A DNA stretch of 64,000 nucleotides from Obrimoposthia wandeli (taxonomy: Eukaryota): contig CDROCS010004705.1 in assembly GCA_977020255.1 (NCBI GenBank), positions 62,001 to 126,000 of the forward strand. The letters run 5' to 3'. The position numbers and the translations under genes are program-made. This document shows positions 1-64,000 of this stretch, piece by piece. The notes beneath the pieces are model-generated. The model was not told the DNA's origin. It saw only the letters and a list, made by a program, of their open reading frames with translations, and searched no databases. Every line of letters begins with the position of its first letter. Within the stretch, counting starts at the first letter, position 1.

Positions 1-14
1 TTTAAAACAGTTAA

Positions 15-48
15 TCGATTAGCAATAAAATAGTTTGTTGCTAATCGA
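15..48. terminator. 11-bp inverted repeat downstream of the yej operon; probable terminator
   Basis: TCGATTAGCAA (15-25) and TTGCTAATCGA (38-48) are perfect reverse complements. Confidence 0.5.
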
Positions 49-106
49 GGGCGCAAATAATAATAGCGAAAGAAGCCAGTTGCAAGCAAAAAATCACTTT
101 TTTAAA

Positions 107-133
107 GATGAATTAGGCGGAGCCTAAATCATC
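107..133. repeat. 27-bp palindromic REP-like element, family A, copy 1
   Basis: GATGAATTAGGC-GGA-GCCTAAATCATC; near-identical copies at 194, 5772 and 21189. Confidence 0.85.
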
Positions 134-193
134 CAAACAAATTAAAAGAAAATAAGGTTAAATCTTAATCAAAACTCATTATAAGAGGAAAAA

Positions 194-220
194 GATGAAT
201 TAGGCACAGCCTAAATCATC
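194..220. repeat. 27-bp palindromic REP-like element, family A, copy 2; overlaps the yejF stop codon
   Basis: GATGAATTAGGC-ACA-GCCTAAATCATC; the yejF end (ATG ATT TAG on - strand) lies inside it. Confidence 0.85.
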
Positions 221-1797
221 AATGCCGCATTCATCAATTGTTGCGTATATGGATCAGTAGGGTTATTAAAAATAGTATCGCAACTTCCTGTTTCAACCAC
301 TTTACCTTCACGCATTACTATGACTTTATGACTTAGTGCTCTAACGACGGTTAGATCATGGCTAATAAAAATATAACTTAAGTGATATTTTTTCTGCAAA
401 TTACGCAGTAATTCAATGATTTGAATTTGAATTGTACGGTCTAAACTTGAAGTCGGTTCATCTAAAATAATAAAGCGTGGCTTTAAAATAAGAGCACGTG
501 CAATCGCAACGCGTTGTCTTTGTCCACCTGACAGCTCGTTAGGGTATCGCTCGCGCCAACTAGGATCAATTTCAACCTCTTTCATCACTTCAATAATACG
601 CGCTTCACGCATCGCGCAATCGCCTTGCTGATGTATTTCTAAACCTTCACTGATGATATCACCCACTGACATTCTCGGGCTTAAGCTACCATACGGATCT
701 TGAAAAACAATTTGCATAGATTGGCGGTGAGGGCGCATTGCTTTAGCGCTGATATTTTGAATGTCATAGCCTAGAAAAACGATTTTTCCCTGACTTTTAA
801 TCAATTGTAAAATAGCTTTGGCAAGGGTTGATTTACCTGAACCGCTTTCGCCAACAATACCTAAGGTTTCACCGCTTCTAAGGCATAAATCAATACCATC
901 TACAGCTTTGAAATGATCAACAGTGCGCTGGAAAACGCCTTTGCGAATAGGAAACCACACTTTAAGTTGGTCGGTGGTTAAAGTAAGTTCTTCACCTACC
1001 GTATCTGGAGCGCAGCCACTAGGTTCTGCTGCTAGCAATCGCTTCGTGTAAGGATGCTGCGGATCTGCAAATATTTGTGTTTTACTGGCTGATTCAACAA
1101 TACAGCCTTTCTCCATTACGGATACTTGATCAGCAATGTGTTTAACCACTGCTAAATCGTGAGTTATAAACAGTACACCCATACCGGTTTCTTGTTGTAG
1201 TTCAATAATTAGCTGTAATATTTGCGCTTGAATGGTCACATCAAGAGCAGTAGTGGGCTCATCAGCAATTAACAAATCAGGCTCGTTTATCAAAGCCATT
1301 GCAATCATCACGCGCTGTCGTTCGCCACCTGAAAGCTGATGTGGAAGTGCTTTTAGTTTCTGTTCTGGGTTACGTATGCCTACTTTCTTCAGCCAAGCTA
1401 GCGTTTGTATGCTGGCCTCTTTATGACTACAAAAACTATGTAGCAATACCACTTCACTAATTTGCTTTTCAACAGAATGTAATGGGTTAAGTGATGTCAT
1501 TGGTTCTTGAAAAATAACACTGATTTTATCACCACGGATAGTGCGTAAATCAGCTTCGCTTGAGGTGATTAAATCAGTGTCTTGCCACAGAATATTGCCA
1601 CTGATGAAACGCAGTGGTGGGCTATCGAGCAATTGTAAAATGCTCATAGCAGTAACTGATTTGCCTGAGCCGCTTTCGCCAACAAGCGCGTGAATTTCGC
1701 CTTTATTGATTTTTAAATCAAGGTCAAAAACAACTTGCCTGACTTCATTGCCTGCTTGAAAGCCTAAATTTAGTTTTTTGATATCTAGCAGTGCCAT
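211..1797 (-). CDS. yejF: Peptide ABC transporter ATP-binding protein with two fused ATPase domains (YejF)
   Basis: Two Walker A motifs (GESGSGKS x2), two LSGG(E/Q)RQR signatures, DEPT Walker B motifs; last gene of the yejABEF order. Confidence 0.92.
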
Positions 1798-2843
1798 TAA
1801 TAAGTGCCTCGCGGGTCAAATGCATCGCGTACTGCTTCACCAATAAATACCAATAGCGAGAGCATAAAACCGAGTACTAAAAATGACGATAAACCTAGCC
1901 AAGGTGCATGAAGATTAGCTTTACCTTGCGCTAATAAATCACCTAAAGAAGGTGAGCCTGGCGGCAGGCCAAAGCCTAAAAAATCTAAAGAGGTCAATAT
2001 AGTCACTGAGCCTGACAGAGTAAAAGGCATAAATGTGAGGGTGGCCACCATGGCGTTAGGTAGTATGTGTTTAAGCATTAAACGGCTGTCTTTCATGCCC
2101 AGTGCTTTTGCGGCTTGCACGTATTCAAGGTTACGACCACGTAAAAATTCTGCGCGCACAACGCCTACAAATCCCATCCATGAAAACATTAATACAAATA
2201 ATAATAGCCACCAAATATTAGGAGTAATAACGCTGAGCATAATAATGAGAATAAACAACGAGGGCATGCTGCTCCATATCTCAATTACTCGTTGAAATAC
2301 CAAATCAACTCTGCCGCCATAAAAGCCTTGTACAGCACCTGCTGCAACACCGACGACAGCAGAAACAATGGTTACGGCAAAGCCAAATAAAACAGAGACA
2401 CGAAAGCCATATAAAATGCCCGCGACGACATCGCGTGATTTATCATCAGTGCCTAGCCAATTATCAGCACTGGGTGGGCTGGGTGCTGGCGAGGGTAGGT
2501 CGTAAATAATGGTATCAAAGCTGTAGCGTATTATCGGCCATACCGTCCAGCCGTTTTTTTCTTCGATCAGTTCTTGAATGTAAGGATCTGTGTAATCTAC
2601 TTTTACGGCTAAATCGCCACCAAAATCAAGCTCGGTGTATTGCACAAAAATAGGGAAATGCAGTGTGCCGTCATAACTGACGACTAAAGGTTTATCATTG
2701 GCTATAAATTCAGCAAATAATGAAATGCCGAAAAATAGCATAAAAGCCCATAAACTGAAATAGCCGCGTTTGTTCGCTTTAAATTTTAACCAACGTTTCG
2801 CGTTAACAGATAATCTAGGGGGTTGCTTAGTGAGCGTTGTCAT
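1797..2843 (-). CDS. yejE: Peptide ABC transporter permease (YejE)
   Basis: W..FKANKRGYFSL start, NWLGTDDKSRDV and RAEFLRGRNLEYVQAA EAA-loop. Start moved to ATG 2843, just after the yejB stop. Confidence 0.92.
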   Translation of the reverse strand: MTTLTKQPPRLSVNAKRWLKFKANKRGYFSLWAFMLFFGISLFAEFIANDKPLVVSYDGTLHFPIFVQYTELDFGGDLAVKVDYTDPYIQELIEEKNGWTVWPIIRYSFDTIIYDLPSPAPSPPSADNWLGTDDKSRDVVAGILYGFRVSVLFGFAVTIVSAVVGVAAGAVQGFYGGRVDLVFQRVIEIWSSMPSLFILIIMLSVITPNIWWLLLFVLMFSWMGFVGVVRAEFLRGRNLEYVQAAKALGMKDSRLMLKHILPNAMVATLTFMPFTLSGSVTILTSLDFLGFGLPPGSPSLGDLLAQGKANLHAPWLGLSSFLVLGFMLSLLVFIGEAVRDAFDPRGTY

Positions 2844-2844
2844 C

Positions 2845-3939
2845 TTAATTACCGTCAAAATTAATACGTGGATCGACGACACTGTACATCACATCGCTGA
2901 GTATACTCATCAACAGGCCAATAAGACCAAAGATGTATAAAGTTGCGAAGATTACTGGGTAATCACGACCTAATGTTGCTTCATAGCCTAATAAACCTAA
3001 ACCATCTAATGAAAATATAACTTCAATTAGTAATGAGCCGGTAAAAAATATACCGATAAAGGCCGCGGGAAAACCAGCAATGATAATCAACATGGCATTG
3101 CGAAATACATGCTTGTATAAAATACTGCGCTCGTTTAATCCTTTTGCTTTGGCGGTAATAACGTACTGCTTGTGAATTTCATCTAAAAAGCTGTTTTTAG
3201 TGAGCATGGTTAAGCTGGCAAAGCCGCCAATAGTCATAGCTACAACCGGTAAAAACATGTGATTGAAATAATCAGCTATTTTGCCAAAGGTGCTAAGTTC
3301 TTCAAAATCATTAGATACTAAGCCGCGCAATGGGAAAATATCAAAATAGTTACCGCCGGCAAATACAATAATGAGCAACACCGCAAATAAGAAAGAGGGG
3401 ATTGCATTAGCGGCCAGCACAATTGAAGTTGTCCAAATATCAAAGCGACTGCTGTGTTTTATGGCTTTGCGGATACCCAGCGGAATAGAGATTAAATAGA
3501 CCAGTAAAGTAGTCCAAAGGCCGAGCGAAATAGACACCGGTAAACGTTCTACAATAAGCTCGCTGACGGTACGTCCTCTGAATAAGCTATCGCCAAAATC
3601 AAAGCGAAGATAATCAGTCAGCATTTCAAAGTAGCGTTCATGCATTGGGCGATCAAAACCAAACTGCTTTTTGATCGCTTCAATATCTTCTTCTGTCAGG
3701 CCGATAGAAGAGCGAGAACTAGTCGCTTCACTACCCTTGTTTTCGTTATCCGTCACCTCTTCTTGTGAATTATTACCCGTTACTCTATCGAGCATAGAAG
3801 CATTTAGCCCCATTTGCTTGGCAATCATTTGATCGACAGGGCCGCCAGGGGCCATCTGAATCAAAAAGAAGTTAATGGTAATGATGGCCAGTAACGTAGG
3901 AATTATCAATAACAAGCGACGAATTATATACGCAGACAT
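2845..3939 (-). CDS. yejB: Peptide ABC transporter permease (YejB)
   Basis: [55 protein letters not shown] and DPRINF end. Confidence 0.93.
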
Positions 3940-3974
3940 TAGTTATAACCTGTGATGAAATACAATAAATTCAT

Positions 3975-5728
3975 TTAGTTAGTCGCGTTTCGTTTAGGTA
4001 AGTTAGCCGCTTTTTCTGCATCGTACCACCATGTACTAACACCGAGTGCATATTTAGGTTTTATCGCAGGTTTAGAAAATTTATCCCAGTAGGCTATCCT
4101 ATAAAACTTATTGTGCCATTTTGGAATCACTAAAAACTGCCATAATAAAACTCTATCTAAAGCGCTGCCATAAGCTTTTAATTTAGTTAAATCTTGTTGG
4201 TTGGCCATGATGCTATCAATTAAACTATCAACAGCTTTACTGGTATAGCCTGTTGAGTTATAAGTGCTATCAGTAAATTTAGAGTGGAAATAGTATTTAA
4301 AGCTGTTTCCTGGGTGTATTCCACCGCCCATTTGATGAATCATCATGTCATAGTTTCGTTTACGCAAGCGGTTAGTCGCTTGAGCAATATCAACGGTTCT
4401 AATATCAAGCTCAATACCTATCTTGGCTAGGTTTTTCTTGAATGGAATAACATAACGCTCATCAATTGAGCGCCATAACATTATTTCAAAGCGAAAAGGC
4501 TCGTTTGCAGCATTGTACAGTTTGCCTGATTTTAAGTGCCAGCCAGCTGCTTTAAGCATTTTCAATGCTGTGCGGCTCTGCTTTCTTAATCTACCTGAGC
4601 CATCAGTTACCGGAGGGTTGTACTCTTTAGTGAATACTTCAGTGGGTAGCTGAGATCTAAATGGTTCTAATGCTGCTAGTTCATCGCCAGTGGGTAGACC
4701 ACGTGCCATGTAATCAGAGTTTTGCAGGTATGAGAAGTTCCTACTATCAGCAGAGTAAAAAAGCTTTTTGTTGGTCCATTCAAAATCAAACATCAAACCG
4801 ATGGCCTCACGTACTCTTCGATCTTTAAATATCTCTCTAGTGGTATTGAATATAAAACCGCTCATTGGTCTAGGGTTATCGTTTGCGATCTTTTCAAGCT
4901 TTATGAAACTAGCATCAAAATTTTTACCAGTATAGGTAGTTGCCCATAGTTTTGAGTCAGATTCAGCACGAAAGTCAAACTCGCCTTTTTTAAGCGCTTC
5001 GATCATTACGGTGCTGTCTTTGTATATGTCGATCCTTTTGAAATCAAAATTTAACGTGCCTTTTTGAGTTGGGTGATCGATAGCCCAATAATTTTTATCT
5101 CGTTCGTAAACCACATATTGACCCATTTTAAAGTCAACTAAACGATAAGCACCACTACCTAAAGGAGCTTCAACAAGTGGGTCTGCTAAGTTTTTATCTT
5201 GCCAGTAATGCTGCGGAAAAATAGGCAAATCGACTAAAGACAGCATGAAGTCTTTATCTTTTTTAGGTAGTGTAAGGAATTTGATCTAGATTAACCCTTG
5301 TGTCATAAACTTGTCGAAGGTAAAGGCAATATCTTTGGCAGTGACAGGAACGCCATCTTGAAATTTTGCTTTAGGGTTTATTTTAAAGCTAATCCAGCTG
5401 TAATCATCCGGGTAGCTAGCTTCATTGCAGACTAAGCAGTAATAAACACCATCTTCATCTGAGTTTGTTACCATCAAAGAATCATAAAAATCAACAGAGT
5501 TAGGTGCCCGCAGTGCTGATATAGTTGGCCAAAATTGTAAATGTAGCAATACTGGCTAAGTTGCTAATGCGCCAATGGTGCTTTAGGATTTACATAATCC
5601 CAGTGCGTAAAATCAGCAGGGTATTTAGGCTCGCCGCGCAAGGCAATGGCATTAGAAGTTGTGATGTTTTGGGCAAAGCTAAAGCTTGACACTAACAAGC
5701 TAAAACAAATAAGTGAAATTCTAATCAT
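3975..5728 (-). pseudogene. yejA: Peptide ABC transporter substrate-binding protein (YejA), interrupted by frameshifts; possibly an assembly error
   Basis: ATG 5728 reads MIRISLICFSLL...GEPKYPADFTHWDYVNPKAP; middle piece 5286-5549 (DSLMVTNSDE, AKFQDGVPVTAKD); C-terminal ORF 3975-5246 (PLGSGAY, FDFEWTNKKLFY). Breaks near 5550-5575 and 5250-5290. Confidence 0.85.
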
Positions 5729-5771
5729 TACATCTCCATGACGAAATAAAAGGCAATATCAAATGAATAAA

Positions 5772-5798
5772 GATGAAGTAGGCCTGAGCTAAATCATC
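5772..5798. repeat. 27-bp palindromic REP-like element, family A, copy 3 (degenerate), upstream of yejA
   Basis: GATGAAGTAGGCCTGAGCTAAATCATC followed by AAGGGCAAATACCCCG... Confidence 0.75.
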
Positions 5799-6245
5799 AA
5801 GGGCAAATACCCCGTTTTCAAAGCGTAAGTGGTAGCGCTTGGTAAAGCTATGTTTGAAATTTATTAAAAACGTATCTATAAATCATTGGTTTGTATTGTG
5901 ATATAAAAGTTTCATCTAACAAAGACATTTTAATTGCTAGTGCTAAGTTTCGAGGCTAATTGTGCTTATCATGCTAAAAATTTAGCGCTAAGCGATCAAG
6001 GTAGGTTATTTTTAGCGAAAAAAGCTAGGAATTATTTGCGAAAATAACATTTGATAAGAGAATTTAGTCGCTATTTATTCACGATTAATATGTGCTTCAG
6101 GTGTGAATCTGCCAAGCTCGGAATCAAGCAAGACGAGAGCTAAAGAGAAAGTGCCTGCTTGGCAAAATAGAGGTTTTAGCTATTGGAAGAAAACGTTGTC
6201 GAGCAAAATTGATAAAGACTCAAAGTAAGTTGCTTTTACAGCCTC

Positions 6246-7160
6246 TTATTTTTTGTTACTACTATTATCTAAACGCAGATAGAAGTTACTAATGATGGTC
6301 CTGATTTCCTTGAGTGCTACCATTTGATTGAGTTGCTGTTCGAATAGTTCGAGCTTGTCAGCAAAAGGTGACTTTTTAGATAAGGTGATGTAGACAGCAG
6401 TGGGAGTTATATACTTAAACTTTGCCTTGCGATAATGTTGCTGTTGATTGTTTTTGTATAAGTAATAATCCATTTGGGTTTGTGTGCCTATAAAAGTATC
6501 GAGGCGTTTTTTGTTTAGCATGGCCACTAGCTGATCGTCATTAGTGACAAGGGTTTTTAATAGTTTGGCATCATTGTCAAAACGGTTGAAATATTTTGCG
6601 CCATTAACAACACCAATATTACGATCATACAGGTCGTCATAATTTGTGATATCAAGCTTGGAAAGTTTATTTAGATAAAACACTTTGTTAGATTTGTCTT
6701 TATAAGGCGGAGAAATATAATGCATATACTCCTCTCTTTCTGCTCTTTTAAGTACGCCTGCAATAAGATCTAAGTCACCGTTTTGCATCATTTTCAAACA
6801 GCGCTTCCAGGGGCAAACCTGAAATTTAATGGACAGCTCAAGTCGGCTGGCAAGGCGCTTTATTATATCTACATTGATACCTCGCATCGTTTTGCCCGTA
6901 GTGATGTTCCAGGGCGGGTATTCATCTAAACCGACAATTAAGGTGTTTTTTTCAGCACAGGCTATACCCGTAAAACAGAGGCCACAAAAGATCATCAAAA
7001 GTTTGATAAAACGGCACTCAAAACTTATGCTTAGCGTACTGACTAACCTGGCTATAGATGAGGTTTTTGGTTTAATGAAGTTCATTATTTCATCCTGTTT
7101 TACATGTGTTATAGCATTAGAAATTGTGAGCGATTGTGCTAACTTAAAGATTGCAACCAC
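6246..7160 (-). CDS. Substrate-binding periplasmic protein, family 3 (polar amino acid-type), stand-alone
   Basis: YPPW...G..VDI, CPWKRCLKMMQNGDLDL, KPEREEY-like motif. True start probably downstream (7085 or 6995). Confidence 0.8.
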   Translation of the reverse strand: MVAIFKLAQSLTISNAITHVKQDEIMNFIKPKTSSIARLVSTLSISFECRFIKLLMIFCGLCFTGIACAEKNTLIVGLDEYPPWNITTGKTMRGINVDIIKRLASRLELSIKFQVCPWKRCLKMMQNGDLDLIAGVLKRAEREEYMHYISPPYKDKSNKVFYLNKLSKLDITNYDDLYDRNIGVVNGAKYFNRFDNDAKLLKTLVTNDDQLVAMLNKKRLDTFIGTQTQMDYYLYKNNQQQHYRKAKFKYITPTAVYITLSKKSPFADKLELFEQQLNQMVALKEIRTIISNFYLRLDNSSNKK

Positions 7161-7661
7161 TCACTGTAGGTGTCTTTCGATTGCTCTACAGATACAAAAT
7201 AAAACTTAAGAGGAAAACTTGTTTGTTAAGGCGCTAACACTACTGGTACGCTGTGGGTATAGGAACTGTGCCTTTGTCCAAGCATTCCATTAGATCCAGA
7301 ATTTTACAGTGGTAAACGATAATAACTTAAATTAGCTTAGGTTATGAAAAAACATTTAGCCAGTTTTGAATAAAAAACTATCGCATCACTTTAGCTCATT
7401 AAACTTTGGTTAGTGGACATGAAAATAACCATTGAGGGGAATCTAAAGGTAAGTACTATCAATGGTAGCTTACAAAAAGGGTGTATAACCAAATAGGGGT
7501 AAGCTTGAAGAAAGCTTAAGCGAATAGGTTATGAACTTGAAGCTTGTGAAATGCTTCTAGAGCTAAAAAATATATCAAATTCAACTGTTCAAAAATCTAG
7601 CATCTTACATTGTGAAAGCACTTTAGTTACACTGCTTATTTTTTATATTGAGTAATTTATA

Positions 7662-9719
7662 GTGACTGTTACTGCTGCGCCTATTGCTAAAAAAGTACCC
7701 CATTCTTTATCTATTCATAACCATACACGCGTCGATAATTATTATTGGATGCGTGATGATGAAAGAGCTGACGCTGAAGTCATCGCACACTTAATGGCAG
7801 AGAATGATTATGCTGATACTCTATTAAAGCCACAGCAGGCCCTGCAAGAAACTATTTTTAATGAGTTAAAAAATCGCATCGTGAAAGATGATAGTAGTGT
7901 GCCTGTTAAAGATGGGTTGTATTGGTATCACAGTGAAATTGAAGGCGAGCAAGAATTTGCCGATTTTTATCGCACCACTAGTTTTGCAGGTGCTGATAAA
8001 AAATTGTTATTAGATGTAAACGAGCGCAGCACTGATCATGAGTTTTATGATTTAGGCGAGCTAAGTATTAGCCCCAACGATGAGCTGATTAGCTTTTCTG
8101 AAGATATTGATAGCCGTCGAATATACACCCTATATTTTAAGCATATCGCCACCGATAAGATGTTAACTGATACGCTAATTGAAACTGAAGGCGATCTGGT
8201 GTGGGCGAACGATAACCTACACGTGTTCTATGTAAAAAAAGATTTACAAACGCTGTTAGGCACCCAAGTTTTCAGGCACGCATTAGGTAGCAACCAAGAT
8301 GATGATGTGTTGGTGTACGAACAAACAGACCACCGATTTTATATGAGTTTATCGAAAAGCCGTGATGATACGGTCATTTTTATCAACTTAGATGCGACAG
8401 AGTCAACCCACACGCTCAAGATGGATGCTGATACGCCATTAGGCCAATTTACTGCATTAGTGCCTTATCAAGAGCAGCATGAGTACCACGCAGACAAGCT
8501 AGGTGATTATTATTATTTAGTGAGCAATGACAATGCACAAAATTTCAAGCTTGTTAGGGCGGCGCAAGATCAAATACATTTAAAAGAGCAGTGGCAAGAG
8601 CTTCAAACTCATAGCGAGAGTGTGTTGCTTGAAGATGTTGAACTGTTTGAACATTGTTATGTGCTCTCATTAAGAGAGAACGGCCAAGTCAGTTTTGTGG
8701 TACAAAACATAGCTGATGATAAACGCTTTGAGTTAAATTTTGATGATGCTTGTTATTTAGCCTCAATAGGTAATAACCCAGATCCTAAAAGCGGTAAATT
8801 ACGTATTTACTATTCAAGCCTCACCACACCGGGCTCTAGTTATGAGTTTGATTTAGTTACCGGCGAGCGCCAATTACTGAAGCAACAAACGGTTGAAGGT
8901 GGTTTTGATGCAAACCTTTATGCATCAGAGCGTGTATTTGCCACTGCGCGTGATGGCGTTAAAGTGCCAATCTCATTAGTGTATCGTAAATCATTATTTA
9001 AAAAAGATGGCACTAACCCTTTGTTACAATACGGTTATGGTGCTTACGGCATTACGATTGATCCCAGCTTTTCTAGTAGCACATTAAGTTTGCTTGATCG
9101 TGGTTTTGTGTTTGCCATAGCCCATGTACGTGGCTCAGAAATGCTCGGTAGAGCTTGGTATGAGCAAGGTAAAAAAGAGCATAAACAAAATACCTTTAAT
9201 GATTTTATCGACGTCACTCAATTTTTAGTTGCCCAGCAATACGGTGCTGCAGATAAAATTTTTGCCAGCGGCGGATCAGCTGGTGGTTTATTGATGGGAG
9301 CGGTTGTTAATCAGGCGCCGCAATTGTATTTAGGCATTGGCAGCCATGTACCTTTTGTGGATGTGCTGACGACGATGCTAGATGAGAGCATTCCGCTAAC
9401 CACTAATGAGTATGATGAATGGGGAAACCCAAATGATGAAGCTGATTATCAAGTGATTTTGCAGTACTCACCATTAGATAACATTAAAGCCATGGATTAC
9501 CCTAATATATTAGTGACTACTGGCCTACATGATTCGCAAGTGCAATATTTTGAACCAATGAAATGGGTAGCGAAATTACGCGAATATAAAACTGATAATA
9601 ATGTATTAGTTTTTAAAACAGATATGGATGCAGGGCACGGTGGGGCAGCAGGGCGCTTTAAAAGTTTGCATGAAAAAGCAGTGGAAATGGCGTTTTTTAT
9701 CAGTTTATTAGGTGAATAA
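7662..9719 (+). CDS. ptrB: Oligopeptidase B / protease II (S9A)
   Basis: RVDNYYWMRD N-terminus, GGSAGG nucleophile motif, VPFVDVLTTMLDESIPLT, HDSQVQYFEP, AGHGG catalytic His. Confidence 0.95.
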   Translation: MTVTAAPIAKKVPHSLSIHNHTRVDNYYWMRDDERADAEVIAHLMAENDYADTLLKPQQALQETIFNELKNRIVKDDSSVPVKDGLYWYHSEIEGEQEFADFYRTTSFAGADKKLLLDVNERSTDHEFYDLGELSISPNDELISFSEDIDSRRIYTLYFKHIATDKMLTDTLIETEGDLVWANDNLHVFYVKKDLQTLLGTQVFRHALGSNQDDDVLVYEQTDHRFYMSLSKSRDDTVIFINLDATESTHTLKMDADTPLGQFTALVPYQEQHEYHADKLGDYYYLVSNDNAQNFKLVRAAQDQIHLKEQWQELQTHSESVLLEDVELFEHCYVLSLRENGQVSFVVQNIADDKRFELNFDDACYLASIGNNPDPKSGKLRIYYSSLTTPGSSYEFDLVTGERQLLKQQTVEGGFDANLYASERVFATARDGVKVPISLVYRKSLFKKDGTNPLLQYGYGAYGITIDPSFSSSTLSLLDRGFVFAIAHVRGSEMLGRAWYEQGKKEHKQNTFNDFIDVTQFLVAQQYGAADKIFASGGSAGGLLMGAVVNQAPQLYLGIGSHVPFVDVLTTMLDESIPLTTNEYDEWGNPNDEADYQVILQYSPLDNIKAMDYPNILVTTGLHDSQVQYFEPMKWVAKLREYKTDNNVLVFKTDMDAGHGGAAGRFKSLHEKAVEMAFFISLLGE

Positions 9720-9728
9720 AAAATATAT

Positions 9729-9756
9729 AACCAACCATCAGTCATGATGGTTGGTT
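9729..9756. terminator. Bidirectional terminator between convergent ptrB and MCP genes
   Basis: AACCAACCATCA-GTCA-TGATGGTTGGTT, perfect 12-bp stem. Confidence 0.75.
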
Positions 9757-9770
9757 AAGTTATGTCTTTA

Positions 9771-11388
9771 TTATACTTTAAAACGTTGTAGTGACTGCTC
9801 TAGCTGCACAACAACTGCTGTTAGAAGCTCACTCGATTTTGCGTTTTCACTCGCACCTTGGCTCGTTTCGTCAGCGATCTCACTGATACTTGAAATATTC
9901 ACATTCATATCTTGTGCTACTAAGCTTTGTTTTTTGACAGATAGCGCGACTTGTTGGTTCATCTGCAGAATTTCTTGTACTTTCGCGACTACTTGTTTAG
10001 TTTTATTGCCAGTATCCAACGCACTGTCTGCGCTCTTTTATCGTCTACGTGCCTAAAATGAGTAGCCTCATCAAAAGAAGTTTGGGACGTCTATTAAGCT
10101 CCCTAATTTGATTGGTTGAATCTTTAGTACGCATGGCTAAGTTTCGCACTTCATCGGCAACGACAGCAAAGCCGCGACCTTGTTCTCCAGCTCTGGCTGC
10201 TTCAATAGCGGCGTTAAGTGCCAATAAATTAGTTTGATCGGAAATGGCACTAATAATATTGAGCACATTTTCTACTTCATCAGTGCCTTGCGCCAATTCA
10301 GAAATGGTATCAATTAACTGCACCATCTCATCTGAAGCACTGTTAATCTCAGTAATAGTACTGGTGACGATTTCATAACCTTGCTCTGCCGCTAAATCAG
10401 CATCTTGAGAACATACGATGGTCTTATCGGCAATATCTAACACATCTTGTGCAGTGATGCTCATTTCTTGCATGGCACTCATTAAACCATGAGTTTCATC
10501 ACGCTGTTTTTTCACGCCCGCTAAGGTTTGAGCTGTAATGGTAGCACCGTCATAAGATGAGAGTTTAATAGCTGAACAAGAGCCTTCAACATCTTGAATT
10601 AAATTACTCAATGCATCCATGGTTTGATTGACGCATTGGGCGAGTTGTCCAATTTCATCTTTACCTGTAGTAGTCGCTTTGCTTGAGAAGTTACCATTGG
10701 CCATGCGTTTAACAGTGGTTGATATCTCAGCAATTGAATAGCTAATTCTTTTAGAGATGAAGCCGGTAATGAGTAAAATAATGGGGATAACTAAGCCCAA
10801 GGTTAGTAATGCATTTTTTAACTGCTGTTGGTTTATATCATCTAAGTCATCTACATAAACCCCCGTGCCAATAACCCATTCCCAAGGTTCCATCGCACTG
10901 ACATACGAAATTTTTCTACCAGCAAATCCAGTGCTTGGGTTTTGCCATAAATAATTCACCTGACCTTCACCACTTGTTTTGGCAACGCGTGCGAATTCCT
11001 TAAACAGTTTTACGCCGTTGGCATCTTTGGTGCGGCTTAAATCTTTACCATTGAGTTGTGGTTTTATAGGGTGAGATACCATAAAAGCATTATTATCTGA
11101 GATAAATACGTAATTTGTTTTATCGTAACGAATAGCACTGATTACTTGTATTGCTTGTTGCTGCGCTTGCGCTTTGGTGAGTTTACCTTGCAGTGTTAAC
11201 TGCTGATAATGCAGTGCAATAGACTTAGCACTAGCGACAATTTCTTTTGATTGTACCGCTTTAGATGTTTCTAATTGTTCAGAAAAACTCTTGAGGTTGA
11301 AAAATTCAAGCATGAGAATCAAGCCTAAGAATAAACTAATAATTAATATGAGTTTATTACGAATAGACAGGTTGTTGATTATTTGCAT
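9771..11388 (-). pseudogene. Methyl-accepting chemotaxis protein (single Cache 2 + HAMP + signalling domain), frameshifted near 10020-10080
   Basis: YVFI..HP.KP.L.GKD...KDANG..LF Cache_2 pattern; [31 protein letters not shown] hairpin; C-terminus continues in ORF 9771-10019. Confidence 0.85.
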
Positions 11389-11569
11389 TATACGGCCTTT
11401 ACAACTTATGAGGGGTTCATAAAAAAGCAGTGCTTTTTATATCTAATAATTTTTATTATTAATTCAGATTATAACGTTTGTAATATGAACGCCATTTAAA
11501 TATTTGATCTAAAAGAAAATAAATAACTGATATTAAACAATTGTTTTAATGTTTTATGGCCGTGCAGTT

Positions 11570-12346
11570 CTAGTTTGATGAGCTTTTAAGTTTTTTGTGC
11601 TCTTGCTCACACAACCCATGCTTCCAGTAGCTGCTGGCATAAACTTGGCGCTTGGCAATATTTAGTGTGTGATAGAAGTATTCTCGAAGCTCGTGCAGCG
11701 CATCAAACTCACAGGCTAGCCAAACTGAAACCGTCCCTGTTAGAGGACGAAACTGCTTTACTTGATTTATCAGTTCATGCTTATCGTGCGGACTATTGTT
11801 GATAACCCAATGCAGAGTGAAATCTTTAGGTACCACTAAGGCTTGAATATCGCTTTCACCCATTACTTGAATAACGGCATAACCTTTAGCCGTGCTAGGC
11901 AGCAGAGACAAGTTCACACTGATGGCAGGTAGGGCGCTCATATCACCGACAATGAAAAACCAATCAGCAGTTAAATCAACTATTTTTTTCTTGCCAGGGT
12001 TTGATATGTACATCGTGTCATTTAACTGGCAATTAGCCGCCCATGTGGTGGCAGGACCTGATTCGTGTAATACAAAGTCGATATCGATTTGATTGGGGTT
12101 ATACCTTTGATTTCTAATAGTATAAGTGCGCAGTAAAGGGCGTGAAGATGCATCCTCACTGAGTAACTGCTCCAGTAAATCGCCGTTGAGAATATCAGCT
12201 TTGGCAAAGTGTAATTTAATATAGCCACTTTGTTGCTCTTGTGGGTAATCAGTTAGTGCATCACCAGCTAAAGTGATGCGTATCAAATGAGTAGTGATAA
12301 GCTGTTTGTTCACTACAGTTAATTTTTTTGGTAATGGGCGCGACAT
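11570..12346 (-). CDS. Siderophore-interacting protein (ViuB/YqjH family, FAD-binding)
   Basis: RTYTIR, DIDFVLHE.GPATTWA, GDMSALPAI, WLACEF and SSYWK motifs. Confidence 0.9.
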   Translation of the reverse strand: MSRPLPKKLTVVNKQLITTHLIRITLAGDALTDYPQEQQSGYIKLHFAKADILNGDLLEQLLSEDASSRPLLRTYTIRNQRYNPNQIDIDFVLHESGPATTWAANCQLNDTMYISNPGKKKIVDLTADWFFIVGDMSALPAISVNLSLLPSTAKGYAVIQVMGESDIQALVVPKDFTLHWVINNSPHDKHELINQVKQFRPLTGTVSVWLACEFDALHELREYFYHTLNIAKRQVYASSYWKHGLCEQEHKKLKSSSN

Positions 12347-12365
12347 AGTATCTCTTAATCTACAT

Positions 12366-12384
12366 GTTAATAGGAATCATTATC
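12366..12384. promoter_or_regulatory. Putative Fur box
   Basis: GTTAATAGGAATCATTATC matches GATAATGATAATCATTATC at 15/19 positions, 20 bp upstream of the siderophore-interacting protein start. Confidence 0.75.
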
Positions 12385-12470
12385 ATATAAGAAGTAATGC
12401 CATTACGCAAGTAAGCTATTTTTTGGAAGGAGTGTTTAGAAAGTGTTTTTTAAGAAGTGTAGTTAAGCGC

Positions 12471-12499
12471 AAAAAAGCCCATGCTAGATGGGCTTTTTT
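12471..12499. terminator. Intrinsic terminator after the small membrane-protein gene
   Basis: AAAAAAGCCCAT-GCTAG-ATGGGCTTTTTT hairpin with A/T tracts on both sides. Confidence 0.8.
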
Positions 12500-12539
12500 G
12501 TCTGGTCAGTTTAAGGAAAATTGAAAGCTGTTTAAAATT

Positions 12540-12737
12540 TTACAGCGTTCTATAAACTCCTTGAAAAGTATTATTCTGTGTTTTACGGCTAGTGAATGTC
12601 CGGTATATCGCTGCGACTATAAAAGTTACGAATACTGCGCCAAGGATGGCTAAGCCAATAGTCGCTAAGCTCATTAGTGTGAAAACACTCACGATAATCA
12701 CAAGGGCGATGGCTAAGTATGATTTAAATTTTTGCAT
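12540..12737 (-). CDS. Small (65 aa) two-TM membrane protein, hypothetical
   Basis: TAGGAG RBS upstream, hydrophobic hairpin, basic C-tail, followed by a terminator. Confidence 0.7.
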   Translation of the reverse strand: MQKFKSYLAIALVIIVSVFTLMSLATIGLAILGAVFVTFIVAAIYRTFTSRKTQNNTFQGVYRTL

Positions 12738-12909
12738 TTTCTAACTCCTATTAGTGATGGGTATGTCCTCATCGATGGAGCTATTATCTATGCCTCAGCT
12801 TTAGTGTGTGCTCAAGCCAGTAAGCTTTACATTTTGTAAACTTGGGCGGCTAAAAGTGCAGGTCATGTTAAAAACCTGCAGAGTGCTTCTGCAAGCAAAA
12901 CATCTTAAG

Positions 12910-14283
12910 CTAACGTTTAGTGGTAACGCTTGGAAAAGTGATATTAACACTTAAGCCTACAGCTGAACGGGGCTGATTTGCAGAAGCTATATGTGTGTCT
13001 GTCAGTGTTAGTGTGGCGCGGTGTAGCTTAGCGATGGTATCAACCATCGATAAACCTAAGCCATTGCCTTTGGTATGGCGCGATTTATCTAATCTATACA
13101 TAGGCTCAAGCACTTTGGCGCGTAGCTCTTTTTTAATCCCCGGGCCATCATCACTCACAATGACTTCTAGCCCTTGGCAGTTAAGGGAAATAGTAGAGTT
13201 AGTAGGTGTATGGCGTAAAGCGTTTTCAAGTAAGTTGGCAATCAGTTGAATAATCAGCTCTCTATCACCCTTAATAATGTTGTTTGACTCTACATTAAAG
13301 CTGAATTGATGCCCGCTATCTTCAATTACCGCGCGATATATTTCAGCGGTTTCAAGCACTATTTCTTTAAGAGAGAGTACGCTAAAGCGTTCTCTATACT
13401 GGCCAGAACTAAGATGTGCCATCCGTAATATGGCTTCAAATGTGGCAATCATTTGATCGGTTTGATCTAGAGCAGCATCAAGCGTGTGCTCAATGGTATG
13501 TTGTGTATCTTGCACTAATGCGCTTTCTAATTTTGCGCGCAAGCGTGCCATTGGGGTTTTTAAATCATGTGCAATGTTGGCTGATAAATCTCTTGTTTGC
13601 TTGAGCAATGCTTCTAATCTATTGGCTGTCGCATCAATGTGCAGTGCAACTTGGTCTAAGTCATCCTTATTTTTATGAGGGTCAATACGGGTGCTTAAAT
13701 CTCCCTCAGCAAGTTTATCAAGTGCTTGGCTAATGGCATTAAAACGCCGCTGGTTTTTACTGCCAATATACAAACCAATAAACAGCGTCGTGAACGTGGT
13801 AATTACGCCGACTAACAAAAATAGCTCAATGACTTTTTCTAACGTTTCAAAGCGCTCTTGCGTGTTTATAGCGACAGATAAACGACCTTGAGTAATGACT
13901 TTAGTGTAAACACGCCATTCATCTTTGTCATCGTGCACTTTAAGCTTAATATTTTCAAAGCCTGAACTTGTAATAGATGAGAGTACTTTGGCACCTAGCG
14001 CTGTTTGATTATTTAAGGTGATGCTAGCCAAAAATAAAGGGCTAGTTAATAGCTGAGGGTTATCGAGATTAGTTGTGGGTATTTGCAGTGCAAGGTTGGT
14101 GTGTTTTGTCATTAATTCTTGATCAATACCATTAGATAACTCTTTGTAAAAAAGCCAAGTGATACTGGCGGCAGAGAGTAATAAAATCACTAAAAAAACA
14201 GCGGTCAGAATCCCTGCTTGGCGCATAGCAGTCATAGAGCGTAGATTTAAAATACTGTGATAGGCTTTGCTACACTGACTCAT
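12910..14283 (-). CDS. HAMP-containing sensor histidine kinase (CusS/CzcS-like)
   Basis: H-box IAHDLKTPMARL, N-box NLLENALRH, DDGPGI, G2 GNGLGLS. Start likely ATG 14283, overlapping the regulator stop. Confidence 0.9.
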   Translation of the reverse strand: MSQCSKAYHSILNLRSMTAMRQAGILTAVFLVILLLSAASITWLFYKELSNGIDQELMTKHTNLALQIPTTNLDNPQLLTSPLFLASITLNNQTALGAKVLSSITSSGFENIKLKVHDDKDEWRVYTKVITQGRLSVAINTQERFETLEKVIELFLLVGVITTFTTLFIGLYIGSKNQRRFNAISQALDKLAEGDLSTRIDPHKNKDDLDQVALHIDATANRLEALLKQTRDLSANIAHDLKTPMARLRAKLESALVQDTQHTIEHTLDAALDQTDQMIATFEAILRMAHLSSGQYRERFSVLSLKEIVLETAEIYRAVIEDSGHQFSFNVESNNIIKGDRELIIQLIANLLENALRHTPTNSTISLNCQGLEVIVSDDGPGIKKELRAKVLEPMYRLDKSRHTKGNGLGLSMVDTIAKLHRATLTLTDTHIASANQPRSAVGLSVNITFPSVTTKR

Positions 14284-14953
14284 CAAGAACATAGCCTGCA
14301 CCTCTCACCGTTTTGATCAGCTTGCTGTGAAAGCCTTTTTCTATTTTTGTGCGCAAACGGCTAATATGTGTTTCAACCACGCTGGTGGTAGGATCAAAGC
14401 GTAAGTCCCATATTTTTTCTAATAGCATTGCCTTGGTTTGCATGCGCCCAGGATTTTTTAAAAATATTTCTAACAATAAAAATTCTTTAGTATTGAGCTC
14501 AATTTTGACACCGCCTCTTTTGCATTGGCGACTAAGCAGATCTAATTGTAAATCTGAAAACGTTAATACTTGCGTTTCTTGGCACACATCAGCACTTGCG
14601 CGACGACCTAAGGCGTTTACTCTCGCCAATAACTCCGTCATCGCGAAAGGCTTAGCTAAGTAATCATCACCCCCTGCATTTAAGCCAGCTACGCGATCAT
14701 CTACCTCTGACAGCGAAGAGACAAAAAGCACAGGTACTTTGTTTTTAGCAGCACGCATTGCTTTAAGTACTGACAAACCATCAAGTCCGGGTGTCATTCG
14801 ATCAAGTAGAACTACATCGTAATTTTCAGTGGTAACCATCGCCAACGCATGGCGACCATCAATTTGTAAATCGACCACATGGTTAGCATTTTCTAAACCG
14901 GTTTGAATCCACGGCCCCAGTTCTTTGTCGTCTTCAAGTACTAAAATGCGCAT
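14270..14953 (-). CDS. OmpR-family response regulator (CusR/CopR-like)
   Basis: MRILVLEDD, LLDRMTPGLDG, GGDDYLAKPF and VETHISRLR.KI..TVRGAGY wHTH. Confidence 0.93.
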   Translation of the reverse strand: MRILVLEDDKELGPWIQTGLENANHVVDLQIDGRHALAMVTTENYDVVLLDRMTPGLDGLSVLKAMRAAKNKVPVLFVSSLSEVDDRVAGLNAGGDDYLAKPFAMTELLARVNALGRRASADVCQETQVLTFSDLQLDLLSRQCKRGGVKIELNTKEFLLLEIFLKNPGRMQTKAMLLEKIWDLRFDPTTSVVETHISRLRTKIEKGFHSKLIKTVRGAGYVLDESV

Positions 14954-14956
14954 GGG

Positions 14957-16423
14957 TTATTTCCTGTGTGCGAAGCTTAATAAGGTATTGAAATTATATT
15001 TTTGTTGCTGATCTTTTGGTAAATCATAAACGCGCTTTAATGATGCTAACCCTATCGTTATCATCGCTGCTACTTTCTTCATCATCACGTTAGATTTGAA
15101 ACGTGAAAAGTAGGCTAAGTGAGCTTTAGTGAATAGGCGTTGTATGAGTAGAAAATAAGTATAATTTATTACTTTAGAAAAGAACATAAGCAACTGCTGT
15201 GTGGAGAAAGCTGCTCTGTAATCAAAAGCTTCTGTATAAATGCGGCCTTTCGCATTGCTTTGCTGCCATATTTGTCGAGCAGCTTGTTTTAGCGTATCAG
15301 GCCCACAAAGGTACAAATCCGCCTGTCTCCAATGCGTGTGCAATGCATTAAAATGTTGCATGCTTAAACGCTCATTTGGCTCTATTACATGCAAGGTAAA
15401 CGAAGCTAGTTTTTGTTGATAGAGGGTCAGCTCATGTAGTATTTCTGGGCTGATTGATTTTTTAACCACTACCAACTCAATAGGGCTAGCAGCATCTGAT
15501 TGCATGTTATCAAGAGCGGCTAAAAATGGGCTAATGCCAGAGCCTGCGGCTATCCAAATTTGCCTGTTACGTGATTCTTTAAATTGCGGTGTAAAATGGC
15601 CTGCAACACTGTGAATGTTGACAGTGTCGTGCAGCTTTAATGTGCGCTGTAATTGATGTGTGTAATCTCCGTTATTCTTAATAATAAAGCGCAACTGATT
15701 ATCTTGTGTATTACTTGCGATGCTAAAAGGGTGTTGCTCTTGCAAGTTGCTTTTATCGATTGAAATATTGGCATACTGACCTGCAGTAGCAGAGATGGCT
15801 TGTGAAACAGCGACACGAATATCTAGTGTGTCATTATGTTGATGAATAGCAATGACCTTACCGCTAACAGGTTGTTTGAAATGAGCGTTAAGTGTTTTTA
15901 ACCAAGCGATACAGGCGAGCAAAGAAATCGTCAGCATGATCCACCAGGTCATGCTATTGAAAGCGATGGGGCTGTTGGAGAAAAAGCTGTGGAAGACACT
16001 GATTAAGAAGAACGGTCCCATCAGTAAATGGCTTTTTTTCCACAAATGATAAGGAATGATTTTTAGCGCTGAAATAATGATTAATAACAAAATGGCAGAA
16101 GCCGCTAGCTCGCCGCTTTCATTGGCTACATTGCTAATAGCCGGAAATATAGCCGTGAGTGCATCATCAGCACTGACCCAATGTATCAGCATGGCACTCA
16201 CACTGAGGTAGCCGAAGTAGCGGTGCAGCACATAACATTGGTCGGGGCCGCCCAGTAATTTTTCAAGCAGGTAAAAATGTGCAGATAAAATAAGGCATAC
16301 CGCCATCGCGTTTAAAGCAATGATGGCACCTAATGCAGGCACTATGGCGCTGATAGGTAAATGGGTAACCAGCAGTACATTGAGTACTACAAAAATGCTG
16401 GTGAATAAGAAAGTTAGTTTCAT
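14957..16423 (-). CDS. Ferric reductase-like transmembrane protein fused to FAD/NAD(P)H-binding domain (bacterial NOX-like)
   Basis: His pairs HRYFGYLSVSAMLIH and HLLMGPFFLISVFH, HPFS FAD motif, AGSGISP, LCGP, EAF. Start set at ATG 16423 behind a GAGGA RBS. Confidence 0.85.
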   Translation of the reverse strand: MKLTFLFTSIFVVLNVLLVTHLPISAIVPALGAIIALNAMAVCLILSAHFYLLEKLLGGPDQCYVLHRYFGYLSVSAMLIHWVSADDALTAIFPAISNVANESGELAASAILLLIIISALKIIPYHLWKKSHLLMGPFFLISVFHSFFSNSPIAFNSMTWWIMLTISLLACIAWLKTLNAHFKQPVSGKVIAIHQHNDTLDIRVAVSQAISATAGQYANISIDKSNLQEQHPFSIASNTQDNQLRFIIKNNGDYTHQLQRTLKLHDTVNIHSVAGHFTPQFKESRNRQIWIAAGSGISPFLAALDNMQSDAASPIELVVVKKSISPEILHELTLYQQKLASFTLHVIEPNERLSMQHFNALHTHWRQADLYLCGPDTLKQAARQIWQQSNAKGRIYTEAFDYRAAFSTQQLLMFFSKVINYTYFLLIQRLFTKAHLAYFSRFKSNVMMKKVAAMITIGLASLKRVYDLPKDQQQKYNFNTLLSFAHRK

Positions 16424-16553
16424 GGCGTGATCCTCACAGTGAGGACATAGCATAAAAGATATACTTAAAATGCAGCTGACGGGCACTTTACAAATATGTA
16501 AACTAGCGGTTTATTTAATTACTTATTAACACTCTAAGGCAAGAAACGAAGGG

Positions 16554-17045
16554 ATGTATATGTCATTTGAAATTACAATTGCTAATCAACACTTTGTGCA
16601 GTGGCCAAAGCTGCTTGAGTTATTACATGGTGCATTTTCCTTTCAAGATAATCGTATTAACCCACCGTCATCTTTGCATAAATTAACGCCTCAAACTATT
16701 GCTGTAAAAGCACAACAAGAAACGCTGTTTATAGCGATGAAAGGTGAAGAACTCATTGGCTGCTTATTTGCAAGAGCACAAGATGATGGCTCTTTATATG
16801 TAGGCAAGCATGCGGTATGGCCCCATTATCAAGGGCAGGGAATAGGCAGTGCGCTGATGCAACAAGCTGAGCAATACGCACAGCAAAAAGGTGTTGAATA
16901 CTTAGAGTTACAAGTACGCATTGAATTGCTTGAAAATCAAGCGACCTTTGCAGCGCTAGGCTTTGAAGAAACCCAGCGCACAATACATGCAGGCTTTACA
17001 GAGCCTACATCCGTTACCATGCGAAAAAAGTTGAGCCGCTCTTGA
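16554..17045 (+). CDS. GNAT family N-acetyltransferase
   Basis: AVWPHYQGQGIGSALM acetyl-CoA loop; LQVRIELLENQATFAALGF. Confidence 0.88.
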   Translation: MYMSFEITIANQHFVQWPKLLELLHGAFSFQDNRINPPSSLHKLTPQTIAVKAQQETLFIAMKGEELIGCLFARAQDDGSLYVGKHAVWPHYQGQGIGSALMQQAEQYAQQKGVEYLELQVRIELLENQATFAALGFEETQRTIHAGFTEPTSVTMRKKLSRS

Positions 17046-17074
17046 TAAACGGTGTGTTTATATAATTACGCGCT

Positions 17075-18211
17075 TTAATTTATGCGTTTTTTTACCATGC
17101 GCCACACTGATTTGAACGGAAATAACTGCTGCTTATACATACCATTAGGCACGTAATCACCGACCACGCCATAAGCATCAGGCCATTCTTTTTGCCCTTT
17201 AACAGCGGTGCCTAATAGATAATCTAAGAACGAAAAATGCGCCGCATAGTTTTTATCAATAGCGGCATCATCAGATGAATGGTGCCAATGATGAAATTGC
17301 GGCGTTACGATAATATATTTTAGCCAGCCAAACTTTAACTGTACATTAGCGTGATTAAACACGGCTTGTAGACCAACCACAATCACGTAAATATCGATCA
17401 CTTGCTTGGAAAACCCTAACAAAAATATCGGCGTCAATACTAAAGAGCGGGTCACGATAAGTTCTAAAATATGCTGCCTTGAGCCCGCCAACCAGTCCAT
17501 GTGCTTGGCGCTATGGTGCACGCTATGAAAACGCCAAAACACCGGTACTTCATGATACAAACGATGAGTAGTGTATTGTGCAATATCGGCAATTAATATA
17601 ATGCCAAATACTTGTGCAAAGAAAGGCAGTTGGTTAATGAAGTGCTGCACGTTATCAAACACAGCCCAAGAGAATGTTTTATGAATGAATAAGTTAGTGA
17701 TTAATAAGATAATACCAACGAGCAAGTGGTTAACAAAGAAGTGATTGAGATCACCTTGCCATTGTGGTCTGAGCACCGCTTGATCTTTTTTATGAGGTAT
17801 TAATTTTTCGATAAAGATGAAAACCAGCGTAGAGCCGAGCAAATCTAAAATAAACCAGTCCATGCCTAGGTAGTAAGTGCTGTTTTCATACTTCGATACT
17901 TCTACTTCATGACCGCCAAAAGCAATAGATAAAATAACAAAAAACCAGGCAAAAAAACCGAGCCGTTTGTTTTTATTACGCACAAAATTAAGCAGCCCTA
18001 AACTACCTGCCAATATTAAGCAGATAAATAATAGCTGACGTAAAAAATCAACATTATAGTTAGCGCGCAGCTCTGGTGTTGTAAGGTACTGCGGGAAATG
18101 AAAAGATAGAACACCTAAGAAACTTAATACACCGAGCATACAAGCAATATAGCCACTAATCGACCCTTCCCCAAAGTGGAAACTGTCGGCCCTGAAGATC
18201 TTTTTCAACAT
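17075..18211 (-). CDS. Sterol desaturase / fatty acid hydroxylase family protein
   Basis: His boxes HRLYH, HSVHHS, FNHAN and HHWHHS; multiple TM segments. Confidence 0.88.
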   Translation of the reverse strand: MLKKIFRADSFHFGEGSISGYIACMLGVLSFLGVLSFHFPQYLTTPELRANYNVDFLRQLLFICLILAGSLGLLNFVRNKNKRLGFFAWFFVILSIAFGGHEVEVSKYENSTYYLGMDWFILDLLGSTLVFIFIEKLIPHKKDQAVLRPQWQGDLNHFFVNHLLVGIILLITNLFIHKTFSWAVFDNVQHFINQLPFFAQVFGIILIADIAQYTTHRLYHEVPVFWRFHSVHHSAKHMDWLAGSRQHILELIVTRSLVLTPIFLLGFSKQVIDIYVIVVGLQAVFNHANVQLKFGWLKYIIVTPQFHHWHHSSDDAAIDKNYAAHFSFLDYLLGTAVKGQKEWPDAYGVVGDYVPNGMYKQQLFPFKSVWRMVKKRIN

Positions 18212-18302
18212 AGTTGATCCTGTAGATTTTTATAAAAAAAGTATTATAAAAGTAGTGTACTGTATATTTTTCGCAATGTTGATATTTAGGTTGAAAATTT
18301 GA

Positions 18303-18331
18303 GGGTTATATCAGGCATCTTGATATAACCC
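18303..18331. promoter_or_regulatory. Perfect 11-bp inverted repeat (operator or tatD terminator)
   Basis: GGGTTATATCA-N7-TGATATAACCC between the tatD-like end and the desaturase start. Confidence 0.4.
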
Positions 18332-18430
18332 ATAGTATTTAAAAGATACTTGATTGGTATTTTTTAAACGAAAGGCTAGCTTCTTATAATAGGGTAGTGA
18401 AGAGGGTATGAGCTATTAACGTTATTCAGA

Positions 18431-19207
18431 TTATCTAAAAAACAAGCGCATTGAGTTTTCATAGCATTGCTCTAGCACTTGCTCGTAGCTACAGTGTTTT
18501 ATTTCAGCAATTTTCTGGGCGATATACACTAAATTTACCGGCTCGTTTTCGCGCCCACGATGTGGTGCTGGAGATAAATGAGGTGAATCAGTTTCTAGTT
18601 GTATTCTGTTCAGGGGTGTTAATGCCACTGCTTCTCTCACTGCAGTCGCTGCTGGAAAGGTCACCATGCCGTTAAATCCTAAATCAAAGCCTGCCTCTAA
18701 GCACCATTTTGCTAATACTTTACCTGATGAGAAGCTGTGAATGACTCCTTTTCTTTTTAATAAAGGGGCATATTTTTTCAAGATAATTAAGGTGTCATCA
18801 TCTGCATCGCGGGTATGTACAACAATGGGTAAGTTTAAATCAGCGGCTAATTGTAATTGACGCTCAAACACCGGTTGTTGATCAGCAGCGGTGGATTTAC
18901 GCGTGTGATAATCCAAGCCTATTTCGCCAATGGCAACGACCTTCTTATGAGCGGAGTTTTTAAGGATTTGTTGCTCAATTTGCGCGTTGTAACTTTTGCT
19001 GTCATGAGGCTGAACACCTTGCGTGCAGTAAACACTAGGGTGTTTTTCGGTGAGCGCTAGCACAGTATCGAGGTTGCGAGGTGCCACTGAAATTGTGATG
19101 AATCGCTCTATACCCACGTCTTCTCCTTCGCTAATTGCTTGCTCAATACTGGTGCGGCGCAATGAGTCGAGATGACAATGGGATTCTATAATAGGAAGTT
19201 GCTGCAT
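18431..19207 (-). CDS. TatD family hydrolase/DNase
   Basis: ESHCH, AIGEIGLDY, VVHTRDA, IHSF and LETDSPHLSP.PHRG.ENEP. Confidence 0.92.
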   Translation of the reverse strand: MQQLPIIESHCHLDSLRRTSIEQAISEGEDVGIERFITISVAPRNLDTVLALTEKHPSVYCTQGVQPHDSKSYNAQIEQQILKNSAHKKVVAIGEIGLDYHTRKSTAADQQPVFERQLQLAADLNLPIVVHTRDADDDTLIILKKYAPLLKRKGVIHSFSSGKVLAKWCLEAGFDLGFNGMVTFPAATAVREAVALTPLNRIQLETDSPHLSPAPHRGRENEPVNLVYIAQKIAEIKHCSYEQVLEQCYENSMRLFFR

Positions 19208-19354
19208 AATAAATTCTCTAACGCTATTGTAAGCGGGGTTTTATTAAACCCTTGTGAGTGATGAATAATTGCGCAGTAATTTAACCTAAAAAGAGGCTGA
19301 TGATAATCCTTACTTATTTACAATAGTGTTTAGAAATTCTGGACAATAGCGTGG

Positions 19355-20254
19355 TTATTTGAAAATTTCACCACAAAATTTCTTTCGATTATTAAAGTTT
19401 TCTATCAACAGTTCTCTAAAGTTGGCGACTTTTAAAGGGGTTCTTCGCGGATATCTATGGGCCATATATACTTGCCTTTTGCCTACATGCTTAACCAGAG
19501 AAATCTGCTTGCTAGCATAGCTATCTAAAATAGATAAGTAAGGTAATAAAGAAGCGCCGGCGTGCTGTAGTGTTAAGCTTTTCACTTCATTAAAACTGTC
19601 ACATTGTACTTTTGGCATAACACTTACCTTGAGTTTATCCAAAGTATAGCGCAGTGGTGAGCCCTGCCAAGATTCCGATATGTGGTACCAGTTATTGAGC
19701 TCCATTATGTTGTCAGGAATTCCGCCGCAGCTTTCAATATAAGTGGGAGAGGCAAATATACCTTCGCTATAATCACCTAATTTTGAAATAACTAAGGTGT
19801 TTTGCACAGGTCTGTCGATTAACACTGAGCAATCTATCTGCTGCTCTATTTGATTAGGGGTGGCGTTGCCGGTAAGTAATTTGACGCTCATATTAGGAAA
19901 ACGTTTGGTATATTCAGCGATGGTGGGTAGCACGATACCATCGCACAATATTTGCGGCGCAGATATTGTCAAAGTCCCTATAGGGTTATCATTTAATCGA
20001 CACAAATCTAATCTGGCAGAATCATAACTGGCCTCAATATCTTTGCAGTAGCTATAAAGCATACTGCCTGCTTCTGTGGGTGAGATTGAACGCGTTGTTC
20101 TGTTTAGCAGTTTACAGTCAAATGCTTGCTCTAATTTGGCAATAGACTGGCTAAGCGCTGATTTTGTTTTATGTAGTTTTACAGCTGCTGAAGTGAAGCT
20201 TTTTTCGTCAACGACCGTTGAAAAATTAATCATGTCGGCTAGTTGTGGATTCAT
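19355..20254 (-). CDS. LysR family transcriptional regulator
   Basis: N-terminal HTH SFTSAA..L..TKSALSQSIAKLE...LLNRTTRSISPTEAG; GTLTISAP. Confidence 0.9.
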   Translation of the reverse strand: MNPQLADMINFSTVVDEKSFTSAAVKLHKTKSALSQSIAKLEQAFDCKLLNRTTRSISPTEAGSMLYSYCKDIEASYDSARLDLCRLNDNPIGTLTISAPQILCDGIVLPTIAEYTKRFPNMSVKLLTGNATPNQIEQQIDCSVLIDRPVQNTLVISKLGDYSEGIFASPTYIESCGGIPDNIMELNNWYHISESWQGSPLRYTLDKLKVSVMPKVQCDSFNEVKSLTLQHAGASLLPYLSILDSYASKQISLVKHVGKRQVYMAHRYPRRTPLKVANFRELLIENFNNRKKFCGEIFK

Positions 20255-20381
20255 GATATATCTCTTAGAAATAGATTACTGTTTAGAAATATTAAACACT
20301 ATATTGCAATAATACTATCTTATCATGCTGTTGCATTACTGTAATATAGTCATTTATTAGAAATGTATAATAGAGAAAATC

Positions 20382-21149
20382 ATGCAACTCATCCAAGCTA
20401 GTCAGGCAAGAAAAAAACTCACGCTCATTGCTTTCAATGTTTTGATGTTATTTATGTGCAGTAATCTGAGCGCTGCGCCATTAACAAAGAATTGCAATGA
20501 AAGGGCCACTCAAAACAGTGATAGCAGTCAGCAAATTAAAGTATTGATGTTAGGTAATAGTTTAATGGGAGGCATCTCTTCAAGGCTTACTACGCTACTT
20601 GAATGTGCAGGCTATGATGCCAAAATAGTGGCTTATAACCCAGGCGGCGCAAGTTTAGCGGTACACAATGCATCGCCTACAACAGCTAAGCTCATTGCTG
20701 AAAAGTTTGATATTGTTTTATTACAAGAATACAGCAGCGGTATTTTTGCAAATCACCAATATCCTTATCCAGTCATAGCACAGTTAAAAAAGAAAATAGC
20801 AGCCACGGGCAGCGCGATGGCATTTTATCAAACGTGGGGCTATCAGCCAGGCAATGCTGATCAACAAATAGCCGGTTATGATGCCGTAGGTTTGTTTTTT
20901 AAAGCACCTGTCTACGCTATAGGCCGCGCTTGGGAGGGACTAAAAGCTAACAAAGCCAAACCAAAAGCAATCAACCTGTTTTCTGATAACCACCACGCCA
21001 GTATTTATGGGCAAGCACTAACAAGCTACACTCTCTTTGCATATTTAACCCAGCAGTCACCCGTTAATTTACCCTTGTTAGGCTTAACTGCTGCGGAGGC
21101 TGAGTTATTGCAAAAAGCAGCTTGGGCAACGTATCAAAAATATCCATAA
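20382..21149 (+). CDS. Exported SGNH/GDSL-like hydrolase (DUF4886-like)
   Basis: Signal peptide, VLMLGNSL block I, DIVLLQEYS and DNHH block V. Confidence 0.65.
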   Translation: MQLIQASQARKKLTLIAFNVLMLFMCSNLSAAPLTKNCNERATQNSDSSQQIKVLMLGNSLMGGISSRLTTLLECAGYDAKIVAYNPGGASLAVHNASPTTAKLIAEKFDIVLLQEYSSGIFANHQYPYPVIAQLKKKIAATGSAMAFYQTWGYQPGNADQQIAGYDAVGLFFKAPVYAIGRAWEGLKANKAKPKAINLFSDNHHASIYGQALTSYTLFAYLTQQSPVNLPLLGLTAAEAELLQKAAWATYQKYP

Positions 21150-21188
21150 GCTGATTAATGGCGTAATTTATAGCCTGCTTTTAATAGA

Positions 21189-21215
21189 GATGAATTAGGC
21201 GGAGTCTAAATCATC
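21189..21215. repeat. 27-bp palindromic REP-like element, family A, copy 4
   Basis: GATGAATTAGGCGGAGTCTAAATCATC, followed by a second GC-rich hairpin GCCCACCCTTTAGGGCGTG. Confidence 0.85.
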
Positions 21216-21442
21216 AAAGGTATAATTGCCCACCCTTTAGGGCGTGAACTTGATAGCACCAATAGTCACTAGAAATACCCCGCATCCGTAAGTGAAGTCG
21301 AGGCTAAGCGAGAAGGCCGCTCCGGGGATCATTATTGAGACAAAGCTCTTCTAAAAAGAAATCATAAAAGATGACTAAGTAATTGTTATATAGTCTAAAC
21401 TGATGCCAATGTGTAGATCATGCTATTGCGATAAGGAAAAAT

Positions 21443-22182
21443 ATGAGTACTCGATTATTAAATAAAACAGCGTTAGTCACAGGAGCAGGGCAAGGTATTG
21501 GCCGTGCTATAGCAGAATCTTTTGCTAATCAAGGTTGCACTGTGTGGGCTACCAATCGAAGCGTAGAAGTACTAAAAAACTTAGAGTCCCATGCGCTAAT
21601 TCACACTCTAGAGTTAGATGTCACTGATGTGAATAGTGTGCAGCAAGCGATTAAAACAATCGGCTGCGTTGATATTTTAGTAAACTGCGCCGGGTATGTC
21701 GCTAATGGCACTATTTTAGATTGCAGCCAAAGCGATTTACAGCGCTCATTAGAGGTCAATCTATGGGGCGCTTTTAATGTAACAAGTGCCTGTTTACCTT
21801 ACATGATAAAAAATCAACAAGGCTCAATTATCAATGTTGCCTCGGTAGTCTCGAGCATTGCCGCCGCTAGAGAACGCTTTGCTTATGGCACCAGCAAAGG
21901 CGCGTTAATAGGGTTTACAAAATCCGTTGCATTAGATTATATCAATGAGGGGATTCGCTGTAACGCGATCTGCCCAGGTACTATTTCTACCCCGGGTTTA
22001 CAAGATCGTATTAAAGATAGCGCTGACCCAGATGCTACTTTAGCGATGTTAGCCGGGCGTCATAAACGAAATGGCTGAAGTACAAGAACGAGGTGGGTTG
22101 AAGCTGTGCCTACCTGGTAGTTATGAACAGCGCATTTATGAGCGGCCAAACTATGGTGATTGATGGTGGTATGACACTTTAA
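21443..22182 (+). pseudogene. SDR oxidoreductase (BDH2/DHRS6, 2-keto-3-deoxy-fuconate dehydrogenase-like), frameshifted near the 3' end
   Basis: TGAGQGIG, NCAG, YGTSK catalytic motif, RCNAICPG; C-terminus AFMSGQTMVIDGGMTL* resumes in another frame and ends at 22182. Confidence 0.85.
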
Positions 22183-22266
22183 AGTGTTGTGTATATAAGC
22201 ACCCCAATATTAGAATACACACAGCACTATAGCCTCTATTACCACTGTATCTATTAGGTTTTTTAA

Positions 22267-23022
22267 ATGACGTTAGCTGTTTTTGTTTATTTGTTTTTTG
22301 CAGGCGTCTTATGTGGTGCAATTAATGCGGTAGCAGGTGGCGCTACCTTAATTGGTTTTCCTGTATTGATGAGCGTTGGGCTGTCGCCGAGCGTAGCAAA
22401 TGCCAGTAATTTTTTGGCCACTATGCCTGGTTATGCCGCAGCGATTGGCTCTTATGTTAAAGAAATAAGGCGCATGAAAAAAGCAATTATTCCGATGATT
22501 GTCGCCAGTGTTATAGGAGGAGCCTTAGGGTCAATTATTTTAATCGTCAGCCCCAGCGATATTTTTGTACTATTAACCCCCTATCTCTTGTTAGTGGCTA
22601 CCTTGTTGTATGCATTGGGTGGTGCTTTAAATAAATTCATTACTACCCGATATAAAGCCAATCTAAAAAATAGTCGTATTGGTCAATGTATTATCTTTAC
22701 GTTTTCTATCTATGGCGGTTATTTTGGCGCGGGTCTGGGTATTATTATTTTATCGATTTTAAAAGTGATTGGTTACGATGATTTTCATGAATCAAATGCC
22801 ATAAAAAGCATCATGATTACGATTGTTTCACTCTTAAGTATCGCTATCTTTATTATGGGTGGATTAATTTCGTGGCCTGAATCTCTGGTGATGATGGTAG
22901 GCTCTGCGTTAGGTGGTTATAAAGCGGCTAAATATGCAAAGCATGTACCTCAGCAATTATTAAAGAAGGCCATCATCGTGATTGGCTTATCTTTTTCAGC
23001 TTATTATTTTTACGCAGCTTAA
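22267..23022 (+). CDS. Sulfite exporter TauE/SafE family membrane protein
   Basis: GAINAVAGGATLIGFP and YGGYFGAGLG motifs; about 8 TM segments. Confidence 0.88.
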   Translation: MTLAVFVYLFFAGVLCGAINAVAGGATLIGFPVLMSVGLSPSVANASNFLATMPGYAAAIGSYVKEIRRMKKAIIPMIVASVIGGALGSIILIVSPSDIFVLLTPYLLLVATLLYALGGALNKFITTRYKANLKNSRIGQCIIFTFSIYGGYFGAGLGIIILSILKVIGYDDFHESNAIKSIMITIVSLLSIAIFIMGGLISWPESLVMMVGSALGGYKAAKYAKHVPQQLLKKAIIVIGLSFSAYYFYAA

Positions 23023-23122
23023 AGTTAAGTTATCTATAAAAAAAAGTGCTGTTAGCAAGAATCGGGTCGTTAAAAATTATGTGTTTGTTATCTTGTATTA
23101 AATATTAAAGAGAGGCATAAAA

Positions 23123-24040
23123 ATGCAAGTTCAAACTAATACCATTGATTTAAAATCAGCACTAATGCTGTTGGCATTGGCGCTTGTCTGGGGCGGTTCT
23201 TTCTTCTTCGCAGAAATTGCATTACAAGAAGTGCCCCCGTTAACTATCGCTTTGCATCGCGTGTTTTGGGCCGTGTTGGTGTTATTAGCGGTGGTACTGT
23301 ATCAGCGTATAAAATTTCCAACAGCGACTAAAACATGGTTATGTTATTTGGTGATGGGGGCGTTAAACAATGCTATCCCATTCTCACTGATCTTTTGGGG
23401 GCAAACACATATAGGCAGCGGTTTAGCGTCTATTTTAAATAGCACCACCGCTTTTTTTGGCATACTGGTCGCCAGTGTTTTTCTGGTGAACGAGTCACTG
23501 ACCAAACATAAACTCATAGGTGCGCTATTTGGAATGTGTGGGGTTGCTGCCATTATTGGCTTTGATTCAATCGCCCATTTTGATTTGAAAAATCTATCGC
23601 AACTAGCGATATTAGGGGCAGCATTATCTTATGCATTAGCGGGTGTGTGGGGTAAGTTATTTTTAGCTGATAACCCACCTATTATGAATGCATTAGGTAT
23701 GTTGATGGGCAGTTTAGTGTGGCTTGTTCCGCTAGCTATGTATTTTGATGGAGTGCCAACATTGTCTTTATCAAGTTCGGTGTGGGCTTCGTTATTTGCT
23801 ATTGCGGTGCTTTCTACCTCTATTGCTTACATTCTCTATTTTAAAATTTTAGTGCGCGCAGGCTCGGCTAATTTGATGTTAGTGACTTTGTTGATTCCAC
23901 CTTTTGCGATAGCGCTCAGTGTGATTTTTTTAGACGAGAAATTAACAGAGCAAACTTGGTTAGGCTTTGCTTTAATCGCGGTAGGCTTAATTATTAATGA
24001 TGGTAGAGGTGTGAAGTGGTTGTTCAATAAACGCGTTTAA
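23123..24040 (+). CDS. DMT/EamA family transporter
   Basis: LALVWGGSF, NNAIPFSL..WGQ..I.SGLASILN duplicated EamA pattern; about 10 TMs. Confidence 0.9.
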   Translation: MQVQTNTIDLKSALMLLALALVWGGSFFFAEIALQEVPPLTIALHRVFWAVLVLLAVVLYQRIKFPTATKTWLCYLVMGALNNAIPFSLIFWGQTHIGSGLASILNSTTAFFGILVASVFLVNESLTKHKLIGALFGMCGVAAIIGFDSIAHFDLKNLSQLAILGAALSYALAGVWGKLFLADNPPIMNALGMLMGSLVWLVPLAMYFDGVPTLSLSSSVWASLFAIAVLSTSIAYILYFKILVRAGSANLMLVTLLIPPFAIALSVIFLDEKLTEQTWLGFALIAVGLIINDGRGVKWLFNKRV

Positions 24041-24081
24041 CAAAGGTGCAATAGCATGAGTTAAGCTTGGGTAAGAAATAA

Positions 24082-24109
24082 AGAAACGCCTCGAAGATGG
24101 GGCGCTTCT
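24082..24109. terminator. Probable terminator between convergent DMT and ABC genes
   Basis: AGAAACGCCTC...GGGGCGCTTCT imperfect hairpin. Confidence 0.5.
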
Positions 24110-24121
24110 CGTTAAAACCGC

Positions 24122-24883
24122 TTAAGACTTTAAGCGATATCCTGTTCTAAATATCCAGTAAGTGCCGGCTAAGCAAATAAGTAAAAACAAAAATGTCATA
24201 CTTAAACTTAAGCCAATGCTGACGTCAGCTACCCCATAAAATGACCATCTAAAGCCACTGATTAAATACACCACAGGGTTGAATAACGTCAGTGTCTGCC
24301 AAGGTTCAGGCAACATACTAATCGAGTAAAAAGCACCGCCTAAGAAAGTTAAAGGGGTGACAATCATCAGGGGTATGATTTGTAATTTTTGAAAATCATC
24401 TGCCCATATACCAATCATAAAACCAAATAAGCTAAAGGTAATTGAGGTAAGCACTAAAAAGACAACCATCCAAAATGGGTGTTCAATGCTGTAATCAACA
24501 AAAATTCTCGCGGTAATCAGTGTCACAATACCTAGCACAATCGATTTTGTAGCAGCGGCGCCAACGTAGCCTACGACAATTTCAAAAGGCGAGACGGGCG
24601 CTGATAGCACTTCGTAAATTGTGCCTGAAAATTTAGGAAAGAAAATGCCAAAAGATGCGTTAGATATGCTTTGGCTCAAAAGCGATAACATCACTAAGCC
24701 TGGGATAATAAAAGCGCCGTAGCTGACGTTATCTATATCGCCCATGCGTGAGCCGATGGCTGATCCAAATACTACAAAATAAAGTGATGTAGATAAAACA
24801 GGTGAAGCTAAGCTTTGCGTTAAAGTGCGCCAAGCACGTGCCATTTCAAACAGATAGATTGCTTTCATGCCGTACCAATTCAT
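24122..24883 (-). CDS. ABC-2 type exporter permease (YadH-like)
   Basis: [23 protein letters not shown] and [11 protein letters not shown] motifs. Confidence 0.9.
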
Positions 24884-24953
24884 ACTGTATAACCTCTAAA
24901 AATGTGATAAATATTAAAAATATGGCTAGTAGATATTCGTTTCTGGATGGACG

Positions 24954-25874
24954 CTAGCTATGTACTAAACTGACAAAAATCTCTTCTAATGAACTCTCAG
25001 ATGAATGCAAATCTTTGACCTGTAAGTTGGCATTATTAAGCTCAACTAATAAACCGGCAATGCCATTTTCTTGCGCTTGCATGTCATAACTGTATTGAAT
25101 TTTGTAACCGGTGCTATCAAGTTGTAATTGATATTCAGCCAATGACTCTGGAAGCACTTCAATCGCTTGTTGTAATTGAATTTCTAATGTCTTTTTACCT
25201 AGCTTACTAATCAGCGCCGATTTTTCTTCTACTAAAATGATTTGGCCATTATTAATAACGCCAATTCTATCAGCCATCTCTTCAGCTTCTTCAATGTAAT
25301 GGGTGGTGAGTAAAATAGTCACGCCGCTATCACGTAACTCTCTGACCATTTGCCACATATCACGGCGTAGCTCAACATCGACACCGGCGGTGGGCTCATC
25401 TAAAAATAAAATGGTAGGCTCGTGTGATAGCGCTTTGGCAATCATCACGCGTCGTTTCATACCACCTGACAGCTCACGGATTTTGGCATCTTTTTTATCC
25501 CATAAAGACAGTTGGCGTAGGATTTTTTCGATATAGTTATTATCAGGTGCTTTGCCGAACAAGCCGCGGCTAAATTTAACGGTAGCAAAGACACTTTCAA
25601 AAGCGTCAGTGGTCAGCTCTTGCGGCACTAACCCAATTTTACTGCGCGCTGCTTTGTAATCGCTAATGATGTCTGAGCCATCGGCTATGACACTGCCGCT
25701 AGTTGAGTTGACGATGCCACAAATAATGCTGATGAGCGTGGTTTTACCCGCGCCATTGGGGCCTAATAGCGCGAAAATCTCGCCTCGATTAATATCTAAA
25801 TTAATATCACTGAGTGCCTTAAAACCTGATTGGTAAGTTTTGTTTAAATCTTTAATGTTAATAATAGAGGGCAC
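24954..25874 (-). CDS. ABC-2 exporter ATP-binding protein (YadG-like)
   Basis: [33 protein letters not shown]. Confidence 0.92.
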
Positions 25875-26017
25875 AAATTCTCCTTGAATGATGATTGCGC
25901 GAGCTGTTTTAAGCTGGGATGATAGGGCGATATAGATCGCTGGTTAAATATAACGATAATAGCGATAATATGATGCAAATTTCTCTAATAAGTTAACAAA
26001 TATCAGTTGAGCCTTAC

Positions 26018-27364
26018 ATGTTAAATACTCCCTTTGCTAAAAAGCCTTTGCAAGACTGGCAGCAGTCGCATCCTTTATTGTTAACTTTGTGTACTACACA
26101 GCCCACATTTTGGGTTAACGCACAGTACCAAAGCATGAACGATCTATCTTTAAGCTTAACGATGGATGACATTGAACTTGCCAGTGCACGCCTCTCTCGA
26201 TTTGCGCCTTATATGACGCAGGTATTTGCTCAAACCCGAGAGACCAACGGTATTATCGAATCCCCATTGGTAGAGATTGAGCAGTTTAAAGAGGCTTTAT
26301 CACAACTAACAGGTACTGATCTTTATGGTAAATTACTGCTCAAATGTGATAGCCATCTTCCTATTTCAGGCTCTGTGAAAGCGCGCGGTGGCATTTATGA
26401 AATAATTAAGCTTGCTGAAACCATCGCCATTGAAGCTGGGTTATTAACCTGTGATGATGATTATTCTAAATTAGATACGCTAGCGTTTAAGCAGCTGTTC
26501 TCAAAGCATAGCGTGGTAGTAGGTTCAACCGGTAACTTAGGTTTAAGCATCGGCATTATGAGTGCACAGTTGGGCTTTAAAGTGACAGTACACATGTCAG
26601 CAGATGCACGAGATTGGAAAAAGAAATTATTGCGCTCAAAAGGCGTGATAGTAGTGGAATATGAAGAAGATTATTCAAAAGCGGTTGAGCAAGGCAGAAA
26701 AGAAGCATTAGCCACCGCCTTGTGCCATTTTGTCGATGATGAAAATTCGCAAGATTTATTTTTAGGTTACGCTGTCGCAGCATTGTGCTTAGAGCAACAG
26801 CTAAAAGACCAGCAAATTAAAGTTGATGCAGCGCACCCGTTGTTTGTTTACTTACCTTGTGGCGTAGGTGGAGCACCGGGTGGTATTGGCTTTGGTTTAA
26901 AGCAAGTGTTTGGTGATCATGTACATGTCTTTTTTGCAGAGCCATGCACAGCACCTTGTATGTTATTGGGTATGTATACACAATTACACGATGAAATCTG
27001 TGTGCAAGAAATTGGCATTGATGGCGTTACTTGTGCCGATGGTCTAGCAGTAGGGCGACCGTCTGCGTTTGTAGGACGTTTTATGCAGCCTATACTCAGT
27101 GGTATTTATACGCTCAGTGATGATGAAATGTATCGCTCGCTCGCTTTGATGAAAGACACACAAGACATTGCATTAGAGCCATCAGCCTTGGCCGGTGCTG
27201 TGGGTATACAACGTGTGTTAACTCAAGGGCAAGATTATATAAGCCAGCAAGGTTTAACATCAGTCATGAAAAATGCAACACATATAGCCTGGGCGACCGG
27301 TGGGAATATGGTGCCAGAAGATGAGCGAGAGAAATATTACCAAACAGGTAAATCACTTCTTTAA
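26018..27364 (+). CDS. dsdA: D-serine ammonia-lyase
   Basis: [15 protein letters not shown]-lysine motif, [37 protein letters not shown]. Confidence 0.93.
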
Positions 27365-27432
27365 AAACTAAGGAGCCATTTGTAGTGACATATATGTAGT
27401 AAACAGAGCAGTGGTTTCACTGCTTTGTTTTA

Positions 27433-27663
27433 TTAAGCTTTTCTTTGAACTAATAGCGCGCAAATTTTTTGCACAATAGGTGCAATAAAAACAACCGCGG
27501 GGAAAGCCACACAAAACGCGACAGCCCAAGACGTTAACCATTTTATTAATAAGCCATCGATGAAGCCCACATTGAGTAGCGTTAACACAAGCGACATAAT
27601 GCAAGACATAAACAACGCCATAAAAAACGGGAAATACAATCGCTCTAATCTATTCATCTTCAA
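27433..27663 (-). CDS. DUF2798-type small membrane protein
   Basis: FMALFMSCIMS...W...W..AF..AFP..P pattern typical of DUF2798. Confidence 0.75.
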   Translation of the reverse strand: MKMNRLERLYFPFFMALFMSCIMSLVLTLLNVGFIDGLLIKWLTSWAVAFCVAFPAVVFIAPIVQKICALLVQRKA

Positions 27664-27842
27664 CTACTCATGAATTAAAAAGAAGCGATTATAGCACTGG
27701 AAAAAAAGACATAGGTGTTTTATTTTGCGTGTATTTAGTTGATTTAAGATCAATTTAGTAATTAGGCGGGTGAATAATACAAGAGGCTTTTCTGTTGATC
27801 TCCCTCTAAAAGACACACGCTACGTTGTGCTTGGAATATAAT

Positions 27843-29564
27843 TTAGCGATCTTCAGCTACTTTAAAAATCATACTGCTTTGGTGCAAATCAACCGCTAAA
27901 CCAGCAAGTTCTTCGCCTGCAATTGTTGTTTGGCGAGTGGTTTCAGAGTTTTCTTCAGCAATATTGCGAATAATTAATACGTTAGTATTTATTTCTGAAA
28001 CTACCTTACTTTGTTCTTCAGCTGCCGTTGACACTTGATCATTAAACTCAGTGATAGTGTTGACTGAAAGGGTGATTTTTTCTAACGACAATTTTGCAAC
28101 ATCAGTGATCCCTAGCACTTCAGTTGTTTTATCACGGCTATTATTCATCATCTTCGAAGCATCCTCAGACCCTTTTTGCAGATTGGTTATTAGCTCGTTT
28201 ATTTGATCTGTTAATCCTTGGGTTCGACTTGCTAAGTCTCTTACTTCATCAGCTACGACAGCAAAACCTCTACCGGCAGATCCCGCGCGAGCAGCTTCAA
28301 TCGCAGCGTTAAGGGCCAGTAGATTGGTTTGTTTTGCCACTGATTGAATGGTATCTATCACACCTGAAATACCAATTGAATGAGCATTAAGTTCTTCTAC
28401 AATGATATTGGTTTTATCCATGTCATTTTCTAATTCACTCATCGCTGTTACGCTTTCAGCGATAGCGGCTGATCCTTCTTTGACCGCTTGTGTTGTCTCA
28501 CTCACTATTTCAGATGCACTACGCGTGACTTTCGCTACATCTTCAGCGGCATAAGATAATTCGTGTATAGCCGTAGCTACTTGATCAGTCTCCCTATATT
28601 GCTTTGATACCGCTTGGGTGTTTTGAAAAGATATGACAGATAGTTCTTCAGAGGCGGCGGCAAGTTGTGTTGAATTAGAGGCTACACTAGAAATAAAAGT
28701 GCTCAATGTTACAAAGAGCGCATTTAAATCGCGACCTAATTCCGCCACTTCATTATTACCTCTTTCATCAACTCTAAGCGTTAAATCAAGGTCATCATTG
28801 ATACGGCCAATGGTTACACGGGCCGCCGAGATTCTTTTTGTGATTGACCTAGAAATGTAGAAACCAATAAATAAAATGAATAAGGTAGATAGTGCACCAA
28901 TTAAAACAACTTGTTGAATTGCATCTTTTTCATGTTGTTCAGCTCGTAATCCTGAAGCGAGCGTAAATTCCTCTAACTCTCTGAGCAAATTTTCTAATAA
29001 ACGGTTCAATTCGCTTTCTTCTGTCTCTGTTTTTTCTGCTAATAGTTCGGCATCATGAAGCTGTTTAGCGTCAATTTTTGCCTGTATTTCATAAATATGT
29101 GATTCGAATAAGCTATGGCTTTTATCCAGTTTGTTTAGTTGCGCTGAAAATTCATGTAATTTAGTTTTATCGGCATTGTTAGTAGAGTGTTCTTCTAAAG
29201 TGTTAATGAATTTTTCTGTATCAGCAAAGACAGTACTAATTTTCTTAGAAAGTTCTTTAAAGTGATGCGTTGCCTTATCATATTTTTTTTGAGCACTTTG
29301 CTGTTCTTCTTTAGACAGATTCAACAGTACGCCGTAGTGAAGCATTCGTTCAAATTCAATAGATTGCTCTAATTGCTGGATTGTGATTTCGGTAACCATT
29401 ATTGAGAGAGGAATATTCTCTTCGGCAACACTGACTAATTCTTTTTTAATGGCGAATAATTGTATAATAGTGGTAGAAATTACAAGCAGCAGCCCAATAA
29501 TAGCGATAGTACAAAATGTAAATAGCTGTTGCTTAATAGTCAAGATTTTCAATAAATTCATCAT
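27843..29564 (-). CDS. Methyl-accepting chemotaxis protein (helical periplasmic sensor + HAMP)
   Basis: Two TMs, DLTLRV...[41 protein letters not shown]. Confidence 0.93.
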
Positions 29565-30424
29565 AATTAGCTCTCACAAGAGATGTGTTACACATTGATA
29601 ACCTTGCCCTATAGAAGGGAAGCTTTGTGTGAAATTTATTCAGATGTAAGTCCTAGTAAAGCTGCTCTGGTAATTCGATAGGAGTATGCAAATGAGTGTA
29701 TGTAAAAATTAGCACATGTTTATGATTTTTCCACTGGCGCGTATTTCGTCATTGGGGAGAAATTCAAGTACTTACAACCCTGTAAACCGTATCAGTAAAT
29801 GTGGAACAAGAAGTGAAGTGCCAAGAGTAAAAGCATAGAGAGGGGCCTGTGTCTAAATAGAAATTTATGATATTTTTTAAAGTGCCCTGCTATATTTGCA
29901 AAACAAGAGTGATCTTAAGGGCCCTTTGTTTTGAATTTATAAGAAAAAACCTGATGTTATTATCTTCAATAAAGTAGATTTTTTATAATTATTATAAAAA
30001 ATTGTTTAGAGTCAAATAGTGTAGAAATACAAGTGGTTATTATGGCTCTATCGTTCCCTGTACCGGAGATCAGCTCTATAATTAATATGCTGGAATTATA
30101 TTGTGGCAACAGGGGCTTTTGTCAAAAAATCAACTAAGCTAATAAAGTGATATTTTTATAAAACATTCTATTTACTTAAGAGTTTCCTCTATAAATTATA
30201 GTATGACAATTGCTTTGTATAAACGTGAGAGTGTTTATTTTCAATATATTTGGCTTTGAATATTAGTGCTTTTAACAATGATGCTCCAGTAACATTTATT
30301 AACAGTCGCTCTTTATTTTCGAAGTTAACTGCCTTTCAGGATCCATTTGATAGAGAAACCATGAGGCTTTTAAATTTAGCTATCTAGAGAATCAACATGG
30401 GTGCAGCTCATTTAGAGTAGTGAA

Positions 30425-32730
30425 ATGGTGTATGTGATGACAAAGAATGTTGAGAAAAATGCTGACCTGCTAAAGAAAATTGAACAATTAAATGCTGAAC
30501 TTTTATCAGTGCATCGCACTACACAAGCCCGTGCGGCGCAGCTTTATGATATCGAAGAACGTTTTGCAATGGCCATGCGTAGCGCGAGCGATGGGATATG
30601 GGACTGGAATTTAGAAACAAATGAAGTGTATTACTCGGCCCGTTGGAAAAGCATGCTTGGCTATGAAGAGGATGAACTTGAACCTACCTTGGACACATGG
30701 GAAGCATTGGTACATCACGAAGAAAGAGACGCAGTCTTATTAAAAGTAGAAGATTATTTAAGTGATCGAGCCGAGTATTTTGAAGTTAAAATGAGAATGT
30801 GTCATAAAGATGGGCATGTTGTTTTTGTGCGCTCAAGAGCGTTTAAAGTGATAAATGAGACAACTGGAGCGCCAATACGTTTAATTGGTACTCACGTTGA
30901 CATTAGTGCCTCAAAGAAAGCAGAGCAGTTCGATAAACGACATACTAAAATCATAGAAATGATAGCCAAAGGTGATCGAGCCTCCGAAATTTATGACGAA
31001 ATCGCTTTTTTATATGAGGAGCGGCATCCAGGGTTACGTTGCTCTATGCTCGAGTTAGAAGGCAATGTGCTGATGCATGGTGCTGCACCGAGTCTTCCAA
31101 AAAAATATTGTGAAGCCGTCAATGGTTTAGTCAACGGGCCGAGCGTTGGCTCTTGCGGAACATCAACTTATTTTGGCAAACGTGTATTAGTGCAAAATAT
31201 TGAAACTGATGCTAAATGGGCTGCATTAAAAAGTGTAGCGCTTCCCTTTGGTATGCGTTGTTGTTGGTCTGAGCCTATCAAAAATTCAGCAGGTGAGGTT
31301 CTCGGTGCTTTTGGTATGTATTTTGACTACCCGGCATTACCTAATAAAGAGCAATCAAACGATCTTATATCAGCCTCTAGACTGGCCGGTATTGTCATGG
31401 AGAGAGAGAAGAACCAGAAGCAAATGCGTGATTTAGCGTATAAAGATAAGCTGACAGGTCTTTCTAGTCGAGCGCACTTTTATTTAAACGTCGAAGAATT
31501 AATAATAAAATCAACAAGACAAAACCGAAAATTCAGTTTGCTGTATATCGATTTAGACAACTTTAAAGATGTTAACGATAGCCTTGGGCATGATGTAGGC
31601 GATTTATTGCTGAAAGAAGTCGCGCTTCGCTTGAGCCGTGCTTGTCGCGAAGTTGATTACATAGCACGCCTTAGTGGTGATGAGTTTTGCATTGTAGCCC
31701 ATGATATTAATGATGATTGCAGTGTTGCAGATCTAGCTCAACGTTGCCTCGATTTAGTCTCAATGCCGGTTGAATTTGTTGGTAGCAAATTCATACCAGC
31801 TTGCAGCATTGGAATAGCCAATTTTCCTGAAAACGCAGATGATATACAAACCCTTTTAAAAACAGCCGATACCGCTTTGTATTCAGCCAAAGATTTAGGT
31901 AAAAATTGTTATGCCTTTTATCAAGAAGAAATGACACGCCGAGCTGAGTATCGATTTAAGGTAGAACAATACTTAAGACAAGCGATAGAAAAACAAGAAC
32001 TATCAATAGTTTATCAGCCAAAAATAAATATGAACACGGGCGTTATAGAAGGTGTTGAGGCGCTATCACGTTGGTCTCATCCTGAGCTTGGAGAAGTGCC
32101 ACCGATTGAGTTTATCCGCATAGCTGAACAAATAGGTATGATAAAACCATTGACTGAATGGGTATTGAAAACGGCCTGCCAGCAAGTAAAACAGTGGAAA
32201 AATGCAGGTTATCAGCCTATACGGATGGCGGTAAATATTTCCCCTACGCATTTTCTGGACAGTGAATTAGTGCCTCTGGTTAAACGCGTTATTGATGAAA
32301 CAGATATGGTAGCAAGCGAGCTTGAACTTGAAGTGACAGAAGGTGTTGTACAAACCAACATAGAAAATCTAGATGCTTTTGAACGAATAAAAGAATTGGG
32401 CGTTTTATTAGCCATTGATGATTTTGGTACCATATTCATCTTTAAAGAATTTACTCTAAACATTTCAGTGTCGATTTTTTAAAGATAGATAAATATTTTG
32501 TTGATGAAATACTGATAGATAAAAAGTCTCATATTCTGATTAAATCAATGATCGAATTAGGGCATAGTCTGGGTTATAAAATCACGGCTGAAGGCATTGA
32601 AATTCATGAACAATTAAAAGTGCTTAAGGAGCTTGGCTGTGATTCAGCATGGGTACGATTCAGCAAAGCGGTCGCTCCCTACCGCATATACTGTATTATT
32701 GATCAAAGTAGTCTTGAACATAGCCATTAG
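30425..32730 (+). pseudogene. PAS-GAF-GGDEF-EAL c-di-GMP signalling protein; EAL domain frameshifted near 32425-32480
   Basis: DGIWDWN PAS_3, GSCGTS GAF, DLDNFK.VND.LGH and SGDEF, VEAL; DDFGT is not followed by GYSS, and LKIDK...AEGIE resumes in another frame. Confidence 0.85.
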
Positions 32731-32828
32731 CGTAATGGGTTACACACTAATAATCGCCAATAACCAAAGCAGGGATGCGTTTTGAGTTTAAAGCCAAGCT
32801 CATTACTTTAAGGGCTAACAAAAAAAGT

Positions 32829-33749
32829 TTATGCAAAGAGTTCAAGATCTAAATCATTGAATACCACTAATGCACCGTGCTGCATAATAACCTGAGAGGC
32901 CAGAGCATGGCCGGCTTGTATGGAAGATTCACTACAATAACCGCGCAATTTCGCCGCTAAAAACCCCGCATTAAAAGAATCTCCCGCTGCCGTACTATCA
33001 ATAGGTGTTAAGCTTTCAAACGACAGCGTTTTGCTCTTGCCCTTACTTTGAACAGTGCAGCTTTGCGCACCATTTTTAATGACTATATTCGCAATATTTA
33101 AAGCTTGAAAATGCTGCGCTATCACCTTGTGGTCTGCTTTATTTAAGTCATATAAGTTCACTTCATCGTCTAAGCTAGGCAAGTAAGTATCAACGAAAGG
33201 GAGTATTTTTTGTTGCCAATAAAGTGCCTGCTGTCTGCCTTGCCAAAGTGCTGGTCGATAATTGTTATCAAAGGCAATATGGATACCTTTTTCTTGCAGC
33301 GCCGTTAATAGAGACAGTAAATTGGCTCTGCCTTGCTGTTCTAATACAGCCACTGAAATAAGCGATAAATAAAACAATTGAACCTCTTCAAAATGCTGTA
33401 ACCAAAGCGCGAGATCAAAATCGTTAAGTAATGATCTTGCCGCTGAATTTTCCCGCCAATAGCTAAAGCTTCGCTCACCTAGTTGATCAGTTTGAATGGT
33501 GTAAATGCCGGGGTTTTTATCAGGTATTTCGCGTACTAAACGGGTATCAATACCTAACTGATTCCATTGTTTTAATAGCCATTGGCTTTGTTTATCAGTA
33601 CCTAGGGCAGTTGCATAAGCACAATCAATACCAAGCAATGTTAAATAATAAGCGGTGTTAAAAGTGTCACCTCCAAAGCCAAATAATGCTTGTGGATAAT
33701 CCTGGATTTTAACTTCCAGCATACACTCGCCTAGGGAAACAACTTTCAT
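32829..33749 (-). CDS. kdgK: PfkB family sugar kinase, 2-dehydro-3-deoxygluconokinase-like
   Basis: LGECMLE, GGDTFNTAYYL, YWRENSAAR, FDNNYRP.LW, DSTAAGDSFNAGF. Confidence 0.8.
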   Translation of the reverse strand: MKVVSLGECMLEVKIQDYPQALFGFGGDTFNTAYYLTLLGIDCAYATALGTDKQSQWLLKQWNQLGIDTRLVREIPDKNPGIYTIQTDQLGERSFSYWRENSAARSLLNDFDLALWLQHFEEVQLFYLSLISVAVLEQQGRANLLSLLTALQEKGIHIAFDNNYRPALWQGRQQALYWQQKILPFVDTYLPSLDDEVNLYDLNKADHKVIAQHFQALNIANIVIKNGAQSCTVQSKGKSKTLSFESLTPIDSTAAGDSFNAGFLAAKLRGYCSESSIQAGHALASQVIMQHGALVVFNDLDLELFA

Positions 33750-33986
33750 GCACTTTCCTTTTAAATAGAGTTGCTTGAGCCTGACAAACTTATCATAACT
33801 TTGATTAGTGTTAACAAGCGATCACTTAAATAGTAGTGAGATGTTGCTCTATAAATGCCTTCGTTAGCTTTCTATTTATCACAGAGTTTTTCGTCGGCGT
33901 GAATAAATAGTTAGGTAATTACATGATTTGTGCATCAACGTTTATTGAGACTAATGTTTCTATGCTATTTATTACACAAACATTAT

Positions 33987-34382
33987 TTAGCGACCTATTT
34001 GATCTCGAAGCCATTGTTTTGCACTAGTAATATCTTTAAATTCAGCGAATACATCGCCGGCAGCTTCATAGATCGAACTTAAGTGTTCTGTAATCAGTTG
34101 CGGTGTACTACACTCGCTTAGCACTAAGGCGGTAGCTTTTCTGCCATTTTCTATATCTTTTTTTACTATTTCAACCAACCTTTGCTTTGCATCAGGTACC
34201 AAAATAGCATCACCTTTAAAGATCAATAATACACCCCAAGCGCTATCGTATAGAGGCTTCATCTCCTTGGGTATTTCAATGACGCTTTCGTCAATTGAAT
34301 TTAAATTCCAGGGCCCACGACCCTCGATAATGAGAAGGTTTCCTTCCACAGACAATACATTAACACCGTGCACTAGGCTCAT
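33987..34382 (-). CDS. Hypothetical protein, possibly STAS/SpoIIAA-like fold
   Basis: 131-aa ORF with AGAGG RBS; ends F......A..WL like STAS-type small proteins (fold is inference). Confidence 0.6.
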   Translation of the reverse strand: MSLVHGVNVLSVEGNLLIIEGRGPWNLNSIDESVIEIPKEMKPLYDSAWGVLLIFKGDAILVPDAKQRLVEIVKKDIENGRKATALVLSECSTPQLITEHLSSIYEAAGDVFAEFKDITSAKQWLRDQIGR

Positions 34383-34469
34383 TTTCTAATATTCCTCTGT
34401 GACTTAATATGTTGTTATTGAACCTTTAAATAATGCAATTTGAGTCAGCCAGTTCAATTACCACAAATA

Positions 34470-35057
34470 CTTATTTCTTCGTTAAGAGCAAACGTCAGCC
34501 ATTTCAGCCACTATTTGTAACATTACCCATATATTGCCTTTCTCATAGGTTTCAGCTGAACCTGACCCTCCTATAAAAGGGTAGGGCACTGGTATATATA
34601 TTTCATCATTATTTAACGGGCCTAAACGTTTAGCAATAGCTAAAACATGTTGAGGTCTCATAACATAATTTTGAAAGCCTTTATCTTGTAAAATACTTTG
34701 CTCGAAGCTATTTATGCTATCAAAAGAGCCGTAAGATTTTGAAGCACCTTTGAAAGGGTGAAATACTATATATTCTTTAGTCGTTAGGTTTCTGAAAAAT
34801 ACATGGCCTAAACTGGAATATCCAATGACTTCGTTGAAACCTTTGAGATGATTAGCCCAACACCCAGCTACATCAGAGGTGACTGGTTTGGTAATATGAT
34901 AGAGATTGGTATCATTTAACTCTTTTGAACCATTACTACTGCAAGAAATCATCAATAAGATACTGGCAGCGAAGAAATGTTTATGCATATGAATCGTCCT
35001 TTTAATATCACCGCCGATTTACTATAGCATGCGATTTCTGTAACGCCGGTAATAAGC
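34470..35057 (-). mobile_element. Possible solitary, eroded integron gene cassette
   Basis: On - strand: GCTTATT-ACCGGC-GTTA before the gene (35041-35057) and TAAC-GAAGA-AATAAG overlapping the stop codon (34470-34484); these are complementary attC-like halves. Confidence 0.4.
34482..34988 (-). CDS. Putative lipoprotein with Tdi1/DUF1851-like immunity domain
   Basis: Lipobox LLMISC; GYSSLGHVF and LGPL..DEIY.P.PYPFIGGSG resemble the T6SS_Tdi1_C/DUF1851 pattern. Confidence 0.6.
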   Translation of the reverse strand: MHKHFFAASILLMISCSSNGSKELNDTNLYHITKPVTSDVAGCWANHLKGFNEVIGYSSLGHVFFRNLTTKEYIVFHPFKGASKSYGSFDSINSFEQSILQDKGFQNYVMRPQHVLAIAKRLGPLNNDEIYIPVPYPFIGGSGSAETYEKGNIWVMLQIVAEMADVCS

Positions 35058-35274
35058 TCGCTTTGGCTGCATTTGTATACGCATAATATGCGCTTAAATT
35101 AATGAGGTAAAAGTTACCTTTTATTAACTTGCAGCTATTAGACGTTAGCTACTGGTAAATGGCAATAGTTTGATCGAGAGATTAGCTCTAGCATGTTCGA
35201 TGTGAAAGAGAATAACCTTGGGCAAGAGGAGGGTTTCTTAACGACGTTTAAAAAGACCTGAAAATCTATAAAAG

Positions 35275-35315
35275 ATACTCACAACAGAGACAAAAACTGA
35301 CTCTGTTGTGAGTAT
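35275..35315 (-). terminator. Hairpin downstream of catalase
   Basis: ATACTCACAACAGAG-N11-CTCTGTTGTGAGTAT, perfect 15-bp stem. Confidence 0.7.
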
Positions 35316-35342
35316 TATCGAGGAAAAATTTAAGAGCGCTGT

Positions 35343-36788
35343 TTAAACCTCAGCTAAATCGATGTTTAATGCGTGTGCTATTCCTGCGCCATACGCTGGG
35401 TCTGCTGCTAGGCAGTGTGCTATGTGGCGTTTTTGGATTTCAACACTGGCACCACCCACTGAAGCGGCTGTGTTATTGAACAAAGCAGTGCGCTGCGCTT
35501 GATCCATCAGTCTGAATAGATCTCCTGCTTGCGAGAAGTAATCTTCATCTACTCTGTGATCCCAATGGCCCGTTTCACCTTGCAAGGGTAATGCTGGCTC
35601 AGCATATTCTGGCTGCTCTTGCCATTCACCTTGGCTGTTTGGCTGATAAGCGACCGTGCCACCAAAGTTATCGTCAGTGCGCATAGCGCCATCTCTATGA
35701 TAGCTATGCACAGGGCAGCGCGGTGCATTGACCGGAATGTGCTGGTGGTTAACGCCCAATCTATAACGTTGTGCATCACCGTAAGCAAAAAGTCGCCCTT
35801 GTAGCATTTTATCGGGTGAAAAACTGATGCCGGGTACCACATTAGCTGGGTTAAAGGCTGCTTGTTCTACTTCAGCGTAAAAGTTTTCAGGGTTGCGGTT
35901 TAGCTCAAGTACACCTACTTCAATCAATGGGTACTCTTTTTGTGACCACACTTTAGTCAAATCAAACGGGTTAAAAGGCGATTGATCTGCCTGTGCTTGG
36001 CTCATTACCTGAATCTTCAAAGTCCAAGAAGGGTTGTCACCACATTCAATAGCATCGTATAAATCAGCTTGATGACTTTCGCGATCTTGCCCTATTACCA
36101 CAGCAGCTTCGGCATCAGTTAAATTGACAATACCTTGATTCGATTTGAAGTGAAACTTGACCCAGACACGTTCATTTTTATCATTAATCAAACTAAAAGT
36201 ATGGCTGCCAAAACCGTGCATTTGACGATAGCTAGCAGGAATACCGCGATCACTCATAACGATAGTGATTTGGTGTAGTGCCTCAGGAAGAGAGGTCCAG
36301 AAATCCCAATTATTTTGAGCGCTACGTCTGTTGGTACGCGGATCGCGTTTAACTGCATGGTTTAAATCAGGGAACTTTAGAGGGTCACGCAGGAAAAAGA
36401 CGGGCGTGTTATTACCTACTAAATCCCAGTTACCTTGTTGAGTATAAAACTTAAGGGCAAAGCCACGAATATCACGCTCAGCATCAGCGGCGCCACGCTC
36501 ACCTGCAACGGTGGTAAAACGTGCAAAAACCTCAGTTTTTTTACCTATTTTGGAGAATAGATCAGCCATAGAATACTGGCTAATATCTTGTGTCACTGTA
36601 AAGGTACCGTAAGCCCCAGAGCCTTTGGCATGCATGCGTCGCTCTGGAATTACTTCTCGGTTGAAGTGTGCTAACTTTTCTAAAAACCACACATCTTGAA
36701 GTAACTGTGGACCTTGTGGGCCTGCTGTCATCACGTTTTGGTTATCAACGACAGGGCAACCTGCGGCAGTTGTTAGTTTCTTTGTCAT
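35343..36788 (-). CDS. katA: Monofunctional heme catalase (small subunit)
   Basis: [15 protein letters not shown] distal His motif, [24 protein letters not shown] proximal Tyr motif. Confidence 0.95.
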
Positions 36789-36838
36789 TTTTTTATCCTC
36801 TCTTTTAATAATATAAGCAGCTTAGCAAAACCATAATG

Positions 36839-36884
36839 ATAGTTTTATTCAATTGATATTATCGAGGCTATAGTTTTTGGCTAT
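36839..36884. promoter_or_regulatory. Putative OxyR-type binding site upstream of catalase
   Basis: ATAG-N7-CAAT (36839-36853) and ATAG-N7-CTAT (36870-36884). Confidence 0.45.
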
Positions 36885-37222
36885 TTATCTGTTTGGGTGT
36901 TAATAAACTAAGCTGGTGAGGAATATTACTTAAGCATTTGAAAGGAAATATATATGGAGTAGTGGATTTATAGGTTATATAAAAAACGATACAGTACGAT
37001 AGAATTATTCTTTTATCATCTAAATGGCGTACCTTAGAAGAAGCACTTAGTATCGCTTTATTTTTGCTGCAGATGTGTAAGTGAATGGCATGTAAGGTGT
37101 TAGCAAAAATGGGGGCTGATACATTGAGCTACGCTATCAGCAACAGAGGCGTAGCGTGCAGCGTCTCGTATTGTTTTGAACTTTAAAGGGAAGGTCGGCA
37201 TCATTACCTGCAATACAGTTTT

Positions 37223-37720
37223 TTACTGCTCTATTTTTCGTAAACATTGCTGATACTGCACTGTGTCAACCTCTACAGGAGTGCAGGCAACACCATTTGT
37301 GATATGCCATTTAACAGTATATTTTTTCCCATCTAAATATTCTTCTTCGATTGTTAATGTATTATCAGTGCTGCCAATAATTTGATACTTCCAAAATTCT
37401 GAGGTGAAATTAAGTTGGTATCTAATCACTCTCACGCTATTTTCTGTGTACTCTAGTGCGAAATTTGCACAATATCCCTTTACGAAACAACGTTTTATTT
37501 TATCTGTCGTATTTTCATAATCGAACGAGGCTTTGGTTGAATTTTCATCAAATTCCCATCGGCCAAGCAACGGGTTTTCGTCGGCAATGAGTGCATTAGA
37601 CGACAGAAGAATCATCAATGTTAGCTGTAATTTTATTAGGCCGATAAACCCTTTAGCACAGGAATGCACGAAGCCGTTTTGGCTAGATTTTTTATCATGG
37701 ATAAAAAACATGTATTTCAT
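37223..37720 (-). CDS. Hypothetical exported protein
   Basis: 165-aa ORF with GAGG RBS, hydrophobic segment followed by LLGRWEFD (lipocalin-like GxW), several Cys. Confidence 0.55.
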   Translation of the reverse strand: MKYMFFIHDKKSSQNGFVHSCAKGFIGLIKLQLTLMILLSSNALIADENPLLGRWEFDENSTKASFDYENTTDKIKRCFVKGYCANFALEYTENSVRVIRYQLNFTSEFWKYQIIGSTDNTLTIEEEYLDGKKYTVKWHITNGVACTPVEVDTVQYQQCLRKIEQ

Positions 37721-37967
37721 TTTATGACCTCTATATGGTTAACGATTAGCTGCAATTTATTTTCTTGAAATTTTTATTAGATGTGAATTCAGCCATCGGA
37801 GATATTAATTTTTTGCATATACCTATATTAACACCCTCGTAATTGATGTGGGTTATTTCTATACATGAGGCTTCAGAGCTTGCTTTATTCATTGTTGTTT
37901 TTCGTAAAGGGCGCCAACCTTTATCTAAATGTAGACAAGTAAAAGCCCAAGCTGGATGAGTGCTATA

Positions 37968-38030
37968 AAATAACGGTGTCAGGTCTTTCTTCTTGGCCTG
38001 CAGTCCAAAGAAAAGACCTTGCCCAGCATT
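37968..38030 (+). repeat. 63-bp hairpin direct repeat, family B, copy 1
   Basis: AAATAACGGTGTCAGGTCTTTCTTCTTGGCCTGCAGTCCAAAGAAAAGACCTTGCCCAGCATT. Confidence 0.9.
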
Positions 38031-38255
38031 CTAGTTTGAGGTTGTTTTGGCGTAATTTAAAAAGTGCTGCTCTGTGTTACCTGTCCTGTCGTAAAAAAGA
38101 GAAGAGTTACTTCAAAAAACCAAACTTTGGCTAGAAGCCTACGTTAAGTCTGATAGACTAAGGACACATATATTCCCTAAGCATTGATAAGAACTTATTA
38201 TTTAATAATATGATTCGATACTAATTTAACTAAATTGAAGTAAGACAACATAACT

Positions 38256-38576
38256 ATGAAAGCATATAGCAGCATTGAAGAGCGGATCCAAATTTTAGAA
38301 GATCAAGTTTTGATACTAAAAGAAGAAATTGAGGTACTAAAAACACCTCCAACCAGTAACAATGAAAGAATTGTTTTAAAGTATATTGAAACAGGCAGCA
38401 CGGGTAAAACAAAAGATTTTGCGCGCGAATTAGGTATTAAGTCAGTGCGTGGATTGTTCTCATCTGGTGATGTGAGCAGATTACTTAAAGAGGGCGCTGA
38501 CGACATATCACCCGCATTATTAGCCATCGCTAATAAATTAGCTAGTGGTCACAATAAAAATGGACCTAGTCGATAA
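38256..38576 (+). CDS. Hypothetical 106-aa protein (N-terminal coiled coil, possible HTH)
   Basis: Clean ORF; IEERIQILEDQVLILKEEIEVL heptads followed by YIETGS..KTKDFARELG. Confidence 0.6.
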   Translation: MKAYSSIEERIQILEDQVLILKEEIEVLKTPPTSNNERIVLKYIETGSTGKTKDFARELGIKSVRGLFSSGDVSRLLKEGADDISPALLAIANKLASGHNKNGPSR

Positions 38577-38647
38577 GTTGACAGTCGTGGGGGTTGAGAG
38601 TCAGGCTTTTTCTTTTGCTCAATATTTACAACCATCATACAAAAGCA

Positions 38648-38710
38648 AAATAACGGAGTCAGGTCTTTCTTCTTGGCCTGCAGTCAAAAGAAAAGACCTG
38701 AGCCTGTATT
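38648..38710 (+). repeat. 63-bp hairpin direct repeat, family B, copy 2
   Basis: AAATAACGGAGTCAGGTCTTTCTTCTTGGCCTGCAGTCAAAAGAAAAGACCTGAGCCTGTATT. Confidence 0.9.
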
Positions 38711-39022
38711 CCGCTTGCTAACTCCTCCTTAAGTATAGCAGGCGTTAAAGACTCGTTATTTTTTAAAACACTTAACTAACATTGTAATGATAGGTTCATA
38801 ATTAATCGCTAGTAACCCATGCAATATCGCTCTATGATTGTTTAAAATCTGAGCACTCTCTTCAAACTAAACCTGTGACATGCGCCTTCATATTTCATTA
38901 AGCTGTTATAAATATCACTATAAAGATGCGTCTTGCAGTGTTTTTATCACCCCAATAAGTGGTAACCGTCTCCACCAAATACACATTAGTGTGTTATTGA
39001 ATTATTAAGGGAATAATTATTT

Positions 39023-40324
39023 ATGTATCGTTCAAATTCGACATCTGGAACCATACTGTCAACAGCTTTCATACTAATGTCTTTAAGCTATAGCAGTAGC
39101 GTGTTTTCTGCAGACCTATTTGATGATCTATTAGAAAGCGCCATTGATAATATTTCTAAAGAAGTTCAAGCTACTAAAACCACCGTTAACAAAGCACCTA
39201 CCAAATCAAACGTCAGTCAGGCTAAACGAAAGCGTCCGAATGAAGAGCATCACGATGGGGTAAGCTATAAAGACTGGTCAACCAGTATTGCTACTTTTAA
39301 AATGCAAGGCAAATGGACAACTATCTGTTCTTTGAGTACAGGTGCTTTGGGAAACAAAGGTATCAATATTGAAATACCTTGGGGGAGTATCGGCCCAACG
39401 ACAATGCCAGAGGTCGTTTACTTTGAAACGGTACAAGCCAATCAAAGCACTACCTTTAAGCATAAACAAGAAGTTGAATGGCGTATATCCTCCAAAAGAG
39501 ATAATTATAGTTTCCAAACTCATGCATTCGCTGGTATCGACAGCTCCGGCAACCGCTACGCAGACAGTAAGATACTGAATAACTTAGATGCAAAGAAATC
39601 CTTACAGCTACTGCGAGCATTTGCCAAAGGAAATACGCTAGCGCTATCTGATAGATATTCAGGCGTCGAATTACATACTGCATCTTTAAGTGGTTTTTCA
39701 GCCGCTTACCTTAAAGCAGCTGATTGGTGCGCTTTTTCCGCCGATAGTGTGCTTAAAGTAGCCCCTTCATCGACTTATGTTCAAGTTGTTGAAAATGACC
39801 CTATTCCTACACCACAATTAGACAAAGATCTCCTTGAGACATATCAAGGCTGGGAAGCTTCAGTACAGGCCTATTCCTCGGATGATGGTGACCTCGTCAC
39901 CAATTGTTCCATTCGAACAGGAGGCAATGGCTCTGATGCGATCCAAATATACGCATCAAAAAGAGATGTACTCCCCCCTGATGCTCCGTTAACAGTAGTC
40001 TTTCAAGAAGCCACTGCGCGTGGTTTGACAACGCGGCTCAAAGAAAATGATCGCATCAGCTGGATTATTGATAGCCGTGACAATCGAGACACCTATAAAA
40101 GTGACGACACGCGTACCGGTCATAATGACGGCATTGCTTTCGCTGAGAATTCAATCCAAGGTAATAATGCTTTTCTCTACTCGTTAGCCCATGGCGATGA
40201 AATTAATTTACGCTACGCCAACGGCTCACAAAATTTATATAGTTCATCACTGAAAGGGTTTAGAGATGCCTATCGTAGAATGTCGCAATGGTGTGGGTTT
40301 TCAGCGAATAGTGCCTTAGATTAA
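39023..40324 (+). CDS. Exported protein with two tandem IalB-like domains (hypothetical)
   Basis: Signal peptide; internal duplication YKDWS...C...SLSGFSAAYLKAADWCAFS / YQGWE...C...SLKGFRDAYRRMSQWCGFS. Confidence 0.65.
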   Translation: MYRSNSTSGTILSTAFILMSLSYSSSVFSADLFDDLLESAIDNISKEVQATKTTVNKAPTKSNVSQAKRKRPNEEHHDGVSYKDWSTSIATFKMQGKWTTICSLSTGALGNKGINIEIPWGSIGPTTMPEVVYFETVQANQSTTFKHKQEVEWRISSKRDNYSFQTHAFAGIDSSGNRYADSKILNNLDAKKSLQLLRAFAKGNTLALSDRYSGVELHTASLSGFSAAYLKAADWCAFSADSVLKVAPSSTYVQVVENDPIPTPQLDKDLLETYQGWEASVQAYSSDDGDLVTNCSIRTGGNGSDAIQIYASKRDVLPPDAPLTVVFQEATARGLTTRLKENDRISWIIDSRDNRDTYKSDDTRTGHNDGIAFAENSIQGNNAFLYSLAHGDEINLRYANGSQNLYSSSLKGFRDAYRRMSQWCGFSANSALD

Positions 40325-40580
40325 TATTAATGATGCTCTTTTTGGTGCCTCTGGGGGCTTATATTCCCCTGATATATTTTTATTTATCTGGTCATAACAC
40401 TACAGTAGCTCTTCAGCATCTTTTATCGCCAAATTAAATATTCTAATGGCTGTGGACATATGACTAACTGACTCCTTTCCGTTTAAGCAATTTTTTATGT
40501 GTTTAAAATATATTTAGGTAGATGAGTGTCTTGCAACGACCCCGACTCCAATAGCCCACAAAATTTCTACTATCGAACTG

Positions 40581-40642
40581 AAATAACGGGGTCAGGTATT
40601 TCTTCTTGCCTACAGTCAAAAGAAAAGATCTGACCTCGTATT
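40581..40642 (+). repeat. 62-bp hairpin direct repeat, family B, copy 3
   Basis: AAATAACGGGGTCAGGTATTTCTTCTTGCCTACAGTCAAAAGAAAAGATCTGACCTCGTATT. Confidence 0.88.
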
Positions 40643-40862
40643 CTAACTTGCTAGATTTTTAGTTAAAAAAGTAGAAATGAAAAACAAACTCACTCTAGTT
40701 AGCTGTTTGCAACGGAGTCAAAAGGATGATGTTCTTTGGGTAATGTATTCCTTTGAGGTTAATCATTTGAATAACCTCGGTAAAATTCCGGCGATTATGG
40801 ATTAATCAACGGAACTTTGCGGCCCAATCACCCGTTTTCGTACCGTTGGACTTCAACCACCG

Positions 40863-41333
40863 TTATCGAATTTTCTGATCCAGCGTAGCTTTTACTGGAT
40901 CCATTACGATAATCGTTCGAAACCATTTAACATTTTTATTATTGTAAAACAGGTCCTGACTCATCTCTTCATATTCAGCCATACTCGAGACACTCAATAT
41001 TAAAATAAAATCAGCTTCTCCCGTCACGTAATAGCATTGTTGGATAGCAGGCCCAGAGAAACATGCTTTAAGTTTTGCTATGTCAGCTGCGCCTGCACGC
41101 TCCATATGCACCTCAACCACAATGGTTATTAATCTACCAATTTTTACGGGATCAATGACAGCAGTATTTGCTTTGATAACCCCTTCTTCTTCCATTTTTT
41201 TAATTCTACGTTGCACGGAAGCTGTTGATAGGCAAACTCTTTCAGCTAGTACCCGCAACGGAGTTTTATTCTCTTCTTGTAAGATGATGAGTATTTCTTT
41301 ATCGAAATTATCTAACAGGCTTGGCATATTCAT
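40863..41333 (-). CDS. Lrp/AsnC family transcriptional regulator
   Basis: LDNFDKEIL..LQ...LAERVCLS..SVQRRIKKMEEEGVI; YVTGEADFIL; divergent from the catabolic operon. Confidence 0.93.
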   Translation of the reverse strand: MNMPSLLDNFDKEILIILQEENKTPLRVLAERVCLSTASVQRRIKKMEEEGVIKANTAVIDPVKIGRLITIVVEVHMERAGAADIAKLKACFSGPAIQQCYYVTGEADFILILSVSSMAEYEEMSQDLFYNNKNVKWFRTIIVMDPVKATLDQKIR

Positions 41334-41442
41334 TGATAAATTTTCTCACTAGGTGCAGTAATTTAGAGCACTGTTATCACTTTAAATGAGATATTATTTC
41401 AATCAATTAATAGCGATTTACACGTAAATAAGGAAAATAATA

Positions 41443-42603
41443 ATGCATTGGCAAAGCAAGCTGGCCCAGCCTCAAACGTTATCTGATCGAGAGTTCAAAT
41501 CTCTCGTTACACCTACGTATAGAGGTTCAACTGTATTATTTGAAAAGCAATCAAAGGTTGTTGATGGTTGGGAGCAGAATAAAATTGGTTATACCTATGG
41601 TTTATATGGCACGCCAACAACATTGGAATTATCTGAGCGTATCGCACAATTAGAAAATGCTCATCACACGTTTATTGTACCAGGTGGGCAAGCAGCCATC
41701 GCTCTTATTTATTTTGCAACATGCCCGAGCGGAAGCCATGCCTTAGTGCCTTATAGTGCTTATGGGCCGAATAAAGAAATGGCTCAAAACATGCTCAAGA
41801 ATCTAGGCATTGAAGTAGAAGCTTATGATCCTATGCTTGGTGCTGGCATCAGTGACCTTATTCGCCAAAATACAGCACTCATCTGGGTTGAGAGCCCTGG
41901 TTCAGTAACGATGGAAGTTCAAGATATTCCTGCTATCTGTAAAGCTGCACATGAGAAAGGTGTCGTTTTGGCTTTAGATAATACTTATGCTGCAGGCGTA
42001 CACTTTGATGCCTTTGGTCACAATGTCGATATCAGCATGCAAGCGCTAACCAAATATGTGGGTGGGCACAGTGACTTATTATTAGGGACTGTTTCGGTTA
42101 ACTCTGAAGCGCTCAAAAACAAGGTTGGCTCCACGTTTAAACAATTGGGTTTAGCAGTTTCACCAGACGATTGTAGCTTGGCACTTAGAGGACTACAGAC
42201 TCTTGCCGTCCGACTTGCACACTTAGAAAAATCAACACTTGAGGTGGCAAACTGGCTTGCAAAGCATCCTTGTGTTGAGCAAGTCTTGCACCCAGCTCTT
42301 CCCTCTTGTCCGGGACACGAGTTCTGGAAGCGTGATTTTACGGGCTCTAGCAGTGTTTTCTCATTTACTTTCAAAGACACTTTTAAAGCCTCTGAAGTGG
42401 AAAAGTTCATTGACTCGCTTTCACTCTTTCGAATAGGAATGAGCTGGGGAGGCGTAACTAGCCTAGCACTGGTTTACCCCGAGATAGACAGGCCAAACAA
42501 AGACTACGAAGGGCGTTTAGTTAGGTTAAATATTGGTCTAGAAAATATCGATGATTTACTCAGCGATTTAGAACAAGCCTTTCAGGTTATTACGGATCAA
42601 TAA
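41443..42603 (+). CDS. PLP-dependent cystathionine beta-lyase (MetC)-like C-S/C-N lyase
   Basis: PTYRGSTVLF, YGLYGTPT, ESPGS, DNTY, QALTKYVGGHSD (PLP Lys), GMSWGG, RLNIGLE. Confidence 0.9.
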   Translation: MHWQSKLAQPQTLSDREFKSLVTPTYRGSTVLFEKQSKVVDGWEQNKIGYTYGLYGTPTTLELSERIAQLENAHHTFIVPGGQAAIALIYFATCPSGSHALVPYSAYGPNKEMAQNMLKNLGIEVEAYDPMLGAGISDLIRQNTALIWVESPGSVTMEVQDIPAICKAAHEKGVVLALDNTYAAGVHFDAFGHNVDISMQALTKYVGGHSDLLLGTVSVNSEALKNKVGSTFKQLGLAVSPDDCSLALRGLQTLAVRLAHLEKSTLEVANWLAKHPCVEQVLHPALPSCPGHEFWKRDFTGSSSVFSFTFKDTFKASEVEKFIDSLSLFRIGMSWGGVTSLALVYPEIDRPNKDYEGRLVRLNIGLENIDDLLSDLEQAFQVITDQ

Positions 42604-42654
42604 GTCAGCATTCATAGGCTGAATTAACATTTAGCAGTGTATTAAGGGGAATAT

Positions 42655-43818
42655 ATGAATCAGCCAGTTCGCGGTTTTACTGTACAAGAATTTGAAAATA
42701 GAACATTACGCGCTCAAAAAGTCATGTGCGATATGAAACTTGATGCAATGATTTTTACTACGGAACCTAATGTTAGGTATTTCACTGGGTTTTTATCTCA
42801 ATTTTGGCAGAGCCCAACCCGGCCTTGGTTTATTGTGGTGCCTGCAAAGGGAAAGCCCATCGCAGTAATCCCAGAGATCGGTGCCAAAGGCATGGCGCAG
42901 ACTTGGATTGACGATATCTTTACTTGGGCATCGCCTAGACCGGAAGATGACGGTATCAGCTTACTGGCTAACACGCTTAATGCCCTGCCACGCCGACATG
43001 GACGCATTGGTGCAACACTAGGCATAGAGTCACATTTACGTATGCCTGTAAATAACTATTTGCAATTAACGACGATGGTCAGTCGTGATTTTGTCGATGT
43101 CTCTTTTGCTGTTCATGAATTACGCCAAATAAAATCAAGCGCTGAAATTGCAAAAACTCGAGAGATTTGTCGGATCACTAATCTCGGCTTTGACAAACTT
43201 CCCGATTATGCCCGAGTAGGCATGAGCGAACGTGATATATGCAAGCAATTTAGCCTTGATATGATGCAAGCAGGTGCAGACCAAACTCCTTTTGTAATAG
43301 CAGGTTCCGGTCCGGATGGCTACTACGACATTCTTATGGGCCCTACAGATCGAAGAATTGAATCAGGTGATGTGCTACTAATTGACACCGGTGCCGTTTG
43401 GGATGGTTATTTCTCAGACTTTGACCGTAACTGGGCGTTTGATACTGCAAGTGAGGAAACCAAATCTGCTTATCGAGCTACCTACGAAGCAACCACTAAA
43501 GGCTTTGAGGCCGCTAGTCGACCTGGAGCAACCACGACTGATATTTACCATGCTATGTGGAAAGTGCTTGAAGAAAACGGGGCACTTGGGAACGATATTG
43601 GCCGAGTAGGTCATGGTTTAGGTATGGAATTAACCGAAAGACCATCCAATACATCTACAGATAATACTCTTCTCAAACCTGGCATGGTTATGACGCTTGA
43701 ACCTGGCATGACATACGCTCCAAATAAAATAATGTTGCATGAAGAAAACATTGTGATTACCGAAGAGGGTGCTCAATGGCTAACAAAGCGTGCTGAACCA
43801 GAGCTCATTATTATTTGA
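42655..43818 (+). CDS. M24 (creatinase/prolidase) family metallohydrolase
   Basis: Creatinase_N-like start; metal ligands LLIDTG, YFSDFDR, GHGLG, LEPG, HEEN. Confidence 0.9.
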   Translation: MNQPVRGFTVQEFENRTLRAQKVMCDMKLDAMIFTTEPNVRYFTGFLSQFWQSPTRPWFIVVPAKGKPIAVIPEIGAKGMAQTWIDDIFTWASPRPEDDGISLLANTLNALPRRHGRIGATLGIESHLRMPVNNYLQLTTMVSRDFVDVSFAVHELRQIKSSAEIAKTREICRITNLGFDKLPDYARVGMSERDICKQFSLDMMQAGADQTPFVIAGSGPDGYYDILMGPTDRRIESGDVLLIDTGAVWDGYFSDFDRNWAFDTASEETKSAYRATYEATTKGFEAASRPGATTTDIYHAMWKVLEENGALGNDIGRVGHGLGMELTERPSNTSTDNTLLKPGMVMTLEPGMTYAPNKIMLHEENIVITEEGAQWLTKRAEPELIII

Positions 43819-43976
43819 GAAAGCTCTATCCATTATTCAATAGTTATTAACGGAAGTTGTTTTCACGAATAAATTAATCGCACGTTATGCGTGCTTTAAA
43901 TTAGTAGTTAAATCTATTTCTATTTTAAACGCCATTCGTAGCAATGGTTTTACGACTCAACATAAAGGGGGCTCGA

Positions 43977-44744
43977 ATGAATTTTGATGAATATGTTAAG
44001 TTTGAAAAAAAGCTGATCCTTGAACCTGCTCCACGGCCAAATAGAGTACACATTGGTCTTGTTCAGCTTGCAAATGATCACTCACTCGAAACTGACTGGT
44101 CTCATTTGATCGGTACGCAAGCATCTCTTTTTAGCACCCGTGTTTATAAAGAAAATGGCATGTCAAAAAAATCGCTCGATGGTATAGCAGCTGGGATTAA
44201 TGAAGCTGCACTTTTAGTTGCCGATGGATTACCTATGGATGTAATGGCGTTTGCCTGTACTTCTGCATCTATTATTATTGGTGAGGAGAAAGTTTCCCAA
44301 TTATTGACGAAAAATCGTTCCAACATCCCAACGACCAATCCTTGGACTGCAGCAAAAGCCTCGTTTAACTACCTACGCGCTAAAAAAATTGCTGTCTTCT
44401 CTCCTTATCCTAGTGATGTGAACTATGCACTACATCAACAATTATCAGAGGAAGGCTTTGAGGTAGTTGCTATAACTTCTCTAGGTGTTTTTGATGATAA
44501 CGACCTTCATAAAGCGTCGCTCAAGAACTTTGAAACAGGCCTTGCATACCTTACAAAAAATACCGGTGCTGAGGTTGTATTTATGTCTTGCACCAGCCTT
44601 CGTGCTGTTGAAAATATCCAATACCTCGAAGAAAAATACGGCGTTCCCATTGTCTCTAGTAACTCAGCCCTTTTTTGGCACGCGATGCACTTAAGCGGAA
44701 AAAGAGCCAAGTGTCCAGGGTATGGGAAACTACTAAACATATGA
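43977..44744 (+). CDS. Asp/Glu racemase / maleate isomerase family (EutA-like)
   Basis: Two catalytic Cys motifs FACTSAS and FMSCTSLR; VSSNSALFWH. Start ATG 43977 behind an AAGGGG RBS. Confidence 0.88.
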   Translation: MNFDEYVKFEKKLILEPAPRPNRVHIGLVQLANDHSLETDWSHLIGTQASLFSTRVYKENGMSKKSLDGIAAGINEAALLVADGLPMDVMAFACTSASIIIGEEKVSQLLTKNRSNIPTTNPWTAAKASFNYLRAKKIAVFSPYPSDVNYALHQQLSEEGFEVVAITSLGVFDDNDLHKASLKNFETGLAYLTKNTGAEVVFMSCTSLRAVENIQYLEEKYGVPIVSSNSALFWHAMHLSGKRAKCPGYGKLLNI

Positions 44745-44814
44745 TAAATCAGTAGGTTGTAATTTAAAAACATTACAGCTTGGTATTTTTGTCTTAATCA
44801 TAAAGGTTACTTCT

Positions 44815-45972
44815 ATGAACGTTGTAAAGCAGGCCATTGAATGGCGGCATACTTTTCATCAACATCCAGAATTTGGATTTGAAGAAGAGTTTACTTCCAA
44901 CTTTATTGCAAAAACACTGGAAAATTACGGTATAGAAGTCCACCGCAATATCGGTAAAACGGGTTTAGTGGGAATTCTTAAAAAAGGAGAGAGCAGTGCT
45001 TCTATAGGGTTAAGAGCCGATTTTGATGCGCTTAAAATTTATGAAGAAAACACTTGTAATCACCGCTCACAGATTGATGGCATGATGCATGGCTGTGGCC
45101 ATGACGGACATACTGCAATGCTGCTTGCCGCCGCCGCACAACTCTCACAAAAAACCGATTTTAACGGCACAGTTTATTTTGTTTTTCAACCAGCTGAGGA
45201 GCAAGGAACTGGAGCGAAAGCAATGATTGATGATGGTCTGTTCAAACGTTGGAAAATTGATAGCATTTTTGCAATGCATAACATGCCTGGAATCGAGCTA
45301 GGAAGTTTCTTGATCAGTCCCTCTTCTGTTATGGCGGCTGAAAATCATTTCAAGATTGAAATATTTGGCCTGGGTGGTCATGCTGCTATGCCGCATTTAG
45401 GCAGAGATCCTCTTATCACAGCATGCAATATATGTACTGCTCTGCAATCCATTATAACTAGAGACTTAGATTCAATTCACGAACCCGCCGTTTTATCTGT
45501 TACTGACATTGAAACAAATGGGGGGGCGAATGTGATTCCCACTACAGTGACTCTGTCAGGTGATACACGTTGTTTCTCTGACGCAACACAAGAAAAGATT
45601 CAAGCGAATATTGAACGCGTAGTTGCAGGGCTATGCGCCTCCGCAGGATTAACATATAGCTATGAATTTTCCAATTGTGTTTTATCTACCGTCAATGACC
45701 CTGAACAGGCGCAAGTTGCAGCACAAGTAGCTCAACGAGTTGTAGGAGAAAATAAAGTGGATACTAGTTGTAAGCCATATTGCACTTCTGAGGATTTCTC
45801 CTTCATGCAAAGGCAAGTCCCAAGCTGTTATCTACTGATCGGCAATGGTGCTGCAGGTCAAAAAGGAGGTACAGCGTTGCACCTTCCCACTTATGATTTT
45901 AATGATGATTTACTAATCACAGGTATTCAGTTTTGGGTTGAGTTAGTCAAAGAGAAGTTAAGTATTAACTAG
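44815..45972 (+). CDS. M20D amidohydrolase (hippurate hydrolase-like)
   Basis: HQHPEFGFEE, RADFDAL, MHGCGHDGH, FQPAEE, SEDF, LH...YDFND. Confidence 0.92.
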   Translation: MNVVKQAIEWRHTFHQHPEFGFEEEFTSNFIAKTLENYGIEVHRNIGKTGLVGILKKGESSASIGLRADFDALKIYEENTCNHRSQIDGMMHGCGHDGHTAMLLAAAAQLSQKTDFNGTVYFVFQPAEEQGTGAKAMIDDGLFKRWKIDSIFAMHNMPGIELGSFLISPSSVMAAENHFKIEIFGLGGHAAMPHLGRDPLITACNICTALQSIITRDLDSIHEPAVLSVTDIETNGGANVIPTTVTLSGDTRCFSDATQEKIQANIERVVAGLCASAGLTYSYEFSNCVLSTVNDPEQAQVAAQVAQRVVGENKVDTSCKPYCTSEDFSFMQRQVPSCYLLIGNGAAGQKGGTALHLPTYDFNDDLLITGIQFWVELVKEKLSIN

Positions 45973-46259
45973 AGAAAATGAACGAGCCTGAGACGCCGTT
46001 GGCAATCAGAGAAATTGGACTTAATTATCGCTAACCATTTAATTCTGACATGCCATTAAGATCGATGCAAAGTCAGGAACTGGTGGGATAAACAGTCACT
46101 GAAATAATATGATTTTTATTATAAAAATAAACAATTGAAAAGGCATTATTATGCACAGAGATAGCGAGCTTAATAAATTCATCGAAAAACAAGGTTTTTT
46201 AGTAAGCCTCAAAGCGACACTTGGCATAAGAGCTATTGTCTTGCTAAAGGAGGAGAAAA

Positions 46260-47045
46260 ATGGCCGATAAAATCATACAAATTGAAAACGTATCTAAAAG
46301 TTTTGGAAGCAATCAAGTTCTGCATGAACTGTGTTTTGACGTAGAACCCGGTGAAAAAATATCGTTAATCGGGCCCAGTGGTTCTGGTAAAACAACTATT
46401 CTAAGAATGCTTATGACCCTAGAGACGATTAATGCTGGCCATATTAAAATCGATGGAGAGCATCTTTGGCATATGCAGAAAAATGACCAATTACTAGCTG
46501 CTGATGAAAAGCATCTTCATAAAATGCGGGAAAAAATGGGTATGGTTTTCCAGCACTTTAATTTATTTCCACATAAAAGCGTTCTACACAATGTGACTCT
46601 CGCTCAAATACTGACAAAAGGGGTATCTCAAAAAGCTGCAGAGGAGCGTGCTATTGAATTACTGACAATGGTGGGTCTCGCTGAAAAAGCTTCTTCAATG
46701 CCTTCTGCACTTTCTGGCGGGCAAAAACAACGCGTAGCTATTGCGCGAGCTTTAGCGCTAGAACCGCGCATTATGCTTTTTGATGAAGTCACGTCTGCGT
46801 TAGATCCAGAGTTGGTGGAGGAAGTGCTAACGGTTATGCACAAACTGGCCGCAGAGACCGATATGACGATGTTGTTAGTCACTCATGAGATGAGTTTTGC
46901 TCATGACTTTTCTGATCGAGTATTATTCTTCGATAAAGGGAGAATCGTTGAGCAAGGTACTCCAGATGAGATTTTTACTCGCCCTAAAGAAGAGCGAACT
47001 CAAGAATTTCTTAGCAAAATACTAGCAGCGGGACAAAGAATTTAA
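46260..47045 (+). CDS. ehuA: Ectoine/hydroxyectoine-type ABC transporter ATP-binding protein
   Basis: [28 protein letters not shown], plus the EhuA-type insertion HLWHM...[13 protein letters not shown]. Confidence 0.88.
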
Positions 47046-47110
47046 ATAACACAGAGACTAATTTTATATCTCAGTAAACAACAATAAAAAACTAAATAAG
47101 GTAAATAATT

Positions 47111-47971
47111 ATGAAAAAGTCAAAAATAATTTCGTTCGCCACTAAAAGCATCACTTCAATAGCTTTAGTTTCGTGTCTATTACCCGCTTACTCTATAGCT
47201 GCAACAACGCTTGAGAAAGCCATTGAGGAAGGGACTCTCAATATAGCGATCGGTATAGCTCCACCTTATTCTGGGATGACCTCCGATGGCGAAATAACGG
47301 GCGGTGCACCTGATGTAACTAAAGCTGTTTTAAAAGAAATGGGAATAACTAATATAAATGCATCTGTTGCTGAATATGGGGCTTTAATTCCAGGATTGAT
47401 GGCTGGTCGCTATGACCTAGTAGCAGCAGGTCTCTATATTAATAAAAAGCGTTGCAATGCAGTGCTGTTCTCAGAGCCAGATGTTTGTGGAACTGAAGGT
47501 TTTGCTTTGAAAACAGGTAATCCTTTTGGGATACAGTCATATGAAGATATAGCTAAGAATCCAGAGATCAAGATGGGTACGTGTGGCGGTTGTACAGAAG
47601 AGTCTCTCGCACGTGAGGCCGGAATTCCTAGAAGCCAAATCACCACAATCCCCGACGAACAAAGCGCACTTAAGATGTTGCAAGACGGGCGTATCGATGT
47701 TTATGCTTATCCATCACTGTCTATCGCATCTTTGCTCAAGAAGGCTAATGACCCTAGTTTAATGATGATTCCTCAAATTAAAAATACTGATGTTGCCTGT
47801 GCAGGAGCAGTATTTCGTAAATCAGATCGTGAATTTCGCGATGCTTACGATGCAGCTTTGAAGCGTTTGAAAGAAAATGGGAAATTTGATGCGATAGTAA
47901 GCAAATATGGATTCCCACCAGAAACGGCCAAAACTACAACTCGCGAAGAGCTGTGTGAAGGTGAAAACTAA
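47111..47971 (+). CDS. ehuB: Ectoine/hydroxyectoine-type ABC transporter substrate-binding protein
   Basis: PPYS...GEITG..PDV, EYGALIPGL.AGRYD...AGLYI...RC..VLFSEP, KYGF; gene order A-B-C-D. Confidence 0.82.
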   Translation: MKKSKIISFATKSITSIALVSCLLPAYSIAATTLEKAIEEGTLNIAIGIAPPYSGMTSDGEITGGAPDVTKAVLKEMGITNINASVAEYGALIPGLMAGRYDLVAAGLYINKKRCNAVLFSEPDVCGTEGFALKTGNPFGIQSYEDIAKNPEIKMGTCGGCTEESLAREAGIPRSQITTIPDEQSALKMLQDGRIDVYAYPSLSIASLLKKANDPSLMMIPQIKNTDVACAGAVFRKSDREFRDAYDAALKRLKENGKFDAIVSKYGFPPETAKTTTREELCEGEN

Positions 47972-48009
47972 ATTTTCATAATTTTTTTATGATCGTACTA
48001 GTGATTTGG

Positions 48010-48031
48010 AACTGCATGTTTGCATGTAGTT
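48010..48031 (+). other. Intra-operon stem-loop after the SBP gene (possible mRNA stabiliser)
   Basis: AACTGCATG-TTTG-CATGTAGTT. Confidence 0.35.
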
Positions 48032-48095
48032 TCATCTATGAGACGACTTTGTATTTAAAAATCGTTTTTTAATACAAAAAGCGCGTTCTCACGAA

Positions 48096-48764
48096 ATGGG
48101 TTTGCTTATGTTAGATTGGTTTGGTTACTTTGTTCTTATTTTTAATGGCGCGTGGGTTACGATACAGCTAACCATCATGGGGATGGCTGTTGCGCTTGTT
48201 TGTGCTTTTTTAGCAGGTTTGGGTAAGCTTTCAGATAACTCTTTTGCGCGAATATCGGCAAATGTCTATATCGAGTTTTTTCGTGGGACATCAATATTTG
48301 TGCAACTGTTTTGGATTTTCTTTGTATTACCTTTAGTCGGTGTGAAATTTTCTCCCATGGCTGCAGGGGTTGCTGCTTTAGGTTTGAATGTAGGCGCTTA
48401 CGCGGCAGAAGTAGTGCGCGGTGCAATTCAAGCCATTCCTCAAGAACAAAAGGAAGCTTGTATCGCTCTTAACCTTAGTCCTTGGCAGAGAATGCGTCAC
48501 GTTATCATGCCGCAAGCTTTCGTCTTGATGATTCCATCCTTTGGCAACAATGCAATTGAATTACTTAAAGGGACTTCTGTCGTATCGCTTATCACTATTA
48601 CAGATATGACTTTTCAAGCGCAAGTTATTCGTGCTTCAACCGGTAATACTATAATCCCCTTTGTTACGATTATTGTACTTTATTATCTAATCTCTTTAGC
48701 CATAGGCCTATTGATGAAAAAGCTTGAACATCGCCTTTCTTATGGTCTGGACGTTATCAAATAA
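48096..48764 (+). CDS. ehuC: Ectoine/hydroxyectoine-type ABC permease
   Basis: YIEFFRGTSIFVQLFWIFFVLP; FGNNAIELLKGTSVVSLI. Confidence 0.88.
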   Translation: MGLLMLDWFGYFVLIFNGAWVTIQLTIMGMAVALVCAFLAGLGKLSDNSFARISANVYIEFFRGTSIFVQLFWIFFVLPLVGVKFSPMAAGVAALGLNVGAYAAEVVRGAIQAIPQEQKEACIALNLSPWQRMRHVIMPQAFVLMIPSFGNNAIELLKGTSVVSLITITDMTFQAQVIRASTGNTIIPFVTIIVLYYLISLAIGLLMKKLEHRLSYGLDVIK

Positions 48765-48777
48765 TTAGGAGTTAGTT

Positions 48778-49443
48778 ATGGAATGGGATTGGAAATTTGC
48801 ATTAGAAATTCTCCCTCAGTTAATAGAGGGCGTCATAATCACAATTCAAGCGACGTTACTTGGAACTATACTTGCGTTACTGGTTGGATTAATTTGGGCT
48901 ATAGGGCGCCGCTCTGAACACTGGGCTATTCGATACCCCGTTATATGGATTACTAGTTTTATACGTGGTACGCCGCTATTAGTTCAGCTCTATTTTTTGT
49001 TTTTTGTCTTACCCGATATTGGCATTCGATTAGATCCATTGGTTGCAGGTATCATTGGTTTAGGACTACATTACTCAACTTATATGGCAGAGGTTTATCG
49101 AACTGGAATTGATAATATCTCTAAGGGGCAATGGGAAGCTGCGAAAGCGGTAAACCTGAGTTATTCACAAACTTGGATTAATATTATTATTCCTCAAGCT
49201 GTTCCTCCAATGATTCCAGTACTGGGGAACTATTTTATATCTATGTTCAAAGAAACTCCCTTACTATCAGCAATCACTGTTGTTGAATTGATGACAATAG
49301 CCCGCACAGAAGCTAATTTTGCCTATCGTTATCTAGAGCCTATGACAATGGTAGGGATTTTCTTTCTAGTGATTAGTATTCCTGCAGCTTTGATGTTAAA
49401 AAGATTGGAAATGCGCCTTAATAAAGACAGGCAAAGAGCATAA
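48778..49443 (+). CDS. ehuD: Ectoine/hydroxyectoine-type ABC permease
   Basis: MEWDWKFALEILP start, IRGTPLLVQLYFLFFVLP, LGNYFISMFKETP. Confidence 0.88.
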   Translation: MEWDWKFALEILPQLIEGVIITIQATLLGTILALLVGLIWAIGRRSEHWAIRYPVIWITSFIRGTPLLVQLYFLFFVLPDIGIRLDPLVAGIIGLGLHYSTYMAEVYRTGIDNISKGQWEAAKAVNLSYSQTWINIIIPQAVPPMIPVLGNYFISMFKETPLLSAITVVELMTIARTEANFAYRYLEPMTMVGIFFLVISIPAALMLKRLEMRLNKDRQRA

Positions 49444-49524
49444 TGCATAGTGATTAGAGACTGTGTCGCAAAGTTTCGTGGATTAACACATAACGCTTGG
49501 ATTTTTGATGAGAAATCAGTAAAT

Positions 49525-49558
49525 AACCCACCTTTTTAGAAGGTGGGTTTGCTTTTTT
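49525..49558 (+). terminator. Intrinsic terminator ending the ehu operon
   Basis: AACCCACCT-TTTTAGA-AGGTGGGTT hairpin followed by TGCTTTTTT. Confidence 0.75.
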
Positions 49559-49666
49559 TATATTTATATTGAGGTGGTTTCTATAATTTTACAAGTGTAA
49601 ACGCGCACAATAATTAGAATTCAATGCAGCCGCTTTTCCTCTTTTGTAGAAGAGAAGAAAAGCCCT

Positions 49667-50971
49667 TTAACTTTTCCCAGCAGTGCTTTTGATACCGTTA
49701 TCAATGATACTTTCAATAGTCGTAATGGCATTAAGTATACCCTTTTCAGATTGAATTTTTTCTCCCAATACAGCAGCGGCTTCTTGAATGTTTATATCTG
49801 TGGTGACTTTACCAATAGCGTGGGCTAGCTCTGCAGATTTGAGCTTTTTTTGAGACGTTACTTTTAACCCAACGCCTAGTTTAACAATTTGATCAGCCCA
49901 GAAAGGCTGGTCTCCAAAAAATGGGCAGATAATGGTTGGGCGACCCGCTCTTAAGCTAGAGGCGGTTGTGCCAGCACCGCCATGATGAACAATGGCTGCC
50001 ATTTGTGGGAATAGCCAAGCGTGAGGGGCTTGCTCAATGACGAAGATGCTCGCTGGTAAGTTAATGGTCTTTAAACCTCCCCAGCCAGTCGCAAGAATAC
50101 CGCGCACTTTTGCTTTCGTTAATGCTTCTATAATCATCTGGGTTAAGCGCTCTGGATTACTGCCTGACATGCTGCCAAAGCCAATATAAACAGGTGGATC
50201 ACCGGCGGCTAAAAATGATTGTAAAGCAGCACAAGGAGCCCATTGTTTAATATTTGTTTGTGCTTCAAAGATGTATCCACACAGTGTATTAGTAGATGAC
50301 CAATCTTTGGGTTTACGCAATACATGTGGGCTAATAGCGTGAATATTTGGTACCGGTTTATGATTGTGGGTTAGTGTAATGCCTGTGCCTTTGGGCAATT
50401 TCTTAAGCCCCATTTCTTTGATACGGACATTGTTTAAATCTTTTATATAGCTGTTGTAACCCATTGAAACAAGCTTGTAGGTCAGCTTATTGTACCAGCC
50501 CCCCAGCTTTAGGTTGGGCATGGCAAACAGAGGGAACTCTGAGGTTGGTACTAACATGGGCACGAGGGAAATCATAATTGCTGGCACATTGAGCTTCTCA
50601 GCGATTGAGACGGCGCCTAAAGCCTTTAGGTGGTATATGACTAAATCAGGTTTAAAGTCTTTTGCTGCATGCCAAGCATTTTGTATCATCTTTTTGTTAA
50701 TAGGCTTTGCTATTTTAATTAGCTTAAGGGCAACTTTTATACTGCCAATAATACCCATTGAATCCTCGATAATACTATTATCTACATCCAAAAGGGCAAA
50801 GGCTTCATTGGTGATGTAGCCATACTCAAGGCCACTACTTGTTATGTCAGTTTCAAATCGGCTGGCGGTACAAATCATCACAGTATGGCCTTTATCTTTG
50901 AGCGCTTTACCCAAAATAATAAAAGGTTGAACGTCTCCATGAGAGCCAAATGTGTTGATAAATATCTTCAT
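49667..50971 (-). CDS. GT1 glycosyltransferase (sterol 3-beta-glucosyltransferase-like)
   Basis: GSHGDVQPF, PVYIGFGSM, APHAWLFP..AAIVHHGGAGTT...PFFGDQPFW. Confidence 0.9.
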   Translation of the reverse strand: MKIFINTFGSHGDVQPFIILGKALKDKGHTVMICTASRFETDITSSGLEYGYITNEAFALLDVDNSIIEDSMGIIGSIKVALKLIKIAKPINKKMIQNAWHAAKDFKPDLVIYHLKALGAVSIAEKLNVPAIMISLVPMLVPTSEFPLFAMPNLKLGGWYNKLTYKLVSMGYNSYIKDLNNVRIKEMGLKKLPKGTGITLTHNHKPVPNIHAISPHVLRKPKDWSSTNTLCGYIFEAQTNIKQWAPCAALQSFLAAGDPPVYIGFGSMSGSNPERLTQMIIEALTKAKVRGILATGWGGLKTINLPASIFVIEQAPHAWLFPQMAAIVHHGGAGTTASSLRAGRPTIICPFFGDQPFWADQIVKLGVGLKVTSQKKLKSAELAHAIGKVTTDINIQEAAAVLGEKIQSEKGILNAITTIESIIDNGIKSTAGKS

Positions 50972-51102
50972 ATTACCCTATTAATATGCAAGTATTTGGG
51001 AGCATTATTTTAAAATAATGCAGTAAAAGCAGCAGGCACGTTGATGCTCATACTTCATTCCATTACTTAACATAACCTTGTGCTTGCAGGCACGATAGTT
51101 AT

Positions 51103-51636
51103 TTAGTTTTGATACGTTGGTAAACCAACATTCATTGCACCTAAAAAGTCGCGTTTGCCTAAAGGTACGCCTGCAATTCTAAAAATATTGTATAGCGTAG
51201 TGGCGTGAAAATATAAGTTAGGTAAAGAGAATGACTGTAGAAAGCTTTGAGTGCTAAAAGGGATTTCTAGGTCATCTTTGCGAAAATACATCGGGTTTCC
51301 ATATAAAGAATTAATACTCTGTGCATCCACAGCGTCTAACTCTTGCAAAGACAGCTCCAAAAAGTTTATTAACGCGAGGAAATCCATTTCAGGCAGGGGC
51401 GCAGATACTGTGAACTCACCCTTAAATAATCCATTTATAGCACCAATCGAATGATGTTTAACGGAGTTAACTTGAAACGGCAGTGCCGCCATATCATCAG
51501 TTAGGCGCATAGCAAGCATATCGTTTATATTTAAGCCCTGTGCCTCAAAATGGCTACTACTTTGCTTCATGATACTGATGGATGATCCTACAACTTGCTT
51601 GTAAGTACCGACGCTTAATTCATATAGACTAATCAT
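51103..51636 (-). CDS. DUF1993 family (DinB-like) protein
   Basis: MRLTDDMAALPFQV and SLPNLYFHATTLYNIFR..GVPLGKRDFLG. Confidence 0.85.
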   Translation of the reverse strand: MISLYELSVGTYKQVVGSSISIMKQSSSHFEAQGLNINDMLAMRLTDDMAALPFQVNSVKHHSIGAINGLFKGEFTVSAPLPEMDFLALINFLELSLQELDAVDAQSINSLYGNPMYFRKDDLEIPFSTQSFLQSFSLPNLYFHATTLYNIFRIAGVPLGKRDFLGAMNVGLPTYQN

Positions 51637-51843
51637 TTTTTTTCCTACTTAAATTAGTAAAACCAAATTATTAAAGCTTACAGAACTACTATAACGTTAA
51701 TAACGTTTTTTTCTGTGCTTTAAGGGGCGAGCTATGACAAATAACAGACTCTTCTTTAAAGAGCCCAGTAATGCATAATTTAAACATCATACAGGGGAAA
51801 GACAAGGGCACTTTTCTTTGCAAGATCATTTTAAAATTGCACA

Positions 51844-52494
51844 CTAACTTTTTGATGATAACCTTTTCTTTAGCTTAATTTGCCACTCGGGTGCTAACTC
51901 ATCCAAAGCCAGTGCTTGAGACAGTATGTTTTCAGAGTCTACATATTGCTGATCAAAATAAGCTTGAAAGAGTTTTTTAATAGAGATGCCATGAGTCGCT
52001 TTTTTTTCAACTGAGACTATATCTCCAGTTTTGGCGGTGCCGGTTTCTAGTACTCTAAAATAAACGCCGGTGCAGTAATATTGAGTAAAAAGTTTGGGCG
52101 CTACTTTATTATTAAGAGCAAGGGCTAGCTTAAAGCAGGGGACTCTTGGTTGGCTTACTTCAAGTAGTGCTGTGCCGATGCGAAACTGATCCCCGATATA
52201 TATATTCTCTTCACAAAGATTTGAGATGGTGAAATTCTCACCAAACATGCCGCTTGATAGATTTTTGTTATCAAAAGTATCTTGCCAATAAGCATAGTGA
52301 TTAGATGAAAATGCGTACACGGCTTTATGCTCACCACCGTGATAAACGAGGTCTGCTTGCTCATCGCCTATGATGTTCATCTTCTCAATAACCACTTCAT
52401 CACACGTCGGTACTTTAAATATCCCCGTCTTTATTTCTTTACCATTGTGGATAACTGTTTTTGCTTTTGAAATATTGGTTGAAATTATTTTCAT
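51844..52494 (-). CDS. MOSC domain protein (YiiM-like)
   Basis: KTGIFK.P, GDEQAD..YHGG..KAVY, FGENFT, EVSQPRVPCFKL, GVYFRVLE.G. Confidence 0.9.
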   Translation of the reverse strand: MKIISTNISKAKTVIHNGKEIKTGIFKVPTCDEVVIEKMNIIGDEQADLVYHGGEHKAVYAFSSNHYAYWQDTFDNKNLSSGMFGENFTISNLCEENIYIGDQFRIGTALLEVSQPRVPCFKLALALNNKVAPKLFTQYYCTGVYFRVLETGTAKTGDIVSVEKKATHGISIKKLFQAYFDQQYVDSENILSQALALDELAPEWQIKLKKRLSSKS

Positions 52495-52584
52495 GTATAT
52501 ACCGATTTATAAAGATGAGCTAGCGCCTAGCTTTGTGGCTGATAAAGCTTGGGCGCTCTGGAGTAATACAATAAGTGCAATTGA

Positions 52585-53526
52585 TTAGAAATCTTGCGGC
52601 TCTTTGTTTTCAATAATGGTGACAGCAGGGCGCTCTTGCTCGTTAACGGTCAATTTAAATACATCTGGACGAGAGTAGTGTCCGGCTGGGTCCATGTCAT
52701 AGCGTGCTTTTACAATATCATCTAAATCGATTTTGGCAGAGATTAAACCTTCTTCGTTATACAGCGGGCCAGCAATCACTTCACCCATAGGTGACATAAT
52801 AACGCTGCCTCCTCTAATTAACGGTTTATCTTTTGGCCAAGCTTCGTCTTTACAATTTTCAGTCGTGGGTGGCGCTTGGTATTGGCAGGCGCTGACTAAG
52901 AAGTTTCGACCCTCATATGCAATGTGTTGCATGCTTGCTTGCCATATATCTCGATCATCAACGGTAGGTGCGCACCATATTTCCATGCCTTTGGCATACA
53001 TTGCTGTTCGTAATAACGGCATATAATTTTCCCAGCAAATAGCTGCGCCTATTCTACCTGCAGATGTTTCAACGATAGGGATGGTCGACCCATCTCCTTG
53101 CCCCCAAATAAGCCGCTCACTAGCGGTGGGCATCAACTTACGGTGTTTGGCGACTACACCCGCTTGTGTAATAAGTAGAGCGGTACAATACAATGTGGTA
53201 ACACCGCGTTCAATAATACCGATAACGATTGAGGTGCTACATTCTTTTGCCAATTGCGCTAGTGCAAGTACTTCTTTGCCATCAATATCAACCGCTTGTT
53301 GCCAGTAGTGCAAAAAATCTTCGCGCCCTTTATCTGTTCTGTAACCAACACGCGTGCCAAAATCAGCACCTTTAGGATAGCCACCTAATAAGGCTTCTGG
53401 CATCACTAATAAATCACAATTAGATTGTTTGATACGCTCTTTATAGCTCAAAATTTTATCTAAAGTGGCTGCTGTGCCTTGAGTAGATGAGCCTAGCTGT
53501 AATGCGGCTATAATTTTTTTTCTCAT
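52585..53526 (-). CDS. Nitrilase (carbon-nitrogen hydrolase, class 1)
   Basis: Catalytic triad motifs PEALLGGYP, KHRKLMPT, AICWENYMP; DPAGHYSRPDVF. Confidence 0.9.
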   Translation of the reverse strand: MRKKIIAALQLGSSTQGTAATLDKILSYKERIKQSNCDLLVMPEALLGGYPKGADFGTRVGYRTDKGREDFLHYWQQAVDIDGKEVLALAQLAKECSTSIVIGIIERGVTTLYCTALLITQAGVVAKHRKLMPTASERLIWGQGDGSTIPIVETSAGRIGAAICWENYMPLLRTAMYAKGMEIWCAPTVDDRDIWQASMQHIAYEGRNFLVSACQYQAPPTTENCKDEAWPKDKPLIRGGSVIMSPMGEVIAGPLYNEEGLISAKIDLDDIVKARYDMDPAGHYSRPDVFKLTVNEQERPAVTIIENKEPQDF

Positions 53527-53599
53527 TGAAAATTCTCAACTCAGTTAGTTTTTTATAAAATAACAGGATAACAGCTTAAGAGCTTAACTTTTTCATGGG

Positions 53600-54379
53600 T
53601 TAGGTGCATGCCCATGCTATTGCTAGTTTATCTTGATGTTGTTCGCACTGTGTGACATGTGAGCAGCCAACATCACCGAACATATAAGGTAAATTATCTT
53701 CTGAATCTATTTGAAAAATCAGCTTCATGGGTTTTTGACACTCAGGGCAATCAGGGTATTCAACACCTTGGATCCAATTTGGCCAGCCCAGTAGTTTATC
53801 TGCAGCTTGCGGATAACCTTGTTCACATAGCAGTTCGTTCTGCTCAAATGAAATAGCGCTACCGAGACTTTCTAGCTCTTCCCAACCTGGATAATCATCT
53901 TTTTCTTGCCAGCCTATAATCTCTTTCTCAGGAAAAGCGTTTTTTACAGGGCTGCTTTTAGGAGAGCATATAATATCAGAGGAATAATTTACAATTCTAA
54001 TTAAAGTGCTTTTAGCGAAGGGGAGGTAAGCTTCGCAATCTATGTCACATTCCTTCTCGGAGTTTGTGCAATAAAAGACTTGAAGCAAACCCTCTGTAAA
54101 GGTGCTTTTGTCTGATTGTGGGAGATCTTCAGAGTTTAATTGCAAAAATAACTGCATCGGTTCGTTACAGTTATTACAACAAGGCCAGCTTTCATCTTTT
54201 GATAAAGCGGGAACACCCGAAAATTTTGATGCAGTAGGCTTTGATGTTCTTTGTATCACTTTCGCAAACCATGCTGGTCGTTTAAACGGTTCCAACAGGG
54301 CTTTAAGCTCATCCCAATCTACTGGCGGAGGTTGTTTATCTTCTTTCTTTTTTTTGAAAAAGTTGAAAATATTAATCAT
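53600..54379 (-). CDS. DUF1963/YwqG family protein
   Basis: SKFSG.P, WPCC..C.EPMQLFLQ and KLLGWPNWIQ..EYP.C..C...LIFQIDS...FGDVG repeated halves. Confidence 0.8.
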   Translation of the reverse strand: MINIFNFFKKKKEDKQPPPVDWDELKALLEPFKRPAWFAKVIQRTSKPTASKFSGVPALSKDESWPCCNNCNEPMQLFLQLNSEDLPQSDKSTFTEGLLQVFYCTNSEKECDIDCEAYLPFAKSTLIRIVNYSSDIICSPKSSPVKNAFPEKEIIGWQEKDDYPGWEELESLGSAISFEQNELLCEQGYPQAADKLLGWPNWIQGVEYPDCPECQKPMKLIFQIDSEDNLPYMFGDVGCSHVTQCEQHQDKLAIAWACT

Positions 54380-54500
54380 TCTTTAATTTCCATTTTAAAG
54401 TTAACAGTCAAAGCAGCGATGGTGAAATACTCTAGCGCTAAAGAGCGGCTTTTGTTTATGTTAAGTATGGGTAGGTTTTACTTTTAGCCGCGTGCCTTTG

Positions 54501-54833
54501 CTATGCGTTTTTAGGTGCAAACATAATGATTGCCATACCAAGCAATGCAACAGAGGCTCCGACAAAGTCCCACATAGACGGCTTAACGCCATCCACTAAC
54601 CAGAGCCATAATACAGCTACAAAGATATAGACACCGCCATATGCAGCATAAACACGGCCAGTTGCAGTAGGGTGGAGTGTGAGTAACCAGGCAAATAAGG
54701 CGAGGCTAAAAGCCGCTGGAATTAGCAGCAATATGCTCTTATCTTGCTTAAGCCAAAGATAGGGTAAGTAACACCCAACAATCTCCGCTATAGCTGTCAT
54801 AAAAAAAAGAGCAATTGTTTTAGATTCAACCAT
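54501..54833 (-). CDS. ynfA: YnfA/UPF0060 family small membrane protein
   Basis: [36 protein letters not shown]. Confidence 0.92.
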
Positions 54834-54913
54834 GAAATTCCTCGTACATTAAAGAATGTATAACATATGCGGCTTGCGAATCGGCGTTTTTCAAGGGAAT
54901 AGAGCTTACGTAT

Positions 54914-55288
54914 TTAATCTCCTCCTCCGCCACCATCAGAGCCGCCGCTAGAGTTAAAATTGCTATCTTGTCGCCTACTGATTGCTAGGTCAATTCCTGG
55001 ATCACTATTAGTATCTCTATTTTTATTAATAGATTTGTTTTTTCCGAAAACTAATGACTTGAGAGGCCAAGGAACTAGCCCTTGAGGAATAGCCTCTGGG
55101 GAATGCTGATTTACTAAGTTAAGAACGAGTAACGCCCCTAATAAAGGCACCATTAATATGAGTACTATTTGAGCCTTTTTCTGGAAAGAGTCAAGAGTGC
55201 TATCATGCTGCACAGCAACTATTGCTAGAACATCTAACCAGACAAAAATTAACAATATAACGATTAGTAATATGATTACTAGCTCCAT
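54914..55288 (-). CDS. Hypothetical membrane protein with Gly/Ser/Asp tail
   Basis: AGGAG RBS; two TMs (PLD_N-like pattern); C-terminus SSGGSDGGGGGD. Confidence 0.65.
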   Translation of the reverse strand: MELVIILLIVILLIFVWLDVLAIVAVQHDSTLDSFQKKAQIVLILMVPLLGALLVLNLVNQHSPEAIPQGLVPWPLKSLVFGKNKSINKNRDTNSDPGIDLAISRRQDSNFNSSGGSDGGGGGD

Positions 55289-55385
55289 AGTGTGCTCCTA
55301 GCTTTAATTTCTGATGTGGGGAGGGCAGGTCTCTCTTCTAGCTTCAAAGTTAAAAAGAAGAGTTTGTCTAAAAATTCCCGCTTTG

Positions 55386-55745
55386 TCATACATTTGTAAA
55401 CAGCCCTATAATGCCAATAATGTTTAGGACCCAACGTACCGCTTTGAACGAAAATGATAGGATAATTGCTACAAAAAACCAACTTAGAGAATAGTTGTAT
55501 TCAAATATTGCTAGCACGATCACACCGATGAGCGCGAAGAGAATACAGCCTATTTGAAACTGCTTAATTGAATAGACTTCAGTTACACTTTTTCTTCGCG
55601 TAAAAGCCAATGTGATTGAAGCACCAATCATGGGTAACCATACTCCAATTGTATAGAGGCCACCTATTAACAGAAGTAAGGCAATGAACAACATAACAAA
55701 AGATAGAAACTTGGGTCGTATTTCTTGATTTATACTTGGTTTCAT
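55386..55745 (-). CDS. Hypothetical 4-TM membrane protein
   Basis: 119-aa hydrophobic ORF co-oriented with its neighbours. Confidence 0.6.
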   Translation of the reverse strand: MKPSINQEIRPKFLSFVMLFIALLLLIGGLYTIGVWLPMIGASITLAFTRRKSVTEVYSIKQFQIGCILFALIGVIVLAIFEYNYSLSWFFVAIILSFSFKAVRWVLNIIGIIGLFTNV

Positions 55746-55796
55746 ATAGCTGAAGAACCTTTTAAGCTTCAGTGTGAAATGTATGATAGGTTGAAA

Positions 55797-56099
55797 TTAG
55801 TCACCTGCAAAAATAATTTCCTTATTGAATTGAACCGCTAAACTAAAGAAACTAGCTAATCTAAGTATAAGCATTTTCATTGAAGTGTTTGACTGCAAAT
55901 TTAGTGAGTTTAATTTAAGTAACTCATGCACAAGTTCATTGGCTTCTATAGATGAGAAACTTATATCGCCATAAAAATTATCTATTATTTTTACTAATGT
56001 CGGATAGTCATTTCCAGTGCTAGAGATCATAGATAATATGTACTCTTCGTGATTATCGATTGAATCATGCTTATCGCCAATGTTCATATCGAATGCCAT
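55797..56099 (-). CDS. Hypothetical protein
   Basis: 100-aa ORF with AGGAG RBS at 56106-56110. Confidence 0.65.
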   Translation of the reverse strand: MAFDMNIGDKHDSIDNHEEYILSMISSTGNDYPTLVKIIDNFYGDISFSSIEANELVHELLKLNSLNLQSNTSMKMLILRLASFFSLAVQFNKEIIFAGD

Positions 56100-56254
56100 A
56101 AATACTCCTGATTACGAAGCCTCGGTTTATCTAGCAATTTTTTATAAATATTGTAATAAAACGAAAATTGGTTATTCACATAATACTAGCAGTACGTATT
56201 GTTGAAGCCCAGCGCCTCTCATCTAAGCTTGGGTGCTCTCGCGCTTATTGCTAC

Positions 56255-57061
56255 TTAAGCGATAGTTAGATTCATGGTGCTAAGCAAAGTGCTTTCTTTA
56301 TCTGTGATTTTAACGGTGTTGAGTTCGCCGATAAAATCTGGATCTTCAGCATTAAGCAGGCGCGGTGTATTACGCGGTGCTGAATAAAGTGGTTGCTCAA
56401 GAACACGGCTGTTAATACTCTCAGGAAACAGCACCTGACTGGTCAGATAAACCGTGTTTTCTACATGAACCTTAAAATGTATATGGATGGCGCGACCTGC
56501 ATAGAACCCAGGGTAAATGGTATCAAACTCAACAATGCCTTCGGCGTCAGTTGCAAGTGTGCCGCGTAGCTCGCGTGTAGGTATCGTAATATCGACTTTG
56601 CCTCCACGATACTCTTCATCTGGATCTGCTTGAAAACCCGAGTAAACACCCGCTGCATTACACCCCCATATATCCACAATAGCTGCGGACACGGGTGCGC
56701 AATTTTCATCTAACACACGCAAGGCGAAAGTCAGGGGTTGGCCTGCAAAACCGCCAGTAATGTCTTTGCCAGTGTTGGCGTTTGCACAAATAAAATAAGG
56801 GCCTTCAACGGAAGCTCCGGTTAGTTTACAGGTATTGGCTGTCTCAAAATCAGCGAGTGTAGATGTACGATCAGAGAGTAACGAAACAGGTACTCCTGCA
56901 TTGTCACATGTGATTCCTTCTTTGCGAGTTTTGGATAGAAGAGGCCTATCTTGATCTCCCACAGTTGCGGCATTTGCAAAAAGAAAGTTCGAAGCCCCCA
57001 AAATAAGTGCTGAACTAGCGCCGCCAATGAGAATGTTTCGACGTGTAATAAATTTATTCAT
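56255..57061 (-). CDS. Intradiol ring-cleavage dioxygenase-like protein with Tat signal
   Basis: TRRNILIG twin-arginine leader; EGPYF, VDIW.CNA.GVYS, LRG...TD.EG.VEF.TIYPG.Y.GRAIHIH. Confidence 0.85.
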   Translation of the reverse strand: MNKFITRRNILIGGASSALILGASNFLFANAATVGDQDRPLLSKTRKEGITCDNAGVPVSLLSDRTSTLADFETANTCKLTGASVEGPYFICANANTGKDITGGFAGQPLTFALRVLDENCAPVSAAIVDIWGCNAAGVYSGFQADPDEEYRGGKVDITIPTRELRGTLATDAEGIVEFDTIYPGFYAGRAIHIHFKVHVENTVYLTSQVLFPESINSRVLEQPLYSAPRNTPRLLNAEDPDFIGELNTVKITDKESTLLSTMNLTIA

Positions 57062-57498
57062 TGTGCTTCCATTTCCTTGTAGCGTAATTAGAATTTAACA
57101 GTTGGCTTATTAAACCAACAAAGTATCTATTTAAACATGGGCTTATTTAAACATGTATTTTGTGTCTCTGCCAAGCCCTGTTCATTTCTAGTTAATCTAT
57201 ATTGATTTATGGAATCAATCTCCTAGAAGCGCTAGTGATTTTTTTGTATTGCTGCTATTAAAAACTGTGCGTTTATTTAGTTAATAGAGCAATTATTTCT
57301 CAAAAAGAAGCCATTAACGGGTAAGTAATCATCGATAGTTTAATTTTAAATCAAAAGTTTATGTTGTTCAGAATGTTCATTCTGTAATATAAAACGGCAA
57401 TTGATGAAGATTAATATTTCTTAAAATTGTTACTCATGAGGGTCAATACTTAGTTGGCTGTTTTTTGTACGTTCAAGATTGGGAATATAGAGGCAAAT

Positions 57499-59145
57499 AT
57501 GAGTTCTAAAAAGATAACTAAGATCAGTAGCAAGCTAGCGGCTGGCTTTTCACTGATATTACTAATGATGTTAATTTTAACGGTCATAGGTATTAATAAA
57601 GTAAATTTCATTGACGCTACATTAACTGAAATAACCGATGTTAACTCGGTAAAACAACGTTATGCGATTAACTTCAGAGGCAGTGTGCATGATAGGGGAA
57701 TCGCTATACGTGATGTAGTGCTTGCCAGATCGACTACAGAATTAGATGATTTAGTAAATTTGATAGATGAGTTAGATAGTTTTTATCAAATGTCGGCCAA
57801 AGACATGGATGAGATTTTGTCTTCTTCGATGCATATGAGTGCTAACGAAAGTCGCATTATTAAGAATATTAAACAAATAGAGCGCGATACATTACCGCTC
57901 ATTAAGCAGATTATTGAACACAAGCGCGCTCAAGAGATTGATCAAGCAACCGCTGTATTGTTAACTCAAGCTAGGCAAAAAATTATAGATTGGTTAGGCG
58001 CTATCAACCAGTTTATTGATTATGAGGAAGCGGCCAATCAAAAAGCGACACCACTGGCCAGAGAAGTGGCAAGTAGTTTTCAATGGTGGATGATATCGCT
58101 ATTGTCGGTCGCTGTGTTTTTGGGATTGATCATCGCTTTCTTGATAGGGCGTAGTATTAAAATGGCCATTGGCGGTGAGCCTGCCTCAGCTTCTGCCATT
58201 GTTGCTAGTATTTCTAAAGGCGATTTAAGTGAGCGCATTGAAGTCAGTAATGAGCAGAGCATGATGCATTCGGTTTCAGTGATGCAAGCTAAGCTTAAAG
58301 AGACAGTGACCGGGATTATGAATGCCTCTTCACAGCTTTATGAGCAAGCAAGTACGGTAGCTTCAGGATCAAAAAGTGCACTCGATGCTGCGCAACAGCA
58401 AAGTGAAGTAACAGAAAAAGCGGCGCAAAATTTAATACAGATGAATGAAAGTCTTAATGAAATTGTTGAGAAAGTGCACCAAACAGATGAAAACTCGACT
58501 TTAACCTTTGAGTTGTCGCAAAAAGGGCGTGCAGCGGTACTTGAAGTAGCGACAGAAATTGAAAAGATTTCTAGCACTGTTAAAGCCACAGTGCAGCAAG
58601 TTAATACTTTACAAGAAAGAGTATCTGCCATCGGTAATATTGCGAATGTAATTCGTGGAATATCAGAGCAAACCAATCTACTTGCGTTAAATGCAGCCAT
58701 TGAAGCGGCGAGAGCAGGTGAGTCTGGACGCGGCTTTGCGGTCGTTGCTGATGAAGTGAGGCAGTTGGCGCAGCGCACCGGTACTGCCACCGGTGAAATT
58801 GAAACGATGATTAACCAGGTACAAGAAAATACTCAAGAAACAGTCACAGCGATGCAAACGACTGTGCCACAAGTGGATAGTGGCTTAGCTTTAACACAAG
58901 AGGCGAGTGGTTTATTGGAGAATATTCAACATCATGCTGAAGATTCTTTGTTGAAGATAAAAGAAGTAGTTGAGGCTACTAATGCACAAGTAGACACTAT
59001 TGCGAGTGTTAACAAGAGTGTTGAAGAGATATCGAGTATGTCGCAATATACCGGCGTCACTTTACAAGATAATTCTAATGCAGCTTGTGCTCTAGAAAAA
59101 TTGTCTACCCAGTTAAAAGATCAAGTTAGCTACTTTAAATTATAA
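57499..59145 (+). CDS. Methyl-accepting chemotaxis protein (4HB_MCP sensor)
   Basis: [15 protein letters not shown] 4HB pattern, [35 protein letters not shown]. Start ATG 57499 behind GAGG. Confidence 0.93.
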
Positions 59146-59168
59146 TTTTAAAGGGTGCTTAGCTTTTT

Positions 59169-59195
59169 AAACACTGCCGCTAAGCGGTAGTGTTT
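59169..59195 (+). terminator. Hairpin downstream of the MCP gene
   Basis: AAACACTGCCGC-TAA-GCGGTAGTGTTT. Confidence 0.65.
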
Positions 59196-59563
59196 ATGTC
59201 AAACCTCTAAAATGTAATGCGCTGTCATCAGAAGATTTCAAGCTAGCGCTTCTTTTTTCCTTGCCCTTATCCTTTTCCATATCTTATACCTTTGGCTTTA
59301 GCCTTATTCTTTTTCGTTAATACACACTCCTTTTTAAGCAGTATTTTAGTGCTTTCACTGCAAAGTGATTTGTATCTAATCTGTTGTGCGAGGTGCCTTA
59401 TTGCGTTTTATAGACTTAATCGCCTGCCTAAAAAATACCATAAACGTAATAGAGCGTTGCGTTTTTGAGAACAATAAAGGGAATCCGTTTCATATATTTG
59501 TGCAGCTTTGCGTTTTAGTCTTAAGAAAATTGATAGCGCGTACTTCTAATAAAGGTAATAACA

Positions 59564-60463
59564 ATGACTCAAAACACAGCAGCTAAGAAAATCGGCATTA
59601 TTGGCCTAGGCAATATGGGCAATGCGATGGCGCAAACGCTGATTCGCGAAGGGTTTAGCGTAGTGGGTACTGATTTAGGCGAGCAGCAACGTGCAGCAGC
59701 AACGGCTATTGGTGTGGAAGTGGTTGAGAGTATTCAAGCGCTTTGTGCACAATGCCAAGATATTCTTTTATCGCTACCTGCGGCTAAGCACGTACAAGCA
59801 GTGGTTAAAGGTGATGCACAAGGTATAGGCGGCTTAATGGAGCATGCCAGAGCAAACACTTTAGTGGTTGATACCAGTACCTCTGAGCCAAATGTAACGC
59901 GTGAGCTTGCAAAACTATTGCATCTTAATGGCCATCAAATGCTTGATTGCCCGCTAAGCGGCGGGCCTGCGGGCGCGGCTGCTGGCTCTATGGTGATAGT
60001 CGCTGGTGGTGAAAAGCGCGCATTAGACAGGGCTATGCCTTTTTTGGATGTCTTGAGCAGCAAAGTGGTGCACTTAGGTGAATCTGGTAACGGGCACGTT
60101 GCTAAGCTTATCAATAACTTACTGTGCGCTGCGCATTTAGTGACTACCGCTGAGGCTGTGGCATTAGGTAAAAAAGCGGGGCTTGACCCTGCTAAATTAA
60201 TAGAGGGGCTTAATGCCGGTTCAGGGCGCAGTGCTATTAGTGAAGTTAATTTTCCGCGCTGGATTTTAAATGAAGGGTTTGACTCAGGATTCACCATGGC
60301 ATTAATGCGTAAAGATGTGCGCTTAGCTCAGCAATTAATTACCGATATGGACATGAATACCAACCTGGCTATGAGCGAAAAGACAGCCGCTATTTGGGCG
60401 GCAAGTGAAAGCACGATGCCAGGTGAAGATGATTTCAATTGTATCGTAAAAAATCATCTGTAA
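59564..60463 (+). CDS. NAD(P)-dependent beta-hydroxyacid dehydrogenase (3-hydroxyisobutyrate DH family)
   Basis: IGIIGLGNMG, DTSTS, DCPLSGG..GA..G, catalytic KLINN. Confidence 0.9.
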   Translation: MTQNTAAKKIGIIGLGNMGNAMAQTLIREGFSVVGTDLGEQQRAAATAIGVEVVESIQALCAQCQDILLSLPAAKHVQAVVKGDAQGIGGLMEHARANTLVVDTSTSEPNVTRELAKLLHLNGHQMLDCPLSGGPAGAAAGSMVIVAGGEKRALDRAMPFLDVLSSKVVHLGESGNGHVAKLINNLLCAAHLVTTAEAVALGKKAGLDPAKLIEGLNAGSGRSAISEVNFPRWILNEGFDSGFTMALMRKDVRLAQQLITDMDMNTNLAMSEKTAAIWAASESTMPGEDDFNCIVKNHL

Positions 60464-60529
60464 ATCTAAGCTTTGTAGTAACACTCATTTTAAACCAGCG
60501 ACACCTGCGTAATTAACAGCGAGTAAAAT

Positions 60530-62068
60530 ATGACATTTACAGTAGAGAATAACGGTGAAAACCAAGTATCAGCCTTATTAATTTCATTGCTAGGCACTGA
60601 TCAGTTCGGCAGTTGGATTAATGGTGAGCTTGTGGCTGGCACGGGTGAAAATATTGATTTAGTGAACTCAGCCACCGGTAAAGTGTTTATGCAATACCAA
60701 GATGCGGGTGATAGCAATGTAGATGATGCAGCACAAGCTGCTGTTATGGCGCAGCGCCAGTGGTGGGCAATGAGTGCGGCGGCGCGTGGGCGCACTATGT
60801 ATCATTGTGGCATAAAAATCCGTGAAGGGGCTGAAGAGCTCGCAAGGCTTGAATCAATTTCTGCCGGTAAACCCGTACGAGATTGTCGTGTGGAAGTGGC
60901 TAAAGTAGCAGAGATGTTTGAATACTATGCTGGCTGGTGCGATAAAATGACCGGTCAGGTGATACCTGTGCCTACCAGTCATCTAAATTACACACGCCAC
61001 GAGCCTCACGGTGTCGTGGTGCAAATCACACCTTGGAATGCTCCTATCTTTACTGGTGGCTGGCAGATAGCACCGGCTATTTGTGCGGGCAATGCGGTGT
61101 TGCTAAAGCCTTCTGAATTAACCCCTTTAAGCACCACTGTTTTGGCTAAGTTGTTAGAAGATGCTGGTATTCCTAAAGGGCTTGTAAATATTATTAATGG
61201 CCTTGGTCAAACGACAGGTACCGCGGCTATTGCTAATAAAGCCTGTAAAAAGGTCATTTTTGTAGGCTCTCCTAAAACGGGTAGCATCATTGCGGGCGCA
61301 GCTGCAAAGCGGGTCATCCCCTGTGTATTAGAGCTTGGTGGTAAGTCTGCCAATATCGTGTTTGATGATGCTGATTTAGATCGAGCAGTGGTGGGTGCAC
61401 AAGCCGCCATTTTTGCAGCAGCAGGGCAAAGCTGTGTTTCAGGATCAAGATTATTAGTGCACAAAAATGTTTATAGCCAAGTGGTTGAAAGGCTGGCATC
61501 AGCGACTGACAAGATAGCGGTGAATTTACCTTGGTTAGAAGATACGATGGTGGGGCCGGTTAATAACATTAATCAGTTCAATCATATTAAAGCATTGGTC
61601 GCGCAAGGCGTGGCGCAAGGTGCGAGTGTGGCAGCGGGTGGTGGTGTTGCTCAAGTAGCAGGGGGTGAAGGGGGTTATTTTTATAAGCCGACGGTTCTTG
61701 CGAATGTAGCTAATTGCATGAGTGTGGCACAAGAAGAAATTTTTGGCCCTGTGGTATCTGTTATATCTTTTGATGATGAAGAGCACGCTGTTGAACTGGC
61801 TAATGATAGCCGTTTTGGTTTAGCAGGTGCGGTGTGGACTGCAAATGTTGGGCGTGCTCATCGTATGGCTGCGCAAGTAAATGCCGGTACTTTTTGGGTG
61901 AATAGTTATAAAGCAATCAATGTTATGTCACCGTTTGGCGGCTTTGGTGAAAGTGGTTATGGGCGCTCAAGTGGCTATGAAGGGCTACTTGAGTATACTC
62001 AAACTAAAAGCGTTTGGATTGAGACAGCACAAGATGCGCCCATTCAATTTGGTTACAGTGTCGAGTAA
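60530..62068 (+). CDS. Aldehyde dehydrogenase family protein
   Basis: ITPWN.P, LKPSELTP, LELGGKS, GQSCVSG, EEIFGPV, PFGG...SGYGR. Confidence 0.93.
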   Translation: MTFTVENNGENQVSALLISLLGTDQFGSWINGELVAGTGENIDLVNSATGKVFMQYQDAGDSNVDDAAQAAVMAQRQWWAMSAAARGRTMYHCGIKIREGAEELARLESISAGKPVRDCRVEVAKVAEMFEYYAGWCDKMTGQVIPVPTSHLNYTRHEPHGVVVQITPWNAPIFTGGWQIAPAICAGNAVLLKPSELTPLSTTVLAKLLEDAGIPKGLVNIINGLGQTTGTAAIANKACKKVIFVGSPKTGSIIAGAAAKRVIPCVLELGGKSANIVFDDADLDRAVVGAQAAIFAAAGQSCVSGSRLLVHKNVYSQVVERLASATDKIAVNLPWLEDTMVGPVNNINQFNHIKALVAQGVAQGASVAAGGGVAQVAGGEGGYFYKPTVLANVANCMSVAQEEIFGPVVSVISFDDEEHAVELANDSRFGLAGAVWTANVGRAHRMAAQVNAGTFWVNSYKAINVMSPFGGFGESGYGRSSGYEGLLEYTQTKSVWIETAQDAPIQFGYSVE

Positions 62069-62162
62069 AAAATTGAGTAAAGAGCCGAATAAAAAGTTGA
62101 GTAAAGAGTCGAAAAAAGAGTCGAAAAAAGAGTTGAGTAAAGGCTTGAGTAAAAAGTTGAGT
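62063..62162 (+). repeat. 12-bp-period minisatellite (8 units plus a partial), consensus GAGTAAARAGTY
   Basis: GAGTAAAAAATT/GAGTAAAGAGCC/GAATAAAAAGTT/GAGTAAAGAGTC/GAAAAAAGAGTC/GAAAAAAGAGTT/GAGTAAAGGCTT/GAGTAAAAAGTT/GAGT. Confidence 0.9.
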
Positions 62163-62199
62163 GTTGCTGCGCAAAGAGCACAACAGAAGGTGATTAAAT

Positions 62200-62973
62200 A
62201 TGTCAGATTATGCCAGACCAATAGACGTTGCTAATTTGTGGCCCACTATTTTGCAAGAAGTTAGCCAAGAGCTGAAAAGCAGCCCTTTATTAGCAGCGTT
62301 TTTACAGCGCTCTATTTTAAAACATACGAGTTTCGAAGCAGCTTTGTGCCAAATTTTAGCTGAAAAACTGGCTGATGATCAAAGTGCAATCACGCAATGG
62401 CAAGAGTATCTTTATCGTATTATTTGTCAGCAACAGGCTGCACAGCCTAGCGCGAAAAGCACTATTAAGGCAGCGGCTTTGGCGGATTTATTATGCCAGT
62501 TACGCGCTAATGCCAGTATTAAAGATCACTACTCACCGTTATTGTTTTTTGCAGGTTACCAAGCACTACAGTGTTATCGATTTGCTCACTATTGCTGGCA
62601 TCATGAACAGCGTGCCATGGCCAGTTTTATACAAGCTAAGACGGTTACTTTATTCGGGGTTGATATTCATCCGGCAGCGCGCATTGGCTCAGGGATATTT
62701 TTAGATCATTCGGTGGCGGTTGTGATTGGCGAAACAGCAGTCGTGGAAGATGATGTGACTATCTTTCAAAGTGTTACTTTAGGTGGAACCGGCAAAGGCA
62801 GTGGTGATCGTCATCCAAAAGTACGGCAAGGTGCTTTTATAGGATCAGGTGCGCTGATCTACGGCAATATTGAAATCGGCAAAAATGCCAAAGTCGCCGG
62901 AGGCGCTGTTGTGGTTAAAGATGTAGCTGAAAACACAACGGTGCTTGGGGTTGCAGCAGCCGTTAAAAAGTAA
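62200..62973 (+). CDS. Serine O-acetyltransferase (CysE)-like, divergent paralog
   Basis: SATase_N-like helices, GVDIHPAARIG.GIFLDH, VTLGGTGK..GDRHPK; ends VKK with no C-terminal Ile tail. Confidence 0.88.
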   Translation: MSDYARPIDVANLWPTILQEVSQELKSSPLLAAFLQRSILKHTSFEAALCQILAEKLADDQSAITQWQEYLYRIICQQQAAQPSAKSTIKAAALADLLCQLRANASIKDHYSPLLFFAGYQALQCYRFAHYCWHHEQRAMASFIQAKTVTLFGVDIHPAARIGSGIFLDHSVAVVIGETAVVEDDVTIFQSVTLGGTGKGSGDRHPKVRQGAFIGSGALIYGNIEIGKNAKVAGGAVVVKDVAENTTVLGVAAAVKK

Positions 62974-63023
62974 TAAAACTAGCTAGCAAGCAATAATCAA
63001 TTAAGCATTAGAGGATAGGTAAA

Positions 63024-63923
63024 ATGGCAGCTAACAAAAAAAATCATTTAGGTATTGATCATCCCCTCGTAGCCATTGCTGATATGGACAAAGCGGCTGC
63101 GGATTTTGCGCGTTTAGGTTTTTTTATAAACCCCAGGCATCACCACCCTTGGGGCACCGATAACCACTTATTAATGTTTCCTGAAAACTTTATTGAGCTG
63201 ATTAGCGTCTATGATCACAGCACATTAGATATGACGAATGAAAAAGGTTTTGCTTTTGGCCGCTTTATTCAAAACTCGATAGAGCGTAAAGAGGGGATAT
63301 CGCTGGTGGCATTACACAGTGAAGATGCGCGAGCTGACCATCAAATGTTAGAAGAGCGCGGTGTAGAAAATCAGGGCATCGTTGATTTTCGCCGTGTTGC
63401 CCATAAACCAGATGGAAGTGAAGAAGAGGCGGTGGTCTCATTAGTGATGCTCATCAACTCACAAGAGCCGGCGGTATCAAACTTTTTTTGCCATCAACAC
63501 AAGCCCGATTTAGTGTGGGTTAAGGATTGGATGACACATGCTAATGGCGCTAATGCGATTACCATGGTAAGTTACATCGCAAACAATCCAGCTGACTTTT
63601 ATGTACGCTTTTCAGGTATTTATGGCGAAGAGGCGGTGAGTGTTGAAGAAGGGCTATTAGTAGCGAAAACTGATAGAGGTGATTTTGAAATACTCAGCCC
63701 AGCACGTGCTAAAGTGCGCTTTGCAGGCGTTGAAATACCTTGCACTGAGCAACAGCAACCTAGTGGCATTGCCATTCGAGTAACGACACATTCAATTGCT
63801 CAAGCCAAAGCACATTTAGAAGAAAATCAAGTTGTATACTTTGTGACTGAGGAAGGCGGATTACGCATTAGCGCTAGCTATGCGGGTAATACTATAATTG
63901 AAATATATCCAGAGGTTATCTGA
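63024..63923 (+). CDS. VOC / glyoxalase_3 family protein
   Basis: GIDHPLVA..D....A.F.RLGF......HPWGT.NHL..F..NFIEL; HANGA. Confidence 0.85.
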   Translation: MAANKKNHLGIDHPLVAIADMDKAAADFARLGFFINPRHHHPWGTDNHLLMFPENFIELISVYDHSTLDMTNEKGFAFGRFIQNSIERKEGISLVALHSEDARADHQMLEERGVENQGIVDFRRVAHKPDGSEEEAVVSLVMLINSQEPAVSNFFCHQHKPDLVWVKDWMTHANGANAITMVSYIANNPADFYVRFSGIYGEEAVSVEEGLLVAKTDRGDFEILSPARAKVRFAGVEIPCTEQQQPSGIAIRVTTHSIAQAKAHLEENQVVYFVTEEGGLRISASYAGNTIIEIYPEVI

Positions 63924-63963
63924 TTGTAGATAGCGGCTATTTATAAAAATAAGAGGCACACTA

Positions 63964-64000
63964 ATGAGTTCGATAGCTAAAGACAGCGAATTACACCAGC
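63964..64000 (+). CDS. 5' fragment of the next operon gene (MSSIAKDSELHQ...), truncated by the window edge
   Basis: GAGG RBS then ATG 63964, open to the end of the window. Confidence 0.55.
   Translation, partial: MSSIAKDSELHQ

Follow-up and report, generated by a model that had tools for sequence, protein, structure and literature searches.

An EhuABCD-type importer beside M24, EutA-like, M20D and MetC-type enzymes: a candidate catabolic unit for an ectoine-like sulfur amino-acid derivative

The nine genes, carried by a marine bacterium, at positions 40863–49558 of the window (the whole 64-kb stretch of DNA that was analysed) appear to form a catabolic unit for a small ectoine-like sulfur amino-acid derivative, not an ectoine pathway, and one that is probably induced by its substrate; judging from sequence, we place about half of our confidence in this reading. 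The most likely function would be the conversion of an ectoine-like cyclic or N-acyl cysteine derivative into pyruvate, ammonia and sulfide or a thiol. We infer the class of substrate, the chemistry and the order of the reactions as follows. The compound would be taken up by the EhuABCD-type importer, and its stereoisomers would be interconverted by the two-cysteine EutA-like enzyme. The metal-dependent M24 enzyme would then open the ring or cut an amide- or amidine-type bond, the M20D aminoacylase would strip the remaining acyl group to give a cysteine-type L-amino acid, and the MetC-type lyase would release the three products from it by beta-elimination. The divergent Lrp/AsnC protein may sense the amino-acid intermediate. 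Of the pathway proposed by the first-pass annotation, the non-Eut/Doe enzymes and the co-conserved four-enzyme set have stood; a conserved coupling to Ehu and a likeness of the M20 enzyme to the amidohydrolase of the ATC pathway have not, and the thiazoline, thiazane and chondrine substrates that it named are speculative.

All nine open reading frames were found intact at the places given earlier (ORF check of the 64-kb window), and Pfam and NCBIfam assignments agree with the earlier names for each of them. The gene for the Lrp/AsnC regulator (40863–41333, Pfam/NCBIfam) is divergent and lies on the minus strand. Those on the plus strand encode, in this order, a MetC-like PLP-dependent beta C-S lyase (41443–42603), an M24B metallohydrolase (42655–43818), a EutA-like member of the Asp/Glu racemase superfamily (43944–44744) and an M20D aminoacylase-type amidohydrolase (44815–45972), all assigned with Pfam and NCBIfam. 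They are followed by an EhuABCD-type ABC importer recognized by NCBIfam equivalogs (46260–49443), made up of the ATPase EhuA (46260–47045), the binding protein EhuB (47111–47971) and the permeases EhuC (48096–48764) and EhuD (48778–49443). The operon genes share one strand and a closing terminator-like hairpin on the plus strand at 49525–49549 (an 11-pair stem with five G-C pairs, then a T-run), and the gene content and order described previously are confirmed. A spacer of 288 bp containing a promoter-like site separates the M20 gene from ehuA, and no terminator lies within the enzyme–importer block. The regulator consists of an HTH_AsnC domain and an AsnC_trans_reg ligand domain (Pfam) and scores only at the generic Lrp level in NCBIfam.

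The known ectoine clusters (ehuABCD-eutABCDE with asnC, ssd, atf and enuR; Doe in Halomonas) share with this one the Ehu importer, an AsnC/Lrp regulator, a EutA-like protein and, in the probable role of first hydrolase, an enzyme of the M24 fold, with a deacylase next. However, EutB, EutC, Atf, Ssd and EnuR of these clusters are absent here. The nine cluster genes and the 29 other larger ORFs scanned in the window contain no EutB, EutE/DoeB, Atf/DoeD, Ssd/DoeC or EnuR, and scanning of those 29 ORFs found no AstE/AspA-type EutE, OCD-type EutC, class-III aminotransferase or MocR/EnuR, as had been stated from the first reading. The ectoine deacetylase EutE is of the AstE/AspA type, whereas the deacylase of the window belongs to M20D, and the ectoine route ends in transamination and oxidation to aspartate, whereas the window cluster ends in a PLP beta-lyase. 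Elsewhere in the window lie two genes of loose similarity, one for a PALP enzyme of 448 aa (26018–27364, about 15 kb from the cluster) and one for an aldehyde dehydrogenase (60530–62068, about 11 kb from the cluster) beside a 3-hydroxyisobutyrate-dehydrogenase-like gene.

According to Pfam, the M24 enzyme is composed of Creatinase_N (PF01321) and pita-bread (PF00557) domains. It reached 55.8 bits on the EutD equivalog TIGR02993 (cut-off 613) and 70 on DoeA_2 (NF038259, cut-off 575), and its best solved matches are prolidases (Xaa-Pro dipeptidases, E=8e-30). The DoeA structure 6TWK, although present in the structure bank, gave no match at E<=1e-10; a EutD-like control protein matched it at 2.5e-100. 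The M24 enzyme of the window is 21% identical to a EutD-like M24 and closer to prolidases and creatinase than to DoeA. An ortholog of the ectoine hydrolase EutD/DoeA is ruled out by the TIGR02993 score and the missing DoeA match, so that the plain EutD ortholog which would have spoken against a new route was not found. Together with the absence of eutB, eutC, eutE, atf, ssd and enuR from the window, the distance from EutD/DoeA supports the earlier suggestion of a route distinct from Eut/Doe. The five metal ligands (D244, D255, H320, E349 and E363) do not vary among 18 relatives; their spacings of 11, 65, 29 and 14 follow the pattern of Pyrococcus furiosus prolidase, which we take to be 11, 64, 29 and 14.

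The EutA-like protein matches PF17645 in Pfam. Its score on the EutA equivalog TIGR02990, 158.7 against a cut-off of 318, places it in a paralogous branch of EutA's superfamily. Each half contains one cysteine (Cys105 within CTS, Cys216 within SCT) that all 43 relatives share; the pair aligns with Cys74 and Cys188 of the arylmalonate decarboxylase 3IXM, a G74C variant of a wild-type enzyme with Gly74. The protein is thus of the predicted two-cysteine racemase/epimerase type, and this signature supports its initial reading as a racemase.

For the M20D enzyme, the family model TIGR01891 gave 327.5 bits (cut-off 153.75). HGCGHD and QPAEE motifs are present, the nearest structures are the N-acyl-glutamine aminoacylase 6SLF, YxeP 1YSJ (E=3e-60) and ILL2 1XMB, and an ortholog is named ‘M20 aminoacylase family protein’ in RefSeq. 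Family scores and structures thus point to an aminoacylase-type deacylase, in favour of the deacylation step proposed before. The parallel that had been drawn with 2-aminothiazoline-4-carboxylate (ATC) degradation fails for this enzyme, since its scores with carbamoylase models are no higher than about 36 bits. The hydantoin/ATC conversion (racemase, ring hydrolase and N-carbamoyl-L-amino-acid amidohydrolase) follows the same logic: a cyclic amino-acid derivative is racemized, its ring is opened, and an M20-fold enzyme takes off the N-substituent, leaving an L-amino acid, which is cysteine for ATC. However, its ring opener is a dihydropyrimidinase-type or AtcB-type hydrolase and not an M24 enzyme, its amidohydrolase is a carbamoylase and not an aminoacylase, and only the window cluster includes a dedicated terminal lyase and an importer. 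The yxe system of Bacillus subtilis (snaA-yxeK-yxeP; S-(2-succino)cysteine/S-alkylcysteine) shares an M20D deacetylase, a polar-amino-acid-type ABC importer and the release of cysteine that is predicted here, but has no M24 enzyme, racemase or MetC-type lyase, and its acetyltransferase and monooxygenase are absent from the window cluster.

The MetC-like protein matches PF01053 (E=8e-100), carries the PLP-lysine motif QALTKYVGGHSD and exceeds the cystathionine beta-lyase cut-offs of NF005456 (545.9 against 500) and TIGR01324 (393.4 against 365.9); its closest solved structures are the MetC enzymes 1CL1 and 8SA7 (E ~1e-82). Passing the equivalog cut-off supports the beta-elimination first assigned to it, and we infer that it acts as a beta C-S lyase and as the terminal enzyme of the cluster. 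Other reactions are also possible for MetC-family enzymes. The protein is 75–85% identical across eight other loci (L001–L004, L034 and L091–L093). A housekeeping role is disfavoured by its setting in a catabolic operon and by a second MetC-like copy in V. fluminensis and V. marinisediminis.

All four importer subunits pass their Ehu equivalog cut-offs: EhuA (TIGR03005) with 429.3 against 345.4, EhuB (TIGR02995) with 301.1 against 190.9, EhuC (TIGR03004) with 292.7 against 196.95 and EhuD (TIGR03003) with 302.7 against 205.2. EhuB matches Sinorhizobium meliloti EhuB (2Q88/2Q89) at E=2.9e-85, with an identity of about 55–60% as estimated by eye from the alignment. Glu21 of the latter, which we take to be an ectoine contact, is replaced by Ala50 in the window protein. 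Glutamate occupies this position in 72 of 82 relatives and alanine in nine, and two further acidic residues conserved in Glu-type EhuBs are also missing. Hanekop et al. reportedly described in 2007 ligand contacts of S. meliloti EhuB through Glu21, Phe24, Tyr60, Phe80 and Arg85; the window EhuB keeps the aromatic positions Tyr53, Tyr89 and Tyr109 and, as the equivalent of Arg85, Arg114. Annotation as ‘EhuABCD’ does not alone prove ectoine use.

The importer scores and the match to S. meliloti EhuB could nevertheless speak for an alternative route for ectoine or hydroxyectoine, in which the M24 enzyme would be a non-orthologous hydrolase, the M20D enzyme a DoeB2-like N-acetyl-diaminobutyrate deacetylase, and a MetC-family enzyme would replace Atf/Ssd, eliminating the amino groups from diaminobutyrate or from its hydroxylated form. 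DoeB2 (NF038260) is indeed the best specific match of the M20D enzyme (326.5 bits, cut-off 550), yet the generic M20D model gives it as much, and an M20 taken from an unrelated setting reaches the same level (329.5). M20-type deacetylases have been proposed to replace EutE in Bacillaceae (PMC13188858), and canonical ectoine clusters include EutA-like and AsnC-type genes (PMC5924519), both of which count for this alternative. We consider it improbable all the same, as the M24 enzyme is far below the EutD cut-off and resembles prolidases and creatinase more closely than it does DoeA, the MetC-like protein falls in the beta-lyase branch, EhuB lacks Glu21, and the diaminopropionate-specific lyase of a sister module (see below) is unfit for a four-carbon diamino acid.

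A survey of gene neighbourhoods showed the four-enzyme set MetC–M24–EutA–M20 to be genuinely co-conserved with Lrp, in ten loci from Vibrio, Shewanella, Psychrobacter, Zobellella and metagenome contigs. Identity per enzyme is 56–94% in L001–L004 and L034 (five species, four families), L081 and L091–L093, with a distant version of the set in L098, and an Lrp ortholog (64–92% identity) adjoins every MetC-type locus. The coupling to ehuABCD did not prove to be a conserved trait: apart from the window it was found only in L081, a near-identical and therefore not independent metagenome contig (91–97% identity for eight of nine proteins, 82% for the EutA-like one). At every other MetC-type locus the transporter is of the APC or EamA kind, most often an APC amino-acid permease, and is encoded among or next to the enzyme genes.

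This restricted distribution, the 288-bp spacer with its promoter-like site, and the presence of the nearest other EhuB relatives (64% and 53–56% identity) in different clusters of the EutD-like/EutA-like type could indicate two unrelated neighbouring units, ehuABCD serving ectoine osmoprotection or another use and having landed beside a MetC–M24–EutA–M20 operon. Such a chance juxtaposition seems to us unlikely. The shared strand and the single strong terminator at the end, with none between, argue against it, and Ehu-type importers are integrated in DpaL-type clusters of Sneathiella and L049. Moreover, Ehu is the sole transporter of the window cluster where other MetC-type loci each have their own, which looks like a case of transporter displacement.

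A sister module consists of M24, sometimes EutA-like, M20, diaminopropionate ammonia-lyase (DpaL), RidA and a YheO-like regulator. Its M24 (73–80% identity), EutA-like (56–61%) and M20 (55–61%) proteins are orthologous to those of the window, the genes of the core follow each other as they do there, and the transporter likewise lies in or beside the enzyme genes; DpaL, above its equivalog cut-off (576.7 against 532), and RidA stand in place of MetC, and the YheO-like regulator in place of Lrp. The M24s that go with MetC make up a single clade (SH-aLRT 100) embedded in those that go with DpaL, and the MetC-type set is shown to descend from this wider M24/(EutA-like)/M20/DpaL/RidA module, which uses ectoine-type importers. 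Fixed substitutions separate the two types: R249W between the M24 metal ligands, and others flanking each of the two catalytic cysteines in the EutA-like protein. Both types occur together in three genomes, an argument for substrates that are related but not the same. With DpaL as the terminal enzyme of the sister type, the product of the shared enzymes is most likely an alanine with a beta substituent, an amine in the DpaL type and most simply a thiol in the MetC type. The scheme of racemization, opening, deacylation and beta-elimination fits the sister module too. The EutA-like and M20 genes are absent at some DpaL-type loci, and the four-step scheme is therefore not universal; in Rhizobium the annotation gives another type for the accompanying hydrolase.

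The core M24/EutA-like/M20 set with a swappable lyase was found in Vibrio, Photobacterium, Shewanella, Psychrobacter, Enterovibrio, Pseudovibrio and Desulfobacterota, as well as in sponge and gutless-worm symbionts and metagenome-assembled genomes. RefSeq names for the core module are merely generic (one record), and our literature search for this module with MetC or DpaL found no paper. Importers across the family are of the BCCT, TRAP and Ehu types, which are known types of ectoine carrier, and TeaA and UehA are the best matches of the TRAP binding proteins (E 1e-50 to 1e-67); the importers of the sister module are BCCT, TRAP, EamA or Glu-type Ehu.

These transporters also bear on the possibility that the substrates are linear, N-acyl-S-substituted cysteines (mercapturate-like) or short cysteine peptides, scavenged with M24 in the role of a dipeptidase, M20D in that of a dipeptidase or an aminoacylase, the EutA-like protein racemizing D-forms and MetC as a cysteine S-conjugate beta-lyase. 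Xaa-Pro dipeptidases as nearest solved relatives of M24, N-acyl-glutamine aminoacylase and YxeP as those of M20, and the APC amino-acid permease in most MetC-type loci are consistent with such scavenging. In the S-(2-succino)cysteine route of B. subtilis, YxeP serves as the deacetylase of N-acetylcysteine type, and in Corynebacterium a dipeptidase is paired with a beta-lyase for Cys-Gly conjugates. However, the BCCT, TeaA/UehA-like TRAP and Ehu importers recruited by the wider family carry, to our knowledge, compact zwitterionic solutes rather than conjugates or peptides. None of the loci has a linked peptide transporter, and an invariant pairing of M24 with a racemase-type protein would be unusual for peptide scavenging. 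We regard linear substrates as a minority possibility, though a better one than an ectoine route or two unrelated units.

A more specific and rather speculative extension of the catabolic reading, which we put forward with low confidence, is a marine pathway family for undescribed five-membered ectoine relatives. Imidazoline-4-carboxylate would yield diaminopropionate for DpaL and thiazoline-4-carboxylate cysteine for MetC, with re-tuned ectoine carriers in which Ala takes the place of EhuB Glu21 wherever the ring has sulfur instead of N-H. We are not aware of any thiazoline osmolyte or five-membered analogue of ectoine that occurs in nature; one such analogue, DHMICA, is synthetic according to a review. 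Should the extension be true, the operon would point to an undescribed reservoir of dissolved organic sulfur and nitrogen in the sea and to M24 enzymes catalysing a reaction new to them. Ectoine-carrier-type importers combined with a non-ectoine hydrolase point to an abundant small organic solute, or to two that are analogues with nitrogen and sulfur, which would be new to accounts of turnover in the sea. The MetC and DpaL forms present within the same genomes provide a clean experimental handle on their substrates.

The first-pass annotation had described a divergent regulator, four enzyme genes and an importer in this region, and this description was right: nine intact ORFs occupy positions 40863-49558 of the window. 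An Lrp/AsnC regulator gene on the minus strand (40863-41333) diverges from the other eight ORFs, all on the plus strand, which encode a PLP enzyme of Cys/Met metabolism resembling MetC (41443-42603), an M24 protein with a Creatinase_N domain (42655-43818), an Amdase/EutA-like protein (43944-44744), an M20 amidohydrolase (44815-45972) and the ABC ATPase, family-3 binding protein and two permeases of an EhuABCD system (46260-49443). A strong terminator-like hairpin (49525-49549) closes the gene set. A scan of another 29 of the window's larger ORFs detected no AstE/AspA-type deacetylase, ornithine-cyclodeaminase-like protein, class-III aminotransferase or MocR regulator.

On the regulator side, a hairpin repeat of about 65 nt (GGTCTTTCTTCTTGG..CCAAAGAAAAGACC) occurs three times at 37967-40650, each interval holding one orphan ORF. 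About 210 bp separate the end of the last copy from the Lrp stop codon; the catabolic cluster is thus bordered by a cassette-like array, to which no link was detected. On the other side, 2.4 kb downstream and on the opposite strand, a MOSC-domain protein (51844-52494) resembles 6-hydroxyaminopurine reductase YiiM (106.9 bits, below the cut-off) and is probably unrelated. Three genes for methyl-accepting chemotaxis proteins within the 64-kb window (10045-11388, 27843-29564 and 57454-59145) point to a motile and chemotactic marine bacterium as the host. A search of sequencing runs returned traces in marine metagenomes only, and no RNA data.

The M24 protein represents a separate lineage of metal-dependent hydrolases, as it is remote from the ectoine hydrolase EutD/DoeA and keeps its metal ligands. 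It scores 55.8 bits on the NCBIfam EutD model (cut-off 613), and DoeA is not among its structure matches at E<=1e-10, although DoeA is in the bank; an EutD-like protein from another locus (L083), used as a control, matches DoeA at 2.5e-100 and is 21% identical to the window M24. The five metal-ligand positions are invariant across 18 diverse relatives, with the spacing of prolidases. The closest solved structures are Xaa-Pro dipeptidases (E=8e-30), followed by creatinase (1CHM, 2.4e-16 only). Creatinase was rejected as an identity, since all the metal ligands, which that enzyme is not known to have, are kept. A DddP-type DMSP lyase was also rejected: the DddP-like M24 proteins reported in Vibrio are 445 aa long, belong to a different cluster and are a different family, and no DddP structure is found among the matches of the window M24 at E<=1e-10.

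The EutA-like protein falls below the NCBIfam EutA cut-off (158.7 versus 318). Two of its cysteines, conserved without exception (43 of 43 relatives), line up with residues 74 and 188 of arylmalonate decarboxylase, the signature of a two-base racemase or epimerase. Its best PDB match, 3IXM, has Cys at position 74; we take this entry to be the racemising G74C variant of arylmalonate decarboxylase, the wild type having Gly74. The M20 protein exceeds the M20D subfamily cut-off (NCBIfam), falls short of that for the N-acetyl-diaminobutyrate deacetylase DoeB2 (326.5 versus 550) and is closest in structure to N-acyl-glutamine aminoacylase, YxeP and ILL2; it belongs to the aminoacylase type. A carbamoylase, as in the routes for 2-aminothiazoline-4-carboxylate (ATC) and hydantoin, was rejected for the window cluster, the protein scoring only about 36 bits on carbamoylase models. 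The lyase passes the NCBIfam cystathionine beta-lyase cut-off (545.9 versus 500), contains the PLP-lysine motif and is closest to MetC of the E. coli and Klebsiella type.

Relatives of the window M24 number in the thousands, many of them 65-86% identical and bearing generic names only. A scan with one genome per species gave at least 584 loci, and in the best 80 the window proteins were mapped and all neighbouring ORFs clustered. Among these 80, the MetC, M24, EutA and M20 genes with the Lrp gene were found in Vibrio fluminensis, V. marinisediminis, Shewanella hanedai, Psychrobacter fjordensis and Zobellella maritima; searching metagenomes with the lyase yielded three further loci of the same order and one distant version on a 742-kb contig. 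In the latter (L098, Ga0209578_10000012, 1599-14958), the EutA-like, M24, MetC and M20 genes neighbour a PotD-type ABC importer, a 689-aa OYE-plus-Pyr_redox flavoenzyme, a second M24 and an aldehyde dehydrogenase.

The full nine-gene order, ehuABCD included, occurs elsewhere only in a 10.5-kb JGI contig (L081), in which eight of the nine proteins are 91-97% identical to those of the window and the EutA-like protein 82%; L081 is a close relative, not independent evidence. Every other MetC-type locus carries an APC-family permease or EamA/RarD transporters within or beside the enzyme genes. The proposal that the four enzymes are co-conserved with ehu genes therefore holds for the enzymes and their regulator, which recur together, but not for the importer. 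This pattern shows that the four enzymes and the regulator form a real unit; the Ehu importer is probably a lineage-specific replacement of its transporter. The 288-bp spacer upstream of ehuA contains a promoter-like site and lacks a terminator-like one; that the importer is functionally unlinked to the enzymes nevertheless seems to us improbable.

The unit belongs to a wider family. In about 20 loci of Vibrionaceae, Shewanella and Pseudovibrio, orthologous M24, EutA-like and M20 genes (73-80%, 56-61% and 55-61% protein identity to the window, respectively) stand beside a divergent trio encoding a diaminopropionate ammonia-lyase (DpaL; 576.7 versus 532), a RidA deaminase and a YheO-like regulator. 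The EutA-like gene is missing in some of these DpaL-type loci, Pseudovibrio among them, and the cluster on a Vibrio cortegadensis plasmid carries generic RefSeq names only. Pairs of the lyase and M24 genes also occur in Desulfobacterota, Sneathiella, Oceanospirillaceae, symbionts of sponges and gutless worms, and rhizobial plasmids.

Several of these variants have distinctive neighbours. Five Sneathiella loci (L052, L063, L068, L069 and L074) have the order Lrp, EhuABCD with a Glu-type EhuB, DpaL, a BisC/TorA-like reductase and M24, followed in four of the five by the EutA-like gene; L049 belongs to this group but differs in gene order. The reductase is a cytoplasmic molybdopterin S/N-oxide reductase, a hint at an oxidised form of the substrate (S-oxide, N-oxide or N-hydroxy). 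On a Rhizobium leguminosarum plasmid (L172, NZ_CP016290, 6165-12984), Lrp, DpaL, M24, a polar amino-acid ABC system and a 'Zn-dependent hydrolase' follow one another; the DpaL-M24 pair thus reaches legume symbionts, where the accompanying hydrolase is annotated differently and may be a carbamoylase. In a DpaL-type cluster of Photobacterium (L005/L006), a dCache chemoreceptor gene directly follows M20.

A tree of 77 M24 proteins groups the six MetC-linked sequences in a single clade (SH-aLRT 100) that lies within the DpaL-linked Vibrionaceae sequences, indicating that the MetC form arose from the DpaL form. Between the two forms, M24 shows seven fixed differences, including R249W between two metal ligands, and the EutA-like protein 24, including residues flanking both catalytic cysteines. 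Three genomes carry both forms: V. fluminensis (L001/L013), Z. maritima (L034/L051) and S. hanedai (L003/L021), the last with the two about 12 kb apart on NZ_VKGK01000009.1. Such co-occurrence speaks for two substrates that are related but not identical.

EhuA, EhuB, EhuC and EhuD each exceed the NCBIfam cut-offs for ectoine-transporter equivalogs, and EhuB matches its Sinorhizobium meliloti counterpart (2Q88/2Q89) at E=2.9e-85, retaining the three aromatic positions and Arg85. The position of Glu21, which is Glu in 72 of 82 relatives and in the Ehu proteins within DpaL-type clusters, is Ala in the window, where two more acidic residues that Glu-type proteins conserve are missing as well. A ligand lacking the second ring N-H would fit this pattern. 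The argument is weak, because the roles of the contact residues are those reportedly assigned by Hanekop et al. 2007 and because Ala is not a clean mark of non-ectoine clusters, several other Ala-type EhuBs adjoining diverged EutD-like and EutB-like genes. L083 (4302-13793) and L086 (39-12280) have such importers beside diverged EutD-like M24 genes (377-414 bits versus 613), with EutA-like genes and GntR or AsnC regulators; L083 also carries an EutB-like gene and a large DAO/GCV_T demethylase-like gene, and L086 an M20 and an OpuA-type ABC system. Both look like further variants of ectoine-type catabolism, not yet characterised.

Across the family, the importers are BCCT carriers, TRAP systems and Ehu-type ABC systems, all known ectoine-carrier types (PMC5924519; PMC13188858). 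Of all solved TRAP proteins, the ectoine-binding TeaA (2VPN, 3GYY) and UehA (3FXB) are by far the best matches of the family's TRAP binding proteins. These importers make a compact, zwitterionic solute resembling ectoine more likely than peptides; that linear N-acyl or peptide conjugates of cysteine are scavenged is rather unlikely. Since one form has a diaminopropionate-specific lyase and the other a beta C-S lyase, the deacylase product would most simply be a three-carbon beta-substituted alanine, an amine in the DpaL form and a thiol in the MetC form, and not the four-carbon diaminobutyrate of ectoine. An alternative route for ectoine itself, the solute named by the importer models, is accordingly a reading to which we give very little weight.

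For the window cluster we propose that, after import of the ectoine-like solute, the EutA-like enzyme would invert its stereochemistry, M24 would open the ring by hydrolysis or cleave an amide, M20D would remove the N-acyl group and the MetC-type lyase would release pyruvate, ammonia and sulfide or a thiol by beta-elimination, all under Lrp-type control. We give this whole sequence about an even chance. Gene content, signatures and co-conservation are read directly from the loci, and the order and chemistry of the steps are modelled on the ectoine, hydantoin and ATC routes. The cluster would work like the Eut/Doe system, but it lacks EutD, EutE, Atf, Ssd and EnuR; it would likewise resemble hydantoin/ATC systems, but has neither a dihydropyrimidinase-type ring hydrolase nor a carbamoylase.

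A literature search found no paper describing the module, and nothing relevant on diaminopropionate ammonia-lyase with ectoine, M24, RidA clusters, DoeB2 or DHMICA. The module, every step of which we infer, is a real, widespread and unstudied catabolic set with a neat nitrogen/sulfur pairing, and the strains carrying both forms are good material for finding the two substrates.
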